Position numbers and translations under genes: made by a program
In this document: one piece after another, positions 1 through 64,000 of the stretch
Numbering within the stretch: the first letter of the stretch is position 1
Layout of the letters: the number at the start of each line of letters is the position of its first letter
DNA from: Rickettsiales bacterium
Lineage (GTDB): Bacteria > Pseudomonadota > Alphaproteobacteria > Rickettsiales > JABSSG01
Length of the DNA stretch: 64,000 bases
Assembly (NCBI GenBank): GCA_020049805.1
Contig: JAGVLN010000014.1
Location: forward strand, 7,921-71,920
Reading direction: 5' to 3'
Notes under the pieces: model-generated
The model's input: only the letters and a program-made list of their open reading frames with translations
What the model was told of the DNA's origin: nothing
The model's database searches: none

Positions 1-552
1 CTAGATAAAATCATCGGATTTATTCATGTAAAGGATGTATTATCAGAATTTTTCAAGCAAAAAAAATTTGATATAACCAAGATTATTAGAAAAATTTTAG
101 TTGTTTCCCCTTCAATGCAAGCTATAGATTTACTAGCTAAAATGCAATCTTCGAGGGTACATATCGCTATAGTTTTAGATGAGTATGGTGGTGTTGATGG
201 CCTAATAACCATTGAAAACTTGATTGAAGCAATTATCGGAGAAATTGAAGATGAGCATGACGGCGACGAAACACAGGATTATATAATCCTAAAAGACAGC
301 TCAATTGAAGCTAGTGCTCGTTTAAATATAGAAAAACTCGAGAAGTTATTCAATATTACTCTACAAAGAGAGGATGAAGAAAATGACTTTGATACAGTAG
401 GGGGTTTAGTTTTATCATTAATTAGTCATGTACCTATTGAAGGAGAAATTATTAACCATGACTCAGGTTTAGTATTTAAAATACTAGAAGCAGATCCTAG
501 AAGAATTAAAAGACTTCATATATCAAAAAAACCAGTAATTATTCAAGAATAA
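1..552 (+). CDS. corC: CBS-domain / CorC_HlyC transporter-associated protein (CorC/YbeX/TlyC family), C-terminal part; the 5' end lies outside the window
   Basis: Frame 1 is open from base 1 (LDKIIGFIHVKDVL...); the listed ORF 115..552 is only the Met-delimited part. The segment RVHIAIVLDEYGGVDGLITIENLIEAIIGEIEDEHD is the family-typical CBS-to-CorC_HlyC junction. The stop overlaps the lnt start (TAATG), matching the conserved ybeX-lnt order. Confidence 0.85.
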   Translation, partial: LDKIIGFIHVKDVLSEFFKQKKFDITKIIRKILVVSPSMQAIDLLAKMQSSRVHIAIVLDEYGGVDGLITIENLIEAIIGEIEDEHDGDETQDYIILKDSSIEASARLNIEKLEKLFNITLQREDEENDFDTVGGLVLSLISHVPIEGEIINHDSGLVFKILEADPRRIKRLHISKKPVIIQE

Positions 553-2087
553 TGTCTTCAATTAACGATATTACTATAGCTATAATTAGCTTAAAATCTA
601 GGTCGTGTTATTTATTAGCTTTTATAATGGGTTTATTAAGTTCTTTAGCATTTGCCCCATTATTCTTTTTCCCAATCTTGCTAATTAGTTTTTCTTATTT
701 CCTACTATTAATCCATTTAGCAAAAAGTAAAAAAATAGCATTTTTTACTGGCTGGTGGTTCGGTTTTGGTTTTTTTTTAGCTGGATTATATTGGATATCT
801 TTTGCACTATTAGTAGATATAAATAGTTTCTGGTGGTTAATACCATTTGCAATATTGTTAATACCAGCAATATTAGCTACTTATGTAGCTTTGGTTGCCT
901 TCTTAGCCAAATTACTAAGCAAAAATCAATATTCTCTATTAGTAAATTTTATTTGCCTTTGGGTAGTAGCTGAAATAATACGTGTCAATATTTTAACAGG
1001 ATTTCCTTGGTTATTAATTGGTTACAGCCTATGTTTTTCAGATTACACCATCCAATTAGCATCAGTATTAGGAATATATGGACTAAGCTTTGTTGGGTTG
1101 TTTATAAGCTGTACACCATTTTTACTATTACTCAGCAACAAAAAGAGAGATTTTATTTGGGTTATTTTAGCAATTTTAATATTTATAACTAATTATGGCT
1201 TTGGCTATATGAGACTTAAAGAATACCCAACTACTTATACTACTACTATGATTAGAGTTGTCCAAGCGAATATACCCCAAAACTTGAAATGGGATTATAA
1301 AGAAACAATGAATAATTTGCTTAAACACATAAATTTAAGCAAACAAGAGCATAATAAAATAGATTATGTAATTTGGCCAGAATCTGCTATTGCCTTTCCT
1401 TTAGCATTACAAGATCGATTAATGTTGGGAAATATTTTACCCAAAAACAGCCTTCTCTTATCTGGAGGAATTAGAGTGGATAACGCTAACCATCCCACTT
1501 CAGTATGGAATACCGTATTTGTGATAAATGCCCAAGGAGAAATTATGGATTTTTATGATAAAACGCATTTGGTACCATTTGGAGAATATATTCCGTTTAA
1601 AAAATTCATTCCCGTTACGAAAATAACACATGGAACCCTTGATTATTCGTCAGGTTTTGGACTTAAGCGGATTAAAGTCTCTAATCAATTACCATCTTTT
1701 ACCCCTCTTATATGCTACGAAGCTTATTTTCCTGAAAAGACTATAGCATCAGGCTCACAACCAGATTTTATTATAAATTTTACCAATGATGCATGGTATG
1801 GAAACACCTCTGGCCCTTATCAACATTTACATATGACTAGGCTTAGAGCTGTGGAACAAGGAATACCTATCATTCGTGCAGCAAATACCGGTATCTCAGC
1901 TATTATTGATTCCTATGGAAGAATATTAAGTGAATTACCTCTCAATAATAGTGGTGTAATTGACACATATCTTCCAGATATAGTGCCAAGAACCACACTT
2001 TATAACAAAAAAAATAATAAGTTAATTTTTTATGGAATAATAATTTTTTTTCTGATAAGTTGTAAATTCATTACTAAATTAACTTAG
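552..2087 (+). CDS. lnt: apolipoprotein N-acyltransferase
   Basis: 511 aa with an N-terminal multi-TM region followed by a nitrilase-type CN-hydrolase domain (VIWPESA..., ICYEAYFP, NDAWYG). It lies directly downstream of corC. Confidence 0.9.
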   Translation: MSSINDITIAIISLKSRSCYLLAFIMGLLSSLAFAPLFFFPILLISFSYFLLLIHLAKSKKIAFFTGWWFGFGFFLAGLYWISFALLVDINSFWWLIPFAILLIPAILATYVALVAFLAKLLSKNQYSLLVNFICLWVVAEIIRVNILTGFPWLLIGYSLCFSDYTIQLASVLGIYGLSFVGLFISCTPFLLLLSNKKRDFIWVILAILIFITNYGFGYMRLKEYPTTYTTTMIRVVQANIPQNLKWDYKETMNNLLKHINLSKQEHNKIDYVIWPESAIAFPLALQDRLMLGNILPKNSLLLSGGIRVDNANHPTSVWNTVFVINAQGEIMDFYDKTHLVPFGEYIPFKKFIPVTKITHGTLDYSSGFGLKRIKVSNQLPSFTPLICYEAYFPEKTIASGSQPDFIINFTNDAWYGNTSGPYQHLHMTRLRAVEQGIPIIRAANTGISAIIDSYGRILSELPLNNSGVIDTYLPDIVPRTTLYNKKNNKLIFYGIIIFFLISCKFITKLT

Positions 2088-2095
2088 TTCTACCG

Positions 2096-2500
2096 ATGAT
2101 TAACATTATGAAAGAATTTCTAACAGCAGAGGAAATAGACCATTATATAGGGCAAAAACTAAAATTTCGCCGGTTAATGATTGGTAAAACTCTAGACGAC
2201 GTAGGTAAACTCGTAGGCGTATCATTTCAACAAATTCAGAAATATGAACGCGGCCAGAACAGTATATCTAGTAGTCGTTTATTCTATCTAGCCAAAGCGT
2301 TAGACGTTGATACAAGCTACTTCTTTGAACAAATCAATAATACTAATAATTCCGTTTCTGATAGCAGTCAAACAGAATTTGATTCCATAGTAAATGTAAA
2401 TGATAGAGAACTAATTAGCATTATAAAATCTTATAGTATGATTAAAGATGCTAATATACGCAAAAAATTGACAGAATTAGTTAAAGCTCTGTCTGAATAA
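2096..2500 (+). CDS. XRE-family helix-turn-helix transcriptional regulator
   Basis: The segment IGQKLKFRRLMIGKTLDDVGKLVGVSFQQIQKYERGQNSIS is a canonical HTH_3/Cro-C1 motif. A second ATG at 2108 is an alternative start. Confidence 0.8.
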   Translation: MINIMKEFLTAEEIDHYIGQKLKFRRLMIGKTLDDVGKLVGVSFQQIQKYERGQNSISSSRLFYLAKALDVDTSYFFEQINNTNNSVSDSSQTEFDSIVNVNDRELISIIKSYSMIKDANIRKKLTELVKALSE

Positions 2501-2543
2501 ATCTTATAAAAACCCTTTTAGTAATTTGTTAATCTTTTTATGT

Positions 2544-2577
2544 AATAATTTATATAATTCTTATTGTATAAATTATT
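2544..2577. repeat. 11-bp perfect inverted repeat (AATAATTTATA-N12-TATAAATTATT) in the XRE/orphan spacer; candidate operator
   Basis: Read directly from the sequence: arms at 2544-2554 and 2567-2577 are exact reverse complements and lie 16 nt upstream of the 2593 start. Both arms are AT-only, so a chance match is possible in this genome. Confidence 0.3.
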
Positions 2578-2592
2578 GATAAAGGATTAATT

Positions 2593-3519
2593 ATGCCAGC
2601 TGATAAACCAACAAAAGTTTCAAAACAACCTTATAGTCACTTTGCCGAAATACATGGAGTAGAAAGTTATCCAGAAGGCAGCCTTCGTCGTTTTGGAGCC
2701 GAAGCTTTAACTTTTTTCCATTGGGTAGGTTATACAATAGGTTATGAGACTGGCAAGCTCGGAAAATATTTTAAAGACGAATGGAACAGAGAAAATCCTC
2801 CTTTAGGTATGTTTCATAAACCATTTGTATTAGCTAAATATACAGTCTTACTTGGCGCTGGTGCTTTAGCTTGTGTTCCTGGTTATTCAGCTATAGTAGG
2901 TTTAGCTGCGGGGGCAATTTCAGGTTTTAGTTCTGCAAATCGTAATGGATTTACTTTTTGGGGTTCAATTATTCCAACTTTATATGGTGCTGTGGTCGGT
3001 CTTAAAGTTGGTTTTATACCAGTAATTGGTCCTGGCCTTGCTTGTGGTATCGTTAGAGGTACCGTTGAAGGGGTACAGGATGCTACTATAAATTATGTAC
3101 CAGTAAAAGGATCTTTTTTTGAACAATTAGGCGCTATAGGAAAAAATATTAGTATGACTATGCAAACTCTTGCCAAAAGTTTAACAATAGGTATTTGTAG
3201 AGGAGCAGTGCCAATAGTAGGCTTAGCAGTAGTTTCAGCTAAATTAGATAGAGCTAGTGAAAAAAGAAGAAAGGGTGCTGCACCTTCTTCTATATCCCCA
3301 GAAGGGCATAGCGCGGAAACTGAAAGTCAGGAAAAAGGTAGAGGGAAAGCTACTGCTCAAGTTGATAAAGGCGCAGCAGTTAATCCATTTCCAGATGATA
3401 AAGCAACTATTGCTAGTCTCGCTGCAAGATCACCTCTTCCCCACACAATGGCTGCAGGAGGTACAACAGCTCAAGCACCTAGAGCAGCAACTTCTTCAAC
3501 GAGAGCAGCAGTTAAATGA
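2593..3519 (+). CDS. hypothetical glycine-zipper membrane protein with a disordered Ala/Ser/Thr/Pro/Lys-rich C-terminal tail (orphan)
   Basis: A 308-aa ORF in a stop-codon-rich AT genome is unlikely to be random. It has three Gly/Ala-rich hydrophobic blocks (YTVLLGAGALACVPGYSAIVGLAAGAISGF; FWGSIIPTLYGAVVGLKVGFIPVIGPGLACGIV; LTIGICRGAVPIVGLAVVSA). The last ~90 aa are low-complexity. I recognise no family. Confidence 0.6.
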   Translation: MPADKPTKVSKQPYSHFAEIHGVESYPEGSLRRFGAEALTFFHWVGYTIGYETGKLGKYFKDEWNRENPPLGMFHKPFVLAKYTVLLGAGALACVPGYSAIVGLAAGAISGFSSANRNGFTFWGSIIPTLYGAVVGLKVGFIPVIGPGLACGIVRGTVEGVQDATINYVPVKGSFFEQLGAIGKNISMTMQTLAKSLTIGICRGAVPIVGLAVVSAKLDRASEKRRKGAAPSSISPEGHSAETESQEKGRGKATAQVDKGAAVNPFPDDKATIASLAARSPLPHTMAAGGTTAQAPRAATSSTRAAVK

Positions 3520-3566
3520 TAAATTGATCTTGATAAATATGCTTAACTAGCTAATAATTCTTAATT

Positions 3567-5096
3567 ATGAATGCTAAGCATCTATCACCTCAGGTTGGTT
3601 TAAATCCAATCATTATTTTATCCTTTTTTTGGGGTTTTTGTTTCTTTTATTTAAATGGCCACGCGGTATTTAATGACTATGATACAGCTTGGCATATTGC
3701 TGCTGGAGATCTAATTCGTAAATTAGGTTATATCCCTAAAACTGATAGCTGGTCTTTTACTGCTGGCGAAACAACATGGTATAATATCTCTTGGCTTTGG
3801 GATATAATGCTTAGCTTAATAGTCCAATATTTAGGATTAAAAAGCTTATATTATTTTAATGCTTTATTATATGCCTTAATACTTAGTACTCTTGCTTATA
3901 ATTTAACTATAAGAAATTATTCTCTTAGTGCCATTGCCATTACTATTTTTATCACAACTTTTGTACTTGCTTATCATGCTTGTGCTAGACCCTATACTTA
4001 TAGCTTCCTAATGATGGTAGTATTTCATTCTTATCTTTATCAATATACCCTTAAAAAGAAGATTGTTTATTTAATGATATTACCATTACTTATGGTTAGC
4101 TGGGTTAATATACATGGTGGTTTTATCGGTGGTTTTATTTTAATTGGTGCATATGGTCTAGCCGCAATTATAAATAAAAATTGGAGAGACATGCGGTGGT
4201 TAATGTTTACTGGAATAGCCTGCATCTTGTGCGCTCTAATAAATCCTTATAGCATCAATATATATCATGCAATTACCAGCACTACACAAAGTAACTTTAC
4301 CAGCCATATTGATGAATGGCAAAAATTCAAATTTGGACAAGATTGGACAGCAACCCTTTATTTATTAGCCTTCTTTATGACCTTCAATATTAAGGAAAAA
4401 TCTATAAATATAGCAGATAAGGTTATAGCTCTATTTTGGTTACTTGCAGCTTTAATTAACATACGTAACATACCTATATTTGTATTATGTTCTGCGCCAT
4501 ATTTTGCTAGAAACTTAATTACCAGCGGCTTACTACGTCCATTACCAGATATTAATACTGCGAAATTAAGATTTTATTCAAAGCTTAGTGTTAGCACATT
4601 AGTAATCATCATGTTATTACCATCCGTAAGCGATTTAATTGTTAGAAAAGATATAGTAAATATACGACGTTTGCCATCTAATGCTGTAAAATTTATTCAA
4701 GATAATTACCCAAATACTAAGTTTCTAAATGAATATGGATTAGGGGCATATCTTATTAATCTAACTCAAGGAGCTTTACCAGTATTTGTTGACGGAAGAG
4801 CAGGAACAGCTTATTCTGAAAAGCTTTTAAGTGATTATTTATACTTAGCTTCAACCTTCCCTAGCTTAAACGATGATGTGCTAAATTATTATCAAATAGG
4901 TGGGGTCATTGCTTATAAATCGAAAAATCTAAATTTAATTTTTGCTAGTAAACCTGGCTGGAAACAAGTGTTTGTGGATAATAGCGTTACTGTCTATATA
5001 AAAGAAGAAGATGGTGGAGATGAGCGGAATCGAACCGCTGACAACCTGCTTGCAAAGCAGGCGCTCTACCAACTGAGCTACATCCCCATACAATAA
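3567..5096 (+). CDS. large polytopic inner-membrane protein with a C-terminal soluble domain; candidate GT-C-fold glycosyltransferase/polymerase, function unknown
   Basis: 509 aa with roughly 11-13 hydrophobic segments. An acidic D-x-D motif follows TM1 (FNDYDTAWHIAAG), and the C-terminal ~130 aa are non-hydrophobic. It sits next to a glycan-synthesis cluster. The last 28 codons are antisense to tRNA-Ala. Confidence 0.55.
   Translation: MNAKHLSPQVGLNPIIILSFFWGFCFFYLNGHAVFNDYDTAWHIAAGDLIRKLGYIPKTDSWSFTAGETTWYNISWLWDIMLSLIVQYLGLKSLYYFNALLYALILSTLAYNLTIRNYSLSAIAITIFITTFVLAYHACARPYTYSFLMMVVFHSYLYQYTLKKKIVYLMILPLLMVSWVNIHGGFIGGFILIGAYGLAAIINKNWRDMRWLMFTGIACILCALINPYSINIYHAITSTTQSNFTSHIDEWQKFKFGQDWTATLYLLAFFMTFNIKEKSINIADKVIALFWLLAALINIRNIPIFVLCSAPYFARNLITSGLLRPLPDINTAKLRFYSKLSVSTLVIIMLLPSVSDLIVRKDIVNIRRLPSNAVKFIQDNYPNTKFLNEYGLGAYLINLTQGALPVFVDGRAGTAYSEKLLSDYLYLASTFPSLNDDVLNYYQIGGVIAYKSKNLNLIFASKPGWKQVFVDNSVTVYIKEEDGGDERNRTADNLLAKQALYQLSYIPIQ
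5012..5087 (-). tRNA. tRNA-Ala (anticodon UGC), CCA encoded
   Basis: The reverse complement GGGGATGTAGCTCAGTTGGTAGAGCGCCTGCTTTGCAAGCAGGTTGTCAGCGGTTCGATTCCGCTCATCTCCACCA folds as a cloverleaf. It has the G3:U70 Ala identity pair, anticodon loop TTTGCAA and T-loop GGTTCGATTCC; length is 76 nt. Confidence 0.95.
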
Positions 5097-5215
5097 TTAA
5101 TTATCTACTATATTTAACAAAAAGTTACAAGTTAGTTTTTTAAATATTTTACTTTATTAAATACTATATTAAGATAGCAACATTAGCTAATTCGATTAAC
5201 TCAAACTAATAAATT

Positions 5216-6193
5216 ATGAACACCTTATTATATTTTTTCATTTCTTTATTATTTTCACTCATTTTTACCAAATTCTTTATTATTTTCTTAAACAAGAAAA
5301 ACATTCTAGATATTCCAAATCAACGCAAAAACCATAAAATTCCTACTCCACGAGGAGGAGGGATAGCAATAATTAGCGCTATATTGCTTAGTGTTATTAT
5401 ATTTGCCTTACAATACAATATGAATACATACTTGCTTTATCTGATAATAGGTATTTCTATCTGCGCCACAATCTCCTTACTAGATGACATATTGAACCTT
5501 TCTATACTATTAAGAATAATATTTCAGGGTTTAGCAGTTTATTTTGTTTTAAAAGCTATTCCTAATTATGATTCTCAAATTTTGTTTCATTTTATTCCTT
5601 TAAAAACGGAAAAGTTATTAGTAGCCCTTGCTTTAGTAGGGTTTATGAACATCTACAATTTTATGGATGGAATTGATGGATTAACAGGTTCACAAACTAT
5701 ACACATTAGTGCATCTTTGCTAATATTTTCTATTTTCACTAAACAAATCGATAGTTTCACTTTATACTTATGTATTAACATTATAGGTGCCTGTATAGGG
5801 TTTTTAATATATAATTGGCATCCTGCAAAAATCTTTATGGGTGATGTTGGCAGTGTAACTTTAGGATTAATATGCGGGTGGTTATTATTAAATTTAGCAA
5901 TCAAAGGTTATTTAATAGCTGCTATTATTATTCCAGGTTATTATTTAGTTGATAGTATTACTACAATTATCAAACGCTTAGTTCAAAAAAAGAAGATATG
6001 GCAAGCTCATTCAGAGCATTTTTATCAAATAGCCGTCCGCAAAGTTAAATCACATTCAATAGTCACTACTAATATTATATTTTGTAACATAATATTATGT
6101 GCACTTAGCCTCGTATCTATATATCATCCAACTATTGCGTTATTGAGTGCAGGATTATTTATTTCTAGTTTTATCTACCGCTTAATGAGTTAA
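5216..6193 (+). CDS. polyprenyl-phosphate sugar-1-phosphate transferase (glycosyltransferase family 4, WecA/WbpL/MraY-like)
   Basis: 325 aa and multi-TM, with the signature NIYNFMDGIDGLTGSQ and a DDxxN-type loop (LLDDILNL). Confidence 0.8.
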   Translation: MNTLLYFFISLLFSLIFTKFFIIFLNKKNILDIPNQRKNHKIPTPRGGGIAIISAILLSVIIFALQYNMNTYLLYLIIGISICATISLLDDILNLSILLRIIFQGLAVYFVLKAIPNYDSQILFHFIPLKTEKLLVALALVGFMNIYNFMDGIDGLTGSQTIHISASLLIFSIFTKQIDSFTLYLCINIIGACIGFLIYNWHPAKIFMGDVGSVTLGLICGWLLLNLAIKGYLIAAIIIPGYYLVDSITTIIKRLVQKKKIWQAHSEHFYQIAVRKVKSHSIVTTNIIFCNIILCALSLVSIYHPTIALLSAGLFISSFIYRLMS

Positions 6194-7411
6194 TTTTTGA
6201 GCATATTTAAGGCTAGCATTTGTTTGTTTAGCAAAGGCTTCTTTAGTGAAAAACTTCATAGCATGCTTTTTAGCATTAGTACCTAATTTTTTTCTTAAAT
6301 CCTTATCTTTAATAAGCTTGATTAATTTTTCAGCAGCATCTTCAATATCAGGATCTGCCCATACCTCATTACCTTTATATATATTTTGTGAATCATTGAT
6401 ATTAACCAGTTTATATTTAACATAACAAGCACAGTTTTTAGGTAGAAAAGTTAAGTTAGCCGACCAAGGTGTCGCTAAAATTGGTTTAGAATGCCACATA
6501 GCTCCAGCCATAATTAAGCCAAACCCTTCACTGCGATGTAAAGATGTTATAATATCTGAAACTGCTATCAATCCTTGAATTTCTTCATTGCTCAAGAAAG
6601 AATCTATGACTAAAACATTAGGTAAATCCTTTATTAAAGCATCTAATTTTGCCTTTTGAATCGGAAATCTTTTCGTTCCTGATAACTTTAATACTAAGAA
6701 CACTTCTTCAATTTTAGCTGATACTTTTTTAAAGGTTTCTATAGTTCCTATTATATTTTTACGGTCAAATCCAGACCCTAGATCTGCAATTGATAAAATA
6801 ACCATCTTATCATTAGGCACTGAAAAATACTTTCTATTGAAATTAACTTTTATTGGCTGACGCAAAGGATGAGGTACAACTTTTATAGGTATGTTTTTAA
6901 TTTTATTTTTAAAGGCCTGAGCTGCAAAATCAGAAGGAGCCCAAATCTCATTAACTAGCTTACAAGGACTTACCCAACTCTCAGGTATAGACTCTGTTTC
7001 CCAAACTGAATAAGCAATTATTTTTTTATTACGCAGATTCTTTCTGCCCAATAGAAATAAAATTAAGGGTATATGGATAGGATTATTCTGAATAATAATT
7101 ATTCCACCCTCTTGGTCTGACTTAGCATTAGATGGCAACTTAATTTCTAGAAACTGATCTACAAATAATTTACTAATATCAAAAGATGTCAGTTTATAAT
7201 TTTGTTCTATTAATGCATTCATTGTCAGTCTTGCTGCTTGACCTAAGCCAGAAGCGGTCCTCAACATACCAACCATAGTAATAAGACCAGGTTTTATATC
7301 CTTAGTTGCTTTAGGTAAAAGAAAAATGAATATAGTATTTACTATAGAAAATACAGTATCCTTAGAAATTACTTCAGTAATTAACTTAAAAAGTTTTGAT
7401 AATAATCGCAT
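6182..7411 (-). CDS. GT-B glycosyltransferase (group 1 / GT4-like)
   Basis: The C-terminal segment SLHRSEGFGLIMAGAMWHSKPILAT resembles the E(x7)E region of group-1 glycosyltransferases. It converges on, and overlaps by 12 nt, the WecA-like gene. Confidence 0.7.
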   Translation of the reverse strand: MRLLSKLFKLITEVISKDTVFSIVNTIFIFLLPKATKDIKPGLITMVGMLRTASGLGQAARLTMNALIEQNYKLTSFDISKLFVDQFLEIKLPSNAKSDQEGGIIIIQNNPIHIPLILFLLGRKNLRNKKIIAYSVWETESIPESWVSPCKLVNEIWAPSDFAAQAFKNKIKNIPIKVVPHPLRQPIKVNFNRKYFSVPNDKMVILSIADLGSGFDRKNIIGTIETFKKVSAKIEEVFLVLKLSGTKRFPIQKAKLDALIKDLPNVLVIDSFLSNEEIQGLIAVSDIITSLHRSEGFGLIMAGAMWHSKPILATPWSANLTFLPKNCACYVKYKLVNINDSQNIYKGNEVWADPDIEDAAEKLIKLIKDKDLRKKLGTNAKKHAMKFFTKEAFAKQTNASLKYAQKLTH

Positions 7412-7491
7412 TTTCAGTTCCTATAAAAGTCTTTACTTGAAATAACTTTCATACTAAATTCTTTAAATTATTAAATATACATACTGCACAA

Positions 7492-8598
7492 ATGTCCATT
7501 AAAGTTTTACATGTTTATAAAACATTTTTCCCTGAAACAATCGGAGGTGGAGAACAAAGTATTTTTCAGATATGTAAAACTAATAAAGAATTAGGTGTCA
7601 AATCTAAAGTCTTATGCCTAACTAAAAATGAAAAAAAATCCATAATAAATTATGATGGTATAAAAGTAATACGTTATCCACAGACATTCGATTACGCTTC
7701 ATGTCCTATTTCAATTCAAGCATTTAAAAATTTTAAAAAAGAATCTGCCTGGGCTGATATAATACATTATCATTATCCTTGGCCTTTTGGTGATCTACTT
7801 TCGATTCTTACTAATAAAAAATATTTAATAACTTATCATTCTGATATTGTTAAACAAAAATTACTACATTATTTATATTACCCTTTAGAACAACTTTTTT
7901 TATCTAGAGCAGAGAAAATTATTGCTACGTCACCAACATATGCAAAAACTAGTAAAAATTTACTTAAATATAATTCAAAAGTTGAGGTTATTCCTTTAGG
8001 GTTAGATATTACTACCTATCCAAAGCCTAATTTAAATAATTGTAATAAGTTAAAACTAAAATATGGCAAATTTTTTGTTTTTTTAGGGCAATTACGTTAT
8101 TATAAGGGCCTAGATATTCTCTTAGAAGCCGTTGTTAATACTAATTACACACTTTTAATCTTAGGAGATGGGCCTGAAAAAAATAAGTTACAAAAAATTT
8201 GTCATGATAAGAAGCTTGAGAATGTACACTTTTTAGGCAAGTTAAATAACCAACAAAAAGTTGATGTATTATCTTCATGTTATAGTCTTATTTTACCTTC
8301 TAATTTAAGATCCGAAGCATATGGTTTAGCACTTATTGAAGGCGCTATGTTTGGTAAGCCCCTAATTTCGTGCTCAATTAATACAGGTACTGATTATATT
8401 AACAAACACCTAGAAACAGGCATTGTAGTACCACCTAATGATCCAATAGCTTTACGAAAAGCAATGGCAGAATTAGTAAACAATCCTTTTTTGGCAAAAA
8501 AAATGGGAAAAGCTTCATTTAAGCGTTATAATAGTTTATTTACAATAAAAATTATGCAGAAAAAACTTATTAATTTATACAAATCATTATTAGGATAA
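7492..8598 (+). CDS. GT-B glycosyltransferase (group 1 / GT4)
   Basis: N-terminal HVYKTFFPETIGGGEQ and C-terminal PSNLRSEAYGLALIEGAMFGKPLIS (EX7E motif). Confidence 0.8.
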   Translation: MSIKVLHVYKTFFPETIGGGEQSIFQICKTNKELGVKSKVLCLTKNEKKSIINYDGIKVIRYPQTFDYASCPISIQAFKNFKKESAWADIIHYHYPWPFGDLLSILTNKKYLITYHSDIVKQKLLHYLYYPLEQLFLSRAEKIIATSPTYAKTSKNLLKYNSKVEVIPLGLDITTYPKPNLNNCNKLKLKYGKFFVFLGQLRYYKGLDILLEAVVNTNYTLLILGDGPEKNKLQKICHDKKLENVHFLGKLNNQQKVDVLSSCYSLILPSNLRSEAYGLALIEGAMFGKPLISCSINTGTDYINKHLETGIVVPPNDPIALRKAMAELVNNPFLAKKMGKASFKRYNSLFTIKIMQKKLINLYKSLLG

Positions 8599-8601
8599 AA
8601 T

Positions 8602-10017
8602 ATGATTACACCTGTTATTTTATGTGGCGGTATGGGAACAAGATTATGGCCAGTTTCACGCGAAACAAATCCAAAACAATTTCTAACTATAGAAAATAAT
8701 TTATCTTTACTACAGATTACTGTTCAAAGAATTTCTGATAATAAAATTTTTACTAAACCAATAATAGTTTGTAATGCCCAACATAAATTTAAAGTTGCCG
8801 AACAACTCGAAGAAATTGGTATAGAGCCTTTTGCTATAATCTTAGAACCACTTTCTAAAAATACCGCCCCGGCAATTGCACTTGCTGCACATTTTTTAGA
8901 AGGGCAACTATCAAACTCTCAAATAATGTTAGTTATGCCTGCTGACCATATGATTAAAAACCCAGAACAATTTTGTCAAATTGTCAGTACTGCAGAAAAA
9001 TATTGTATCGAAGATCAACTATTAACATTTGGCATTACTCCCTCTTATCCTTCCACGGCTTATGGCTATATAGAACCAGGTATAGCAATAGATGATAACT
9101 GTTTTAAAATAAAAAAGTTTAGTGAGAAACCAGATCTAATTACATCACGGTCACTTATAGAAAAAGGAGCGAAATGGAATAGTGGTATTTTCATGTTTAA
9201 GGTTGAATCTTATCTAGAAGAATTAAAAAAATTTCACCCTGAAATATACACTTATACTTCACAAATAAAAAATGGCATTAAGAAATATAATTTTGTAGAA
9301 ATACCCTCTGAACAATTCGCACTATGCGAAAATATTTCTATTGATTATGCCATATTTGAGCATACTGATAATGCTGTTATGATTCCTATAAATTTAGCTT
9401 GGAGTGATATAGGAAGTTGGAAAGCGCTTGCTGATCATAATATTAAGGATCAAAATAATAATTACAGCTTTGGCAATAACTATCTTTATAATACAAATAA
9501 TTGTCTAATTTATTCAGAACAAAATATGCATACCATAACTTATGGGATAGAAAATTTATGTATTGTTACAACAGAAGATGCAATATTAGTAATCAATAAA
9601 GATGATAGCGAATTTGTTAAAAATATTGTCCAAGATCTAAAAAAACAAAAAAAATCTCTTATAGAATCCACTTCTGCACATTATAGACCATGGGGATATT
9701 ATCAAAATATAATAATAGGAGATACTTATAAAGTTAAAAAACTTTGTGTAACTCCCGGTAATAAAATATCATTACAATATCATAATAAACGCTCAGAACA
9801 TTGGGTTGTAACTAATGGCACAGCTACCGTAACGCGTGGCGAAGAAACTTTTGATTTAGATAAAGGATTATCAACTTACATACCTACAGGCGTTGTTCAT
9901 CGCTTAGAAAATAGGGGTGATAGTCTTTTAGAAATAATAGAAGTACAAATAGGTGAATATTTAGAAGAAGATGATATTGTACGTCTAGAAGATAGCTATG
10001 GAAGAGTGAAAATATAA
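8602..10017 (+). CDS. manC: bifunctional mannose-1-phosphate guanylyltransferase / mannose-6-phosphate isomerase (type II PMI-GMP)
   Basis: N-terminal PVILCGGMGTRLWPVSRETNPKQF nucleotidyl-transferase motif and a C-terminal cupin (QYHNKRSEHWVVTNGTA...HRLENRG). 471 aa. Confidence 0.9.
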   Translation: MITPVILCGGMGTRLWPVSRETNPKQFLTIENNLSLLQITVQRISDNKIFTKPIIVCNAQHKFKVAEQLEEIGIEPFAIILEPLSKNTAPAIALAAHFLEGQLSNSQIMLVMPADHMIKNPEQFCQIVSTAEKYCIEDQLLTFGITPSYPSTAYGYIEPGIAIDDNCFKIKKFSEKPDLITSRSLIEKGAKWNSGIFMFKVESYLEELKKFHPEIYTYTSQIKNGIKKYNFVEIPSEQFALCENISIDYAIFEHTDNAVMIPINLAWSDIGSWKALADHNIKDQNNNYSFGNNYLYNTNNCLIYSEQNMHTITYGIENLCIVTTEDAILVINKDDSEFVKNIVQDLKKQKKSLIESTSAHYRPWGYYQNIIIGDTYKVKKLCVTPGNKISLQYHNKRSEHWVVTNGTATVTRGEETFDLDKGLSTYIPTGVVHRLENRGDSLLEIIEVQIGEYLEEDDIVRLEDSYGRVKI

Positions 10018-10889
10018 TGAAAATCTTATCAGGACGCAGTCATAAAATCCTTACAAAAAAATTAGCAGAAATTTTAAATATTCAATTTATTGAAACTAAT
10101 ATTGAAGCATTTAATGACCAAGAACTCCGAATACAAATTACTAGCCCTCTTTATGAAGAAGAGATAGTTATCGTTCAATCTACTTCTAAACCCGCTAATG
10201 ATCATTTAATGGAGTTATTATTGTTAATTGATGCTGCTAAACGTGGTGGCGCAAAGCGCATTATTGCTGTAATGCCATATTTTGGGTATAGCCGCCAAGA
10301 TCGTTTATCATATGATTATGGACCAATTTCAGCAAGTTTAGTCTCTAATCTTTTAACTACAGCAGGTATAGATCACTTAATAACTATCGACCTTCACTCA
10401 AAACAAACAGAAGGTTTTTTTAGAATAGGAATTCAAAATTTAGAATCAATAGACTTATTTGGTCCCTTCGTTGAAAATTTTAAACAGCATGTTATAGTTT
10501 CTCCAGATATTGGAGGTTTAATTAGAGCACGCAAGTACAGTGAGCAATTCAATTTAGACCTTGTTACCATTGATAAAAATCGTGGCTATACAAGTAAAGT
10601 CATCGGTAATGTAAAAGATAAGCATTGTATTATTATCGATGATATAGCAGATACTGCTGAAACTCTTTGTAAGGCATCAGAAGCGTTAATAGAACAAGGT
10701 GCATTGTCTGTAAAAGCTTTTGTTACTCATGCTGTTTTATCTGGTACAGCTATTGAACGTATTGAAAATTCAGATATAGAAAGAATCTTTGTAACAGATA
10801 GTATACCGCATCCTATTTTATCATCTAAATTTCAAGTTGTCCCTACCCATCAACTACTTGCTGAATCTATAAAAAGAATAAAACAATAA
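10017..10889 (+). CDS. prs: ribose-phosphate pyrophosphokinase
   Basis: PYFGYSRQDR plus the PRPP-binding loop CIIIDDIADTAETL. The start overlaps the manC stop (TAATG). Confidence 0.9.
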   Translation: MKILSGRSHKILTKKLAEILNIQFIETNIEAFNDQELRIQITSPLYEEEIVIVQSTSKPANDHLMELLLLIDAAKRGGAKRIIAVMPYFGYSRQDRLSYDYGPISASLVSNLLTTAGIDHLITIDLHSKQTEGFFRIGIQNLESIDLFGPFVENFKQHVIVSPDIGGLIRARKYSEQFNLDLVTIDKNRGYTSKVIGNVKDKHCIIIDDIADTAETLCKASEALIEQGALSVKAFVTHAVLSGTAIERIENSDIERIFVTDSIPHPILSSKFQVVPTHQLLAESIKRIKQ

Positions 10890-10895
10890 ATTTAA

Positions 10896-12176
10896 TTAGA
10901 AAGAATCTCGTAAATTTATTATCCATAATTCAGTTATAGCATTATTAAAAATAGGAACTAATTTTTTACAGCTTTTATCATTGCATTGCTTATTTTCTTG
11001 GACATCTTCAATACCGAAATCATTATCATTTGTAACAGCAATAGTTTTATCATCAATCACTGTTAAACCTTCTGACTTTTCATAGAGCCAACCGTATTTT
11101 CTCAGGTCTAAGAACATTTCTTTTTTAACCATATGAATTCCCTTAAGCTCATTTTCATTAGCATATTCAAGATCCTTGCTATTAGGCAGTTTAAGTGTGC
11201 TTATATCTATAGCATTACTAATATCAATTTTATAAATTTTGTTAGAGACCTTTCCCTCTTTATTAACCCCTTGTTCTATCACTAAAAACTTCTCATCATT
11301 AATTGCTGCTAACTCACTAATTTTAGTTTTACTTGCTTCTGAAAGCTCATCTTTATTCCAGGGATATGCAAAAGTTTTTGTTTTACCTGTTAATGGATCT
11401 AATTCTAGCATTCTTATAAATTGTGCAGAATTTTTGGTTTCGTTATTTATATCAATAGTACTTTCTAATATTGCATATACTTTTCCGTTTGGCACTACAG
11501 CAACAGCTTCAAACCCTCTATTTTTCTGCCTATGCTTAAATATATAAGGTAAGCCATTACCAGGAGTATAAGTTTTTATTATTTCACCTGTATTATGATC
11601 AATATAATTAAGAGAAGGTTCGTATTCTTCTCCTACCCAAAAATTATCTTTTTTATCGATCGCTATACTTTCAGTATCTAAACCGAAATTAGCATTGTTG
11701 ATTTCCTCAAAATTTTCATCAAAGGGTATTTCCTTAATATTATCATCATTCTTTATAGTAGAAATTCCGCTTATAGGTTGTTTATCCTTAGTTATGATTT
11801 TATATTTTATTACCTGCGCACCTTTGCCCAACTTCACATCAATCAATGATATAAAAGGTGAGAATTTTGGATAAAAAAACATACCTTCTGATACATTATC
11901 TTTTGTAGAACGTATATTTTTTAAAGATGCACCAGGCCCTCTATCTGTAATGCTATAAAATAACAAATGACCATTCGGAGTTTTTTCTTTAAATTGTAGA
12001 CCAGACCCTATACCTGGATTAAATCCAGGAATTAGGTCTATAATTTCTTTAGGAAAGCTTATTTCGTATTTAGTGATGCTAGTAACTGCACCTTCAAACG
12101 ATATTGTTTGTGGTTCTGCATAACTATTACCGCTTACTATAAGCAATAAAATTAATATTATTCTTTTAAACACCAT
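10896..12176 (-). CDS. secreted phytase-like esterase family beta-propeller protein
   Basis: Motifs ITDRGPG, LDTESIA, NRGFEAVAV and VTNDNDFG fit the esterase-like-activity-of-phytase family. I place the start at ATG 12176 (MVFKRIILILLLIVSGNSYA, a signal peptide) rather than 12212. That ATG overlaps the glnA stop (ATGGTGTTTAA). Confidence 0.7.
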   Translation of the reverse strand: MVFKRIILILLLIVSGNSYAEPQTISFEGAVTSITKYEISFPKEIIDLIPGFNPGIGSGLQFKEKTPNGHLLFYSITDRGPGASLKNIRSTKDNVSEGMFFYPKFSPFISLIDVKLGKGAQVIKYKIITKDKQPISGISTIKNDDNIKEIPFDENFEEINNANFGLDTESIAIDKKDNFWVGEEYEPSLNYIDHNTGEIIKTYTPGNGLPYIFKHRQKNRGFEAVAVVPNGKVYAILESTIDINNETKNSAQFIRMLELDPLTGKTKTFAYPWNKDELSEASKTKISELAAINDEKFLVIEQGVNKEGKVSNKIYKIDISNAIDISTLKLPNSKDLEYANENELKGIHMVKKEMFLDLRKYGWLYEKSEGLTVIDDKTIAVTNDNDFGIEDVQENKQCNDKSCKKLVPIFNNAITELWIINLRDSF

Positions 12177-13545
12177 AATACATCTTAAATTCCTGTGGAT
12201 GCGGGCTAGCATTTAAAGTTTTTACTTCTTCAGTTCTCAATTGAATATAAGCATCAATCAAATCATCACTAAAAACGTTACCCATCTTCAAAAATTCTCT
12301 ATCTATATCTAAAGCAGCCAGTGATTCACTTAAAGATGCGCTAATAGCCGCAATATGTGCTGGTTTTTCTGTTTCATACATATTTTGTTCACAAGCAGCA
12401 CCTGGATCGATTTTATTAATTATACCATCTAATCCAGCCATTAACATTGCAGCTAATCCCAAATACGGGTTAGCTGCTGGGTCTGGAAATCTAACTTCTA
12501 TGCGTTTGGCACTATCATTTGTAACATGAGGTATTCTAATTGCAGCAGAACGATTGCTTGCTGAGTAACTTAAATAAATAGGCGCTTCAAAACCAGGAAC
12601 TAATCTTCGATAACTATTAGTTGTTGGGTTGGTAAAAGCATTTATAGCTTTAGCATGTTTAATAATGCCTCCTATATAGTAAAGAGCGTCTTGTGAAAGT
12701 TTAGAATATTTATCACCTAAAAATTTTGGTTTACCATCTTTCCAAATTGATTGATGTACATGCATACCACTACCATTTTCATCTTTAAGTGGTTTAGGCA
12801 TAAAGGTAACAGTTTTACCATAAGAATGAGCCACATTTTTTACTACAAATTTATATTTTTGGATATTATCTGCAGTAGATAAAATATCACCATATTTAAA
12901 TCCTAATTCGCATTGAGTAGAACCTACTTCATGATGTTGCATTATTGGGGTTAGACCTACAGACTTTAATACTAACAGCATTTCTGATCTAATATCATTA
13001 CTCATATCTGCAGGTGCAGATGCCCAATATCCACCATTACGTCCTGGTTTATAACCAGTATTATCATCATTAGAAGAATCATTAGCAGAATCAACAAATA
13101 TATATGACTGTTTTATTGAACTCTCATATCTTACACTATCAAAAATGAAAAATTCAAGTTCAGGGCCAAAAAAAGCTTCACCAATATTAGTTTTAGTTAA
13201 ATAATCTAATGCTCTTTTAACTAATGTTCTAGGATCACGTAAATATTGAGTTTGGCTTTTTGGGTCAATCACATCACAGATAATTATTAATGTTGGTTGA
13301 GCAGCAAAAGGATCAACAAATACCGTGTTCATATCAGGAATTAATAATAAATCAGAATCATTTACTTCTTTCCAACCTTTAACTGATGAACCATCTGTTA
13401 ATAATCCTTTCTCTAGAATATCTTTAGCACTATCTAATGTATAAGTTATATGGAGCCATTTACCTAAAGTATCAGTATATCTAAAATCAACAAACTCTAT
13501 GTTATGTTCAGTAACTAAATCTAAAAATTTTTGATGTTTTGTCAT
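12166..13545 (-). CDS. glnA: glutamine synthetase, type I
   Basis: 459 aa with FGPELEFF, NGSGMHVHQS and NSYRRLVPGFEAP motifs. An RBS (GGGGGAG) lies upstream of the ATG. Confidence 0.95.
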   Translation of the reverse strand: MTKHQKFLDLVTEHNIEFVDFRYTDTLGKWLHITYTLDSAKDILEKGLLTDGSSVKGWKEVNDSDLLLIPDMNTVFVDPFAAQPTLIIICDVIDPKSQTQYLRDPRTLVKRALDYLTKTNIGEAFFGPELEFFIFDSVRYESSIKQSYIFVDSANDSSNDDNTGYKPGRNGGYWASAPADMSNDIRSEMLLVLKSVGLTPIMQHHEVGSTQCELGFKYGDILSTADNIQKYKFVVKNVAHSYGKTVTFMPKPLKDENGSGMHVHQSIWKDGKPKFLGDKYSKLSQDALYYIGGIIKHAKAINAFTNPTTNSYRRLVPGFEAPIYLSYSASNRSAAIRIPHVTNDSAKRIEVRFPDPAANPYLGLAAMLMAGLDGIINKIDPGAACEQNMYETEKPAHIAAISASLSESLAALDIDREFLKMGNVFSDDLIDAYIQLRTEEVKTLNASPHPQEFKMYYGV

Positions 13546-13624
13546 GATGCTCCCCCTAGATAAATTTAGCTATTTTTTACTAGATAGCTAATGCGGTGTC
13601 AACAATCTACTAATAAATTAAGTA

Positions 13625-15028
13625 TTAAATATGAATTGCTCGATTTGCTACTGCTAAAGCTGCTTCTTTAACAGCTTCATTAAGCGTCGGATGCGCATGG
13701 CATGTACGAGCTATATCTTCAGATGAAGCGCTATATTCCATAGCTAGCACTACTTCAGCTATCAGAGTACCTGCATCTGGCCCAATTATATGAACTCCTA
13801 GAACTTTATCAGTTTTTTTACAAGCTAAGATTTTTACCATTCCTTCGGTAGAACCGATTGCCCTAGCTCTACTATTAGCCATAAATGGAAATTTACCTAT
13901 ATTATATTCTATATTTGCTGCTTGCAGTTCTTCCTCTGTTTGACCTACAGAAGCCACTTCTGGCCATGTATATATAACTCCTGGAATCACTCCGTAATTA
14001 ACATGTCCAGCTTGACCTGCTATTATTTCAGCAACCGCCACTCCTTCTTCCTCTGCTTTATGAGCAAGCATTGGGCCAGTAATAACATCACCAATAGCAT
14101 AAATATTCTGAATGTTAGTTTCAAACTTATCATTTACTATAACTCTACCTCTATTATCCAATGCTACACCTAATTTTTCTAGGCCTAGATCTTGAGTGTA
14201 AGGTTTTCTACCTATAGCTACTAATAATACCTCAGTTACAAGCTTTTCTTTATCACCACCACTTGCCAACTCTATTTCCAATTCAACACCTGTTTTAGTT
14301 TTTGTTGCTGATAATACTTTGGTACCTAAACGAAATTTCATTCCTTGTTTTTCAAGTGATTTCTGCAGAGACTTAGCAATTTCTTTATCCATAGAAGGCA
14401 CAATTCGGTCTAGGAATTCTATTACTTCCACCTCTGCACCAAGCCTTAACCATACTGATCCCATTTCTAAACCAATATAACCACCTCCAATAACTATCAT
14501 TTTCTTAGGAATCTTTTTTAAAGATAGAGCTCCAGTAGAAGTCACTATATTTTCCTCATCGATTGCTACTCCTGGAATATTGATACTTTCAGAACCAGTT
14601 GCAATAATTATGTGTTTAGCCTGGATTTGTTCTGGTTTGTTATTAATCTGACATTCGATAATATTATTAGCTAAAATTTTTCCAGTACCAATAAAATAAC
14701 TAACTTTATTTTTTTTAAATAGGCCTTCAATTCCTTTAGTAAGATCCCCTACTACCTTGTCTTTACGAGCAAGCAATGTATTTAAATCAATTGATAATTT
14801 ATCGCATTTAATACCATGATGAGCAAATTCATTTTTAGCTTCAGCAAATTTCTCTGAAGAATCTAAAAGAGCTTTTGATGGTATGCAGCCTACATTTAAG
14901 CATGTTCCTCCTAGGGTACCACGTTTTTCTATACAAGCAGTTTTAAAACCTAGCTGTGCAGCTCGAATTGCCGCTACATATCCTCCAGGACCGCCTCCAA
15001 TAACTACTACATCAAAATTTTCCATCAT
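13625..15028 (-). CDS. lpdA: dihydrolipoyl dehydrogenase (E3)
   Basis: VVVIGGGPGGY FAD motif, redox-active GGTCLNVGCIPSK and the C-terminal HAHPTLNEA dimerisation motif. Confidence 0.95.
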   Translation of the reverse strand: MMENFDVVVIGGGPGGYVAAIRAAQLGFKTACIEKRGTLGGTCLNVGCIPSKALLDSSEKFAEAKNEFAHHGIKCDKLSIDLNTLLARKDKVVGDLTKGIEGLFKKNKVSYFIGTGKILANNIIECQINNKPEQIQAKHIIIATGSESINIPGVAIDEENIVTSTGALSLKKIPKKMIVIGGGYIGLEMGSVWLRLGAEVEVIEFLDRIVPSMDKEIAKSLQKSLEKQGMKFRLGTKVLSATKTKTGVELEIELASGGDKEKLVTEVLLVAIGRKPYTQDLGLEKLGVALDNRGRVIVNDKFETNIQNIYAIGDVITGPMLAHKAEEEGVAVAEIIAGQAGHVNYGVIPGVIYTWPEVASVGQTEEELQAANIEYNIGKFPFMANSRARAIGSTEGMVKILACKKTDKVLGVHIIGPDAGTLIAEVVLAMEYSASSEDIARTCHAHPTLNEAVKEAALAVANRAIHI

Positions 15029-15035
15029 TTAACCT

Positions 15036-16220
15036 TTATAAATCAAATAATAATCTATCAGGAAGTTCTATATTTTCTTTTACCTTAACTAAAAATGTTA
15101 CTGCCTCCTTACCATCAATAAGCCTATGATCATAAGAAAGGGCTGTATACATCATTGGTCTAATCTCTATTTTTCCATCTACGACTACTGCTCTATCTTG
15201 AGTTTTATGCATCCCCAAAATTCCTGATTGAGGTGGATTAATAATTGGCGTTGATAAAAGAGAACCATAAATACCACCATTAGTTATAGTGAATGTTCCG
15301 CCAGTTAAATCCTGCATCGATAATTTTCCTTCTCGAGCTTTTTTAGCTAAATTTGCTATTTCAATTTCTATTTCAGCAAAGGATAATTTATCTGCATCTC
15401 TTAGTACTGGAACTACTAATCCTTGTTCTGTCCCTACGGCTATACCTATATCATAGTAATTTTTATAAACAATATCATCGCCTTCTATTTCAGCATTAAC
15501 TGCTGGTATTTCTTTTAATGCCGCTACTACAGCTTTAACAAAAAAAGACATAAAGCCAAGTTTTACATTATGCTTTTTCATGAACGCTTCTTGATGTTTA
15601 GCACGCAATTGCATGATACTAGTCATGTCTACTTCATTAAAAGTAGTAAGCATAGCAGCTGTATTTTGTGATTCTTTTAGTCTTTCAGCGATTCTCTTAC
15701 GCAAGCGAGTCATCTTTACTCGTTGCTCACGAATCCCACGATTAGAAGCAGAAATAGAAGTAGATTCAGTATTTAAACTAGCAATAACATCGCCCTTAAT
15801 AATTCTTCCATCTTTACCTGTACCAGCTATTGAGCTGGTATCTACATTATTTTCTACAACCATTTTTCTAACAGCAGGAGATAAGTCTTCTTTTTTACTG
15901 GTTTCACTTACCGAAGCTGCAATTGGTTTTTCATTAGTTGCGGGTTTTTTCTCTTCTTTAACTTGAGTTTCTTTAGATACCGCTCCTTCTGTTATCGAGC
16001 CTAAGACCGCTCCGACTGCAACCGTCTCACCTTCTTTGACTTTTACTTCCGCAAGTATACCATCTGTTTCTGCTGAAACTTCCAAAGCCACTTTATCAGT
16101 TTCTAACTCAACTAAAATATCATTCTTTTTTACAGAATCACCTTTTTGCTTAAACCATTTGGCAATAGTCGCTTCAGTAACTGATTCTCCTAAAGGTGGA
16201 ACTTTGATTTGAACGGTCAT
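15036..16220 (-). CDS. sucB: 2-oxoglutarate dehydrogenase E2, dihydrolipoamide succinyltransferase
   Basis: Lipoyl domain ([10 protein letters not shown]) and catalytic [10 protein letters not shown] prefer ATG 16220, preceded by GGAG (TTGGAGTTAAAAATG), over the TTG at 16232 used in the ORF track. Confidence 0.93.
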
Positions 16221-16232
16221 TTTTAACTCCAA

Positions 16233-19043
16233 TTACGAATTAATAGCTTCTTTTATTAAGATCTCTTGTCCAGAACGATGGGTAGAACTATACCCTTCAG
16301 ACGTTGAAGCATATGCTCCTCTGCCTGCATATTTAATTTTTCTATTTATTTTTAATTCAATCATTAAATTATCGATTAATGGCTGAATAAATCTCCATGC
16401 TCCCATATTTTCTGGTTCTTCTTGACACCATATTATTTCAGCATTTTTATATTTCTGTAGTATAAATTGCAACTCTTCTTTTGGCCATGGATAAAATTGT
16501 TCTAATCGTATTATCGCAACATTATTGATTTTATTATTTTCTCTATACTCTAACAAATCATAATAAACCTTACCACTACACAATACTACTCTTTTAGCTT
16601 CAGAAATTTTCATAGTTTCAGGAATAACAGGTTGAAATTTAGTGCCTTCATCAAATTCTGCCAAGCTTGAAAGTGCTAGTTTATGCCTCAGTAAAGATTT
16701 TGGTGTCATTATGATTAAAGGCTTACGATAATCTCGATAAATTTGTCGTCTTAAAACATGGAAATATGATGCTGGTGTAGAACAATTTACTACTTGCATA
16801 TTATCTTCTGCACATAATTGCAAAAATCTTTCAAGGCGAGCGGAACTATGCTCTGGCCCTTCTCCTTCATAAGCGTGCGGCAATAATAAAACCAAACCAC
16901 TGGAACGCAACCATTTAACTTCTGCTGAAGAAACAAATTGATCGATTATTATTTGAGCACCATTAGCAAAATCACCATATTGAGCTTCCCATAATACCAA
17001 ACGCGCTGGATCAACTGTGCTATAACCATATTCAAAGCCCATAACTGCATATTCTGAAAGAGAACTATCAATTACTTCATACGACCCCTGATCTTTAGAT
17101 AAATTATTTAATGGAATATATGTAGTATCGCTTTCTTGATCTATTAATACACTATGTCTTTGAGAAAAAGTTCCTCTACCACTATCTTGCCCACTGAGTC
17201 TAATATTAATTTTATCTATCAATAATGAGCCAAAAGCTAAACCTTCAGCTGTTGCCCAGTTTATACCTTGACCAGTTTCCATTATTTGCTTTCTTGCTTC
17301 AAGTTGTCGTTTAATTCTAGCATTTACAACAACCGATTGTGGAGTCTCGCTGAGTTTTAAGCCTATTTCTCTAAGAGTAGCAATTTTTACTCCAGTAGAA
17401 TCATCGATACTTTTTCCAAATTTATAGTTACTAAATTTAGACCATATTCCTTCAAACCAGTCTGCTTTTTCTGGCTTAAAAGTTTTAGACAAGGTTAAAT
17501 CTTGTTCTAACTTTGATTTAAAATCATCCTTATAATTATCATAAAACCCTTCATCTATCACCTTATTAGCTAATAGTTGATCAGCATATAATTTAGCAGG
17601 AGTAGCTAAAGATTCTATTTTTTTATACATTGTTGGCTGGGTAAATTTTGGTTCATCCATTTCGTTATGACCATATAATCTATAGCACATTACGTTTAAG
17701 ACCACATCTTTACCAAATTTATTGCGATATTCGGTAGCGATTTTACTTACTTTTACCACTTCTTCAGCTTTATTACCATTAACATGAAATATTGGCGCTT
17801 CGATGATTTTTGCTACTTCTGTAGGATAACGACTAACCCGCGCATTTCTTGCTGTTGCTGTAAAACCTACCTGATTATTAACAATAATGTGAACTATACC
17901 CCCAACCTTATATCCTTCTAAATCACTGAGCATTAACGATTCCATTACCACACCTTGGCCAGTAAATGACGCATCGCCGTGTAATAACACTCCCATTACA
18001 TCATGTCTTTGTGTGTCTTTTAGTAAATCTTGTTTAGCTCTAACTTTACCAGCTACAACTGGATTTATTGCTTCTAAATGTGAAGGATTAGCAGCCATAG
18101 AGAGATGTATTTTTTTACCATTAATAACCATATCAGTAGAACAGCCCACGTGATACTTTACATCCCCCAACATTCCTGTTTCCTTTGGAAAAGCCATGCC
18201 ACCTTGAAATTCTGCAAACATCGCTACATATGGTTTTTTTAAAATCTTGGTTAAAGTATTTAATCTGCCACGATGGGCCATACCTAATACTGCTTCTTTT
18301 ACATCATTTTGAGCAGCAGTTTTTATTATCCATTCAGTAGCAATAACCGTATTCTCGCCACCTTCTACTGAAAACCTTTTTGCAGAAGGAAATTTTGTTT
18401 GAAGGAATTGCTCAAAGCTTTCTACTTCTATTAAACTTTTTAAAATGCTTTTGCGATCTTCTGCAGACAACTCTGTTTGTGGTTGATAATTTTCTATACG
18501 ATTAATCAACCATTGTACTTGCTCAAAATTATTTATATGAGAAAATTCGTAACCAACATTATTACTATAGACTTCTTTAAGGCGCGTAATATGCTCTCTT
18601 ACAGTAGCGTTTTTGCCATCGAGCTCTACTACTGTGTCTAAATCTTGCTCTCTGATACCGAAGCTAGCGATATCTAGTTTTAAATCTTGTTCTGTTGCTA
18701 ATTTTTCCAATTCTAATGGATCTAGTTTAGCTAAAAAATGCCCTTGATTTCTATAGGCTGAAGCTAACATTTTTACTTGTAAAGGCAAACAACTGCCAGA
18801 TGTTGGTGAAGAAGATCTAACTTCTGAACTAGATTTTTGTTTAGTTACATTATGAAAATTATAATGAGTTTGAATTGATTTAATTGCTTCTTGAGAATTC
18901 TGTTCATTAAAATTTTTAAAAACTTCCTGCCATTCTTTGCTTACAGAGTTTTTATCCTGTAAATATTGAGCATATAATTCTTCTAAATAGGCAGCATTAG
19001 TCCCGAATAAAAAAGAGTTTTTAAAAAATTGATCGTTACTCAT
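16233..19043 (-). CDS. sucA: 2-oxoglutarate dehydrogenase E1 component
   Basis: 936 aa with a ThDP-binding region (LHGDASFTGQGVV) and family-typical ends. Confidence 0.95.
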   Translation of the reverse strand: MSNDQFFKNSFLFGTNAAYLEELYAQYLQDKNSVSKEWQEVFKNFNEQNSQEAIKSIQTHYNFHNVTKQKSSSEVRSSSPTSGSCLPLQVKMLASAYRNQGHFLAKLDPLELEKLATEQDLKLDIASFGIREQDLDTVVELDGKNATVREHITRLKEVYSNNVGYEFSHINNFEQVQWLINRIENYQPQTELSAEDRKSILKSLIEVESFEQFLQTKFPSAKRFSVEGGENTVIATEWIIKTAAQNDVKEAVLGMAHRGRLNTLTKILKKPYVAMFAEFQGGMAFPKETGMLGDVKYHVGCSTDMVINGKKIHLSMAANPSHLEAINPVVAGKVRAKQDLLKDTQRHDVMGVLLHGDASFTGQGVVMESLMLSDLEGYKVGGIVHIIVNNQVGFTATARNARVSRYPTEVAKIIEAPIFHVNGNKAEEVVKVSKIATEYRNKFGKDVVLNVMCYRLYGHNEMDEPKFTQPTMYKKIESLATPAKLYADQLLANKVIDEGFYDNYKDDFKSKLEQDLTLSKTFKPEKADWFEGIWSKFSNYKFGKSIDDSTGVKIATLREIGLKLSETPQSVVVNARIKRQLEARKQIMETGQGINWATAEGLAFGSLLIDKINIRLSGQDSGRGTFSQRHSVLIDQESDTTYIPLNNLSKDQGSYEVIDSSLSEYAVMGFEYGYSTVDPARLVLWEAQYGDFANGAQIIIDQFVSSAEVKWLRSSGLVLLLPHAYEGEGPEHSSARLERFLQLCAEDNMQVVNCSTPASYFHVLRRQIYRDYRKPLIIMTPKSLLRHKLALSSLAEFDEGTKFQPVIPETMKISEAKRVVLCSGKVYYDLLEYRENNKINNVAIIRLEQFYPWPKEELQFILQKYKNAEIIWCQEEPENMGAWRFIQPLIDNLMIELKINRKIKYAGRGAYASTSEGYSSTHRSGQEILIKEAINS

Positions 19044-19060
19044 AAATAATCTTTATGCAG

Positions 19061-19936
19061 TTATGACTTTAATATTTTAAATAAAGTACTTCCCATCTCC
19101 GCAGGAGATTTTGCTATAGCAATGCCTGCTCTTTTAAAGGCCTCTAATTTATCTTCGGCACCACCTTTACCTCCAGCAATTATAGCGCCAGCATGTCCCA
19201 TCCTTTTTCCAGGAGGAGCAGTAACCCCAGCAATAAAACCAACCATAGTTTTCTTGGTTTTAGAAGTGCGTACAAATTCTGCAGCTTCTTCTTCAGCAGA
19301 GCCTCCTATTTCGCCAATTATGATTATTGCTTCTGTTTTATCATCTTTTAAAAACATTTCTATGCAATCAATAAAATTAGTACCATTTATTGGATCGCCA
19401 CCTATACCAACACAAGTTGATTGTCCTAACCCTACAGCAGTAGTTTGGGCTACCGCTTCATAGGTTAAAGTACCTGATCTAGAAACAATACCTACTTTTC
19501 CTGGCCTATGAATATGACCTGGCATTATTCCTATTTTACACTCCCCAGGGGTGATTACTCCTGGACAATTAGGCCCTATCAACCTAGTTTTAGAATTTTT
19601 TAAAGCTTGTTTTACCTTTAACATATCCAATACTGGTATACCTTCGGTAATACAAACTACTAACTCCATTTCAGCTTCTATAGCTTCTACTATTGAATCA
19701 GCAGCAAAAGGCGGCGGTACATAAATTACTGAAGCGTGAGCGCCAGTAAGTGCTTTAGCTTCTTCAACCGTATCAAACACTGGCAAATCTAAATGTGTAC
19801 TTCCACCTTTACCAGGTGTTACACCTCCAACCATTTTGGTACCATATTCTATAGCTTGCTCAGAATGAAAAGTGCCTTGAGACCCTGTAAAGCCTTGACA
19901 AATTACTTTAGTATCTTTGTTAACCAATATCGCCAT
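19061..19936 (-). CDS. sucD: succinyl-CoA ligase subunit alpha
   Basis: [23 protein letters not shown] and the phosphohistidine loop GHAGAII. Confidence 0.95.
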
Positions 19937-19949
19937 TATTTTGCCTTAT

Positions 19950-21110
19950 CTATTTATTTTTTATTGATGACACTGCTTTATCTGCTGCGTCTGCTAAATC
20001 ATTAGCAGAGATAATTTTTAAACCTGATTGATCAAGCAATTTCTTGCCCAATTCAAAATTAGTACCAGCTAATCGTACTATTATTGGCACATTAACCCCA
20101 ACTTGTTTTGCTGCTGCTATTATACCTTCTGCTATAATATCACAACGCATAATACCGCCAAAAATATTAATTAAAAGCGCTTTAACATTCGGATCAGATA
20201 AAATAATTTTAAACGCTTCGGCTACTCTTTCTTTAGTTGCACTGCCACCGACATCCAAAAAGTTTGCTGGGGCTGCACCATGAAGTTTTATTATATCCAT
20301 AGTAGCCATAGCAAGACCAGCTCCATTAACCATACAACCGATGTTGCCTTCCATTTTGACATAATTCAAATCTGCTCGTTTAGCTCTTAGCTCTAATGGG
20401 TCTTCCTCATCTTCATCACGCATTTCTGCGATAACTTTTTGCCTAAATAAAGCATTGTCATCAAAATTAAGTTTTGCATCTAAGGCTACAAAATCACCTT
20501 CATTAGTTAAAACTAATGGGTTAATTTCTAATTGACTTGCATCTGTTTCATTAAATGCTTTGTATAATTTAGGAATAAAATCAATAAATTTTTTCAAACG
20601 ATCATCTCTAAAACCTAAGCGAAAACCTAGCTTCCTAGCATGAAAAGGCCATAATTGATTCTTAACATGTACTTTTATTATTTGTTCAGGGTTGCGCTCA
20701 GCCACCTCTTCAATATCGACCCCACCCTCGGTTGCAGCAATAAAAGCTAAAGTACTTGTGCTACGATCTAGAACTAAACTAAGATAATATTCTTTCTCAA
20801 TATGAGAAGCTTCTTCTATGTATACTCTACGTACTTTTTGCCCTTCAGGGCCAGTTTGATGAGTAACTAAATTAATTCCAAACATCTTTTTGGCAATTTC
20901 TGCTGCTTCTTCATGTGACTTAGCAATTTTTACTCCGCCAGCCTTACCTCTCCCACCAGCATGGATTTGTGCTTTTACCACTAATGTTTTAGCCTTCAAC
21001 TTAGCAATAGCTTTATCTACTTCTTGCGGTTCAAACACAACCTCACCTTTAGGCACAGGTATGTTATAATGTCTAAAAATTTCTTTGGCTTGATATTCGT
21101 GGATATTCAT
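19950..21110 (-). CDS. sucC: succinyl-CoA ligase subunit beta
   Basis: [12 protein letters not shown]..., ATP-grasp domain, and [18 protein letters not shown]. Confidence 0.95.
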
Positions 21111-21128
21111 TTATTTCACCTTGCTAAC

Positions 21129-22088
<960 letters not shown>

Positions 22089-22138
22089 TCATTAATTATG
22101 AATTAATTAACTATACTGATTTTCTTTAATTAATTCAA

Positions 22139-23446
22139 TTAAGAATTCATAGAATCAAAGAATTCACCATTGTTTTTTGTCTGTTTTAATTTTTCAATTA
22201 AGAAATCCATTGCATCAACACCGCCCATTGGCATCAATATTCTTCTTAATACCCATAGTTTTGATAATGTGTTCTTGTCATAAAGAAGGTCTTCTTTACG
22301 CGTTCCAGATCTAGTAACATCAATTGCTGGGAATACTCTTTTATCAGAAATTTTTCTATCTAAAATAATCTCTGAGTTACCAGTACCTTTAAACTCTTCA
22401 AATATAACCTCATCCATTCTTGAGCCAGTATCAATCAATGCGGTAGCAATAATTGTTAGCGAACCTCCATGCTCAATATTTCTAGCGGCTCCAAAAAATC
22501 TTTTTGGTCTTTGTAAGGCATTAGAATCTACACCTCCAGATAATACTTTCCCTGAAGAAGGCACAACAGCATTATAAGCTCTGGCTAATCTAGTAATATT
22601 ATCTAATAATATCACTACATCCTTTTTTTGCTCTACTAACCTTTTAGCCTTTTCTATAACCATTTCTGCTAGTTGGATATGGCGCGTAGCAGGCTCATCA
22701 AAAGTTGAACTCACTACTTCACCTTTAACCGATCTAATCATATCCGTCACTTCTTCAGGACGCTCATCTATAAGCAGTACTATTAAAATAACCTCTGGAT
22801 GATTTGCAGCTATTGAGTGAGCTATATTTTGCATTAACATAGTTTTACCAGTTCTTGGTGGCGCAACTACTAATGCTCTTTGTCCTTTTCCAAGAGGACA
22901 AATTAAATCTATTACTCTTGAGCTATAATCTTTACTATTATCAATCTCTAAATTTAATCTTTCATTAGGATATAAAGGTGTTAAATTGTCAAAGTTGACT
23001 CTATGAGCTATTTTATCAGGAGTATCATTATTAATTTCAGTAACTTTTAATAAAGCAAAATATCTTTCTCCTTGCTTTGGGGCTCTAATTTGCCCACTTA
23101 CCGTATCACCGGTTCTAAGACCAAATCTTCTTATCTGACTTGGAGAAACATATATATCATCTGGACCAGCTAAATAGTTGGCTTCAGGAGAACGTAAAAA
23201 ACCAAAACCATCTTGTAGAACTTCTAATACACCTTCACCAATAATTGCTCCTCCCTGTTCAGCTAATTTTTTCAATATAGAAAAAATTAAATCTTGCTTA
23301 AGCATAGAGCTTACGCTTTCTACGCCATATCCTTCTGCAATTTCTTGAATTTCAGTTGGACTTTTCTTTTTCAGATCTTTGAGATGAATTAAATGATTAT
23401 TGTTGTTTTCTATCGGAGCGTCTTTAGGTTCTATATTTTCTGTCAT
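22139..23446 (-). CDS. rho: transcription termination factor Rho
   Basis: N-terminal RNA-binding domain (GFGFLR), Walker A PPRTGKT, and C-terminal DSMNS. Confidence 0.95.
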
Positions 23447-23548
23447 GTAAATATATTTTATATTGTTAATAATTATTGATTTATACGTATAAAAGATCTT
23501 TTCTTCTACTTAGCACATGCCTTGACTTTGTTGATTTTGAAGTTAAGA

Positions 23549-23569
23549 AAGGGCAGATTACCAGCCCTT
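23549..23569. terminator. GC-cored hairpin AAGGGC-N9-GCCCTT in the hemJ/rho spacer; possible hemJ terminator or rho-leader structure
   Basis: Stem arms at 23549-23554 and 23564-23569. On the + strand it is followed by AATTTTT, and on the - strand by TCTTAACTT. A sigma70-like pair on the - strand (TTGACA 23600-23605, 17-nt spacer, TATTGT 23577-23582) lies just upstream of it. Confidence 0.35.
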
Positions 23570-23619
23570 AATTTTTACAATAACAAAACATTTATTTATT
23601 GTCAATCGCCTTTCTTAAG

Positions 23620-24060
23620 TTAATTATCAAAAGGCTTTACTATAACTAAGATTACTATTGCAATAAACACCACCACCGGTAGTTCATTTATTATTTTATA
23701 GAATTTAGCTGATTTTTTATTCTGGCCCTTAACAAAATCTTTGCGCCATTTCGCCAAAAATCCATGTATTACCGTTAATAAAATAACTGCCAACATTTTT
23801 AAGTGAAACCACTTACCTAGAGCTAAAAAACCATATATATATGCTAACATCCCACCTAAAATAATCGTAATAATCATCGCTGGATTGATAATTATTTTTA
23901 AAAGCCTTCTTTCCATAGTTTGAAAAATTTTATCTTGGTCTGAACCAATTTTTACCTCCGCATGGTAAGCATAAAGCCTTGGCAAATAAAACATTCCTGC
24001 CATCCAGGAAGTCATCGCAATAACATGAAAAGCTTTTATCCACTCGTAATAATTACTCAT
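23620..24060 (-). CDS. hemJ: protoporphyrinogen IX oxidase HemJ
   Basis: The segment WIKAFHVIAMTSWMAGMFYLPRLYAYHAE is the HemJ/UPF0093 signature. 146 aa with 4 TM segments. Translationally coupled to hemH. Confidence 0.85.
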   Translation of the reverse strand: MSNYYEWIKAFHVIAMTSWMAGMFYLPRLYAYHAEVKIGSDQDKIFQTMERRLLKIIINPAMIITIILGGMLAYIYGFLALGKWFHLKMLAVILLTVIHGFLAKWRKDFVKGQNKKSAKFYKIINELPVVVFIAIVILVIVKPFDN

Positions 24061-25118
24061 ATTACATCTTCCTTGTAATTATTTAGACAGCTGCAGAACT
24101 CTCTAGGGCATTGCCTAGAGCCAACATTAGATATAATCATATCTTTTTTTGAGTTTTTGACAAGTGTCATCAACATTGAACTTAAGTTAGCAAGAGTCGC
24201 TATAAATAATTTATCCTTACCTAAAGTTTCAACCCTGTAATAACCTTTTATCCCCAATTCATCAGCTAATTTTTTATACATAATATCAAGTTCAAATAAC
24301 GTTTCCGAATGTTCTGAAACAAATGCTACCGGCACAACGATTACAGCAACTTCGTCTTTAGCCGCTTTTATAAGTTCACTTTCTGTAGTTGGCTCCAACC
24401 ATTCCATAGGCCCAACTTTGCTTTGATAACAAACTTGATATTCAAAATCTAAGCCCTTAAGCTCTTTTACTACTAATTTTACCACTTGTTCTATTTGCCA
24501 TTGGTATGGATCTCCTTTAGCAATTACAGATTTTGGTAACCCGTGAGCAGAAAATAATATCCTAATTTTTTTATGCCTATCAGTAATTTGGTTATATAGT
24601 GCTACTAATTTATTAACATGCGCCTTGATAAAATCATTTTCACTATAATAACAACATATTGACTTGATCGGAATATTACCTAAATATTTCTTTAATTCCT
24701 GCAAAGAAGATTTGGTAGTAGTAGTAGAAAATTGAGGGTATAAAGGAATAAAAAAAACTTCTTCTGCGCCAAAATCTTTTATTTTATCTACAGTCTCTTT
24801 GCTTAATGGGTGCCAATATCTCATAGCAACGAAAACTTTAAATTCTATTTTCTTTTGTTTAGAATTTAAGTATTTTTCTAACGCCTCGGCTTGTTCATTA
24901 GTTTCTTCTAATAATGGTGACTTATTTCCTATTGCTCGGTATATTTCTTTTGTTTTATTAGCTCTTAGTGAAGAAATTATTTTAGCGAGAATCCACCTAA
25001 AAGGATTTGGAATGTTGATAATATTTCTATCATAGAATAAATTAAATAAAAACTTTTCTACAGCAGATAAACTATCTGGCCCCCCTAAGTTAGCTAATAC
25101 AATGGCGATTTTCTTCAT
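24057..25118 (-). CDS. hemH: ferrochelatase
   Basis: LANLGGPDS, LYPQFSTTTT and SAHGLP motifs. Confidence 0.93.
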   Translation of the reverse strand: MKKIAIVLANLGGPDSLSAVEKFLFNLFYDRNIINIPNPFRWILAKIISSLRANKTKEIYRAIGNKSPLLEETNEQAEALEKYLNSKQKKIEFKVFVAMRYWHPLSKETVDKIKDFGAEEVFFIPLYPQFSTTTTKSSLQELKKYLGNIPIKSICCYYSENDFIKAHVNKLVALYNQITDRHKKIRILFSAHGLPKSVIAKGDPYQWQIEQVVKLVVKELKGLDFEYQVCYQSKVGPMEWLEPTTESELIKAAKDEVAVIVVPVAFVSEHSETLFELDIMYKKLADELGIKGYYRVETLGKDKLFIATLANLSSMLMTLVKNSKKDMIISNVGSRQCPREFCSCLNNYKEDVI

Positions 25119-26137
25119 TAATTTTTTCTTACAGTATCGATTAAAAATTTTACATTTTCAAGTGGTGTATTAGGTAAAACCCCATGCCCCAAATTGAAAA
25201 TAAAAGGTCTTTTAAAATTATTTTTTATGTTCAAAATTTCTTGATGTAAAATTTCTTGATCTTTAGACAATAAATAAATCGGATCTAGGTTACCTTGTAT
25301 AATTTTTGTTTTTTGTATTGTATTTACTACGTAATCTACCGGAACATTTTGATCTACACCTAGAATATCTATTCCTGTTTTTTGGGAATATTCTTCATAT
25401 AAAAATCCTGCTCCTCTAGGAAAACCAATAATCGGTGTATGAGGGAATTCGTTTTTTATTATCTTAACAACTTTAATAGTTGGTTCTATAACGCATTTTC
25501 TAAATTCTGTTTCACTTAATAGTCCTGCCCAAGAATCAAATAATTGAATTACATCTGCTCCTGCTCGTATTTGCATTATTAAATGTCTAGCTACTGCATC
25601 AACAAGTTTATCCATCAAAATTTTAAATTCTTCTGGATTATTAATAACAAATTCTCTAGCTATAGAAAAATTTTTACCACCTCTACCCTCTATCATATAA
25701 GCTGCTAACGTCCATGGTGCTCCAGCAAAACCAATTAATGTTTTATCAGAAGATAGACCTTTTTTTACTATTGTTAGTGCTTCATATACTGGCTCTAAAT
25801 TTTTTTCAATAGTTGTATCATTCAATTTATTAATATCACTCCTATCCTCTAGTTTTGTAAGAATTGGTCCCTTACCTTCATCAAAGACTAGTTCCATACC
25901 CAATGCTTGTGGAATTAATAAAATATCAGAAAAAATTATTGCAGCATCAAAATCAAATCTTTCTATAGGTTGTAAAGTTACTTTTGCTGCTAACTTAGAA
26001 TTATAACACATATCTAGAAAGGAATTAGTAGAACGGACTTCTCTATATTCTGGGAGATATCTACCAGCTTGTCTCATTAACCAAATAGGTAAATAATTAT
26101 TTGAATTAGATTTTATTACTTCTAGAAGTTTTTTCAT
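25118..26137 (-). CDS. hemE: uroporphyrinogen decarboxylase
   Basis: PIWLMRQAGRYLPEYRE and IIFSDILLIP motifs. Confidence 0.95.
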   Translation of the reverse strand: MKKLLEVIKSNSNNYLPIWLMRQAGRYLPEYREVRSTNSFLDMCYNSKLAAKVTLQPIERFDFDAAIIFSDILLIPQALGMELVFDEGKGPILTKLEDRSDINKLNDTTIEKNLEPVYEALTIVKKGLSSDKTLIGFAGAPWTLAAYMIEGRGGKNFSIAREFVINNPEEFKILMDKLVDAVARHLIMQIRAGADVIQLFDSWAGLLSETEFRKCVIEPTIKVVKIIKNEFPHTPIIGFPRGAGFLYEEYSQKTGIDILGVDQNVPVDYVVNTIQKTKIIQGNLDPIYLLSKDQEILHQEILNIKNNFKRPFIFNLGHGVLPNTPLENVKFLIDTVRKN

Positions 26138-26424
26138 TATAATAATTTAATTATATTCTTTAAGTTGTTTTAGTAGGAAAAGAATTTTTGTGGATAAATA
26201 TTTATCCACAAAAGTATCCACATATTTATGAAAAAAGATAATAGTATAAAAATCTAGTAAATCCAATATATTTAATAGGATCAAATTAAAGTTGACCACA
26301 TTATTCACAAAGTAAATTATTATGTTTTCAACATGTTAGTAGTTTATTATAAAAAAAGTGATAAACTTGTTAGTTAATAACATAACCATAATTATGCACA
26401 AGTTATCAACATATTATTCACATT
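26138..26424. other. candidate chromosomal replication origin (oriC) in the hemE/DUF299 spacer
   Basis: Eight DnaA-box-like 9-mers lie within 234 bp, two of them perfect and arranged as a 22-bp palindrome. They are flanked by nearly pure A/T stretches. The hemE-ori-RP001/CC0001 homologue-coaE-dnaQ synteny is known from Caulobacter and Rickettsia. Gene orientation diverges from this point. Confidence 0.75.
26189..26222. promoter_or_regulatory. DnaA-box triplet: TGTGGATAA (26189-26197, - orientation, perfect), TTATCCACA (26202-26210, perfect), GTATCCACA (26214-26222, 1 mismatch)
   Basis: Read directly from the sequence. TGTGGATAAATATTTATCCACA is a perfect 22-bp palindrome. Further boxes: TTGACCACA 26292-26300, TTATTCACA 26301-26309, TTATGCACA 26392-26400, TTATCAACA 26403-26411, TTATTCACA 26414-26422. 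Confidence 0.8.
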
Positions 26425-27255
26425 ATGAAAAAGGTAACCCTACATTTAATTTCTGATTCAACAGGAGAGACTTTATCTTCTATTGCAAAAGCTGCATTTG
26501 CTCAGTTCGATCAGATAGAACTCAAAGAATATATTTGGTCATTAATTAGAAGTCCGATTCAATTAAACAAAGTAATAAGTACTCTAAGAAAAAAGCCAGG
26601 TATAGTAATGTATACTTTAACTGATCAACAATTAATAGAAACTTTAAGAGAAGAATGTAGCGCTCTACAAATGCCATGTATGCCTGTATTAGATAATATA
26701 GTCTATAGCTTATCTCAATTTTTGAAAATCAAACCTAACCCAAAACCTGGAAAACAGCATGTTATAGATGAGGAATATTTTAGGAAAATAGAAGCAATGA
26801 ATTTTTCTATTACTCATGATGATGGTCAGCATATAGAAAATTTAGGAAATGCAGATATTATACTAGTGGGACCATCTCGTACTTCTAAATCTCCAACTTC
26901 TATGTATCTTGCTCATAGGGGATTTAAAACAGCTAATGTACCCTTTGTTAGTGGGTGTCCCTTACCCGAAATTTTATTTAGTGCTAAAAAACCTTTAATT
27001 GTTGGTATGTCAATTTCTCCTATAAGATTAGTTGAAATAAGAAAAAGTAGATTATTAAGTATGAGTGACCATAATAATACGGAATATATTGATCAAGAAA
27101 AAGTAACAAATGAAATGATGGAAGCTAAAAAAATTTTTACTGTTAATCATTGGCCTATTATAGATATAACCCGTAAATCTGTTGAAGAAATTTCAGCAAC
27201 GATAGTGCAATTATATCATGAAAGAAATAAAGGTTTAAAACGAGTTGTATGTTAA
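26425..27255 (+). CDS. DUF299 kinase/phosphorylase (pyruvate,phosphate dikinase / PEP synthase regulatory protein family; RP001/CC0001 homologue)
   Basis: N-terminal HLISDSTGET and P-loop ILVGPSRTSKSPTSMYLAHRGFKTANVP. Its position next to hemE is as in other alphaproteobacterial origins. Confidence 0.85.
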   Translation: MKKVTLHLISDSTGETLSSIAKAAFAQFDQIELKEYIWSLIRSPIQLNKVISTLRKKPGIVMYTLTDQQLIETLREECSALQMPCMPVLDNIVYSLSQFLKIKPNPKPGKQHVIDEEYFRKIEAMNFSITHDDGQHIENLGNADIILVGPSRTSKSPTSMYLAHRGFKTANVPFVSGCPLPEILFSAKKPLIVGMSISPIRLVEIRKSRLLSMSDHNNTEYIDQEKVTNEMMEAKKIFTVNHWPIIDITRKSVEEISATIVQLYHERNKGLKRVVC

Positions 27256-27836
27256 AAATCGCCTTAACAGGGTCTATTGCTACCGGCAAAAGCTATGTGC
27301 TCTCTTATTTTCAAGAAGCTTTAATACCTATATTCAGTTTTGATAAGGAAGTATCTCAACTTTTGAATAATGATTTAAATGTTTTTGATCAAATTAAATT
27401 AGAATTTCCTGAAGCTATAGAAAATAATTTAATAAACAGAAAGAAATTAGCGGATATCGTTTTTTTTAATAAAAACAAGTTGAATAGACTAGAAAATATT
27501 ATCTATCCCAAGTTATTTATAGAGTATGAAAAATTTCTAAAAATAAATATGGAAAAGCATGTGCCACTAATTATTGCAGAAGTACCATTACTTTTTGAAA
27601 AGAAATTAGAAAAGTTGTTCGATCAGATTATTTTAGTAACATGTTCTAAAAGAGTACAAATGGAAAGAGCCTTACAACGTGAAGGTATGACAAAAGAAAA
27701 ATTAGATGCTATAATCAGCAATCAAATGCCAGATATTAAAAAACGAAAATTTGCAGATTACATAATTTTTACAGATATAAGATCAGATAAGCTAAAACTA
27801 CAAATAGATAATTTAATAAAGACTTTAAAACAATGA
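27249..27836 (+). CDS. coaE: dephospho-CoA kinase
   Basis: IALTGSIATGKS P-loop, 195 aa. It overlaps both neighbours. Confidence 0.88.
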   Translation: MLKIALTGSIATGKSYVLSYFQEALIPIFSFDKEVSQLLNNDLNVFDQIKLEFPEAIENNLINRKKLADIVFFNKNKLNRLENIIYPKLFIEYEKFLKINMEKHVPLIIAEVPLLFEKKLEKLFDQIILVTCSKRVQMERALQREGMTKEKLDAIISNQMPDIKKRKFADYIIFTDIRSDKLKLQIDNLIKTLKQ

Positions 27837-28513
27837 GAGAAATAATACTAGATACAGAAACTACTGGCCTAAATCCTGCGATAGGTCATAGAATAATTGA
27901 AATCGGATGTGTAGAAATTTTTAATAAATCCAAGACAGGCAAAATATTTCATTTTCATATTAATCCTGAAAGAGAAGTGCCAGAGGAAGCTTTTAAAATA
28001 CATGGCATTTCAACAGAGTTTCTTAAAGACAAGCCAGTATTTAAAGATATTGCTCAACAATTTGTAGATTTTATAGAGGATAGTCCTTTAATTATTCATA
28101 ATGCGCCATTTGATATAAAGTTTCTTAATGCCGAACTAGCAGCTTTAAATTATGATTTAATAGAGTTTCAAAGAGCAATTGACACTCTAATCTTAGCTAG
28201 AAAAAAATTTCCAGGTAGTCCTGTAAGTTTAGATGCATTGTGCAAAAGATTTAAAATTAGCAACGCGCATCGTACAAAGCATGGAGCATTACTAGATTCA
28301 GAATTGCTATATGAGGTATATATAGCACTCACGGAAGGGGTGCAGTCAGAACTAAAACTGCATGAAGCTAATAAAATTTTAGGCGCAAACAAAAATTTAG
28401 AGACAAATAAGCCATTAGTACCATATAGAACATTTCCTGTTTCAGAAGAAGAAAATGCAGCTCATCAAGAGTTTATTCAAAAAATTGAAAAAACATTATG
28501 GCAATCTAATTAA
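27833..28513 (+). CDS. dnaQ: DNA polymerase III epsilon subunit (3'-5' exonuclease)
   Basis: ExoI motif ILDTETTGL, ExoII motif IHNAPFDIKFL, ExoIII motif HGALLDSELL. Confidence 0.93.
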   Translation: MREIILDTETTGLNPAIGHRIIEIGCVEIFNKSKTGKIFHFHINPEREVPEEAFKIHGISTEFLKDKPVFKDIAQQFVDFIEDSPLIIHNAPFDIKFLNAELAALNYDLIEFQRAIDTLILARKKFPGSPVSLDALCKRFKISNAHRTKHGALLDSELLYEVYIALTEGVQSELKLHEANKILGANKNLETNKPLVPYRTFPVSEEENAAHQEFIQKIEKTLWQSN

Positions 28514-28971
28514 TTTGCAGTGCCTTGTTGTTGCTTCTGTTGGGCGTATAAACTAGCAAAATCTATAGGATTAATCATTAATGGTTGGAAACCACCATCT
28601 CTAGTTACATCAGCTATTACTCTTCTTGCAAAAGGAAAAATTAAACTAGGGCAATAAATTAGTAAAATTTGTTCTTTTTGAGCTTCATCAGGAATATTAG
28701 TTAGAGTAAATAACCCTGAATAAGCCAATTCTACAGCAAATAAGGTGTCACCTTCATTTGTAGCTTTAGTAGTAATGTTTAGAGTGACCTCGTAATTATC
28801 CTCTGTAGCTTTTTGTACATTAATATCGATATTTAAGTCTATTTTTGGTGCATTTTTTATATTCGCTAAAGAAACGGGAGATTTAGGATTCTCAAAAGAT
28901 AAGTCTTTAATATATTGGGCGTTAATTATTACTTGAGGCTGTGGAGCAGATGTTTTGTTATTAGTGGTCAT
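28510..28971 (-). CDS. secB: protein-export chaperone SecB
   Basis: YIKDLSFENP..., CPSLIFPFARRVIADVTRDGGFQPLMINPIDF. Confidence 0.9.
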   Translation of the reverse strand: MTTNNKTSAPQPQVIINAQYIKDLSFENPKSPVSLANIKNAPKIDLNIDINVQKATEDNYEVTLNITTKATNEGDTLFAVELAYSGLFTLTNIPDEAQKEQILLIYCPSLIFPFARRVIADVTRDGGFQPLMINPIDFASLYAQQKQQQGTAN

Positions 28972-29063
28972 TATATTTATCCTTTTAAGTATTTAAATAA
29001 TTTTCATTATACTACAATTATTGATGTTGTCAGGTCAAGAATAATTGGTTATTAAATTGCATA

Positions 29064-30365
29064 TTGAATAATATTAACCTAAAATTAATTTTTATATATT
29101 TTAATTTATTAAAACATACTTGTAATGCGGCAATAGTGAAAAAGAATTCAAATTTAATAGCAGTAGTAGATATAGGAGATACCAAAATAGTTTGCTTTAT
29201 AGCTAAAGCAAGCCATATAGGTGGAATTGATATTATTGGTAGTGGTCATCAAGTTTCTGAAGGCTTTAAATCTGGAATGATAGTGGATATGAAAACCTTA
29301 AGGTCTTCTATTATAGCAGCGATTTATGCTGCAGAACAAATGGCTTCTATTAGTGTTGATAGTGTTATAGTAAATTTATCCAGCCCTTTGGCAAGATCTT
29401 TTATTTCGCGAGCGCAAATAAATCTTTCTGGCAGGCAAATATTAAATAGTGACATACGCAGATTAATAAATTTGTCGTTAGATAAGGTTGACCGTACTAA
29501 AGAAGAAATTTTATATTTTTCTCCTTTAAATTATGATGTGGATGATTTTAAAAATATAAAAAATCCCGAATTTATGTTTGCGAGTGATGTTAAGATAGAT
29601 ACCGCTATAACTGCTGTTCCTAATAATGTCTTGGTTAATATTGCTAGTTGCTTTGCCGGTTGTCATATTAAAATTTCAGACTTTGTTTTAACTTCATATG
29701 CTTCAGCGATTGCTTCTTTACAAAAAGAGGAGATGATACGAGGGTCTATATTAATAGATATAGGAGGAGGGTCTACAAATTTTTGCTTATTTGAAGATGA
29801 GCATTTGATTTTTAGTAGCACTATTCAAATAGGAGGAAAAAATATCACTAGAGATATAGCTAATTTCTTTTCTATTAATTTTTCTGAAGCTGAAAGAATT
29901 AAAGTCATATATGGTAGCTCTATAAACACATATGTTGATGAGGATAAAACTATATTAGTTAAACAATTTAGTGAAGATCTTGATCAAGAGCCAAATTCCA
30001 TCAAAAATTCTTTGCTAAACCAAGTAATCGCAGCTAGAGTGGAAGAGATTTTTGAATTGGTAAAGAAAAAGCTTGTAAGCCAAGGATTCAAAAGTTTGGG
30101 CAAAAAAACTATAGTGCTAACAGGAGGCACAAGCCAATTACCAAGTATTGCTGAGGTTGCAAGTAAAATATTAAATAGCAAGGTAAGGTTAGGCTTGCCA
30201 AGAATTTCAATGAATGATACTACTTATACCAGAGATCCTTCTTTTTCTACAGCTATTGGTATGATTAAATATTATTATATGTCTGAATATCAAAAGCAAA
30301 AATATATTAATAAGAATGCAAGTATGTTCAGTAAAATGATTGCTTGGCTTCAGCAGAATTTTTAA
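29064..30365 (+). CDS. ftsA: cell division protein FtsA
   Basis: AVVDIGDTKIV, LIDIGGGSTNF and LTGGTSQLP actin-fold motifs, plus a C-terminal amphipathic helix (FSKMIAWLQQNF). The ORF-track start is a TTG. GTG 29136 (VKKNSNLIAVVDIG) gives a more typical N-terminus, so the start is uncertain. Confidence 0.85.
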   Translation: MNNINLKLIFIYFNLLKHTCNAAIVKKNSNLIAVVDIGDTKIVCFIAKASHIGGIDIIGSGHQVSEGFKSGMIVDMKTLRSSIIAAIYAAEQMASISVDSVIVNLSSPLARSFISRAQINLSGRQILNSDIRRLINLSLDKVDRTKEEILYFSPLNYDVDDFKNIKNPEFMFASDVKIDTAITAVPNNVLVNIASCFAGCHIKISDFVLTSYASAIASLQKEEMIRGSILIDIGGGSTNFCLFEDEHLIFSSTIQIGGKNITRDIANFFSINFSEAERIKVIYGSSINTYVDEDKTILVKQFSEDLDQEPNSIKNSLLNQVIAARVEEIFELVKKKLVSQGFKSLGKKTIVLTGGTSQLPSIAEVASKILNSKVRLGLPRISMNDTTYTRDPSFSTAIGMIKYYYMSEYQKQKYINKNASMFSKMIAWLQQNF

Positions 30366-30390
30366 AGTTCAAAATAATTAAATAAATAGA

Positions 30391-32019
30391 ATGATTACTA
30401 TTACTAATTTAGCCATGAGTTATGGCCCCAAGTTACTATTTACAGATGTAAACCTCAATATCAATAAAGGTAACAGATATGGTTTAGTTGGTGCAAATGG
30501 TGCGGGTAAATCTACTTTTCTCAAGGTTGTGGCACAAGAGGAAGAAGCAAGTTTTGGAGAAGTTAGCTTAATGAAAAATTCTCGTATTGGTTGGCTTAAG
30601 CAAGATCAATTTCGTTATGAAAATGTTTCTATTATTAATACTGTTATTGCTGGCAAGGAAGATCTTTGGAAAGCTCTATTAGAAAAAGAAGAGATACTAT
30701 CACTAAGTGAATATAATGATGAGGCAGGTTATAGGCTGGGGGAGCTTGAGGAAATTATTCAAAACAATGATGGGTATAATGCCGAAAGTTTTGCAGCTGA
30801 ATTGCTTATTGGACTTGGAATTGCTGAGGAATATCATTATCAGCCATTATCAGTATTATCAGGGGGTTATAAGCTAAGAGTACTTCTTGCACAAAGTTTA
30901 TTTAATAATCCAGATGTTTTAATGCTTGATGAACCAACTAACCATCTTGATATTAATTCGATTTATTGGCTTGAGAATTATCTTAAACAAAAATTTAAGG
31001 GTGCATTGGTTTTTATCTCACATGATATAGCGTTTCTTAACAACGTTGCCACTCATATTTTAGATATAGATTACGGTGAAATACGCCAATATGTAGGTAA
31101 TTACAACGATTTTGTTAAAGAAAAGCAGCTGGTTGCGGAGCAAAAATTGCATGAACGTACACATATGGAAAAGAAAATTGCTCATATGAAAGTCTTTGTT
31201 GAAAAATTTAGGGCTTTGGCTAGTAGAGCTAGACAAAGCGCTTCACGAGAGAAGTTAATTGAGAAAATGGAATTACCAGATATTCAAAAAAGCTCCAGAG
31301 TAAGCCCTATTTTCGAATTTAAACTAAAAAGGCCATCAGGAAAAGTAGTAGTAAAAGTAGCAGATATTGCTAAGAATTTTGCTGAGAAAAAAGTATTAAA
31401 CAAGGTAGGGTTTACTATAACTAAAGGTGAAAAAGTTATTATTATTGGGCCAAATGGTATAGGAAAATCCACCTTATTAAAAATAATTTTGGGCAAATTG
31501 ACAGCTGATAATGGTAGTTATGAATGGGGATATGAATCTCAAATATCATACTTTGCCCAAGACCATCACGAGTTATTGAATGAAAGTATTACAGCCTTTG
31601 ATTGGCTATCAAAGCAAGCTGAAAAAGAGCTTACAGGAAAAATTCGTACTGTGCTTGGCCAAGTGTTGTTTCGTCAAGATGAAGCTTATAAAAATATCCT
31701 GAGTTTGAGTGGAGGAGAGGGTGCTAGATTATTATTAGCAAAAGCTATGCTTGAAGAAGGAAATATATTAATTCTTGATGAGCCAACTAACCATTTAGAT
31801 ATTGAAGCTAAGGAAGCTCTTAAAAAGGCATTGGTGAAGTATAATGGTACGCTAATTATGGTAACTCATGATCGAGATTTTGCTAGTAGTGTTGCTACAA
31901 GGATTATTGCTCTTTCTACAAAAGGTGTGACAGATTTTAAAGGCAAATATAGAGAATATTTAGAAAAATTTGGTAGTGATTATTTAAATAGAGAATGGGT
32001 AGTAAAAACTAAGATTTAG
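30391..32019 (+). CDS. ABC-F family ATPase (two NBDs, no TMD)
   Basis: Two Walker A motifs (GANGAGKST, GPNGIGKST), two LSGG signatures, and a linker between the NBDs. 542 aa. Confidence 0.88.
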   Translation: MITITNLAMSYGPKLLFTDVNLNINKGNRYGLVGANGAGKSTFLKVVAQEEEASFGEVSLMKNSRIGWLKQDQFRYENVSIINTVIAGKEDLWKALLEKEEILSLSEYNDEAGYRLGELEEIIQNNDGYNAESFAAELLIGLGIAEEYHYQPLSVLSGGYKLRVLLAQSLFNNPDVLMLDEPTNHLDINSIYWLENYLKQKFKGALVFISHDIAFLNNVATHILDIDYGEIRQYVGNYNDFVKEKQLVAEQKLHERTHMEKKIAHMKVFVEKFRALASRARQSASREKLIEKMELPDIQKSSRVSPIFEFKLKRPSGKVVVKVADIAKNFAEKKVLNKVGFTITKGEKVIIIGPNGIGKSTLLKIILGKLTADNGSYEWGYESQISYFAQDHHELLNESITAFDWLSKQAEKELTGKIRTVLGQVLFRQDEAYKNILSLSGGEGARLLLAKAMLEEGNILILDEPTNHLDIEAKEALKKALVKYNGTLIMVTHDRDFASSVATRIIALSTKGVTDFKGKYREYLEKFGSDYLNREWVVKTKI

Positions 32020-32608
32020 CTCTTGTTTTAGGAGCTTTAATAGTTTTATTATTAAAAAGTTTATTTATTTTTTCTTCAATAAATGCAAGGCTTTTTAACT
32101 CTCGTTCTTGGACTTCTAATAAAACCTTCATTTGTTTAGTAATTAACAAATCTATCTTGTTGTTTAATTCCCTTACTTGTAATTCTGCTTTTAAATTTAT
32201 AAGATATTCATGTTCAGATCTTTCACGATCTTTTTCAGCCTGCCTATTTTGACTCATTAAAATAACAGGTGCTTGAAAAGCAGCTAAACAGGATAATACC
32301 AAATTTAGTAAGATATATGGGTATGGATCAAAGGCTTCGTTGTTAAGAGCATTATTTAATACCATCCACACTACGACAATAGTAGCAAATAATATTATAA
32401 AAAGCCAGCTACCGCCAAAGATAGCTACTTTATCAGCTAATTTCATTCCTAAAGATAGCTTTTCTTTTTTACTATCTTTGAAGATTCGTTTTACTAGTAG
32501 TTCTTCCTCTTGTAAACTTTCAATAATAATACGATTTAGCTTAGCAATGTGCTTATTTTCTTCGTTGACTAATTTATTTATATAATCCAAATTTTTATTA
32601 TTATTCAT
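32009..32608 (-). CDS. DUF1003 family membrane protein
   Basis: The segment FDPYPYILLNLVLSCLAAFQAPVILMSQNRQAEKDR is the DUF1003 core. Confidence 0.75.
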   Translation of the reverse strand: MNNNKNLDYINKLVNEENKHIAKLNRIIIESLQEEELLVKRIFKDSKKEKLSLGMKLADKVAIFGGSWLFIILFATIVVVWMVLNNALNNEAFDPYPYILLNLVLSCLAAFQAPVILMSQNRQAEKDRERSEHEYLINLKAELQVRELNNKIDLLITKQMKVLLEVQERELKSLAFIEEKINKLFNNKTIKAPKTRAKS

Positions 32609-32804
32609 TTCCGTAATTATTCTTTAATGAGGTTATATAAATAATTGTAACTTCTATTAATTTAAAAGCAAAAAGAATAAACGTTAAATAAGTTGAGGGA
32701 TAAATTTTTTAGATAAGATTGATAAAAATGAAGTTTTTGAGGTAGTATTATTTAAAAAGCTAACTTACTTAATATAGGCAGGGCTTAAGGTTTAATACAA
32801 TTTC

Positions 32805-32833
32805 TTGACCATTATGTTAACATCATCTAGAAT
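32805..32833 (+). promoter_or_regulatory. candidate sigma70 promoter for phoU (TTGACC, 17-nt spacer, TAGAAT)
   Basis: -35 element at 32805-32810 and -10 element at 32828-32833, 38 nt upstream of the GTG start at 32871. Confidence 0.4.
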
Positions 32834-32870
32834 TAAGAGAATATTCTAAAAAAGTAAAAAGGTTTAAATC

Positions 32871-33542
32871 GTGAATGAGCATATAGTTCAATCTTACGAT
32901 CTAGAACTCTCTAAATTGACAAATTCCATCATTACAATAGGTGAGTTAGTTAAAGAGATGCTCTTGATTCAAAAAAAGGCAATTAGCAAACCTAACGTAA
33001 AATGGGTTATGGAATCAGAGGCGCTAGATCTAAAAATTAATAAATATGATATTGAAATAGAACAACAAGCAACAATTTTGATAGCAACTAGACAACCATT
33101 AGCTATAGATTTAAGGCAAATTACTTCTGCTATTAAAATTGCAGTAATTATGGAGCGTATGGGTGATCTTTCTAAAAATATTACTAGAAGGATGGCTACT
33201 ATTATTCCTGAAGCATTAAATCAGGATATACGAGAAGATATGAATAAAATGACTCAAACATTGATTGTAATGTTAGAAAAGGTCTTAAGTTCAATAAAAA
33301 CTTTGGATACCAATACTGCTTTATCTGTATTAGAAAAGGATGCTTACATTGATTCTTTGTACTCGATATTGATTAATAGAATTTCTACAATCATTATTAA
33401 TAATAAAAGTATGACGCAGTCTATAACCCAATTAGTTATAGTTATAAAAAACATAGAAAGAATTGGAGATTATATTACTAAGGTGGCCAAAATACTTTAT
33501 TATATAGTTACTGGCGACGTCATAACTGCCAGACCTTCTTAA
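32871..33542 (+). CDS. phoU: phosphate signalling complex protein PhoU
   Basis: Two PhoU repeats (ERMGDLSKNI and ERIGDYITKVA). 223 aa with a GTG start. Confidence 0.85.
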   Translation: MNEHIVQSYDLELSKLTNSIITIGELVKEMLLIQKKAISKPNVKWVMESEALDLKINKYDIEIEQQATILIATRQPLAIDLRQITSAIKIAVIMERMGDLSKNITRRMATIIPEALNQDIREDMNKMTQTLIVMLEKVLSSIKTLDTNTALSVLEKDAYIDSLYSILINRISTIIINNKSMTQSITQLVIVIKNIERIGDYITKVAKILYYIVTGDVITARPS

Positions 33543-33551
33543 AGATAAAAA

Positions 33552-35114
33552 ATGCAGCATAGTTTAAATAAAAAACCTATAGTTTTATGTGTTTTAGATG
33601 GTTGGGGTATTGCTCCTAAAAATGAGAAATTGGTTAGTTCTTTAAATAATGCTATAATTGATGCTAATCCTGAATTTTATAATTATTTACTAAGTAAATA
33701 TCCAAATACAGAGCTTACAACATCAGGTAAAGATGTCGGTTTACCGGTTGGTCAAATGGGTAATTCAGAAGTTGGCCATATGACTATTGGTAGCGGCCGA
33801 ATTATCTATCAAGATTTGGTAAGAATAAATAATGCTATTGAGTTAAATATTATCCAAAAAAACGAAGCATTAGAAAGCTTAATTGCTACCTTAAAAAATA
33901 ATAAAAAGGCTTGTCATATAATAGGTCTTATATCTGATGGAGGAGTACATTCTCACATTGAGCATTTAATTTTCATGGCTAAATTTGTGGCTCATCAGGG
34001 TATTAAAGTTTATTTACATTTAATAACTGATGGTAGAGATACAGCGCCACAAAATGCTCAAAAATTTATCCAACAAGTTATAGAAGATATTGAAGAAATA
34101 GACTTAATCTCTATAGCAACTATTAGCGGCCGCTATTATGCAATGGATCGTGATAAAAGATATGATAGAATAAAAAGGTATTATGACACTATAATTGATA
34201 GTTCTAATAAAACTTTTGAAGACCCACTAGAGGTTATAACTAAAAGTTACTCTGATAATATTTATGATGAATTTATAGTGCCTCAATCAAATTTTCATTA
34301 TCAAGGAATGGAGGATGGAGACGGAGTGATAATGATTAATTTTAGAGCCGATAGAATGAGGCAACTAGCTTTATCTTTATTCGATCCACACTTTACTGAT
34401 TTTAAACGAGAGAAAATAATAAATTTTTCAGAGAAGCTCACTATGGTTGAATATTCAAAAGAGATAAATGCTTTTTCTAAGTCTATTTTTCCTGCTTTAG
34501 TAATTAACAATACTTTGCCTGAAATTCTTTCTCAACAAGATCTATCTCAATTGAGAATAGCTGAAACAGAAAAATATGCGCATGTTACTTTCTTTTTTAA
34601 TGCGGGTAGAGAAATACCTTTTAAAGGTGAAGATAGAATATTAATTAATTCTCCTAAAGTAACTACCTATGATCAATCGCCAGAGATGTCTGCATATGAA
34701 TTAACAGAACGATTATTAAAAGAGATCCTTAGTGGAAAATATGATTTTATTCTTGTAAATTTTGCTAATACCGATATGGTGGGGCATACAGGTAATTATC
34801 ATGCTACTATTAAAGCAGTAAAATCTATTGATAAGTGCCTAGAAAAAATATATTCTGCAATAACCGAAATAGGTGGTATTCTGATCATTACTGCTGATCA
34901 TGGGAATGCAGAAAAAATGTTTGACGAGGAAAACAATAACGTGCATACATCTCATACTACTTATCCTGTGCCATTTATTATTGTAAATGATAAGCTAGGT
35001 GATATGAAACTTAAAAATGGTACTTTAGCCGATATTGCTCCAACAATATTAAATTTAATGAGTTTAAAGACACCTCAAGATATGACAGGGAAAAATTTAA
35101 TAGTATCAAATTAA
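33552..35114 (+). CDS. gpmI: 2,3-bisphosphoglycerate-independent phosphoglycerate mutase
   Basis: LCVLDGWG, NSEVGHMTIGSGR and ITADHGNAE motifs. Confidence 0.93.
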   Translation: MQHSLNKKPIVLCVLDGWGIAPKNEKLVSSLNNAIIDANPEFYNYLLSKYPNTELTTSGKDVGLPVGQMGNSEVGHMTIGSGRIIYQDLVRINNAIELNIIQKNEALESLIATLKNNKKACHIIGLISDGGVHSHIEHLIFMAKFVAHQGIKVYLHLITDGRDTAPQNAQKFIQQVIEDIEEIDLISIATISGRYYAMDRDKRYDRIKRYYDTIIDSSNKTFEDPLEVITKSYSDNIYDEFIVPQSNFHYQGMEDGDGVIMINFRADRMRQLALSLFDPHFTDFKREKIINFSEKLTMVEYSKEINAFSKSIFPALVINNTLPEILSQQDLSQLRIAETEKYAHVTFFFNAGREIPFKGEDRILINSPKVTTYDQSPEMSAYELTERLLKEILSGKYDFILVNFANTDMVGHTGNYHATIKAVKSIDKCLEKIYSAITEIGGILIITADHGNAEKMFDEENNNVHTSHTTYPVPFIIVNDKLGDMKLKNGTLADIAPTILNLMSLKTPQDMTGKNLIVSN

Positions 35115-35115
35115 A

Positions 35116-35823
35116 ATGAAATCTTTAGTTAATAATCTCAAAAGTTTGCTAATAGCCATTATTTTAGCAGTTATATTCCGTTCAGTATTGTATGAGCCAT
35201 ATCTAATTCCTTCCGGTTCAATGCTACCGACTTTGTTAATTGGAGATAGAATTTTTATCTCTAAATTTGAGTATGGAATAAGCAAATTTTCCTTCCCGTT
35301 TAACCCTCCTATTTTTGAAGGTAGAATCTTAGAATTTAAACAACCTGAACGAGGTGATGTTATAGTATTTAAACAGAAAAAGGATGATGAATATATTATT
35401 TATATAAAAAGATTAATAGGATTACCAGGAGATAAAATCCAGATGATTAATGGGGTGCTTTATATAAACGATAAAGCTGTACCAAAGGTAGAAACAGAAC
35501 CTTTTGTTTATGAAGGTGAAAAAATCCCGCAGTTTATTGAAACTTTACCTAATAATGTTTCTTATCATAGTTTAGATATTGGAAGTACTTATATGGACAA
35601 TACACCAATTTATAATGTGCCAGCGAATCATTATTTCTTTATGGGAGATAATCGAGACAACTCACGTGACAGTAGAGTTTTATCTGGCATTGGTTATGTG
35701 CCAGCCGAAAATATTCTGGGTAAAGCTAAAATTATCTTTTTTTCCTCAGCTGCTGATTGGTATGATATTCCAGGCTGGTTTACTAAATTACGCTATAACC
35801 GGTTATTCAAGACAGTTGATTAA
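35116..35823 (+). CDS. lepB: signal peptidase I
   Basis: IPSGSMLPTL (catalytic Ser), YIKRLIGLPGD (Lys box) and GDNRDNSRDSR. Confidence 0.93.
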   Translation: MKSLVNNLKSLLIAIILAVIFRSVLYEPYLIPSGSMLPTLLIGDRIFISKFEYGISKFSFPFNPPIFEGRILEFKQPERGDVIVFKQKKDDEYIIYIKRLIGLPGDKIQMINGVLYINDKAVPKVETEPFVYEGEKIPQFIETLPNNVSYHSLDIGSTYMDNTPIYNVPANHYFFMGDNRDNSRDSRVLSGIGYVPAENILGKAKIIFFSSAADWYDIPGWFTKLRYNRLFKTVD

Positions 35824-35828
35824 TTAGC

Positions 35829-36521
35829 ATGAAAGAGCTGATAAAAGTACTTAATTACCAATTCACAAATGAAAATCTACTTAAACAGGCGCTAACTCAT
35901 CCAAGTGTTATACAAACGCCACATATTAAAACTGCCCATTATGAAAGATTAGAATTATTGGGCGATACAGTATTATCATTAGTAATAACAGAATTATTAT
36001 TAGAGAAATATCCGGAGGATAATGAAGGTGCTTTAGCTAAAAAGAGAGCTACATTAATATGCGGAGATATTTTATCTAATATTGCTCATCAACTTGGTAT
36101 TCATGAATATATTATTATGTCCGGTGGTGAAGAAAAAGCCGGGGGGAAAACTAATCCTAGAATTTTAGAAAACGTAGTTGAGGCGCTAATTGGTGCTATG
36201 TATTTGGATGGTGGACTAGAAGTATGTAAGAAATTTATTTGCGAATTTTGGGCAGAAGCTTTAGAAAATACTACTGCTGTTCCAGTAGATCCAAAAGCAT
36301 ATTTGCAAGAATGGGCTCAAAAAAGCGGTAAATCCATTCCTAATTATGCCATTTTGGAACAAGAAGGTCCGGCCCATAAACCAATATTTACCGTTGAAGT
36401 TACTGTTGAAGATTTACCTAAATTTCAAGCTCAGGGAAGTTCTAGAAAGATAGCAGAGAAGTTAGCAGCGGAACAAGTAATTATTTATATACAAAATTTA
36501 AAAGATGAATCAAGTAATTAA
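35829..36521 (+). CDS. rnc: ribonuclease III
   Basis: ERLELLGDTVL signature plus a C-terminal dsRBD. Confidence 0.93.
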   Translation: MKELIKVLNYQFTNENLLKQALTHPSVIQTPHIKTAHYERLELLGDTVLSLVITELLLEKYPEDNEGALAKKRATLICGDILSNIAHQLGIHEYIIMSGGEEKAGGKTNPRILENVVEALIGAMYLDGGLEVCKKFICEFWAEALENTTAVPVDPKAYLQEWAQKSGKSIPNYAILEQEGPAHKPIFTVEVTVEDLPKFQAQGSSRKIAEKLAAEQVIIYIQNLKDESSN

Positions 36522-37392
36522 TACTAAATCAAATTGGATAACATTTATAGGTGCTCCTAATGCCGGTAAATCTACTTTGCTTAACAAATTAATTGGAACA
36601 AAAATTTCAATTGTTACTCCAAAGGTCCAAACTACTCGTACTATGCTTAAAGGTATTAAAGTTATTGATAATACCCAATTAGTTTTTACAGATACGCCTG
36701 GTATATTTCAGAAGGCAAAAACTAAGTTAGAAAAATATATGTTAAGTTGTGCGTGGAGTAGTTTACAAGAAGCTAATCAAATATGTTTGCTAGTAGATTG
36801 TACCAAATATGATGAGTTAAATACTCAATACTTAATAGAGCAATTAATTAGCCAAAATGTCAAAGTAATTTTGATTATAAATAAAATTGATTTAATAAAA
36901 AAACCTTTGCTTCTTCCTGTGGTTGAGAAGTTAAGTAAAAATCAAAATATCTTTGAAAAAATATTCATGATTTCAGCATTAGAAGATGATGGTGTTAAAG
37001 ATTTAGAAGAATATTTTCTGCAAACTGCTAAACCGTCTCCATGGTTTTTTAATGGGGAAGATATTACTGATGCGCCTATGCGCTTCTTAGTAGCAGAAAT
37101 GGTAAGAGAAAAGGTCTTTCTTTTTACTAACCAAGAATTGCCTTATAATATAGCGATTGAAACAGAAACCTGGGATGAGAGCGACAAACTTGTTTCGATT
37201 AGGGTGTCTATAAAAGTTATTAGATTGGGACATAAAAAAATAATTATAGGGCATGCTGGTCAGTTAATTAAAAAGATTGGTACTAAAGCGCGTCAAGATA
37301 TTGAAGCTTTAATAGGAAAAAAAGTCTTTTTATCTTTATTTGTAAAAGTTACAGATTGGGATAAAAACATCCACGAATCTGTAAGTTTTTAA
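36505..37392 (+). CDS. era: GTPase Era
   Basis: GAPNAGKST, DTPG and NKID motifs, plus a KH domain. Part of the lepB-rnc-era operon order. Confidence 0.93.
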   Translation: MNQVINTKSNWITFIGAPNAGKSTLLNKLIGTKISIVTPKVQTTRTMLKGIKVIDNTQLVFTDTPGIFQKAKTKLEKYMLSCAWSSLQEANQICLLVDCTKYDELNTQYLIEQLISQNVKVILIINKIDLIKKPLLLPVVEKLSKNQNIFEKIFMISALEDDGVKDLEEYFLQTAKPSPWFFNGEDITDAPMRFLVAEMVREKVFLFTNQELPYNIAIETETWDESDKLVSIRVSIKVIRLGHKKIIIGHAGQLIKKIGTKARQDIEALIGKKVFLSLFVKVTDWDKNIHESVSF

Positions 37393-37490
37393 TAAAATCT
37401 ATCAAATATTTTATTCGTCTATATTGAAAAGCTTTCTATCAATATATAAATATAGCGTAACTTATTAATTCTAAATTAAAGGTAATAATA

Positions 37491-39353
37491 ATGTCGACAA
37501 AAGAAACCAGACAGTTTGGTGCAGAAGTAGGAAAAATATTGCACTTAATGATTCATTCTCTTTATACTAATAAAGATATTTTTCTGCGAGAATTAATATC
37601 CAATGCTTCTGATGCATGTGATAAATTACGATATGAAGCTAGTCAAAATCCAGAACTTTCTAATAATACACCATTAAAAATCACTATTTCTACTGATGAA
37701 AAAGCAGGTACCATAACCATAACTGATAATGGTATTGGTATGAGTAAAAATGAGTTAATAGAGAATCTAGGAACAATTGCTAAGTCGGGAACACAAAATT
37801 TCTTGGAAAAATTAACTGGTGATGCCAAAAAAGATATGATGTTAATTGGTCAATTTGGTGTAGGATTTTATTCGTCCTTTATGGTAGCGGACGAAGTAAC
37901 AGTTATATCTCGTAAAGCCGGTGAAAAAGAAGTTTGTACATGGAAATCTTCTGGAAATGGCGAATTTACTATAGAAAAATCTTCAGTGAAAATGGATCCA
38001 GGTACGATGATTGAACTTAAATTGCGTGCGGGAGAAGAAGGCTATCTTGATAAATTTAGAATTACTCACATTATAAATACCTATTCAGATCATATTTCAG
38101 TACCAATTGAATTAATAGAGAATAAAGATAAAACATCGGTATTAAATACTTCTTCTGCACTATGGACAAAACCTAAAGCTGAGATTAGCGAAGATCAATA
38201 TAATGAATTCTATAAAAAAATTGCTCATGCAGGTGATACTCCTTGGATGATATTGCACAATAAAAATGAAGGTGCAATTGAATATACTAATTTATTGTTC
38301 ATTCCTTCTAGTAAAACATTTGATTTATTTCATCCTGATCGGAAATGTCGAGTAAAGTTATATATTAAACGAGTTTTTATTAATGATGAAAGCATAAATA
38401 TAATACCTCAATATTTAAGGTTTTTAAGAGGTGTAGTAGATTCAGAAGATTTACCTTTGAACATCAGTAGGGAAACTTTACAACATAATCAGACTTTGGA
38501 AAAAATTCGTAAATCTATTGTCAAACGTGTTATTTCTGACTTAAGGAAAAAGCTAAATGATGATAAAACTTCATATTTAGAATTTTGGAATAACTTTGGT
38601 GCTGTACTTAAAGAAGGATTATGCGAATCCTTAGAAGCTTCTATTCAATTATTAGATATATGTTTATTTAAAAGTGCTAAAACTGGTGAATTTATTTCAT
38701 TAGATGAATATATAGCTAATATGAAACCGGATCAGGAAGCAATCTATTATATAAGTGGTGAAGATGATAAAAAAATTCTACATCATCCGCAATTAGAAGG
38801 ATTCTTGCAACGTGATATTGATGTTTTATTATTTACTGATACAGTAGATGATTTTTGGATTAATGTTAATCACGAATATAAGGAAAAACCTATAAAATCC
38901 GTTACTAGGTCTAACATAGATTTAGATAAAGATAATAATGAAAATAAAGTTCCTGACAAAGATAAAAAACAAGATATTGAAAAATTACTTGAGTATTTTA
39001 GAAAAACACTTCAAGGTTTAATTAAAGATGTAAAGGTTTCTGGTAAATTAACAGATAGTGCAGTGTGTTTATCAGTAGCAGAAGGTGCAATGGATATTAG
39101 AATGGAGAGATTTTTAATTGAACAAAAGCAATTAAAATCCGCTTCAACTAAAATTTTGGAAATAAATACTAAACATAAGATTATAAAAAAAATAATGGAA
39201 GATATTAGTTCGAATAAAGCTGATGGGCAGACAGAAGGATTAGTGAAAATCTTATTTGATGAAGCTTGTGTGATTGAAGGTGAGCCAGTACACGATCCAA
39301 GGGGGTTTGTGAGTAGGATGAACCAATTTTTAGAAAATATGTTAGAAATTTAG
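37491..39353 (+). CDS. htpG: molecular chaperone HtpG (Hsp90)
   Basis: [27 protein letters not shown]. 620 aa. Confidence 0.95.
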
Positions 39354-39361
39354 GAATAAAG

Positions 39362-39649
39362 ATGAATTTTAATCCATTCATTGATCTTATAGCGCAAGTT
39401 TTAAATTTATATAATGGTATTCTATCTGTCTGGGTAATAATGAGCTTATTGATATATTTTGATATTATCAATAAGCAACAGACAATAGTTTATAAAGTAA
39501 TGCATTTTCTTAATAGTTTAGTATTACCAATTTTAGAAAAAATTAGAAAGATTATCCCCCCTATTGGTAATGTGGATATCTCTGTTATAGTATTGTACTT
39601 ATTAATTAAGTTTGTTATTGATATATTATATACATATTTTTATGGGTAG
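39362..39649 (+). CDS. yggT: YggT family membrane protein
   Basis: 95 aa. The segment LPILEKIRKIIPPIGNVDISVIVLYLL matches the YggT core. Confidence 0.7.
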   Translation: MNFNPFIDLIAQVLNLYNGILSVWVIMSLLIYFDIINKQQTIVYKVMHFLNSLVLPILEKIRKIIPPIGNVDISVIVLYLLIKFVIDILYTYFYG

Positions 39650-39661
39650 CTTAATAATCTA

Positions 39662-40869
39662 ATGATATTATTCGTTATTTTCTTAATACTGTATGCATAC
39701 CTTATTCACTATCTTGGCAAATTTACTATTGCCTTAAAATTCAAAAGAAACAAAACTCGACTAATTGCGCCACTCAAATATTATGGTTATTTTGTTTTAA
39801 CCTTAAGCTACACTATAGCTTTTATAATATTTTTTGGATTATTATTGCTGTACAAATTTAATTTATTAATTAGTACACTAGATCAATTATTGATTGCTAA
39901 CGTTATTAATTTTTTAATAGTCTCTTTATTTTTAATATATTGGGTCGATCCAAAATTGGATGTTAGAAATTACTTTGAACGTAATGTAAAGTTCATTATG
40001 TTATGTATTTCTAGTCTATCTTTCGTGATAACTATTCTTATTATAATCTCAATTTTATTTGAAACTTATAAATTCTTTAGTGTTGTTTCTTTAGTTGATT
40101 TTTTTACTAGTATTAACTGGAATCCACAAGATCACTTAGAAGATATTGATATAGGTAAAATTTTGGAATTATGCCTTTATTAGCAGGAACGTTTTTAATT
40201 ACAATTATTGCATTAATTGTTTCTACACCAATTGGTATATTTTCTGCCGTATTTCTTTCTGAGTATGTTAGTAATAAGCTGCGCTTTATATTAAAACCCA
40301 TAATAGAAATGTTGTCTGGTATACCGACTGTTGTATATGGGTACTTTGCTGCATTATATATGGGGCCATATATTAGGAGTGCTGGCGAAAGTTGGAATTT
40401 AGATGTTTCTTCCGAAAGCGCCCTAGCGGCAGGGGTAGTATTGGGAATAATGATCATACCTTATATAATCTCATTGGCAGATGACATGTTGAAATCTATT
40501 CCTGCTAACCTTAGGGATGCATCTTTAGCGTTGGGAGCTACAAAATTTGAAACTATTGCTAAAATTATTATACCTGCAGCAAAGTCAGGTTTGATAGGTG
40601 CTGTAATGTTAGCTTTTTCACGCGCTATAGGTGAAACAATGATTGTAACCATGGCCTCAGGACTAACAGCTAGATTAACAGCTAATCCTTTAAACTCTGT
40701 TACTACCGTTACTGCCCAAATAGTATCAATTCTAACAGGAGATCAGGAATTTAATAGCATAAAAACTCTAGCGGCATTTGCTTTAGCATTTACTTTATTC
40801 TGTTTAACTCTAATACTTAATGCTATAGCTCATAATGTAATGACAAAATATAAGAGTCAATTTAGATGA
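39662..40869 (+). pseudogene. pstC: phosphate ABC transporter permease PstC (long form), interrupted by a 1-nt frameshift at an A4T4 tract (40157-40164)
   Basis: ORF 39662..40183 carries the N-terminal TM region up to ...INWNPQDHLEDIDIGK and then runs into a stop. ORF 40171..40869 carries the rest (MPLLAGTF...EMLSGIPTVVYGYF). Adding one A restores ...IGKNFGIMPLLAGTF..., i.e. the conserved FG-x-x-P-L-x-x-GT junction. Confidence 0.7.
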
Positions 40870-42074
40870 AGCAATTTAATATAAGAAAAAGAAAGGTTTT
40901 AGATGGGTTGTTCAAAATTATATGTTATGCCTCAAGTTTATTTTCTTTATTATTTTTAATCTTATTTTTGTCTGTAATCACTGTTCAAGGCTTTAATGGC
41001 CTATTTACTACTAAAATCAAATTAGAGTTAATCCTTCCACCTACTATGTCTGATAAGGAGCAAGTAATAGCTGAATATAATAATTTGATTTATCAATTTT
41101 TAATTAAGGAAACAGATGTTAAAATTAGTAGCCATGAATTAAATAAAATTATAAGTTTTGAAGCTCCATATCAGATACATGATTTTATTATTAAACATCC
41201 AGAGTATATAGCTAAGGAACATAGTTTTTGGGTTACTGCTTCTATAGATGTTTATAAATACTATAATACTCATACTCATGTTGAGTTAGGAGATGATATA
41301 AGGCAAATGGTTGTTGAGCTTATAAAAGAAGATAGAGTTGCTAATTTCTTTAATTGGCAATTTTTTACCCATAGTGATTCAAGCGAGCCAGAAATAGCTG
41401 GTATAGGCGGAAGTATACTTGGTTCATTAATGATTATAAGTATATGTATATGTATAGCTTTTCCTCTAGGTTTAATAACTGCGGTTTATTTAGAAGAATT
41501 TGCTCCACGTAATTTTATTACTAAAATGATAGAGGTCAATATAAGTAATTTATCAGCTGTACCATCAATTGTATTTGGTCTACTCGGCATGACTATATTC
41601 ATTGCAATTGGTAACTTGCCTAGATCCTCTTCCTTAGTTGGGGGTTTAACGCTAGCTATATTAGTGTTACCAATTATTATTACTACTACTAGGCAAGCAC
41701 TTAGTGTAGTACCAGATTCAATAAAAAATGCTGCACTTGCTCTAGGAGCCTCTAAATTACAAATAGTTTTTCATCACTCATTGCCTATAGCTTTACCAAC
41801 AGTTATAACAGGAGGAATTTTAGCTATATCCAGGGCTTTAGGTGAAACTGCCCCCCTTATAATAATTGGCATGGCAGCTTTTATTACTAATGTGCCTGAA
41901 AATATTTTTGAGCCTGCCACTGCTTTACCAGTGCAAATATATCTATGGGCAGATAATCCTGAAGAAATATTTGCAGAAAAAGCATCACTTGCTATTGTTG
42001 TATTACTTACAATATTATCTATAATTAATTTTGTTGCTATCTTTGTAAGAAAAAAATATTTTGTGAAATTATAA
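40866..42074 (+). CDS. pstA: phosphate ABC transporter permease PstA (long form)
   Basis: EAA-loop region [14 protein letters not shown]. 402 aa. Start overlaps the pstC stop. Confidence 0.88.
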
Positions 42075-42087
42075 TTTAATAAAATAT

Positions 42088-42855
42088 ATGCCAAATTCAG
42101 AAGTAAAAATCTTAGCAGAAAATTTGAATTTATTTTATGGGGATAAACAAGCTCTATTTGATATTAATATAGCATTGGAGAAAAACAAAGTTACAGCTTT
42201 AATCGGTCCATCAGGTTGTGGTAAGTCTTCATTCTTACGATGTATTAATAGGATGAATGACACTATTAAAGAATGTAAAATTACCGGCAAATTATATATA
42301 GACAAACAGAATGTATATAGTAAGTCTTTGGATGTAGTTCAACTTAGAACAAAAGTAGGAATGGTTTTTCAAAAGCCTAATCCTTTCCCTAAATCAATTT
42401 ATGAAAACATTGCTTATGCTCCTAGAATTCATGGGAAAGTTAAAAATAAAAGAGCTTTAGATCTTGTTGTAGAAACTAGCTTGATAAAGGCGGGGTTATT
42501 TGATGAAGTAAAAGACAATCTTAACTCCTCAGCTTTAGATTTGTCTGGTGGGCAGCAACAAAGGTTATGTATTGCACGCACTATAGCTATTGATCCTGAG
42601 ATTATTCTGATGGATGAGCCTTGTTCTGCTCTTGATCCTATTGCTACTGCTAAAATAGAAAAATTAATCGATGAATTACGTAAAAATTATACAATTATTA
42701 TTGTAACTCATTCAATGCAACAAGCAGGTAGAATCTCTCAAAATACAGCTTTTTTTCACTTAGGAAGAATTATAGAATATGGAAGTACCCAAAATATCTT
42801 TACTAATCCTAAATCCAAACAAACACAAAACTATGTCACAGGCAGATTTGGCTGA
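42088..42855 (+). CDS. pstB: phosphate ABC transporter ATP-binding protein
   Basis: [40 protein letters not shown]. Confidence 0.95.
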
Positions 42856-42929
42856 TTACAGCAATTAATAAGTTATTAATGTTTTTCTGTTAAGATGAAT
42901 TTATAAGTAGTCAAATATGGAGAAATCTT

Positions 42930-43328
42930 ATGCCAAAGAAAGCTAAAAGCAGTACGATGTTAAGAATTATTACAGCTTTATCTGCATTGACAGCTGTTGG
43001 AGCAAAGCCAGTTTTAGGCAGAGTAGATCCAGACGGAACAAGGCATGGTGTACTCAAGCATAGTATAACTGAGAATAAAGGTATGACACATGCCTTAGAA
43101 GAAGGCACGATACCAATTATACCTGAGCTCCATAGAGGTAAAAAAACGGGTGAAGAGCCTGCTGTATATACTAAGGTGGCTAAAGATTCAGTTAAAGTAG
43201 CTAAGCCCCTTCTAGGAAGATTTAATGAAACTACTGGTAGACATCATGGTACATATAATCCTGATGTTGCTAAAACGACAAAAGATCCAAAGGGTTATTC
43301 TAAAAAGCCTACGAGACTGGGTCGCTAA
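42930..43328 (+). CDS. orphan small basic secreted protein with an internal AKP-[VL]-LGR...G-x-x-H-G repeat
   Basis: RBS GGAG lies 8 nt upstream of the ATG. Signal-peptide-like N-terminus MPKKAKSSTMLRIITALSALTAVGA|KP. 132 aa open in an AT-rich genome. Locally about 40% GC. No family recognised. Confidence 0.55.
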   Translation: MPKKAKSSTMLRIITALSALTAVGAKPVLGRVDPDGTRHGVLKHSITENKGMTHALEEGTIPIIPELHRGKKTGEEPAVYTKVAKDSVKVAKPLLGRFNETTGRHHGTYNPDVAKTTKDPKGYSKKPTRLGR

Positions 43329-43466
43329 GATTTAATTGCTTTATAAAATACAAGCGTAATTAAGTTACTTACCTTCTGCATCCTTTAATTACAAATTGAT
43401 ATATTTTTTATTTACATATTATTAAAAAATGCTATTCTGCAGAACTAATAATTATTTATGTAGATA

Positions 43467-44204
43467 TTGAATAATGGTTTTAATATGTCGCACTTACCTC
43501 CAACAATACTAATTATAGAACCTGATGTTGTTTTCAGAACGAGTATGTCTAATATATTAGAAAGGAATGGTTTTACCGTGCTAACGGTAAATACAGGTGA
43601 TGAAGCACTAAAAATGCTTGATAATATGTCTGAGTACAAAAAACCTAATATTATAATTATAAATTATAATTTACCAGGTTTATCAGGAATAGAAGTTTGT
43701 ACCATTTTACGTACAAAAAAGTTAATTAAGCCTATTCCGATAATATTGATAGCTACAGAAAATACTAAACTTGATGAAGTTAAAGGTTTAGAAAATGCTT
43801 TTGATGAATATTTAATTAAACCTTTTATTCAGAGTGAATTAATCTCTAAAGTAAAAGCAATATTAGGTAGAACAAGACCGACCTTATTATCTAAAACTGT
43901 TGAATATAAAGATCTAAAAATAGATCTTGCTTCTTTTAGAGTAATGAGAGGTAGTAGAGATATACATCTTGGTCCTACAGAATTTAAAATTTTACAATGT
44001 CTAATGGAGTCTCCAAAAAAGATATTCTCGCGAGAATATTTAATGAATTATGTTTGGGGTCAAAATAATAATGTCGAAATTAGAACTATCGATGTACATA
44101 TTAATAGGCTTAGAACCGCATTAAAAAATTCAAATGAAGATTTGCCATTTATAAAGACGGTTAGATCAGCAGGATATTGCTTAAGCTTACCAGGCGATAA
44201 TTAA
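43467..44204 (+). CDS. phoB: PhoB-type (OmpR family) winged-helix response regulator with a degenerate receiver (phospho-acceptor Asp replaced by Asn)
   Basis: The C-terminal half matches PhoB closely (LGPTEFKILQCLM, RTIDVHINRLRTAL, TVRSAGYCL). In the receiver, IIIINYNLPGLSG aligns to LILLDWMLPGGSG, and IIEPD aligns to VVEDE. ATG 43485 is an alternative start. Confidence 0.8.
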   Translation: MNNGFNMSHLPPTILIIEPDVVFRTSMSNILERNGFTVLTVNTGDEALKMLDNMSEYKKPNIIIINYNLPGLSGIEVCTILRTKKLIKPIPIILIATENTKLDEVKGLENAFDEYLIKPFIQSELISKVKAILGRTRPTLLSKTVEYKDLKIDLASFRVMRGSRDIHLGPTEFKILQCLMESPKKIFSREYLMNYVWGQNNNVEIRTIDVHINRLRTALKNSNEDLPFIKTVRSAGYCLSLPGDN

Positions 44205-44222
44205 ATCTATTTATTAAAATAA

Positions 44223-46001
44223 ATGAATATTACAGATCTGACTGATCCCAATAGATATTCTACTAAAAATCTTATAAAAAGATTAATTAAAAATTACGTA
44301 ACTAAGTACTCATCTCAGATGTATTTAGCAGTAGTGCTTATGGTTATCGTCTCAGCAGCAAGTGCTTTTCATGTATGGCTTGTGAAACCAGCATTAGACG
44401 GAATTTTTATTGATAAAAAACGTGAATTTTTAATTTTTATACCAATATTAGTAATTATAGTTTCGTTTGTTAAAGGGATTGCCGCTTATTATCAAAATTA
44501 TATAATTAAGTTTACTGGCCAAAGTATGGTAAATGACATACAACTAGAATTATATGATCATTTAATTTATTCAGATATAGAATTTCTCAAAAAACATTCC
44601 TCAGGTAATTTAATATCTAAATTTGTTAATGATATTACCACTTTACGTAATTCCTTAGCTAATATAATCACTAGTGTAGCTAGAGAATTATTAACAGTGA
44701 TATTCTTGGTAGGTATAATGTTTTATAACGATTTTACTTTATCTATTATTGCCTTTTTAGTATTTCCTCTAGCTGTCATTCCAATAATAAAAATGGGCAA
44801 AAGAATGCGCAAAATTGCTCATAAAACTCAGGATGAGCTAAGTAATTACACTATTAAATTGGATGAAATTTTTCGCAATATACGGATGGTTAAATCCTTT
44901 TGTCGAGAGGTATACGAAATTAAATCTGCAAGGCAGGTTTTAAATCAGATTTTAAAGTTCTATGCTAAAGCAATTAAAACAGATTCCTTAACTTCTCCAA
45001 TTATGGAAATGTTAAGTGGTTTTGCAATTGCGGCAGTAATTTGGTATGGCGGATTGCAGGTACTGAATGGATCTACTAGCCCAGGTAGTTTTTTCTCTTT
45101 TATTATTGCATTTATTTCTGCTTATAAACCAGTTAAGAGTTTAGCTGAGTTAAATGTATCTTTACAGATGGGTTTAGCCTCAGCCAAAAGAGTATTTATT
45201 ATTTTAGATACTGAAACTAAAATTGAAAATAAACAATATCCACATGAACTTATAATTAACCAAGGTAAAATTGAATTTAAGGATGTATCATTTAATCATA
45301 AGGAAGATCACATCACTATTCAAAATCTATCTTTTACTATTCAACCTGGGAAATTTGTAGCGCTTGTAGGGGCTTCTGGAAGTGGTAAATCTACTATCAT
45401 TGATTTGATTTTAAGATTTTATGATCCATTTGCTGGGGCGATATTTATTGATGATAAAAACATAAAAGAAGTTTCCCCTTTCTCTTTGAGAAATTCTATA
45501 TCATTAGTTAGTCAGGATATTATGTTATTTGATACTACAATTAAAGAAAATATCTTATATGGTAATATTGATGCTACTGATAAAGAAGTAGAAAAAGCTG
45601 CTAAAATTGCTGCTGCTCATGATTTTATAAAAGATTTGCCCGAAGGATATAACACGCAAGTGGGTCAATATGGTATTGAATTATCTGGTGGTCAAAGGCA
45701 GAGAATTTGTATAGCTAGAGCCATACTTAAAAAAAGTAAAATTCTTATTTTTGATGAAGCAACTTCTTCTTTAGATCAAATTTCTGAAGAGAGAATAAAA
45801 ACTTCAATAGATGCGCTAAGAAAAGAACGTACTATAATTGTTGTTGCGCATAGGCTATCTACCATTTTAAATGCTGATACTATTTATGTATTGCAAAAAG
45901 GTATAATAGTTGAGTCTGGAAGCCACGATCAATTATTAAAAAATAAGGGAGAGTACTTTAAATTATATAATAAACAAGTACATGATCATAAAAACTATTG
46001 A
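44223..46001 (+). CDS. ABC exporter, fused permease/ATPase (MsbA-like lipid/multidrug exporter)
   Basis: 592 aa with a 6-TM N-terminal half and an NBD carrying GASGSGKST, LSGGQRQRICIARA and IFDEATSSLD. Confidence 0.85.
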   Translation: MNITDLTDPNRYSTKNLIKRLIKNYVTKYSSQMYLAVVLMVIVSAASAFHVWLVKPALDGIFIDKKREFLIFIPILVIIVSFVKGIAAYYQNYIIKFTGQSMVNDIQLELYDHLIYSDIEFLKKHSSGNLISKFVNDITTLRNSLANIITSVARELLTVIFLVGIMFYNDFTLSIIAFLVFPLAVIPIIKMGKRMRKIAHKTQDELSNYTIKLDEIFRNIRMVKSFCREVYEIKSARQVLNQILKFYAKAIKTDSLTSPIMEMLSGFAIAAVIWYGGLQVLNGSTSPGSFFSFIIAFISAYKPVKSLAELNVSLQMGLASAKRVFIILDTETKIENKQYPHELIINQGKIEFKDVSFNHKEDHITIQNLSFTIQPGKFVALVGASGSGKSTIIDLILRFYDPFAGAIFIDDKNIKEVSPFSLRNSISLVSQDIMLFDTTIKENILYGNIDATDKEVEKAAKIAAAHDFIKDLPEGYNTQVGQYGIELSGGQRQRICIARAILKKSKILIFDEATSSLDQISEERIKTSIDALRKERTIIVVAHRLSTILNADTIYVLQKGIIVESGSHDQLLKNKGEYFKLYNKQVHDHKNY

Positions 46002-46057
46002 TTAATTAATGAAATTATACTTGAATCAATTTTAATTTAATATTTAAGGAGTATATT

Positions 46058-46471
46058 ATGTTTTCAAATATCGCGCTAGCTGCTGAAGAAGCAGTACAAA
46101 CATCTCAAACAGCAGTACAAGAATCTACGTTAATGAACTTTGTACCAATTATTTTAATTTTTCTAATATTTTATTTTTTATTAATCAGGCCTCAAGCCAA
46201 GAAGCAAAAAGAGCAACAAGCTTTAATTAATTCGGTAAAACGTGGCGATAAAGTTATTATTTCTGGTGGTATAGTTGCTACCTTTATTAAGGATGAAGAA
46301 GATGGTTTAGTGGAGGTAGAACTTGCTAAAGATTTAAGGATTAAGGCCTTAAAACATACTATTACTTCAATTATAAATAGGGATGCACAAGCAAATAAAG
46401 CTTCAGCACCATCTTCTAGTTCAGTAGCTGTTAAGAATGTAACTCCAAAAAAATCTAAAAAATCTAAATAA
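46058..46471 (+). CDS. yajC: preprotein translocase subunit YajC (with a Ser/Lys-rich C-terminal extension)
   Basis: FVPIILIFLIFYFLLIRPQAKKQKE...GDKVIISGGIV. RBS AAGGAG. Lies upstream of secD. Confidence 0.88.
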   Translation: MFSNIALAAEEAVQTSQTAVQESTLMNFVPIILIFLIFYFLLIRPQAKKQKEQQALINSVKRGDKVIISGGIVATFIKDEEDGLVEVELAKDLRIKALKHTITSIINRDAQANKASAPSSSSVAVKNVTPKKSKKSK

Positions 46472-46477
46472 AGAGTT

Positions 46478-48034
46478 ATGCAGACACCATATTGGAAAGT
46501 AATAGTTATTTTATTAGCTTGTTTTATAGGTATAGTAGGAGCTTTACCTAACTTTCTTGTGCAAGACTATAAATTTTTACCAGACCAAAGAATTAATTTT
46601 GGATTAGATTTAAGAGGTGGTTCTTATCTACTTTTAAAGGTCGATTTTGATTCATATTTAAAGGATCAGCTCGAAATAACAACTGATATGTTGAGAAGAG
46701 AGTTACGCAAGGATCAAGTTGGCTATTTTAATTTAGTGAATAAAGGTAAAGAGCTTACTTTAAATCTGCGCGATAACCAAGATGCCTCTAAACTTTCTTC
46801 AATAATTAAAAGCGTTAATAAGGATCTAAGCTATAATTACGATACTCAAAATGGTGTTGTAACTTTATATTTTTCTCCAGATCAGTTAGATGAATTACAA
46901 GATCGTTTAGTAGAGCAAGCTCGAGAAATTATTAGAATGCGCGTTGATGAATCTGGTACTAAAGAACCATCGATTCAAAGACAAGGAAAATTTAATATTT
47001 TATTACAAGTGCCAGGTTTGCAAGATCCAACAGATTTGAAAAGAATATTAGGTAAAACTGCGAAAATGACTTTCCATGTGGTGGATGAAAGTACGCCTGT
47101 AGACCAAGCTTTAAAAGGTATAATACCACCTGGTAGTCGTTTAATTTCTGGAGATAAAGATGAAAATGGCCATCAATATTGGTATATTATTAAAAATAAA
47201 TCAGTTTTAAGTGGTGATTTATTATCTGATGCTAAAGCAGTGTTATATAATGGTAAACCTGTTGTTTCATTTTCTCTTAATCGTGTAGGAGCAAAGCTTT
47301 TTGCAGATGTTACTAGACAAAATTCTGGTAAAAAATTAGCAATTGTAATTGATAATAAATTAATTAGCGCTCCAGTAATTAATGAGCCTATTTTAGGAGG
47401 CTCAGCTAACATATCAGGTAATTTTACTATTAATAGTGCTAATGAACTAGCATTGTTATTGCGTGCAGGAGCGTTGCCAGCTCCGATTTCAGTTGTGGAA
47501 GAGCGTACTGTTGGTCCAAATCTTGGAGAAGATTCTATTGAAGATGGAACTATTGCTTCAATTATTGGTATATCATTAATTGTAATATTTATGGTTGTGG
47601 TATATGGTTTATTTGGTCTATTTGCTTCTGTAGCTCTAGTATTTAATTTAGTATTTATTATTGCTATTATGACCTTTATCCAAGCAACTTTAACCCTCCC
47701 TGGTATTGCAGGTATTGTTTTAACAATGGGAATGGCAGTAGATGCCAACGTTTTAATTTTTGAACGTATTCAGGAGGAGTTATCTTTAAAAGGCACTTTA
47801 GTATATGCAATTGATCGTGGTTTTGCTCAAGCATTTGCAACTATATTTGATTCTAACATAACAGCATTAATCGCTACATTTTTCTTATATGAATTTGGTT
47901 CTGGAGTAGTAAAAGGCTTCGCAGTAACTTTAGCAATAGGTATTATATCTTCTATGTTTACTGCTATTAGCTTAACTAAGCTTATGATTATAGGTTGGTT
48001 AAAACTACATAAAAAACCTAAAGTTTCAGCTTAA
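46478..48034 (+). CDS. secD: protein translocase subunit SecD
   Basis: 518 aa with a large periplasmic domain and a C-terminal 5-TM block (LPGIAGIVLTMGMAVDANVLIFERI). Confidence 0.92.
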   Translation: MQTPYWKVIVILLACFIGIVGALPNFLVQDYKFLPDQRINFGLDLRGGSYLLLKVDFDSYLKDQLEITTDMLRRELRKDQVGYFNLVNKGKELTLNLRDNQDASKLSSIIKSVNKDLSYNYDTQNGVVTLYFSPDQLDELQDRLVEQAREIIRMRVDESGTKEPSIQRQGKFNILLQVPGLQDPTDLKRILGKTAKMTFHVVDESTPVDQALKGIIPPGSRLISGDKDENGHQYWYIIKNKSVLSGDLLSDAKAVLYNGKPVVSFSLNRVGAKLFADVTRQNSGKKLAIVIDNKLISAPVINEPILGGSANISGNFTINSANELALLLRAGALPAPISVVEERTVGPNLGEDSIEDGTIASIIGISLIVIFMVVVYGLFGLFASVALVFNLVFIIAIMTFIQATLTLPGIAGIVLTMGMAVDANVLIFERIQEELSLKGTLVYAIDRGFAQAFATIFDSNITALIATFFLYEFGSGVVKGFAVTLAIGIISSMFTAISLTKLMIIGWLKLHKKPKVSA

Positions 48035-48037
48035 AAC

Positions 48038-49240
48038 TCACTCTCTAATCTGAGAAAATTTCATAATCTCATGATTTTTAAGGATAAAAAACAGGTTAAT
48101 AACTGAAATGAAAACGAAGCCACTGATAATAATCCCGATATTTTGGAATGAGCCTTGGTAAAAATAGCCTGTGAGCTCAAGGCCTAGTGCAGTGAGGATA
48201 AGACGAGCCATATGAATTAAAGCTGATACTCGCCCCTTTGCTTGTCGTATAAAATTCAAGCATATAGGATATAATATTATGCCAGGAATAATACCGCCTA
48301 TATTGAAGGGAAGAAAAGCAAGAGTAATAAGTAGAGGATTATTACTATCGAGGAAAGTGACTAAGACAATGATAATTAACCCGAGTGCGCAGATTAAGCT
48401 TGAAATATATAGCATTTTCTTATGATCATATTTGTTAATAATTAGTCCACATAATATGCTTCCGAGCGCAAATATGAAGGCCCATGCTCCTTGATAATAA
48501 CCATATTGTGAAAGACTCACTCCTAAATCTTTTATGTATAGTATAGAAGACATTCCAAGGAAGATCCAGTAGGGTAAAAAACTGAATACAATATGTAAAA
48601 TCAAAAGCATCAAGGGTTTTGATTGAAACACAGGTATATACCCTCCTATAGAAATAGCTTCCTTATGTTTAGGCAGTTGATGATTAGGGATAAAAAATAC
48701 AGTCATTATTAGTACTATCAGCCCTAAAAGTAAAAGTACTATAAAATTACCCTGCCAATGAAAATACATGGTTATATAGCTGCCAGCAACAGGAGCAGCC
48801 CCTACAGCTAGGTTCATTAACCCATTCAGTATGCCCATTAAGTATTGCTGAGTTTTAAGAGCATAGGAATCAGCGATAATTAAAAAGCTAAGGGTTGCTG
48901 GAGCTGCCGCTCCTAAGCCTTGTAGAAAACGACCAACAATAAGAAATTTATATGATATTGTCCATAAACAAAGAATGCTGCCTATAATAAAGATCAAAAG
49001 GCCTAGTAGTATGATTGGTTTGCGACCATAGCGATCAGCCAGGCCTCCGACAAAGAACAGACTTAAACAAAATCCTATAAAATTAACTGACAATAAGGAT
49101 TCAACCCAAAACGGCGACAGGTTAAACTGACTTTGCAGTTCAGGAAAGCCAGGTACAAAGAGCTCTAATTCTGCTCCTCCTAATAAATCCATAAGGATAA
49201 TAGTTGCTAGAACTATACCCTTGGTAAATGCTCGCTTCAT
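48038..49240 (-). CDS. MFS transporter (Bcr/CflA-like drug:H+ antiporter family)
   Basis: 12 predicted TM segments and motif A GGLADRYGRKPIILLG. Confidence 0.8.
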   Translation of the reverse strand: MKRAFTKGIVLATIILMDLLGGAELELFVPGFPELQSQFNLSPFWVESLLSVNFIGFCLSLFFVGGLADRYGRKPIILLGLLIFIIGSILCLWTISYKFLIVGRFLQGLGAAAPATLSFLIIADSYALKTQQYLMGILNGLMNLAVGAAPVAGSYITMYFHWQGNFIVLLLLGLIVLIMTVFFIPNHQLPKHKEAISIGGYIPVFQSKPLMLLILHIVFSFLPYWIFLGMSSILYIKDLGVSLSQYGYYQGAWAFIFALGSILCGLIINKYDHKKMLYISSLICALGLIIIVLVTFLDSNNPLLITLAFLPFNIGGIIPGIILYPICLNFIRQAKGRVSALIHMARLILTALGLELTGYFYQGSFQNIGIIISGFVFISVINLFFILKNHEIMKFSQIRE

Positions 49241-49273
49241 TATATAAATTCACTTTATTAGTATATTTTAATA

Positions 49274-52117
49274 TTAAGCTAACTTTTTCCCTTTATCTAA
49301 ATATGGTTTCAAATATTCACCCGTAACGCTTTCTTTTACCTTAACAATTTCTTCTGGAGTTCCGCAGGCAACAATTTTTCCGCCTTTATCCCCGCCACCA
49401 GGTCCAACATCTATAATATAATCGGCGGTCTTAATGACGTCCATATTATGCTCAATCACTACTACAGTATTGCCTAATTCAACTAACTTATGTAAAACTT
49501 TAAGCAACTTATTAATATCGTCGGAATGTAAGCCGGTAGTGGGTTCATCGAAAATATATAAAGTTTTTCCTGTTGAACGTCTTGCTAACTCTTTAGCAAG
49601 TTTAACTCGTTGAGCTTCTCCTCCAGAAAGTGTAGTAGCAGATTGACCAATTTTTATATATCCTAATCCCACATCCATTAAAGCATCCATCTTTTCCTTA
49701 ATGACAGGAACTTTATCAAAGAAAAGCAATGCATCTTCTACAGTCATATCTAATACATCTGCAATAGATTTATCTTTATATTTTATTTCTAAAGTTTCAC
49801 GATTATATCGCTTTCCTTTACATTCCTCACAAGTTACATATACATCTGGTAGGAAATGCATTTCAATTTTAATTACGCCATCACCTTGGCAGGTTTCACA
49901 ACGTCCTCCTTTGACATTAAAAGAAAAGCGCCCAACTTTATAACCTCTAGCTTTAGCTTCTGGTAGGTTAGTGAACCAATCACGGATCGGACTAAATACC
50001 CCAGTATAAGTAGCAGGGTTAGATCGCGGAGTTCTGCCTATAGGAGATTGATCGATATCAATAACTTTATCTAAATATTCTAAGCCAGTTATAGTATCAT
50101 ATTTACCAGGTACTACAGAGGTCTGTTCAAGCTTTTTTATTGCTGCTTTATATAAAGTATGAATAATAAGGGTAGATTTCCCCCCACCTGAAACTCCAGC
50201 TACGCAAGTAAATGTACCAAGAGGTATTTTAATTTTTACATTTTGGAGATTATTAGAGCAAGCACCAGTTAATTGAATATAGCGATTATTTTGACCAGTA
50301 CGTCTTTTATTTGGAATTGGTATAAATTTTACACCTTTTAAATACTGCCCAGTAATGCTGTTATTGCACTCCATTACTTCTTCTGGCGTACCACAAGCTA
50401 TTACTTCTCCTCCATGTACACCAGCCCCGGGCCCAATATCGATGAGATAATCAGCTGTCATCATTGTTTCTTCGTCATGCTCTACTACTATCACAGTGTT
50501 ACCAATATCGCGGAGGTTTTTTAGAGTAGCGATTAGTCTTTTATTATCTGATTGATGTAACCCTATAGATGGTTCATCTAAAACATATAACACGCCAGTT
50601 AGGCCTGAACCGATTTGAGAAGCTAATCTAATTCTTTGACTCTCACCACCAGATAAGGTGCCAGCATTGCGCGATAATGTTAGATAATCTAATCCAACGT
50701 TTTTTAAAAATCCTATCCTTTCTTTCAGTTCTTTAATAACTCGTTCGGCGATTTTATTCTGAGTCACATCTAATTTATTTGGCAATTCGTAAAACCACTC
50801 ATATATATCAGTGATAGTGAAGTGTGAAACTTCGCCTATATGTAATCCAGCTATCTTGATACATAAGGATTCTGGCTTTAATCTATAACCATTACAACTG
50901 CTACAATGACGAGTTGATTGGAATTTTTCTAAATCTTCTTTCGCCCAATAATTTTCAGCATCATGAAATTTTTTCTGCAAATCTGGAATAACACCTTCAA
51001 ATGGTTTTTTTACAGTTTGTGTTCTCATGCCATCATTGAAGGTCATTTCGATTTCTTCTCCGTTAGTACCGTATAAAATTAATTTTTGTATGTCCTCTGG
51101 CAATTTGTTAAAAGGTACATCAAGACTAAATTTATAATGTATACTTAGGCTACGCAAAATTTGGGTTTGATATCTTGATTTAATAACTTCCCAAGGGGCA
51201 ATAACGCCTTCATTAAGCGATAAATTAGTATTAGGAATCACTAGTCCTTCATTAAAATAATGTTCAATTCCTATTCCTTCGCATACAGGACATGCTCCAA
51301 AAGGACTATTAAACGAAAAAATTCGCGGTTCGATTTCATCAATCTGGAAACCAGAGATAGGGCAAGCGTATTTTTCAGAAAATGTCATTACTTCGGTAGA
51401 ATCAAGAATTTCTACATGGATGATGCCGTTACCATATTTGAGACCTATTTCAATACTGTCAGCTAATCTATTACTTAATTCATCATTAATTGCTAATCTA
51501 TCAACTACTAACTCAATTACATGTTTTTTATTTTTATCAATTGTAGGTAAATCGTCTAAATCATATAAAATACCGTCAATTTTTACCCTCTGAAAACCTT
51601 GTTTTTTTAATTGAATCAATTCTTTGCGATGCTCTCCTTTTTCTCCTTTAATAATAGGTGCGAGAATATAGATTTTAGTATCCTTAGGAAGTCCGTTAAT
51701 AGCATCAACCATTTGAGAAACAGTTTGGCTTTGAATAGGTTTACCAGTTGCTGGAGAGTAAGGTATGCCTATTCGGGCATATAATAATCTTAAATAATCA
51801 TAAATTTCTGTGATAGTTCCGACCGTAGATCGAGGATTTTTTGAGGTTGTTTTTTGGTCTATAGCAATAGCAGGTGATAATCCACTTATATACTCAACAT
51901 TTGGTTTGTTTTGTAGTTGTAAGAATTGTCTAGCATATGCAGAAAGACTCTCAACATATCTTCTTTGGCCCTCGGCATATATAGTATCAAACGCTAAGGA
52001 GGATTTCCCAGAGCCGCTCAATCCTGTAATTACCACTAACTTATTTTTGGGTATCTCAACGTTAATATCTTTAAGATTATGTTCTTTTGCGCCTTTAATT
52101 TCTATTTTATCATCCAT
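49274..52117 (-). CDS. uvrA: excinuclease ABC subunit A
   Basis: 947 aa. [34 protein letters not shown], two ABC modules and zinc-finger Cys clusters. Confidence 0.96.
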
Positions 52118-52216
52118 AATTCACATACTTGCTTTTTTTGTTTACATCTTTATTGCATATTATATTGTGTTATAGGTAATATAAAAGGTTTTTTTAATAA
52201 TATAAGCGAGGTTAAA

Positions 52217-52678
52217 ATGGCAGGAAGCTTAAATAAAGTGTTGCTTATTGGTAATGTGGGGAAAGATCCAGAAATTCGTACTACCCAAGATGGCAAGGAA
52301 ATAGCTAGTCTTGTGCTAGCTACTTCAGACACTTGGCGCGATAAATCTACGGGTGATAAACGTGAAAGAACCGAATGGCATCGTATAGTTATTTTTTCTG
52401 AAGGTTTAGTTAATGTAGTAAAAACATACGTTAAAAAAGGTGCTAAATTATTTATTGAGGGCAGCCTACAAACAAGAAAATGGAGCGATAATGCTGGTAC
52501 TGAACGTTATACAACCGAAATAGTTTTACAAGGTTATAATTGTAGCCTAACTATGTTAGATGCTCGACAAGGCAGTGGTTCAGAAGCAGGCGGGCATAGT
52601 GATAATGGTAAAAATAAAGAAAAAGATTCTAGTAGCGATTTCTTAATGGATGATCTGGATGATGAAATTCCTTTTTAA
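52217..52678 (+). CDS. ssb: single-stranded DNA-binding protein
   Basis: MAGSLNKVLLIGNVGKDPEIRTT, and the acidic tail DDLDDEIPF. RBS GAGG lies upstream of ATG 52217. The ORF-track extension from 52079 is antisense to uvrA and is rejected. Confidence 0.93.
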   Translation: MAGSLNKVLLIGNVGKDPEIRTTQDGKEIASLVLATSDTWRDKSTGDKRERTEWHRIVIFSEGLVNVVKTYVKKGAKLFIEGSLQTRKWSDNAGTERYTTEIVLQGYNCSLTMLDARQGSGSEAGGHSDNGKNKEKDSSSDFLMDDLDDEIPF

Positions 52679-52720
52679 TTTATCAGCAATAATCTCAAAA
52701 CACAAATAATCAACTTAAAT

Positions 52721-52761
52721 AAAATATGCAGTTAATTGGTAACAAATCAACTGCATATTTT
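52721..52761. terminator. bidirectional rho-independent terminator between convergent ssb and the XerC/D gene
   Basis: A 13-bp perfect stem (AAAATATGCAGTT 52721-52733 with AACTGCATATTTT 52749-52761) and a 15-nt loop. T-rich runs follow on both strands. The right arm overlaps the recombinase stop codon. Confidence 0.6.
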
Positions 52762-53689
52762 ATTTATTTTTAGCCAAAGGATGCATTTCATAAACTACTG
52801 ACTTCAACTGATCATTTGATATATGAGTATAAATTTGAGTTGTACTTATATCCTTGTGCCCCAGTAATTCTTGAATTACTCTTAAATCAGCGCCATGGTT
52901 TAGTAAGTGGGTAGCAAAAGAGTGGCGAATCTTATGAGGTGATAACTTACTTGGGTCTATTCCTGTATTAATGGCTAATTTTTTCAATAATTTACCAAAA
53001 TATTGCCGAGTTATATGGCCTTCATTTGAGATTTTAGAAGGAAATAGGCACTTTTCATCTTTGTTATTAGTTAATAGAGGTAGATATTGCAGATATTTTT
53101 CTATAGCAATAACGGCTTTATTATGTAGGACTACTAGCCTTTCTTTACCACCTTTACCTTTAATAATGATATGAGGTTTGGCTTCTTCAGAATTCTTTTT
53201 AAATTGCACATCATTAGTTCTAAGGGTTACTAGCTCTGAAACACGCATACCTGAAGCATATAATACTTCTAACATTGCTGTAAGCCTTATTCCTTCAGGT
53301 GTTAAGTCTTGGTAACTTGTGTTAATTAATAAATTAACCTCTTCTTCGCTAAGGACCCCCGGCAATATTTTACTAGTTTTAGGAAGATCTATATTTAAGG
53401 TAGGGTTATCAGAAATAATATTTTCATTAAAAAGAAACTGATAAAATTGTCTCAGAGCAGATAGTCTTCTAGCAATAGTTTTAGGGTCAAATTTCTCTTT
53501 GGATAAGTCAATTATATAATGCCTTATATCTTCGATAGTAATATTAGTGATGGATTTAGGTATTTTTTGACAGAAATTCATAAAATCTTGTAGATCATTT
53601 TTATAAGAAATTATGGTATTTGAGGCAACATTCCTTTCTACAGTCATCATTTCTAGAAAAGATTCGATATATAAGGAATCCTTGGCCAT
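52760..53689 (-). CDS. site-specific tyrosine recombinase, XerC/XerD family
   Basis: The C-terminal catalytic region HKIRHSFATHLLNHGADLRVIQELLGHKDISTTQIYTH carries the R-H-R-Y residues. The N-terminal SAM-like domain contains ARRLSALRQFYQFL. The XerC versus XerD assignment is ambiguous by eye. Confidence 0.85.
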   Translation of the reverse strand: MAKDSLYIESFLEMMTVERNVASNTIISYKNDLQDFMNFCQKIPKSITNITIEDIRHYIIDLSKEKFDPKTIARRLSALRQFYQFLFNENIISDNPTLNIDLPKTSKILPGVLSEEEVNLLINTSYQDLTPEGIRLTAMLEVLYASGMRVSELVTLRTNDVQFKKNSEEAKPHIIIKGKGGKERLVVLHNKAVIAIEKYLQYLPLLTNNKDEKCLFPSKISNEGHITRQYFGKLLKKLAINTGIDPSKLSPHKIRHSFATHLLNHGADLRVIQELLGHKDISTTQIYTHISNDQLKSVVYEMHPLAKNK

Positions 53690-53693
53690 AAAG

Positions 53694-54101
53694 TTATTTT
53701 ATTTCTGGGTAGCGGGGGTGAGTTTTATAATAGTTTAAATATTCAACTGTAGCTGGATTTTCAGAATCTAACTCAATATGGGAGCAGTAAATTTTCTTTT
53801 CAAATCCACCTTTAACAAGTTGTTTGTTTTGGCGCTTTTTTTCTATCTCTTCAAAACTTATTTGTGACGTCTTTGCTAAAGCGTGCATAACTTCTAAGAT
53901 ATCTGCTAATTCTTCACTTAATTCTTCTTTCGAATTAGTTTCAATTGCTTCTTGAGTTTCTTCAAGTAATTTTTCTTTTAACCTGATAATAAACTCTTTG
54001 TTTTCCATAATGCGTTCATGTACTATAACACCTTGGCGGCGCATTAATTCAGAGATTTTATCGCGGCATAATTTATTAAATTTAAAAAGATGTACTGCCA
54101 T
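53694..54101 (-). CDS. MazG-like all-alpha nucleoside triphosphate pyrophosphohydrolase (house-cleaning NTP-PPase family)
   Basis: KLCRDKISELM N-terminus and the EExxEAxE...ELADILEV metal-binding helix pattern. 135 aa. Confidence 0.65.
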   Translation of the reverse strand: MAVHLFKFNKLCRDKISELMRRQGVIVHERIMENKEFIIRLKEKLLEETQEAIETNSKEELSEELADILEVMHALAKTSQISFEEIEKKRQNKQLVKGGFEKKIYCSHIELDSENPATVEYLNYYKTHPRYPEIK

Positions 54102-54116
54102 AATTTTACCACAAGA

Positions 54117-54191
54117 TGGAGGCCGGGGCCGGAATCGAACCGGCGTATAGCGGATTTGCAGTCCGCTGCATTACCACTTTGCTACCCGGCC
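54117..54191 (-). tRNA. tRNA-Cys (anticodon GCA), CCA encoded
   Basis: The reverse complement GGCCGGGTAGCAAAGTGGTAATGCAGCGGACTGCAAATCCGCTATACGCCGGTTCGATTCCGGCCCCGGCCTCCA has anticodon loop CTGCAAA and the U73 discriminator typical of Cys. 75 nt. Confidence 0.93.
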
Positions 54192-54317
54192 AACCAAGTC
54201 TCTATTATTAACTAGCTCTTTTAAATTTTTCAAGAATTATCTTATCTTTTAAGTAATTTACAAGTGACTATATAACTGATATTATTATAAAATTAAGATT
54301 TTATATATTTAAACCTC

Positions 54318-55655
54318 ATGATGAAAAGAATTATTTCAGGAATTTTTTATTTTGTTTTTGTTTTAAGTGATCATGCAATTGCTCAAACTTTAGAAGAAGC
54401 TTTAGCTTGCGCTTATGAAAATAATAATATTTTAAAAGCACGTCGTGAAGAATTAAAGGCAATTGACGAAAATGTAATGGTTGCCCTTGCTAATTTTTTA
54501 CCTACCGTGCAAGCCTCAAAACAAACTCAAGATAGTAAATACAACTCTACTACGCTTCCGACAGGTAATCAAGTTGCGTTAAGTGGTATTACTAATTCAT
54601 TATCAATTCAACAAAATATATTTAATGGTGGTACGGATGTCGCTAATATACGTAAAGCCAAGCTCCAAGTTGAAGCGCAAAGGGCGCAATTAGTTTATTA
54701 TGAACAACAAATTCTACTAGCAGCTGTTGAAGCATATTTAGGAGTAGTTAGAGCGCAAATGCAGTTGGAAGTTTATGAACAAAAGGTTAGATCTTTATAT
54801 AAATATTTAGAATCAGTTGAAGCTAGATTCCAAGTTGGGGAGAATACTAAGACAGATGTGGCACAAGCAAAATCCTCTCTTTCTAATGCTATAGCTTCAA
54901 GAATCAAAGCTCGTGGTGATCTAGCTTCAGCTAAAGCTAAATTTACATCGATTATTATGGTAGAGCCAGAAAATTTAACATTGCCAGGATACGGTCTCTT
55001 ACTACCTACAAATGTTGATGAAGCTGTAAGTGTGGCATTGAAAAAAAATCCTCAATTAATAGTATCTGAACTTCAATACAAAGCTGCTGATCAAGGTGTA
55101 AATGCAGCACGTGGTGATTTATTACCTAATGCTACTTTATCGCAAACTTGGCAAAGTGGTGATGTTGTAACGCAAAATGGGCTAACTACAACCGCAACAG
55201 TTATTAGTTTAAATGTGCCAATATTTACGCCAGCTAACTGGGCGCAATTAAGATCAACAAAAAAAGTTGCTCAGCAATATAAATATAGTTCATTAAATAG
55301 TAAACAAGATGTTATTGATGGGGCGATAAAAGCTTGGGAAGATTATGAAATTGCAAAAGCTGCAATTAGTGCTCAAGAGGATGCGGTAGCGTCAGCAAAA
55401 ATAGCATATGATGGAATGGTAGAAGAGGAAAAAGCTGGCACGCGTTCAACAGTCGATGTGATTGTAGCGCAAAATCAATATTTTGATGCAGATATAAGTT
55501 TAGTAGCTATTAAAACTAATAACGTTATATATCGTTATGCTTTGAAGTCTGCCGTAGGCGAACTTACTGCTAAAGACCTAGGATTAAAAGTACCTTTATT
55601 TGATCCATTAAAGAATTATAATAAAATTAGATGGGAATTAATAGGGTCTTTCTAA
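54318..55655 (+). CDS. tolC: TolC-family outer membrane efflux protein
   Basis: Signal peptide, LEEALACAYENNNILKARREEL, and two OEP repeats. 445 aa. Confidence 0.88.
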   Translation: MMKRIISGIFYFVFVLSDHAIAQTLEEALACAYENNNILKARREELKAIDENVMVALANFLPTVQASKQTQDSKYNSTTLPTGNQVALSGITNSLSIQQNIFNGGTDVANIRKAKLQVEAQRAQLVYYEQQILLAAVEAYLGVVRAQMQLEVYEQKVRSLYKYLESVEARFQVGENTKTDVAQAKSSLSNAIASRIKARGDLASAKAKFTSIIMVEPENLTLPGYGLLLPTNVDEAVSVALKKNPQLIVSELQYKAADQGVNAARGDLLPNATLSQTWQSGDVVTQNGLTTTATVISLNVPIFTPANWAQLRSTKKVAQQYKYSSLNSKQDVIDGAIKAWEDYEIAKAAISAQEDAVASAKIAYDGMVEEEKAGTRSTVDVIVAQNQYFDADISLVAIKTNNVIYRYALKSAVGELTAKDLGLKVPLFDPLKNYNKIRWELIGSF

Positions 55656-55667
55656 TATTAGAAAAAT

Positions 55668-56162
55668 ATGTCAGATAACACAGTTCAAGAACAATCCATA
55701 GACGATATTTTAAAAAATATACGCACTTCTATAAAAAATAAAACTATAGGCCATAAACCTGCAACTGTTAAGCATGCAGAATATGATTATGATTTATTGG
55801 AGTTAACAAATATAGTGCAGGATGATGGTAGCATATATAAAGTAAAAATCGATGACAATATCACTGCCAATCAACGAAATCAGTTGTCTAACAAGATAAT
55901 ATCTGATAATGTAATTAATGAGAAGTTACTCTCTGAGGAGGTAATTGGCGAATCTTCAAAATATATTTCTGATTTTGTAGATCAGTTACTTCGTGCGAAA
56001 TTGTTTAATGAGCAAGGCTCAGCGGATCAGCTGCGTAGGCTGACTGTTGAAGTCGTTAAACCGTATATGCAAGATTGGTTAAATAAAAATTTACCACTAA
56101 TCGTCAGAGAAATTCTTAGTAAGGAAATTAAAAATTTAATTACTAAAATTAAATCTAATTAA
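55668..56162 (+). CDS. popZ: DUF2497 / PopZ-like pole-organising protein homologue
   Basis: N-terminal SIDDILKNIRTSI (PopZ: MEEILASIRRII), a central LLELTN motif, and C-terminal VKPYMQDWLNKNLPLIVREILSKEIKNL (PopZ: LRPLLKEWLDQNLPRIVE...). The comparison to Caulobacter PopZ is from memory. Confidence 0.7.
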   Translation: MSDNTVQEQSIDDILKNIRTSIKNKTIGHKPATVKHAEYDYDLLELTNIVQDDGSIYKVKIDDNITANQRNQLSNKIISDNVINEKLLSEEVIGESSKYISDFVDQLLRAKLFNEQGSADQLRRLTVEVVKPYMQDWLNKNLPLIVREILSKEIKNLITKIKSN

Positions 56163-56180
56163 CTATAAATGAGGAAAATC

Positions 56181-56354
56181 ATGAAAACTTTAGTAAAAAT
56201 GGTATTAGTTGCATTATTCGTTGCAAATTTGGCACATGCTAGTTCAACTACAACAACTCCAACAGCTAGCTCTAATGCACCTGCTACAAGTTCATCAGCT
56301 GCTGATGGTTCAATGACAGATAGTTCTGCAGATCAAGGTGATACTAGCAACTAA
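56181..56354 (+). CDS. small secreted Ser/Thr/Ala/Asp-rich peptide (orphan)
   Basis: RBS GAGGA lies 5-7 nt upstream of ATG 56181. Signal peptide MKTLVKMVLVALFVANLAHA|SS. The mature ~37-aa product is low-complexity (SSTTTTPTASSNAPATSSSAADGSMTDSSADQGDTSN). Confidence 0.5.
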   Translation: MKTLVKMVLVALFVANLAHASSTTTTPTASSNAPATSSSAADGSMTDSSADQGDTSN

Positions 56355-56420
56355 TTTTTAATTGAGTTGTTAAATTCATAATTCAATATTGGCGGAGTAA
56401 CCTTCAGATCAAATTTAAAA

Positions 56421-57308
56421 ATGAAAAAAGTACAAAATACATTTTTGGTTTTGACTTTAATGATGTTTTTAAATTGTCTTAATATAAGAGCTGATGATAT
56501 TCCGCCAGTGTTACCCTCCCTTCCTGTACCAAGTCAAACTTTAGATAATATACCGACTACAAATCAAAAAGTTACTGTTAAAGCAATAGACGCGAATTCT
56601 CAGGATAGTCATACTGTAGCTGTAATTAATAAGCCTAATGGATCTGAGATAAAAGAACATAATACCAATATATTGTTATTAGAGTCTATTTTGTACTATT
56701 TAGGTGATATTGAAGATCCTATTACATATATTGGTCCACGGACGCTTAAGTTGCAATATTATGAGCCACAAATTTATATATTGATTGATTCTATAAAACA
56801 TCTTAATCCAGATAAACGTGGTGCAATTGCACGTTTTCTTAAAACAAATTTCAAAACAAAATATTTACCAAGTGAAATGTTTAACAAAGAAAACGCACAT
56901 TTGGCTAAACCATTATATATGACTGAAATAGTAAACTGGGCATTTAATGCGGTAGTGGCAGGCAATATTAATGTATTGAGGATATTGTTAGATAATTATG
57001 ATTTCTTACTTAATATCAAAAATGATGAAGGCTATGGCTTACTTTCTTATGCTATTTTACATCAGCGTAATGATATTATGTATATGTTAATTTATCATGG
57101 TGCCAATTTAAATGAAGAAAATAAATATATGGCTAAGCCTATTAATATAGCAGCTAGGACTAATAATTTTGAAGCTGTAAAAATACTAATTAGTAATGGT
57201 TGTGATGTGAGCCATCAAGATGTGTTCGGTAAAACCTCTCTTGATTATGCGCAAATGAATAATAATACCGAAATGTATGATTATTTATTAATGTTTAAGC
57301 GAGCATAG
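56421..57308 (+). CDS. ankyrin-repeat protein with an N-terminal signal peptide (candidate secreted effector)
   Basis: Three ANK-like repeats in the C-terminal half (GYGLLSYAILHQRNDIMYMLIYHGANLN; AKPINIAARTNNFEAVKILISNGCDVSHQD; GKTSLDYAQMNNNTEMYDYLL). N-terminus MKKVQNTFLVLTLMMFLNCLNIRA. Confidence 0.75.
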   Translation: MKKVQNTFLVLTLMMFLNCLNIRADDIPPVLPSLPVPSQTLDNIPTTNQKVTVKAIDANSQDSHTVAVINKPNGSEIKEHNTNILLLESILYYLGDIEDPITYIGPRTLKLQYYEPQIYILIDSIKHLNPDKRGAIARFLKTNFKTKYLPSEMFNKENAHLAKPLYMTEIVNWAFNAVVAGNINVLRILLDNYDFLLNIKNDEGYGLLSYAILHQRNDIMYMLIYHGANLNEENKYMAKPINIAARTNNFEAVKILISNGCDVSHQDVFGKTSLDYAQMNNNTEMYDYLLMFKRA

Positions 57309-57531
57309 AAATTTTGAATATAGTCTTCAATAATTTTGAGATTAATGCCCTGGCACCTTAATAATGTATTGGTGAGGTACAGTGGGGCCTCATTCATATT
57401 TTCTAGAAATTCACGTTTTTTTCCAGGAAGAAAGCCTATAATTGTATTCATTGTAGCTATTAAACCTAACTATTCAAAATCAGATCATTTTGTATAATTC
57501 ATATTGAGATAAGTTTATAAGGGAGATTTTT

Positions 57532-57879
57532 ATGACAATAAATTTGAAGAATATTGCTAATTCTTATTTCAAATCATGGAAAGCACATGATTTTGATAAT
57601 ATACGCTCCATTTTATCTGATGATATTACATTTATTGGTGCACTTGGTGAAGCTCATGGTATTGATGAATGTATGAATGGACTTCAAGCTTTAACTAGTA
57701 TTATGGCTGATATAGTCATTCACCACATGTGGATTGATGAATTTGATGTTATTACATGGTATGATTTATACACTACAAAAACAAGTAAACCATTGCCTGT
57801 GGCTAATTGGATGCATGTTGAAAATGATAAAATTACTAAAATTCGTGTAACTTTTGATCCTCGTCCGCTTCTTGAGTAA
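57532..57879 (+). CDS. SnoaL-like / NTF2-fold small protein
   Basis: 115 aa. The N-terminal segment NSYFKSWKAHDFDNIRSILSDDITFIG and the C-terminal segment ENDKITKIRVTFD follow the NTF2-like pattern. RBS AGGGAG. Confidence 0.6.
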   Translation: MTINLKNIANSYFKSWKAHDFDNIRSILSDDITFIGALGEAHGIDECMNGLQALTSIMADIVIHHMWIDEFDVITWYDLYTTKTSKPLPVANWMHVENDKITKIRVTFDPRPLLE

Positions 57880-58025
57880 TAGTTTATGATCAATTTTTCT
57901 TAGTTCTTGGCGCTGTAAAATAAGTAAGACCTTATTTTAGATTCAGCAAATACTTATAGTTTACTTTTAATAAAATTTTGTGTAATTTGCATTGATTTAA
58001 GTAATTTATAGGTGAATATCTTTAT

Positions 58026-59573
58026 ATGGTTTCAACTGTTAATACTTTAACTTTTAAAGGATTAGAAATTATTGATGTCCAAGTTCAGGTGCATATGGCA
58101 AATGGTTTGCCGGCTTTTAACATCGTTGGGCTTCCTGATAAAACTATTGCTGAATCCAAAGAACGCGTCAGATCAGCTTTAAATAGTTTAGCGTTATCGT
58201 TACCTCCAAAACGGATTACTATTAATCTTGCTCCTGCTGATTTAATGAAAGAAGGAAGTCATTTTGATGCAGCTATAGCATGCTGTATATTAGCTGCTTT
58301 AAATATTATTCCACAATCAATATTAGATAGTTATTTAGTATTAGGAGAATTAGGGTTAGATGGAAAATTATTGGCAGTAAATGGAGTTTTACCAGCAGCT
58401 GTTGGTGCTAATGAACGTAATATGGGTATTATTTGTCCTGCAATTAATGGTTCCGAAGCCGCATGGTCTGGAAATAAATTAATTGTTGCTGCTTCAGATC
58501 TTCTTGCTCTTATTAATCATTTTAAAGGCACACAATTATTAACTTTACCAGTAACTAAATGCGAAGGTGTTTCTAATAAATCCTATTTAGACTTAAAAGA
58601 TGTGGTTGGCCAAAAACCAGCTAAGAGAGCTTTAGAAATTGCAGCTGCCGGCAAGCATCATTTGTTAATGTCAGGACCGCCTGGGGCAGGTAAATCAATG
58701 CTTGCATCACGTCTGCCTGGTATTTTGCCAGAAATGTCAGCCATAGAAATTTTGGAAACCAGCATGATTGCGAGCATTGCAGGTGAACTTACGAATGGTC
58801 AGCTTAATACTAAAAGATCATTTAGAGCTCCTCATCACTCTTGTTCTATGGTGTCTATGGTCGGAGGTGGGCATAGCAAAAGAATAATGCCTGGGGAAAT
58901 ATCAATGGCCCATAATGGAGTATTGTTTTTAGACGAGTTTCCTGAGTTTCCAAGAACGGTTATAGATTCTTTAAGGCAACCAATAGAGAGTGGAAAAATT
59001 TTAATATCTAGAGCCAATACTCATGTCAGCTATCCAGCTAAGTTCCAACTTATTGCGGCAATGAATCCGTGTAAATGTGGTTATTTATCTGATCCTTTGA
59101 GAGCTTGTAATAAAGCTCCGAAATGCACACAAGATTATCAAAATAAGATTTCAGGACCAATTTTTGATAGAATTGATTTATTTGTTGAAGTGCCAATGAT
59201 TTCTGCAAAAGAAATTAAGAATATTACAGTTCTTAGTGAAGAAAGCTCTGAAGTTATTGCTCGGAGGGTAAAAACTGCTAGAGAAATCCAATTAAAGAGA
59301 TTTCAAGGTTTAAATATTAGTACTAATTCTGAGTTAGATGGAGATTTATTATATGAAATGGCTTTACCAGGACCAGAAGGAGTTGAATTATTAAATAAAG
59401 CTGCAGAAAAATTTTCCTTATCAATGAGAGGGTATAACCGGGTGCTAAGAGTAGCAAGAACAATAGCTGATTTAGCTACAGAAGATAAAGTTAATAAAAA
59501 TCATATAGCTGAAGCTCTAAGCTATCGTCGAATGTATATTAATCAGTTAGTAGCTTCATTGGAGTCAATATAA
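58026..59573 (+). CDS. comM: YifB/ComM family Mg-chelatase-like AAA+ ATPase
   Basis: N-terminal Lon-protease-like domain (LPAFNIVGLPDKTIAESKERVRSAL), Walker A SGPPGAGKSM, GVLFLDEFPEF, and the C-terminal RGYNRVLRVARTIADL. Confidence 0.9.
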   Translation: MVSTVNTLTFKGLEIIDVQVQVHMANGLPAFNIVGLPDKTIAESKERVRSALNSLALSLPPKRITINLAPADLMKEGSHFDAAIACCILAALNIIPQSILDSYLVLGELGLDGKLLAVNGVLPAAVGANERNMGIICPAINGSEAAWSGNKLIVAASDLLALINHFKGTQLLTLPVTKCEGVSNKSYLDLKDVVGQKPAKRALEIAAAGKHHLLMSGPPGAGKSMLASRLPGILPEMSAIEILETSMIASIAGELTNGQLNTKRSFRAPHHSCSMVSMVGGGHSKRIMPGEISMAHNGVLFLDEFPEFPRTVIDSLRQPIESGKILISRANTHVSYPAKFQLIAAMNPCKCGYLSDPLRACNKAPKCTQDYQNKISGPIFDRIDLFVEVPMISAKEIKNITVLSEESSEVIARRVKTAREIQLKRFQGLNISTNSELDGDLLYEMALPGPEGVELLNKAAEKFSLSMRGYNRVLRVARTIADLATEDKVNKNHIAEALSYRRMYINQLVASLESI

Positions 59574-59872
59574 ATAGTTTCCCCTTCATGAGCATATCCT
59601 AGAACTCGTCTTGCCTGCTCATCGAGCAAATCTATATCTAATGATTCTGATTTCAAAGCATTTACTTTATTTTCAATACTCAATCTTTCGGCTCTTAAAG
59701 TTTCTATTTCTTCTTTTAAGTTATTATATTTTTTAGAAAAGTAAAATAATGCAGATACCCCTCTTTCCCCATTAATTGCTTGATATGCACAATAAAAAAT
59801 AAGTAATATTGAAAATGAAACAAATAGTATTTTCTTAAATTGAAATTTCTTACTTTTCCTAATAGCGTACAT
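59543..59872 (-). CDS. ftsB: septum formation initiator FtsB/DivIC family
   Basis: 109 aa with a single N-terminal TM, a coiled coil (LKEEIETLRAERLSIENKVNALK) and LDEQARRVLGY. It lies downstream of eno, as in many proteobacteria. Confidence 0.8.
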   Translation of the reverse strand: MYAIRKSKKFQFKKILFVSFSILLIFYCAYQAINGERGVSALFYFSKKYNNLKEEIETLRAERLSIENKVNALKSESLDIDLLDEQARRVLGYAHEGETIYIDSNEATN

Positions 59873-59923
59873 AAATAAACAATGCTAATTAAATTATCTT
59901 TCCCACATTTAACAATAACTTAT

Positions 59924-61183
59924 TTATTCAAATTTGGCAAATTTTGCTTTATTACCTAGTAATTCTTCAATACGGATTAGTTCATTATATTTCGCTGTTC
60001 TATCTGTCCTACTCATAGAACCAGTTTTTATTTGTCCACATCCAGTTGCTACTGCTATATGAGTAATAGTTGTGTCTTCTGTTTCTCCTGAACGATGTGA
60101 TAATATAGTTTTATAAGAGGCATTATGAGCAATATTTATTGTTTCCAGAGTTTCAGTCAAAGTGCCTATCTGATTTGGTTTTATTAAGATTGCATTAGCG
60201 ATATTTTTTTTGATACCAGCACGTAATATATTCGGATTGGTAACAAAAATATCATCCCCTACTAGTTGAATTTTGTTTTTTAAAGCTATAGTAGCTAGTT
60301 GCCACCCTTCTGTATCATCTTCAGACATCGCATCTTCAATGGATGAAATAGGGTAAGCTTCAATTAGTTTAACATAGTAATCTATAAGTTGTTCAGAAGA
60401 TAAAAGTTTATTTTCTCCTGCTAAAAAATACTTACCTTCTTTATAAAATTCAGAAGCAGCTGCGTCTAATGCGAGTACCACATCTATGCCTGGTTTATAT
60501 CCAGCTCTTTCAATTGCTTTTATAATATATTCTATAGCAGCATTACTTGATTTAAAATTTGGTGCAAACCCACCTTCATCACCTACACTTGTACTAAAAT
60601 TCTCATTAGCAAGTAAAGTCTTTAAGCTATAAAAAATTTCTGATCCTATTCTAATAGCCTCTTTAATACTATTAGCAGCTATAGGCATAATCATAAATTC
60701 TTGTATATCTAAAGCATTATTGGCATGTGCTCCGCCATTTATAATGTTAATTAAAGGTATGGGAAGAGCGCATGAATTGGGATTTAGATAGGAAAATAAA
60801 GGTAAATTATTTGCTTTAGCAGCCGCTTTAGCAATTGCTAATGATGTGGCTACTATAGCATTAGCACCCAACTTTGACTTATTTTCTGTTCCATCTAACG
60901 AAATTAATAAATTATCTAAATGTTCTTGTTGTGATATTTCTTGGTTAACTAAGATACTTTTAATATCATTATTTACTGCTTTAACTGCTTGTAATACACC
61001 TTTACCGTTAAATCTGGTTTTGTCTCCATCTCGCTTTTCCAGAGCTTCTCTCTTACCAGTAGATGCGCCACTTGGTGCAGCTGCTCTTCCGTAAACACCT
61101 GATTCAAGATATACATCAACTTCAATGGTAGGGTTGCCTCTACTATCTATAATTTCTCTACCAATTATATTACTTATTTTCAT
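59924..61183 (-). CDS. eno: enolase
   Basis: [28 protein letters not shown]-type motif ([14 protein letters not shown]), IKPNQIGT. Confidence 0.96.
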
Positions 61184-61190
61184 CTTAATC

Positions 61191-62750
61191 CTATATGAGC
61201 GATTTTATTAGTTTAATAGTTTGTTCAATGCCATATAAAGCTATGAAAGAACCAAGACGTGGTCCTTGAGATTGGCCTAGCAAAATTTCATATATCGTCT
61301 GAAAAAATTCCTTTAAATCAGTATAATGAGCATTTTTTCCGATATGATATAGAGTATTCTGAATTTCTTGAGCATCGGCATTTTTTTCTAATTTTGTTAA
61401 AGCCTCTATTATCTGTTGTAATACTTTTATATCGTTGGCATTAGGCTGGCGGTAAACTTTTTTTGATTTAATAAAATCATTATAATAACAAATAGCATAA
61501 TCTGCTAATTGGTCTAAGAATGGGGCCGAGTCAGGGTTAGCGCTGGGAGCGTATTTAGTGATAAAGCCCCACAATACTGATTTATCGCTTGGATTACAAG
61601 CACATGCTAAATTAATTAATAATGAAAAAGTGAGACCAAAAAATTCTTGTTTTTCAGGTTTGCCATTATGTATATGCCAAATAGGATTAGATAATTGGGC
61701 AGTTGGGTCCTCTTCATGAAATTTTTGTAAGAAAGTAATATATTCATCTACGCTTTTAGGGATTACGTCAAAAAATAAACGCTTCGCCTTTTTTGGTGAT
61801 TGATACATATAAAGTGAAAGACTTTCAGTAGGTGCATATTTTAGCCACTCTTCGATAGAGATACCATTGCCTTTAGATTTAGAGATTTTCTTTCCCTCAT
61901 CATCCAAAAATAATTCGTAACATAATTGATGAGGCGGATTACCTCCTACAATTTTGCATATATTGCTGTATAAAATTGAATTAGCTAAATGATCCTTGCC
62001 GTACATTTCAAAATCTACATCTAGAGCTGCCCATCTTACACCAAAGTCTGGTTTCCACTGTAATTTACAATGGCCTCCTGTAACAGGTACAGTTACTTCT
62101 TTATTTTCATCGATATAAGTAATTGTTCCAGCTTTTTCATCCCTTTTAATAATTGGTACATATAAAACCTTACCTGTTTTAGGACAAATTGGTAAAAAGG
62201 GGCTGTAAGTTGCTTGTCTTTCTTCCCCAAGAGTAGGTAACATTAAATTCATTATAGCATCGTAATGTTTTAATGCTTTAAGAAGAAACTCATCAAGTAA
62301 GCCGTTTTTGTATAGGTATGTAGCGCTAAAAAATTCATATTTAAATCCAAAACGATCAAGAAAAGCAATTAAACGAGCATTCATATTATGCCCATAGCTT
62401 TGATGAGTGCCGAATGGGTCAGGTACATCAGTAAGAGGTTTACCTAAATGCTCTTTTAACATTTCAGGATTAGGTACATTATCCGGAAGTTTTCTTAATC
62501 CGTCCATGTCATCAGATATAACATACAGTTTGGTTGGTATATCCGATAATAAATTGAAGGCGTTTTGTACCATTACAGTTCTTACTACTTCGCCAAATGT
62601 ACCAATATGAGGCAAGCCGGATGGTCCATATCCAGTTTCGAATAATACATAACCTTTCTTAGGTGTAGTATTATTAACTCTAGCCAAAATACTTTTTGCC
62701 TCCTCAAATGGCCAAGCATTACTTTTTAAAGCGATCTCTTTAATATTCAT
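61191..62750 (-). CDS. lysS: lysyl-tRNA synthetase, class I
   Basis: HIGH-type motif PHIGTFGEV and KMSKS-type motif KISKSKGNG. 519 aa. N-terminal AWPFEEA is as in class I LysRS of alphaproteobacteria, spirochaetes and archaea. Confidence 0.9.
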
Positions 62751-62806
62751 TGAAATTAGTTATAATTTTATTATGTAGTAATAGTTTATATAATAACTAA
62801 TCGAGA

Positions 62807-63313
62807 TTGGCAAAGAAAATGCTTAATAATTTATCGTTGAAAGAAATTTATTTAGGCTTAATCATAGTATGTACTATGTTAGTAAGTTCAGCATTTACTA
62901 TAGAATATGTTCTTAAGTTAAAGCCCTGTGCTCTTTGTAATTATCAAAGATACACATATCTAATAGTTATAGTAATTGCTAGTATAGGTATGATTTTAAA
63001 ATCCACATATGTGCAAAGGATTTTTCTATATTGTTGTGTGATAGTTATTTCAATTGGCGCTTTAATTGCTTTTTATCATGTAGGTATTGAACAACATATC
63101 TTTTCTGAATCAGTATTATGTTCACCTGACGAAAAATACCAGTCTATCCTTACAGTGGAAGATGTAAAAAATCAAATTTATGAGAATAATCATGTTAGTT
63201 GCAGCCAAATAAGTTTTAAATTTATTGGTATATCGATAGCTGGGTGGAACGGTATTTTATCCGTAATAATTGTTATGTGGTTGTTACGGTATTTGCATAA
63301 AATAAAGACTTAA
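62807..63313 (+). CDS. dsbB: DsbB-family disulfide bond formation protein
   Basis: 4 TM segments, a first-loop CALCNYQRY (CxxC) and a second-loop Cys pair (LCSPDE...VSCSQ). The start is either TTG 62807 or ATG 62819. Confidence 0.7.
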   Translation: MAKKMLNNLSLKEIYLGLIIVCTMLVSSAFTIEYVLKLKPCALCNYQRYTYLIVIVIASIGMILKSTYVQRIFLYCCVIVISIGALIAFYHVGIEQHIFSESVLCSPDEKYQSILTVEDVKNQIYENNHVSCSQISFKFIGISIAGWNGILSVIIVMWLLRYLHKIKT

Positions 63314-63323
63314 TTAGCCCTTT

Positions 63324-63824
63324 CTAAGGATAAGTTAAATCCTTTTTAAAGTGGAAATTTGATATTATATATCCCTCTCTGAAATAAAACCTATGTGCTC
63401 GACTATTATGTACATAAGAGTCTAACACTAACGCTTTACATTTATATTTTTTTGCTTCCCCTTCAAGAAAATCCAAAAGGTTTTTACCAATACCTTGGGA
63501 GCGGGTGTTCTCATCTACAACAAAATTATTAATATACATATATTTACCGCAATAGAAGCGTACTCCAATCCAAAAACCTGCTGTAGCAAGGATAACATTA
63601 TCTTTAAATAGTCCAAAACAGTGATAACCAGTTGTCATCATCTCTTTTAGAAAAACTTTAAAACTCTCATTATTAATTTTATGATGTTGTTTAATTAAAG
63701 GATAAATAGTTGATACTTCTTGAATAGTTTTCAATTCACGTATCTCAATTGGGCTACTAAGTTGCTGAATAGAAGGGTAAATATTTGTCTTTTCGATAGT
63801 TTTTAACTCACATGTTTCGACCAT
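63324..63824 (-). CDS. GNAT family N-acetyltransferase
   Basis: Acetyl-CoA motif A VDENTRSQGIGKNLLDFLEGEAKK and the C-terminal AHRFYFREGY. Confidence 0.8.
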   Translation of the reverse strand: MVETCELKTIEKTNIYPSIQQLSSPIEIRELKTIQEVSTIYPLIKQHHKINNESFKVFLKEMMTTGYHCFGLFKDNVILATAGFWIGVRFYCGKYMYINNFVVDENTRSQGIGKNLLDFLEGEAKKYKCKALVLDSYVHNSRAHRFYFREGYIISNFHFKKDLTYP

Positions 63825-63849
63825 ATATTGTTTTCCTTGTAGTTAAAAA

Positions 63850-64000
63850 TTATATAGTTATATATGAATACATTTTTTGTATCGATTCAGTCAATAACTT
63901 TAAATCATCATCAGATGACATTCTGTGATCACTACTCTTAGTTAAAACCACAGTTACTTGTTTAGAAACAAGTTTTTGAGCAGTACGAATTGAATAGGTA
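63850..64000 (-). CDS. 3' end of an unidentified CDS that continues beyond the window
   Basis: My own translation of the minus strand gives 49 codons open from the window edge to TAA 63850-63852 (...TYSIRTAQKLVSKQVTVVLTKSSDHRMSSDDDLKLLTESIQKMYSYITI*). It is too short for the ORF track, and I recognise no family. Confidence 0.35.
   Translation of the reverse strand, partial: TYSIRTAQKLVSKQVTVVLTKSSDHRMSSDDDLKLLTESIQKMYSYITI

Follow-up and report, generated by a model that had tools for sequence, protein, structure and literature searches.

A probable chromosomal replication origin in the hemE/COG1806 spacer of an uncultured Rickettsiales-like alphaproteobacterium

Genes and features at the hemE/COG1806 locus

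In the 64-kb window, by which we mean the whole stretch of DNA that was analysed, hemE and a COG1806 gene are transcribed divergently from the two sides of a 287-bp spacer, in the order rho-hemJ-hemH-hemE / COG1806-coaE-dnaQ. The hemE gene heads the minus-strand run hemE-hemH-hemJ, and the two genes that follow COG1806 are coaE and dnaQ, identified by CoaE and RNase_T family matches. The same two genes enclose Caulobacter Cori, an origin defined by experiment, as well as the origins predicted for Rickettsia (PMC1914354), and we judged membership in this group by the criteria of Brassinga 2002 and Ioannidis 2007 (PMC1914354), which include a region bounded by hemE and a divergent COG1806, as is found here. 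An earlier sequence-only reading had recognised the hemE/DUF299-coaE-dnaQ order of Caulobacter and Rickettsia and had remarked that maf and aroE are missing from the cluster; the family matches (PF01208, PF03618, CoaE and RNase_T) bear out the former, and the latter is likewise correct, with aroE retained in a more distant relative (L027). An Rfam scan of the window returned two tRNAs only and no match inside the spacer, and no dnaA was found among all ORFs of at least 100 aa in the 64 kb.

The spacer aligns with the hemE/COG1806 spacers of relatives. Our footprinting set comprised six related lineages with 70-80% COG1806 identity, and the features of the locus are as follows, with identities given across these lineages:

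25118-26137, minus strand: hemE (uroporphyrinogen decarboxylase), left boundary gene (PF01208, E=1.4e-114)
26138-26424, no strand: entire hemE/COG1806 spacer, 287 bp long with 80.1% A+T; very probable oriC, from box cluster, skew and alignment
26138-26164, no strand: least stable duplex segment by nearest-neighbour dG, beside the start of hemE; candidate region of unwinding
26165-26176, plus strand: conserved TTGTTTTAGTAG, T-rich, ending in two 5'-TAG-3' (3'-GAT-5'), 12 bp from the minus-strand box
26186-26213, no strand: perfect 28-bp palindrome, an inverted box pair with a 4-bp centre
26189-26197, minus strand: perfect DnaA box TTATCCACA, the sole well-matched box this way round; "R1-type", facing the hemE-side A/T block
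26202-26210, plus strand: perfect DnaA box TTATCCACA, second box of the triad; identity 0.96
26214-26222, plus strand: DnaA box GTATCCACA, third box of the triad, 3 bp past the second; identity 0.78
26292-26300, plus strand: TTGACCACA, doubtful box with 2 mismatches; identity 0.33
26301-26309, plus strand: DnaA box TTATTCACA; identity 0.76; reads TTATCCACA in L001 and L019
26325-26333, plus strand: weak DnaA box TTTTCAACA with 2 mismatches, opening the conserved central block; identity 0.78
26334-26365, no strand: conserved central block TGTTAGTAGTTTATTATAAAAAAAGTGATAAA; identity 0.84 vs 0.39-0.42 in the flanking segments
26392-26422, plus strand: three-box array of TTATGCACA (26392), TTATCAACA (26403) and TTATTCACA (26414) at 11-bp spacing; identities 0.73, 0.89 and 0.87
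26425-27255, plus strand: COG1806/DUF299 (Kinase-PPPase, PpsR-like), right boundary gene (PF03618, E=2e-87)

The box cluster lies far beyond chance, because these 287 bp hold 7 of the 29 boxes in the 64-kb window that have no more than one mismatch and because TTATNCACA occurs there five times against 0.05 expected (0 of 2000 composition-matched simulations reach five). The spacer thereby contains several TTATNCACA boxes, as the published criteria ask, and with its seven boxes it is by a wide margin the top 300-bp stretch of the 64 kb; the two other perfect boxes in the window, at 4973 and 7674, are each isolated. Identity across the six lineages is 0.73-0.96 for boxes vs 0.33-0.55 for the segments between them, and, judged from this alignment, the DnaA boxes are under selection. 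The 11-bp period of the right-hand array recurs in L012, where it carries four boxes.

The leftmost boxes form a triad at 26189-26222 (minus-strand box, 4 bp, plus-strand box, 3 bp, plus-strand box). Its minus-strand box stands at the same place in every relative, there with 1-3 mismatches (identity 0.80), and the offsets of +13 and +25 are found again in L012, L026, L028, L015, L029 and L035, persisting at only 54-58% COG1806 identity in L026, L028, L015 and, in part, L027. When metagenomes were scanned for the triad, 12 loci across phyla came up, every one in an origin-type neighbourhood: at hemE/COG1806, beside yidC, or upstream of either dnaA or dnaN-recF. Within the triad, the palindrome TGTGGATAAATATTTATCCACA at 26189-26210 is perfect in the window genome only; relatives retain the geometry and lose the symmetry.

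Every coordinate that the sequence-only reading had assigned to the palindrome and the boxes is correct to the base. What it described as a perfect 22-bp palindrome of inverted boxes is present and in fact extends to 28 bp, and all eight of its boxes stand where it placed them. One of them, TTGACCACA at 26292, is without conservation (0.33) and is rejected as a functional DnaA box. The TTGACCACA site may instead be a -35-like TTGACC, and a scan pairs TTGACC-N17-AATTAT at chance level. The same reading had found the spacer to be free of CtrA and GANTC sites, and this holds under strict and loose rules: 26138-26424 contains no TTAA-N7-TTAA CtrA site, none under the looser TTWW-N7-TTWW rule, and no GANTC (CcrM) site, and with one A-to-T change allowed there are 0 CtrA sites where 1.6 are expected by chance. 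The spacer does not have the makeup of a Caulobacter-type origin gated in the cell cycle by CtrA and CcrM. Published Rickettsiales origin predictions carry 0 to 7 CtrA sites (PMC1914354), so that such sites are not obligatory for this origin group, and the simpler, DnaA-only control that the sequence-only reading drew from the absence of these motifs is no more than a possibility. The IHF consensus WATCAN5WTR has one match, at 26404-26416, overlapping a DnaA box; this is at chance level (39% of simulations also have one), and the position is not conserved among relatives.

Strand composition and the identity of the locus

The composition of the two strands switches at the spacer. In plus-strand coordinates, all 22 genes to the left have a negative GC3 skew, even the plus-strand genes at 115-10889, and of the 36 genes to the right 32 have a positive one, among them six of the eight that lie on the minus strand; the pooled values are -0.222 and +0.192, respectively (Fisher p = 2e-38). 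A cumulative skew check had been proposed in the sequence-only reading, and when run over 64 kb only it places the GC3-skew minimum at 26009, close to the spacer, with the plain cumulative GC skew reaching its minimum at the same place. The locus therefore shows the origin-polarity GC-skew shift of the published criteria, whichever strand the genes occupy.

Taken together, the conserved DnaA-box cluster, the origin-polarity switch in strand composition and the flanking gene cluster lead us to conclude that 26138-26424 is, with high probability, the chromosomal oriC, of the hemE/COG1806 type, of an uncultured, AT-rich, Rickettsiales-like alphaproteobacterium. The sequence-only reading had proposed the same identity for the spacer, and it is upheld by the skew switch, the gene cluster, the conservation of the boxes and the geometry of the triad. 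Both the hemE/COG1806 type and the location of the origin are already textbook knowledge for this alphaproteobacterial group. The organism is not a Rickettsia; the best named Rickettsiales matches to its COG1806 protein reach only 54-57% identity. Rickettsiales bacterium Ac37b, whose genome is complete, has its homologous spacer at ~0.90 Mb of a 1.85-Mb record, the start of which the depositors put elsewhere.

A cluster of DnaA boxes between divergent operons could also be a DnaA operator for the hemE and COG1806-coaE-dnaQ promoters, or a datA-like titration locus, with oriC lying elsewhere, for example by dnaA. Both operons need transcription from within the spacer, the right-hand array overlaps the COG1806 leader and ends 2 nt short of the ATG (26425), and dnaA and its surroundings lie outside the 64-kb window. 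We nonetheless regard this explanation as improbable: the origin-polarity GC3 switch falls within ~130 bp of the spacer independently of gene strand, the same sign flip occurs at the box cluster in relatives, including L015, where all genes are co-directional, the location agrees with that of the experimentally defined Caulobacter origin (PMC1914354), and the triad is found elsewhere only at origin neighbourhoods. The skew switch could itself be a breakpoint, left where a large piece of the genome was recently inverted or rearranged, with the DnaA boxes coincidental or a relic, and hemE has indeed been parted from COG1806 in L014 and L015, as well as in Wolbachia (PMC1914354). Such a breakpoint is very hard to reconcile with a skew that is uniform over at least 26 kb to the left and at least 37 kb to the right, with no second breakpoint, with synteny over the spacer retained in lineages down to 54% COG1806 identity, or with boxes under selection; in L015, where hemE was lost, the triad and the skew flip stay with COG1806.

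The palindrome admits a different reading again, as an RNA hairpin (on the minus strand ahead of hemE, serving as an intrinsic terminator or an attenuator) or a DNA cruciform, for which the match to DnaA boxes would be secondary. It is perfect over 28 bp and loopless, and a terminator scan of the minus strand finds 12 pairs followed by ATTCTTTTCC (1 match vs 0.1 expected). In relatives, however, the left arm reads TGTGAATTA, TGTTAATTA or TGTGGATCA, which breaks the stem and leaves the box spacing intact; the stem has just three G-C pairs, and what is conserved is each 9-mer together with the 4-bp and 3-bp spacing, as for protein binding sites. A hairpin or cruciform role is accordingly most improbable, and we reject the terminator call on the ground that relatives do not keep the stem.

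Read as oriC, the spacer places a replication origin for an uncultured Rickettsiales-like lineage of environmental metagenomes. This placement aids the orienting and checking of MAG assemblies, growth-rate estimates from metagenomic peak-to-trough coverage, and the comparison of origin regulation in obligate or host-associated alphaproteobacteria.

A candidate unwinding module and the conserved central block

The A/T content of the spacer exceeds the average (80.1% vs 68.3% for the window), as the published criteria ask of an origin, yet the criterion is a weak one here: other intergenic regions of the window reach 65-83% A+T, so that A/T richness does not single out the spacer, and duplex stability likewise fails to discriminate it among intergenic regions. 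Within the spacer, the nearly pure A/T blocks noted previously at 26138-26188 and 26223-26291 are present, with 86% and 84% A+T. The former contains the least stable duplex; a 25-bp window at 26138-26162 has a dG of -21.9 kcal/mol vs a mean of -30.1 (sd 2.9) for the 64 kb, in which it ranks fifth. Neither the sequence of 26138-26164 (identity 0.34) nor its length is conserved.

Next to this stretch, TTGTTTTAGTAG is conserved at an identity of 0.97 across the six lineages vs 0.40 for the 12-bp stretch that separates it from the box. It keeps a constant distance to the box, while anything from 14 to 34 nt separates it from the hemE ATG. The TTAGTAG heptamer is common in the 64-kb window, and because it has 26 copies there, only its fixed, conserved position counts as evidence. 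By its placement, TTGTTTTAGTAG is a candidate single-strand DnaA contact, comparable to a 13-mer or a DnaA-trio. This conserved element 12 bp from the minus-strand box had been overlooked in the sequence-only reading.

These features suggest a path by which the origin might open. DnaA would first fill the high-affinity triad at 26189-26222. The lone minus-strand box would then act like E. coli R1, facing the least stable A/T stretch beside hemE and steering an oligomer of DnaA to the strand of TTGTTTTAGTAG, 12 bp off, as the place of duplex opening. The rest of the oligomer may be held by the boxes of the same orientation at 26301, the weak site at 26325 and the 11-bp-phased array at 26392-26422. 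This array reaches into the 5' leader of COG1806-coaE-dnaQ, so that occupancy of the origin is probably coupled to the expression of these genes.

The central region at 26325-26365 is the longest highly conserved segment of the spacer and contains TAGTAG and an A7 tract; it too was passed over in the sequence-only reading. At the positions aligned to the central block, L012 carries the minus-strand DnaA boxes TGTGGATAG and TCTGGATAA. The block may be home to a promoter, to DnaA sites of low affinity or to a site for some other factor. The best promoter-like match, with a -10 TATAAT at 26351-26346 on the minus strand, falls within the block, and this -10 is poorly kept in relatives; no promoter can be called, because sigma-70 matches in the region occur at chance frequency (5 vs 6.5 expected).

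The unwinding module is a weaker proposition than the origin call, because only two canonical trios are conserved where the published rule asks for at least three, because the spacer between box and trios is A/T-rich and not G/C-rich, and because TTAGTAG is common. The central conserved block is equally plausible as the site of opening or of regulation. The duplex might instead open in the middle of the spacer, at 26223-26291 or 26325-26365, leaving TTGTTTTAGTAG to serve the hemE leader, a promoter or some other role. The first of these segments comes next to 26138-26162 in low duplex stability within the spacer, and the second owes its appeal to its conservation, its TAGTAG and A7 tract, and a weak box at its start whose homologue is the one-mismatch TTATCAACA in L026 and L028 and TTATTCACA in L012; the left-hand module has just two conserved canonical trios, which also speaks for mid-spacer opening. 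Against mid-spacer opening, the boxes around the centre all share one orientation, the E. coli DUE-facing orientation being that of the minus-strand box at 26189 only; 26223-26291 is poorly conserved (identity 0.50, with a 13-bp indel), and the position of TTGTTTTAGTAG follows the box and not the hemE start codon. We consider opening in mid-spacer possible but rather unlikely.

More tentatively, Rickettsiales-type origins may share a compact, undescribed, CtrA-independent module, in which the triad presents an R1-like box to a conserved GTTGTT(T/A)TAG ~12-16 bp away on the hemE side, together with a separate central block (26325-26365) that would couple firing to COG1806-coaE-dnaQ transcription. 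This block could be lineage-specific or confined to related Rickettsiales, and could represent a low-affinity DnaA array or the site of another factor. The fixed-geometry triad and the candidate single-strand DnaA contact may be of modest use for studies of origin architecture.

Comparison with known origins

The predicted oriC of Rickettsia (RP885 hemE / RP001 COG1806) has the same boundary genes in the same divergent orientation, and both it and the window combine multiple TTATNCACA boxes with a GC-skew shift at the locus. In both, the A/T content of the spacer is above that of the genome (80% vs 68% here; 82-83% vs 67-71% in Rickettsia; PMC1914354). The spacer is shorter here (287 bp vs 383-396 bp), and under the loose published rule it has 0 CtrA-type sites vs 2-7 in the Rickettsia predictions. 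This likeness is drawn from published descriptions (Brassinga et al. 2001/2002, Ioannidis et al. 2007, PMC1914354).

Caulobacter crescentus Cori (hemE CC3763 / CC0001) has the same flanks and the same downstream coaE and dnaQ, with maf and aroE, missing downstream here, in addition. Like the window, it has DnaA boxes in a spacer that must also house the hemE promoter. The Caulobacter boxes are weak and non-consensus, whereas the spacer here has consensus boxes; Cori also carries GANTC sites, five sites for CtrA and, overlapping CtrA sites, one for IHF, in contrast to a window spacer with neither CtrA nor GANTC sites.

For the basal unwinding system (BUS; Richardson 2016/2019, Pelliciari 2021, PMC8287927), the search rule asks for a DnaA box with no more than two mismatches that has, on the proper side and strand and 0-16 bp away, three or more 3'-NAN-5' triplets, and published box-to-trio spacers peak at 10-13 bp (PMC8287927). 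The window box has such triplets on the required strand and side: box 26189-26197 is followed, after a 3-bp spacer, by five (TAA GAA AAG GAT GAT), although the rule is permissive in A/T-rich spacer DNA, where we estimate the chance of such a run at ~0.2. Three or more NAN triplets in succession are found in L017, L019 and the window alone; TAGTAG (3'-GAT GAT-5') is invariant 12 bp from the box in the six lineages, a distance that agrees with the published peak. The module differs from the BUS in that just two canonical trios are conserved in the clade, the spacer is not G/C-rich, and a single proximal box takes the place of a tandem pair in that orientation.

The E. coli oriC differs in its gene context (mnmG/mioC) and in its GATC sites and 13-mer repeats, which the spacer here is without, and a single box of R1 orientation is present in the spacer. 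Low-affinity box arrays have reportedly been described in E. coli oriC, and the 2-bp-gap array of the window, with its 11-bp period, resembles them. TTATTAG-N13-TGTGGATAA in E. coli (sequence checked) corresponds, in the same orientation, to TTTTAGTAG-N12-TGTGGATAA in the window, such that in both the DUE/R1 region of E. coli and the spacer described here a TGTGGATAA box stands 12-13 bp to the right of a conserved, T-rich element ending in TAG. We take this resemblance to the E. coli DUE and R1 to be a geometric one.

Gene order and strand composition around the hemE/COG1806 spacer

The 287-bp spacer between hemE and COG1806 (window 26138-26424) is very probably the chromosomal replication origin (oriC), as a sequence-only reading had proposed, and the proposal is upheld by skew polarity, the hemE/COG1806 location, the conservation of the DnaA boxes and a scan for their arrangement. 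To the left, glnA, lpdA, sucB, sucA, sucD, sucC, mdh, rho, hemJ (UPF0093), hemH and hemE all lie on the - strand, while to the right COG1806/DUF299 (Kinase-PPPase), coaE and dnaQ lie on the + strand, in the order hemE / DUF299-coaE-dnaQ already recognized by that reading; beyond dnaQ come secB (- strand), an FtsA-like gene and an ABC-F gene. No dnaA was found among window ORFs of at least 100 aa. The location agrees with published origins: hemE and COG1806 flank both Cori of Caulobacter, which was defined by experiment, and the origins predicted for four Rickettsia species, those Rickettsia spacers measuring 383-396 bp at 82-83% A+T (PMC1914354). Judged by sequence comparison, the source organism is outside Rickettsia in the strict sense. 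Environmental metagenome bins, two of them labelled 'Rickettsia', supply its nearest COG1806 proteins (78-80% identity), and the top named matches, at 54-57% identity, are Rickettsiales bacterium Ac37b, a Rickettsiaceae MAG and a tick endosymbiont.

The sign of plain GC skew switches at the spacer, and since genes also change orientation there, which alone could produce the switch, we measured skew at third codon positions (GC3 skew) gene by gene, in + strand coordinates. GC3 skew is negative in 22/22 genes left of the spacer, including the nine on the + strand between 115 and 10889, and positive in 32 of 36 right of it, including six of eight on the - strand; pooled G3/C3 counts give -0.222 and +0.192, respectively (p = 2e-38). 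Within the 64-kb window, the cumulative GC3-skew minimum falls at 26009, ~130 bp from the spacer. Skew that passes from negative to positive, left to right, has origin and not terminus polarity. The short flanks of relatives show the same flip at the box cluster, and in one compared locus (L015) it is present with all genes across the cluster on one strand.

The complete 1.85-Mb Ac37b genome carries a homologous hemE/COG1806 spacer (L026; CP009217.2, 900422-907234) with 7 DnaA boxes, where GC3 skew also flips with origin polarity. The deposited record reaches this spacer only after almost half its length and therefore does not start at the putative origin.

DnaA boxes and the triad

Features of the spacer (window coordinates)
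26165-26176: TTGTTTTAGTAG element, identity 0.97 across aligned lineages
26186-26213: perfect 28-bp palindrome in the sequence, extending that of the inverted TTATCCACA pair
26189-26197, - strand: perfect DnaA box TTATCCACA, by sequence match
26202-26210, + strand: perfect DnaA box TTATCCACA, by sequence match, inverted relative to the 26189-26197 box
26214 (start): DnaA box GTATCCACA, 3 bp after the inverted pair
26292: TTGACCACA, two mismatches
26301: DnaA box TTATTCACA, one mismatch
26325-26365: central block, identity 0.78-0.84
26392: DnaA box TTATGCACA, one mismatch
26403: DnaA box TTATCAACA, one mismatch
26414: second copy of TTATTCACA, one mismatch

The sequence-only description of boxes and palindrome matches the sequence exactly; the TTGTTTTAGTAG element and the central block were absent from it, as was the 11-bp spacing of the three right-hand boxes, which reach into the COG1806 leader and whose occupancy by DnaA would probably also affect COG1806-coaE-dnaQ expression. 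Seven of the window's 29 DnaA boxes with at most one mismatch fall within these 287 bp, and no other 300-bp stretch of the 64-kb window, spacer and immediate flank aside, comes near this density. The published consensus TTATNCACA occurs five times in the spacer vs 0.05 expected.

Spacers of six lineages of one clade (the window, L001, L002, L019, L017 and L012), with COG1806 proteins sharing 70-80% identity with that of the window, align well. Identity to the window is 0.73-0.96 within seven of the eight boxes originally listed and 0.33-0.55 in the segments between boxes. The exception is TTGACCACA at 26292, which at an identity of 0.33 across relatives is probably non-functional as a DnaA box. 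The first part of the central block is a weak box, TTTTCAACA, whose counterpart in Ac37b and the tick endosymbiont (L028) is TTATCAACA, and two (-) boxes of L012 align with the block; it may contain DnaA sites of low affinity, a promoter or a site for some other factor. A promoter scan around it gave matches at chance frequency only, and Rfam gave no match within it.

The three leftmost boxes keep constant offsets (x, x+13, x+25), and this triad recurs at a COG1806 identity of only 54-58% in Ac37b, L028 and L015, and with one degenerate box in L027; in L015, other genes take the place of hemE, but COG1806 still has the triad beside it. The perfect palindrome is unique to the window genome, relatives having the same geometry with a degenerate left box. 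When we scanned a metagenome collection, the triad pattern was found at 12 loci; these we classified by flanking genes, with one representative per repeated sequence.

Loci returned by the triad scan, by flanking genes
L029, L035: hemE/COG1806 spacers of more distant alphaproteobacteria
L030, L032, L034: upstream of dnaA
L031, L033, L037: adjoining yidC
L036, L038-L040: upstream of dnaN-recF

Because 12/12 lie in origin-type neighbourhoods, the triad geometry looks like an origin signature and not a chance arrangement. At three non-alphaproteobacterial loci, adjoining yidC, dnaN or dnaN-recF, we also observed large head-to-head DnaA-box arrays (L031 4786-4819, L036 3601-3634, L038 1353-1398), in which 3-4 TGTGGATAA boxes with 3-bp gaps are followed by a 4-bp centre, CTTT, and 3-4 TTATCCACA boxes; their 22-bp inverted-pair core is built like the palindrome of the window.

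Other observations in the window

A 509-aa ORF without a Pfam match (3567-5096, +) overlaps tRNA-Ala(UGC) (5012-5087, -), right beside which lies a lone perfect DnaA box (4973-4981, -). Ahead of this ORF are an HTH_3 gene (2096-2500) and another ORF without a Pfam match (2593-3519); region 2096-5215 could be a tRNA-adjacent island or an over-long ORF call. pstC (39662-40869) appears split or frameshifted: a 173-aa ORF (39662-40183) without a family match, whose GC3 skew is atypically negative, overlaps the start of 40171-40869, whose PstC profile match covers only positions 64-295 of 296. The ssb ORF (52079-52678) is probably called too long, since its family match starts at residue 47 and its upstream part overlaps the divergent uvrA. 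The window also encodes a class I lysyl-tRNA synthetase (61191-62750) and an ankyrin-repeat protein (56421-57308), of a kind typical of host-associated Rickettsiales. At 115-2087, 25 kb from the spacer, the end of a CorC_HlyC (COG1253-type) gene is followed by lnt; in Wolbachia, Anaplasma and Ehrlichia it is COG1253 that adjoins the predicted origin (PMC1914354).

Comparison with known origins

The spacer is a hemE/COG1806-class alphaproteobacterial origin in its location, DnaA boxes, A/T content and skew; CtrA sites, a further criterion of the class, are absent, their number in published predictions varying from 0 to 7. It contains neither TTAA-N7-TTAA nor GANTC, as first read from the sequence, nor the looser TTWW-N7-TTWW. 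From the lack of the first two motifs the sequence-only reading had drawn a tentative DnaA-only control. The one IHF-consensus match in the spacer (26404-26416) overlaps a DnaA box and is at chance level. The Caulobacter origin is gated by CtrA and CcrM, and the window's spacer is not of that type. The Ac37b spacer has a perfect palindromic TTAA-N7-TTAA site, TTAATAATTATTTAA (L026 2816-2830), and the tick endosymbiont a near-perfect one at the matching place (L028, about 2803-2818); nothing equivalent is conserved in the clade of the window, and Rickettsiales lineages may therefore not be alike in their CtrA-type sites.

The TTGTTTTAGTAG element always lies 12 bp from the (-) box at 26189-26197, across a gap only 0.40 identical, and anywhere from 14 to 34 nt separate it from the start codon of hemE; its position is thus tied to the box, not to hemE. 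On the strand where this box reads TGTGGATAA, TTGTTTTAGTAG lies 5' of it and ends in two 5'-TAG-3' (= 3'-GAT-5') triplets, 3'-GAT-5' being the DnaA-trio consensus (PMC8287927, PMC8235120). A reading of TTGTTTTAGTAG as part of an unwinding module is limited by the conservation of only two canonical trios, by a box-to-trio gap that is not rich in G/C and by a search rule (PMC8287927) that is permissive when DNA is A/T-rich. Just beyond TTGTTTTAGTAG, at 26138-26162, is the 25-bp stretch of lowest stability in the spacer. E. coli oriC has the same layout, with the R 13-mer ...TTATTAG, 13 bp and then R1, TGTGGATAA; the E. coli sequence used for this comparison matches 138/138 between mnmG and mioC in 5425 of 5426 E. 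coli genomes. Given the TAG-ending layout, this likeness to E. coli and the nearby least stable stretch, we propose that the (-) box would act as an R1-type box, with the duplex opening on the hemE side of the spacer.

Follow-up and report, generated by a model that had tools for sequence, protein, structure and literature searches.

A PhoB-derived regulator with a pseudo-receiver domain beside the pst genes of a Rickettsiales bacterium

Results

We analyzed a 64-kb stretch of DNA from a Rickettsiales bacterium (the window), in which a gene derived from phoB follows the pst genes for phosphate transport; all features given here with coordinates lie on the plus strand. pstC (39662 to 40869; Pfam BPD_transp_1) is present as two ORFs (39662 to 40183 and 40171 to 40869) because of a 1-nt frameshift near 40156 to 40162, and in a tblastn search the intact 404-aa PstC of the related locus L001 matched the window in two frames that abut exactly. 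The ORFs of pstA (40866 to 42074) and pstB, which encodes the ABC ATPase (42088 to 42855), come next, and both have orthologues at the same position in L001 to L003, L005, and L008. The order htpG-(yggT)-pstC-pstA-pstB, the phoB-derived gene, and then msbA-yajC-secD is common to the window and L001 to L003; the order pstC-pstA-pstB-phoB is also found in L005, L008, and L050, in which the regulator is canonical, and the gene is kept without adjacent pstCAB in L006, L055, L060, and L010. phoU (32871 to 33542) is detached from the pst genes and lies 9 kb upstream of the phoB-derived gene. It was absent from the initial annotation of this DNA, and was recognized by matches to Pfam PhoU (2.1e-28, in two stretches) and, using phmmer, to E. 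coli PhoU (2e-20). In the other loci of the clade described below, the search for phoU gave no match within 10 kb of the gene.

Using phmmer and tblastn, we found no gene for a histidine kinase or PhoR in the 64-kb window and neither pstS nor a second copy of phoU. The queries were PhoR and PstS of Kiloniella (L029), PstS of Albimonas (L027), and the sequences of E. coli PhoU and the PhoR core, and the search also covered the clade loci. The initial annotation had remarked that no phoR is adjacent, and this holds for the 64 kb; however, the absence is uninformative, as the canonical Rickettsiales-labelled loci L005, L008, and L050 likewise gave no phoR within 10 kb. Two unrelated kinases were noticed in L002 and L004.

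The phoB-derived gene had been assigned a TTG start at 43467, giving a protein of 245 aa. The ATG at 43485 is the likelier start: the homologues are ∼239 aa long with the N-terminus MxxHLPPT, and P0121, an NCBI-sourced protein of 239 aa in the same 90% cluster, agrees with this start. Based on the ORF list, Pfam, NCBIfam, and the lengths and N-termini of homologues, the coding sequence spans 43485 to 44204 (239 aa plus the stop). Its receiver domain (43506 to 43853; residues 14 to 129 of the 245-aa frame) matches Response_reg (PF00072; 2.1e-19, 70.1 bits versus a cutoff of 30.2), and its winged-helix DNA-binding domain (43956 to 44183; residues 164 to 239) matches Trans_reg_C (PF00486; 1.2e-24, 86.5 bits versus a cutoff of 26.2) as well as the PhoB effector domain in the PDB (1gxp; 1.4e-24). 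The product has the OmpR/PhoB-family architecture, i.e., PF00072 followed by PF00486, and its C-terminal half is PhoB-like, as first described, with the recognition helix RTIDVHINRLR and the wing TVRSAGYCL. Among 93 NCBIfam families, PhoB (TIGR02154) is the top match with 219.7 bits, followed by MtrA with 165.3 bits; the PhoB score does not reach the equivalog cutoff of 296.2. Filing the protein as a true PhoB was rejected because the phosphorylation site is missing and this cutoff is not reached.

The columns of the receiver active site were assigned using a profile HMM built from 90 canonical PhoBs, with a posterior that was high throughout, and pairwise, profile, and structure-model alignments were concordant. 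E-P-D (GAA CCT GAT, 43518 to 43526) aligns with PhoB E9-D10-E11 and has Pro (CCT, 43521 to 43523) in the column of the Mg-binding Asp10. The segment around strand beta3 (codons att ata att ata AAT tat aat tta cca ggt) reads I-I-I-I-N-Y-N-L-P-G, and its first Asn (AAT, 43662 to 43664), at the end of the strand, occupies the phospho-acceptor column of Asp53; this Asn also stands opposite the acceptor Asp in phmmer alignments to four solved response regulators (MtrA, PrrA, BaeR, and RpaA) and in a MAFFT alignment with E. coli PhoB. Ala (GCT, 43752 to 43754) is present in the Thr83 switch column, with Thr at +1, while K-P-F of the beta5-alpha5 loop (AAA CCT TTT, 43818 to 43826) aligns with PhoB K105-P106-F107, and the Tyr aligned to Y102 is kept. 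In the 239-aa numbering, these residues are P13, N60, A90, K112, and Y109, respectively. Three of the four scored catalytic or switch positions carry other residues (Pro for Asp10, Asn for Asp53, and Ala for Thr83, a position at which a canonical receiver has Thr or Ser), and Lys105 is retained. The initial annotation had read the active site by eye in the same way, i.e., Asn at the phosphorylated position, no Asp anywhere in beta3, Pro for D10 in the acidic pair of beta1, a displaced Thr of the LTAR motif, and a retained Lys of KPF, and all of these assignments stand; a profile alignment, the kind of check that it had proposed for the acceptor column, gave Asn and not Asp.

Pseudo-receiver or aspartate-less receiver (ALR) domains are defined as receivers by computation and predicted fold that lack the residues for phosphotransfer (PMC12632262, PMC4395418). 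The product of the phoB-derived gene is of this type, given its Pfam match, its modelled (beta-alpha)5 fold, and the lack of Asp10, Asp53, and Thr83. Because the acceptor Asp and the Mg-binding Asp are both missing, neither a histidine kinase nor acetyl phosphate should be able to phosphorylate the protein, and PhoR-type control would be lost. Judging from these residues and on established receiver chemistry, canonical phosphotransfer to this protein is not possible.

In the AlphaFold2 model of the 239-aa product (pLDDT 85.8), the receiver has a (beta-alpha)5 fold with the canonical beta1-to-alpha5 order, and strand beta3 comprises residues 56 to 60, ending at the Asn, which is the structural acceptor position in receivers. 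Using this model, Foldseek returned OmpR/PhoB-family regulators, with full-length members at the top; the matches include the receivers of the E. coli PhoB mutants D10A/D53E (2jb9) and D53A/Y102C (2jba), with target-normalized TM scores of 0.87 to 0.90 against the model receiver, and, at rank 44, the HP1043 structure 2hqr with ∼21% identity. From the model, the pseudo-receiver is predicted still to adopt the receiver fold. The interface charges D100, D101 (as Glu), E111, R115 (as Lys), and R122 are conservatively kept in the product. In the clade as a whole, the columns of the alpha4-beta5-alpha5 dimer interface are partly conserved (D100, 0.59; D101, 0.57; Lys in the R115 column, 0.58) and, consequently, a permanent PhoB-style dimer is not assured.

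The gene belongs to a clade of which 99 members were compared; they come from independent metagenomes and are labelled, where a label is given, Rickettsiales, Rickettsiaceae, or Alphaproteobacteria. None of the 99 has Asp in column 10, and Asp53 is kept in 21 and missing in 78, in which column 53 contains Ser (35), Asn (18), Gly (8), Arg (5), Gln (5), Glu (3), Thr (2), Ala (1), or Tyr (1); thus, ten different residues occur at this position across the clade. Glu is found here in P0010 and P0013, and P0010 also has Pro in column 10. In a neighbor-joining tree, the clade (bootstrap 80/100) is nested inside the canonical alphaproteobacterial PhoBs, with canonical P0018/P0027/P0045 as its sister, and with the columns of the DNA-binding domain alone 83 of the 99 members still form one exclusive clade. 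This nesting, the best NCBIfam match, and the position directly after pstC-pstA-pstB bear out the PhoB origin assigned at the outset. The clade includes intermediates that have lost Asp10 and kept Asp53. Among the best 150 50%-identity representatives that match the clade profile, 104 are regulator-length proteins (≤310 aa), and 59 of these are without one or more of the four scored residues.

GAT to AAT is a single transition, for which the initial annotation had asked for confirmation, and the nearby pstC shows that this assembly contains at least one apparent frameshift, so that the Asn could be a sequencing, assembly, or population-variant artefact in a normal PhoB with Asp53. However, three active-site positions (P13, N60, and A90) are changed in this one gene, the identical NYNLPG motif with the same Asn is present in independent assemblies from other samples (P0002, P0003, P0004, and P0006/L001), and the absence of Asp10 from all 99 members and of Asp53 from 78 of them extends across the clade. 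This comparison of orthologues, which had been proposed as a check, leaves a negligible probability for an artefact. On the sequences compared here, the change is ancestral to a large clade and is no private mutation.

The same columns bear on whether the protein might still be phosphorylated, either at a non-canonical residue such as a neighboring Ser, Thr, or Asp or by a Ser/Thr kinase. The E9 and E11 columns remain acidic (61% Glu and 80% Asp, respectively), 89 of the 99 members have Lys or Arg at the Lys105 column, and alternative post-translational control of ALR domains has been discussed (PMC4395418). By contrast, the residues at the acceptor column include Gly, Arg, and Tyr, no single alternative chemistry is conserved there, and no kinase gene was found in the window, arguing that such phosphorylation is highly improbable.

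The two domains differ in how they evolve. Column entropy in the DNA-binding domain is 1.31 bits in the clade versus 1.38 bits in canonical PhoBs, while in the receiver it is 2.15 versus 1.17 bits; at equal identity of the DNA-binding domain, receiver identity is 0.40 in the clade versus 0.64 among canonical PhoBs. When the window gene is compared with that of L001, dN amounts to 0.24 in the receiver and 0.09 in the DNA-binding domain; dS is saturated and dN/dS is, therefore, available as an upper bound only, at about 0.1 or lower. In 88 clade members, R200, T201, D203, V204, H205, R208, R210, and R227 are invariant. From these comparisons, the DNA-binding domain in the clade is as conserved as in true PhoBs, and the clade receiver is about twice as free to evolve as canonical PhoB receivers and nevertheless under purifying selection, i.e., relaxed and not free. 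The best conserved clade-specific residues of the receiver lie in the N-terminal L-P-P motif (L4 and P5, ≥85%; P6, 95%) and on helix alpha1, where N23, R27, and F30 are present in ≥85% and R18, T19, and S22 in 73 to 81% of the members, and E26 belongs to the same surface.

A putative sigma-70-type promoter, TTTACA-16 nt-(TG)cTATTCT, was found by a consensus scan upstream of the phoB-derived gene (43411 to 43438), and the same element precedes the orthologues in L001, L002, L003, L004, and L006, i.e., in six lineages including the window. The 630-nt spacer between pstB and the gene was considered as a phoU remnant or an RNA gene, and this was rejected as neither Rfam nor tblastn with PhoU returned a match; ORF132, which lies in the spacer, is an orphan. 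The Pho box TGTCA-N6-TGTCA, a tandem repeat with 11-bp spacing, does not occur with ≤1 mismatch in the 64 kb and occurs 34 times with two mismatches versus 46 expected by chance, in a window that does not contain pstS and most of the genome. By eye, the regions upstream of phoU and htpG have ordinary sigma-70-like elements and no tandem repeats.

These data contradict the idea that the gene is a decaying relic in which, after the loss of PhoR during genome reduction, the receiver drifts and the protein has no function. The doubled variability of the receiver columns, the frameshifted pstC next to the gene, the absence of pstCAB from the locus in several relatives, and the lack of a detectable Pho box in the 64 kb would fit a relic. 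However, nearly all of the ∼100 clade members examined, at identities down to ∼40%, have a full-length ORF, the DNA-binding domain is conserved as in true PhoBs with the examined DNA-contact residues invariant, even the receiver has a dN far lower than the saturated dS, the lineages share the conserved promoter, and the AlphaFold2 model is confident. We consider a relic very unlikely. We conclude that the gene encodes a real, selected regulator and that its clade, which has not been described, belongs to an already known kind, the pseudo-receiver regulators; we found no description of an Asp-less PhoB in Rickettsiales in the literature.

Discussion

We propose, with a probability of about 0.6, that the phoB-derived gene encodes a functional, phosphorylation-independent pseudo-receiver transcription factor descended from alphaproteobacterial PhoB, as its sequence and those of its relatives suggest. 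We infer that the protein binds DNA, dimerizes, and is not phosphorylated. DNA would be bound by the essentially unchanged PhoB-type winged helix, in which the examined residues of the recognition helix and the wing are invariant in the clade, and the protein would be active without phosphorylation. The receiver most likely would serve as a permanent dimerization or scaffold module, by analogy to ChxR of Chlamydia and HP1043 of Helicobacter, and output may be set mainly by the amount of protein made from the gene's own conserved sigma-70-type promoter. Because relatives keep the gene without adjacent pstCAB, its role is probably wider than switching on neighboring pst genes. Against this proposal, the conserved alpha1 face could mean that a partner protein regulates the factor instead of its being constitutively active, and the frameshift in the assembled pstC would be compatible with a phosphate system that is decaying locally; the lack of a Pho box in the 64 kb and the sub-cutoff TIGR02154 score also count against it.

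The protein resembles canonical alphaproteobacterial PhoBs in domain architecture, in the near-identical recognition helix and wing (RT.DVH.NRLR and TVR..GY), in its phylogenetic nesting, and in the position of its gene directly after pstC-pstA-pstB as in L005, L008, and L050. In contrast to them, it lacks Asp10, Asp53, and Thr83 as well as the W54-M55-L-P57 and G86-E-E motifs and scores under the TIGR02154 cutoff; in addition, phoU is not beside pstB, the search of the window gave no Pho box, and the gene is linked downstream to msbA-yajC-secD. The E. coli PhoB mutants D10A/D53E and D53A/Y102C, which are constitutively active according to the depositors of 2jb9 and 2jba, are altered at the two acidic positions that have also changed in nature in the window protein; however, the latter has a different combination, with Asn at 53, Pro at 10, and an unchanged Tyr102.

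ChxR of Chlamydia trachomatis is likewise an OmpR/PhoB-type protein without a phosphorylatable Asp in a setting where two-component systems are few; its host is an obligate intracellular bacterium, and the clade described here is labelled Rickettsiales. In their passages on ChxR, two reviews describe it as a phosphorylation-independent homodimeric activator that binds direct repeats (PMC4395418, PMC12632262). However, there is no close homology, and ChxR is not among the listed sequence and fold matches; it has Glu at the acceptor column instead of Asn and neither the traceable PhoB orthology nor the pst synteny of the phoB-derived gene, whose product may be dimeric as well. HP1043 (HsrA) of Helicobacter pylori, an orphan regulator of the OmpR/PhoB type, is essential, has a degenerate receiver, and works as a dimer that does not depend on phosphorylation; its lineage is a different one (∼21% identity), and it has no link to phosphate-transport genes. 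RitR, GlnR, and other ALR regulators share a profile-recognized receiver fold without phosphotransfer residues together with a winged helix, and a survey of ALRs put the number of such OmpR-type proteins at 609, or ∼2% of the architecture (PMC4395418). RitR is controlled via a redox-sensitive Cys in the linker, while GlnR keeps its Asp for charge interactions, and neither feature is evident in the window protein.

Pseudo-receiver regulators are common, and a recent review of the field describes their control mechanisms as largely a mystery (PMC12632262). The clade described here would be an unusually clean natural experiment, with a known ancestry (PhoB) and a known ancestral context (pstCAB), and its canonical sisters and its intermediates with Asp10 lost and Asp53 kept make the order in which phosphorylation control was lost reconstructable and testable. 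Metagenome pipelines label the relatives "phosphate regulon response regulator PhoB" (JGI names), and such a label can suggest working PhoR-PhoB phosphate sensing in Rickettsiales-like genomes that may have no such system. The clade also marks a reduction of two-component signaling in bacteria labelled as Rickettsiales, an order that is mostly intracellular, in parallel to ChxR in Chlamydia.

Alternatively, the pseudo-receiver may still be switched in a nonphosphorylative manner, with a partner (e.g., PhoU, PstB, or another factor) or a small ligand controlling dimerization or release of the DNA-binding domain. Helix alpha1 is the helix by which canonical receivers dock their kinase. The best conserved receiver surface in the clade is the clade-specific one formed by the N-terminal L-P-P motif and alpha1, phoU is retained in the window, and Lys or Arg persists at the Lys105 column although there is no phosphoryl group to bind. 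Redox and c-di-GMP control of other atypical regulators, as listed in a review of pseudo-receivers (PMC12632262), provide precedents. However, no candidate partner is linked to the gene, of which the neighbors msbA, yajC, and secD have housekeeping functions; phoU lies at a distance of 9 kb and did not turn up within 10 kb in other clade loci; and the conserved alpha1 face is equally explicable as an intramolecular contact with the DNA-binding domain. Moreover, PhoU can be kept solely to throttle the Pst transporter. We regard such a switch as possible but rather unlikely, and continue to favor a constitutively active, phosphorylation-independent factor.

A more speculative idea is that, during genome reduction in Rickettsiales-like bacteria, PhoB was rewired in this clade as a kinase-free sensor of phosphate or the envelope: the alpha1/N-terminal face would dock on a component of Pst-PhoU or on another membrane system, and the status of the transporter would be read by protein contact and not by phosphotransfer. 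We consider this improbable; if true, the clade would represent a "two-component system without the kinase." In connection with this idea, we note msbA-yajC-secD as the invariant neighbor of the gene.

Receiver active site and fold

The gene analyzed here, phoB*, encodes a PhoB relative with a pseudo-receiver domain. The initial annotation placed it at 43467-44204 (+), which gives 245 residues if read from TTG. The ORF is present; however, the translation start is likely ATG 43485 rather than the TTG, because homologues have ~239 residues and an N-terminus of the form MxxHLPPT, and because P0121, an NCBI-sourced protein of 239 residues from an 88,920-nt contig and in the same 90% cluster, agrees with this start. 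The product has a receiver (Pfam Response_reg, 2.1e-19) and, as annotated initially, a PhoB-like C-terminal winged helix (Trans_reg_C, 1.2e-24); the top NCBIfam model is PhoB (TIGR02154, 219.7 bits), with MtrA far behind (165.3). Because the phosphorylation site is absent and the score lies below the curated equivalog cutoff of TIGR02154 (296.2), we rejected the label of functional PhoB.

Three of the four scored catalytic and switch residues (D10, D53, T83, and K105 in E. coli PhoB) are replaced. Strand beta3 is encoded by att ata att ata AAT tat aat tta cca ggt, and its Asn aligns with the phospho-acceptor Asp of four solved regulators (MtrA, PrrA, BaeR, and RpaA) in phmmer, with Asp53 in a MAFFT alignment with what we take to be the E. 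coli PhoB sequence, and with the acceptor column of a profile HMM built from 90 canonical PhoBs. The last alignment had been named beforehand as a possible refutation of the Asn in place of the acceptor Asp, and its outcome leaves the Asn standing. All three alignments also place E-P-D opposite E9-D10-E11, Ala followed by Thr at Thr83, Tyr at Tyr102, and K-P-F at K105-P-F. Thus, the changes read by eye in the initial annotation (Asn for the acceptor, IIEPD for VVEDE with D10 changed to Pro, a displaced Thr, and a retained Lys of KPF) all stand.

The receiver fold is predicted to be intact. AlphaFold2, run with 26 clade sequences, gave a confident model (pLDDT 85.8) with the complete beta1-alpha1...beta5-alpha5 order, in which beta3 spans residues 56-60 and has the Asn at its end. 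Foldseek searches of the PDB with this model returned OmpR/PhoB-family regulators. Two E. coli PhoB mutants, D10A/D53E and D53A/Y102C, both constitutively active according to the structure depositors, are among the matches to the receiver alone.

A degenerate clade descended from PhoB

The best 120 homologues among 5.8 billion proteins are of two kinds: canonical PhoBs with the pattern E-D-E ... D-W-M-L-P-G ... T-A ... K-P-F and a large set without the phosphorylation-site residues. From these and 80 loci found by scanning a single genome per species, we obtained 99 degenerate sequences. Their Asp10 column holds P36, S29, A13, T9, N5, K5, Q1, and R1 and Asp in none; their Asp53 column holds S35, D21, N18, G8, R5, Q5, E3, T2, A1, and Y1; and at Lys105, 55 have Lys and 34 Arg. 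Comparison of orthologues for the same substitution found NYNLPG to be identical in the closest relatives (P0002, P0003, P0004, and P0006/L001; 73-78% identity), all from other assemblies. This and the absence of Asp10 from 99/99 sequences rule out a private mutation or read error at the Asn, and a sequencing artefact is so poorly supported as to be negligible; the degenerate state is clade-wide and under selection. With a clade profile, we searched 1.84 billion 50%-identity representatives; the 104 regulator-length proteins (310 residues or less) within the best 150 comprise 59 with one or more of the four scored residues missing, 38 of them without Asp53, and 45 canonical proteins. Both the size and the diversity of the family are, therefore, considerable. 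Labelled clade records are MAGs named Rickettsiales, Rickettsiaceae, 'uncultured Rickettsia sp.' or Alphaproteobacteria.

The product of phoB* is a PhoB descendant. Neighbour joining groups all degenerate sequences but L049 into one clade (bootstrap 80/100), which lies within the canonical alphaproteobacterial PhoBs and has a canonical sister group (P0018, P0027 = L005, and P0045); DNA-binding-domain columns alone give an exclusive clade of 83/99 sequences, including the window protein. Because Asp10 is absent in all members and Asp53 kept in a fifth, the simplest order, read from the tree rather than from a formal reconstruction, would be loss of the metal-binding Asp first and repeated loss of the acceptor afterwards. 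Members that keep Asp53 and lack Asp10 and mostly also Thr83 (the L004 locus at 9992-10720, P0039-P0041, P0049, P0057, P0078, and others) look like evolutionary intermediates. A histidine kinase is encoded 5 kb downstream of the L004 gene. L049 (9980-10693 in a Rhizomicrobium MAG) is an independent degenerate PhoB with D-H-E at beta1 and Glu at the acceptor column, on a long branch within an otherwise canonical Rhizomicrobium group, suggesting that the PhoB phosphorylation site was lost more than once.

With DNA-binding-domain identity matched at 60-70%, receivers are less similar in the Asp-less set (identity 0.40) than in canonical PhoBs (0.64). Mean column entropy in the receiver is 2.15 bits in the clade versus 1.17 in canonical PhoBs, and in the DNA-binding domain 1.31 versus 1.38. 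Constraint is lost at active-site and switch columns (D10, D53, W54, M55, P57, T83, A84, G86-E87-E88, G94, L95, G98, and A99), and dN between the window and L001 is 0.24 for the receiver and 0.09 for the DNA-binding domain. Still, the receiver is under constraint and not drifting freely, because dN/dS for this pair is ~0.1 or lower, with synonymous sites saturated, and because clade-specific residues are newly conserved in the N-terminus and helix alpha1 (L4, P5, N23, R27, and F30 at ≥85%; P6 at 95%; R18, T19, and S22 at 73-81%). That phoB* is a dead relic is, therefore, poorly supported and improbable. Across 88 clade members, neither the recognition helix (RT.DVH.NRLR) nor the wing (T.R..GY) varies.

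Proposed mode of action

Receivers cannot undergo phosphotransfer without the acceptor Asp and the Mg2+-holding acidic residues. Given this established chemistry, neither PhoR nor acetyl phosphate can control the protein in the canonical way, and non-canonical phosphorylation is a poorly supported and very unlikely substitute. PhoB descent and the clade-wide replacements support the aspartate-less PhoB of the initial annotation, and we propose that the product acts as a transcription factor independently of phosphorylation, with a DNA specificity like that of PhoB. We favor, with a probability of about 0.6, a regulator that would be permanently competent and probably dimeric, its output being set by its own expression. 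This is based on the precedents of ChxR and HP1043, on the laboratory PhoB mutants D10A/D53E and D53A/Y102C altered at acidic positions also replaced here, and on conservative retention of the charged alpha4-beta5-alpha5 positions D100, D101(E), E111, R115(K), and R122, which we take to be PhoB dimer positions. The main rival, in which a partner or ligand would act on the protein via the newly conserved alpha1 face, is possible but clearly the less probable.

Aspartate-less or pseudo-receiver domains are a recognized class, ~2% of receiver-winged-helix proteins (PMC4395418), and their mechanisms are largely unknown (2025 review, PMC12632262). PhoR-PhoB is absent in Rickettsia spp. and Ca. Midichloria and present in Ca. 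Aquarickettsia (PMC6863919). Full-text literature searches did not turn up any account of a Rickettsiales PhoB orthologue that lacks the Asp; the phoB* relatives are a new clade within the known class. With its clean ancestry, intermediates, conserved new surface, and mis-annotation as a working phosphate sensor, the clade is a useful system.

Gene neighbourhood and promoter

The window has the order era, htpG, yggT, pstC, pstA, pstB, a spacer, phoB*, an msbA-like ABC exporter gene, yajC, and secD, as do L001, L002, and L003; in canonical L005, L008, and L050, phoB directly follows pstC-pstA-pstB. Gene order thus supports orthology with PhoB. phoB* persists where its pst neighbours are gone: L006 has htpG, yggT, phoB*, and msbA and lacks pstCAB, and in L055, L060, and L010, where the gene is divergent from rpsF-rpsR-rplI, pst genes are absent within 10 kb. 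msbA-yajC-secD lie downstream in L055, L060, L062, and L063. A 95-residue YGGT-family ORF (39362-39649, +) fills the htpG-pstC gap, leaving pstC with hardly any intergenic DNA of its own upstream; L006 has this ORF between htpG and phoB* (9594-9893).

A 1-nt frameshift in an A/T run within 40150-40185 breaks window pstC (39662-40869) into two ORFs that overlap. The intact 404-residue PstC of L001 matches two frames that abut (...DIGK | NFGIMPLL...) with no residues lost; the frameshift reflects either recent pseudogenization or a mistake in the assembly. phoU (32871-33542, +; Pfam PhoU, 2.1e-28) is detached from the pst genes, lies ~9 kb upstream, adjoins an opposite-strand DUF1003 gene, and has a promoter-like site, TTGACC-17-TAGAAT. 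Within the 64-kb window, we found no pstS, no Pho-box-like tandem repeat, and no histidine kinase, in line with the initial statement that phoR is not adjacent.

A sigma-70-like promoter with an extended -10 (TTTACA-16/17 nt-TGnTATTCT) lies at 43411-43438, 47-74 nt 5' of the ATG. The promoter-like element, ATTTACAT-N16/17-TGnTATTCT, is strikingly conserved in front of the L001, L002, L003, L004, and L006 orthologues, whose protein identity to the window protein is merely 50-73%; in L002 and L003, it almost directly follows the pstB stop codon. Its -35 hexamer is near consensus, and it contains no tandem TGTCA repeats.

The window spacer holds a 132-residue ORF (42930-43328, +) with a GC content of 0.38-0.41 versus ~0.27 in its flanks; its N-terminus resembles a signal peptide, and its sequence contains an internal repeat (KPVLGRVDPDGTRHG / KPLLGRFNETTGRHHG). 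The ORF has no Rfam or Pfam match and no counterpart found in the same spacer of L001-L003, and is an orphan, its sole match among 5.8 billion proteins being itself. Elsewhere, a 509-residue ORF without a Pfam match (3567-5096, +) overlaps at its 3' end an opposite-strand tRNA-Ala gene (5012-5087, -); this ORF, or its end, may be spurious.
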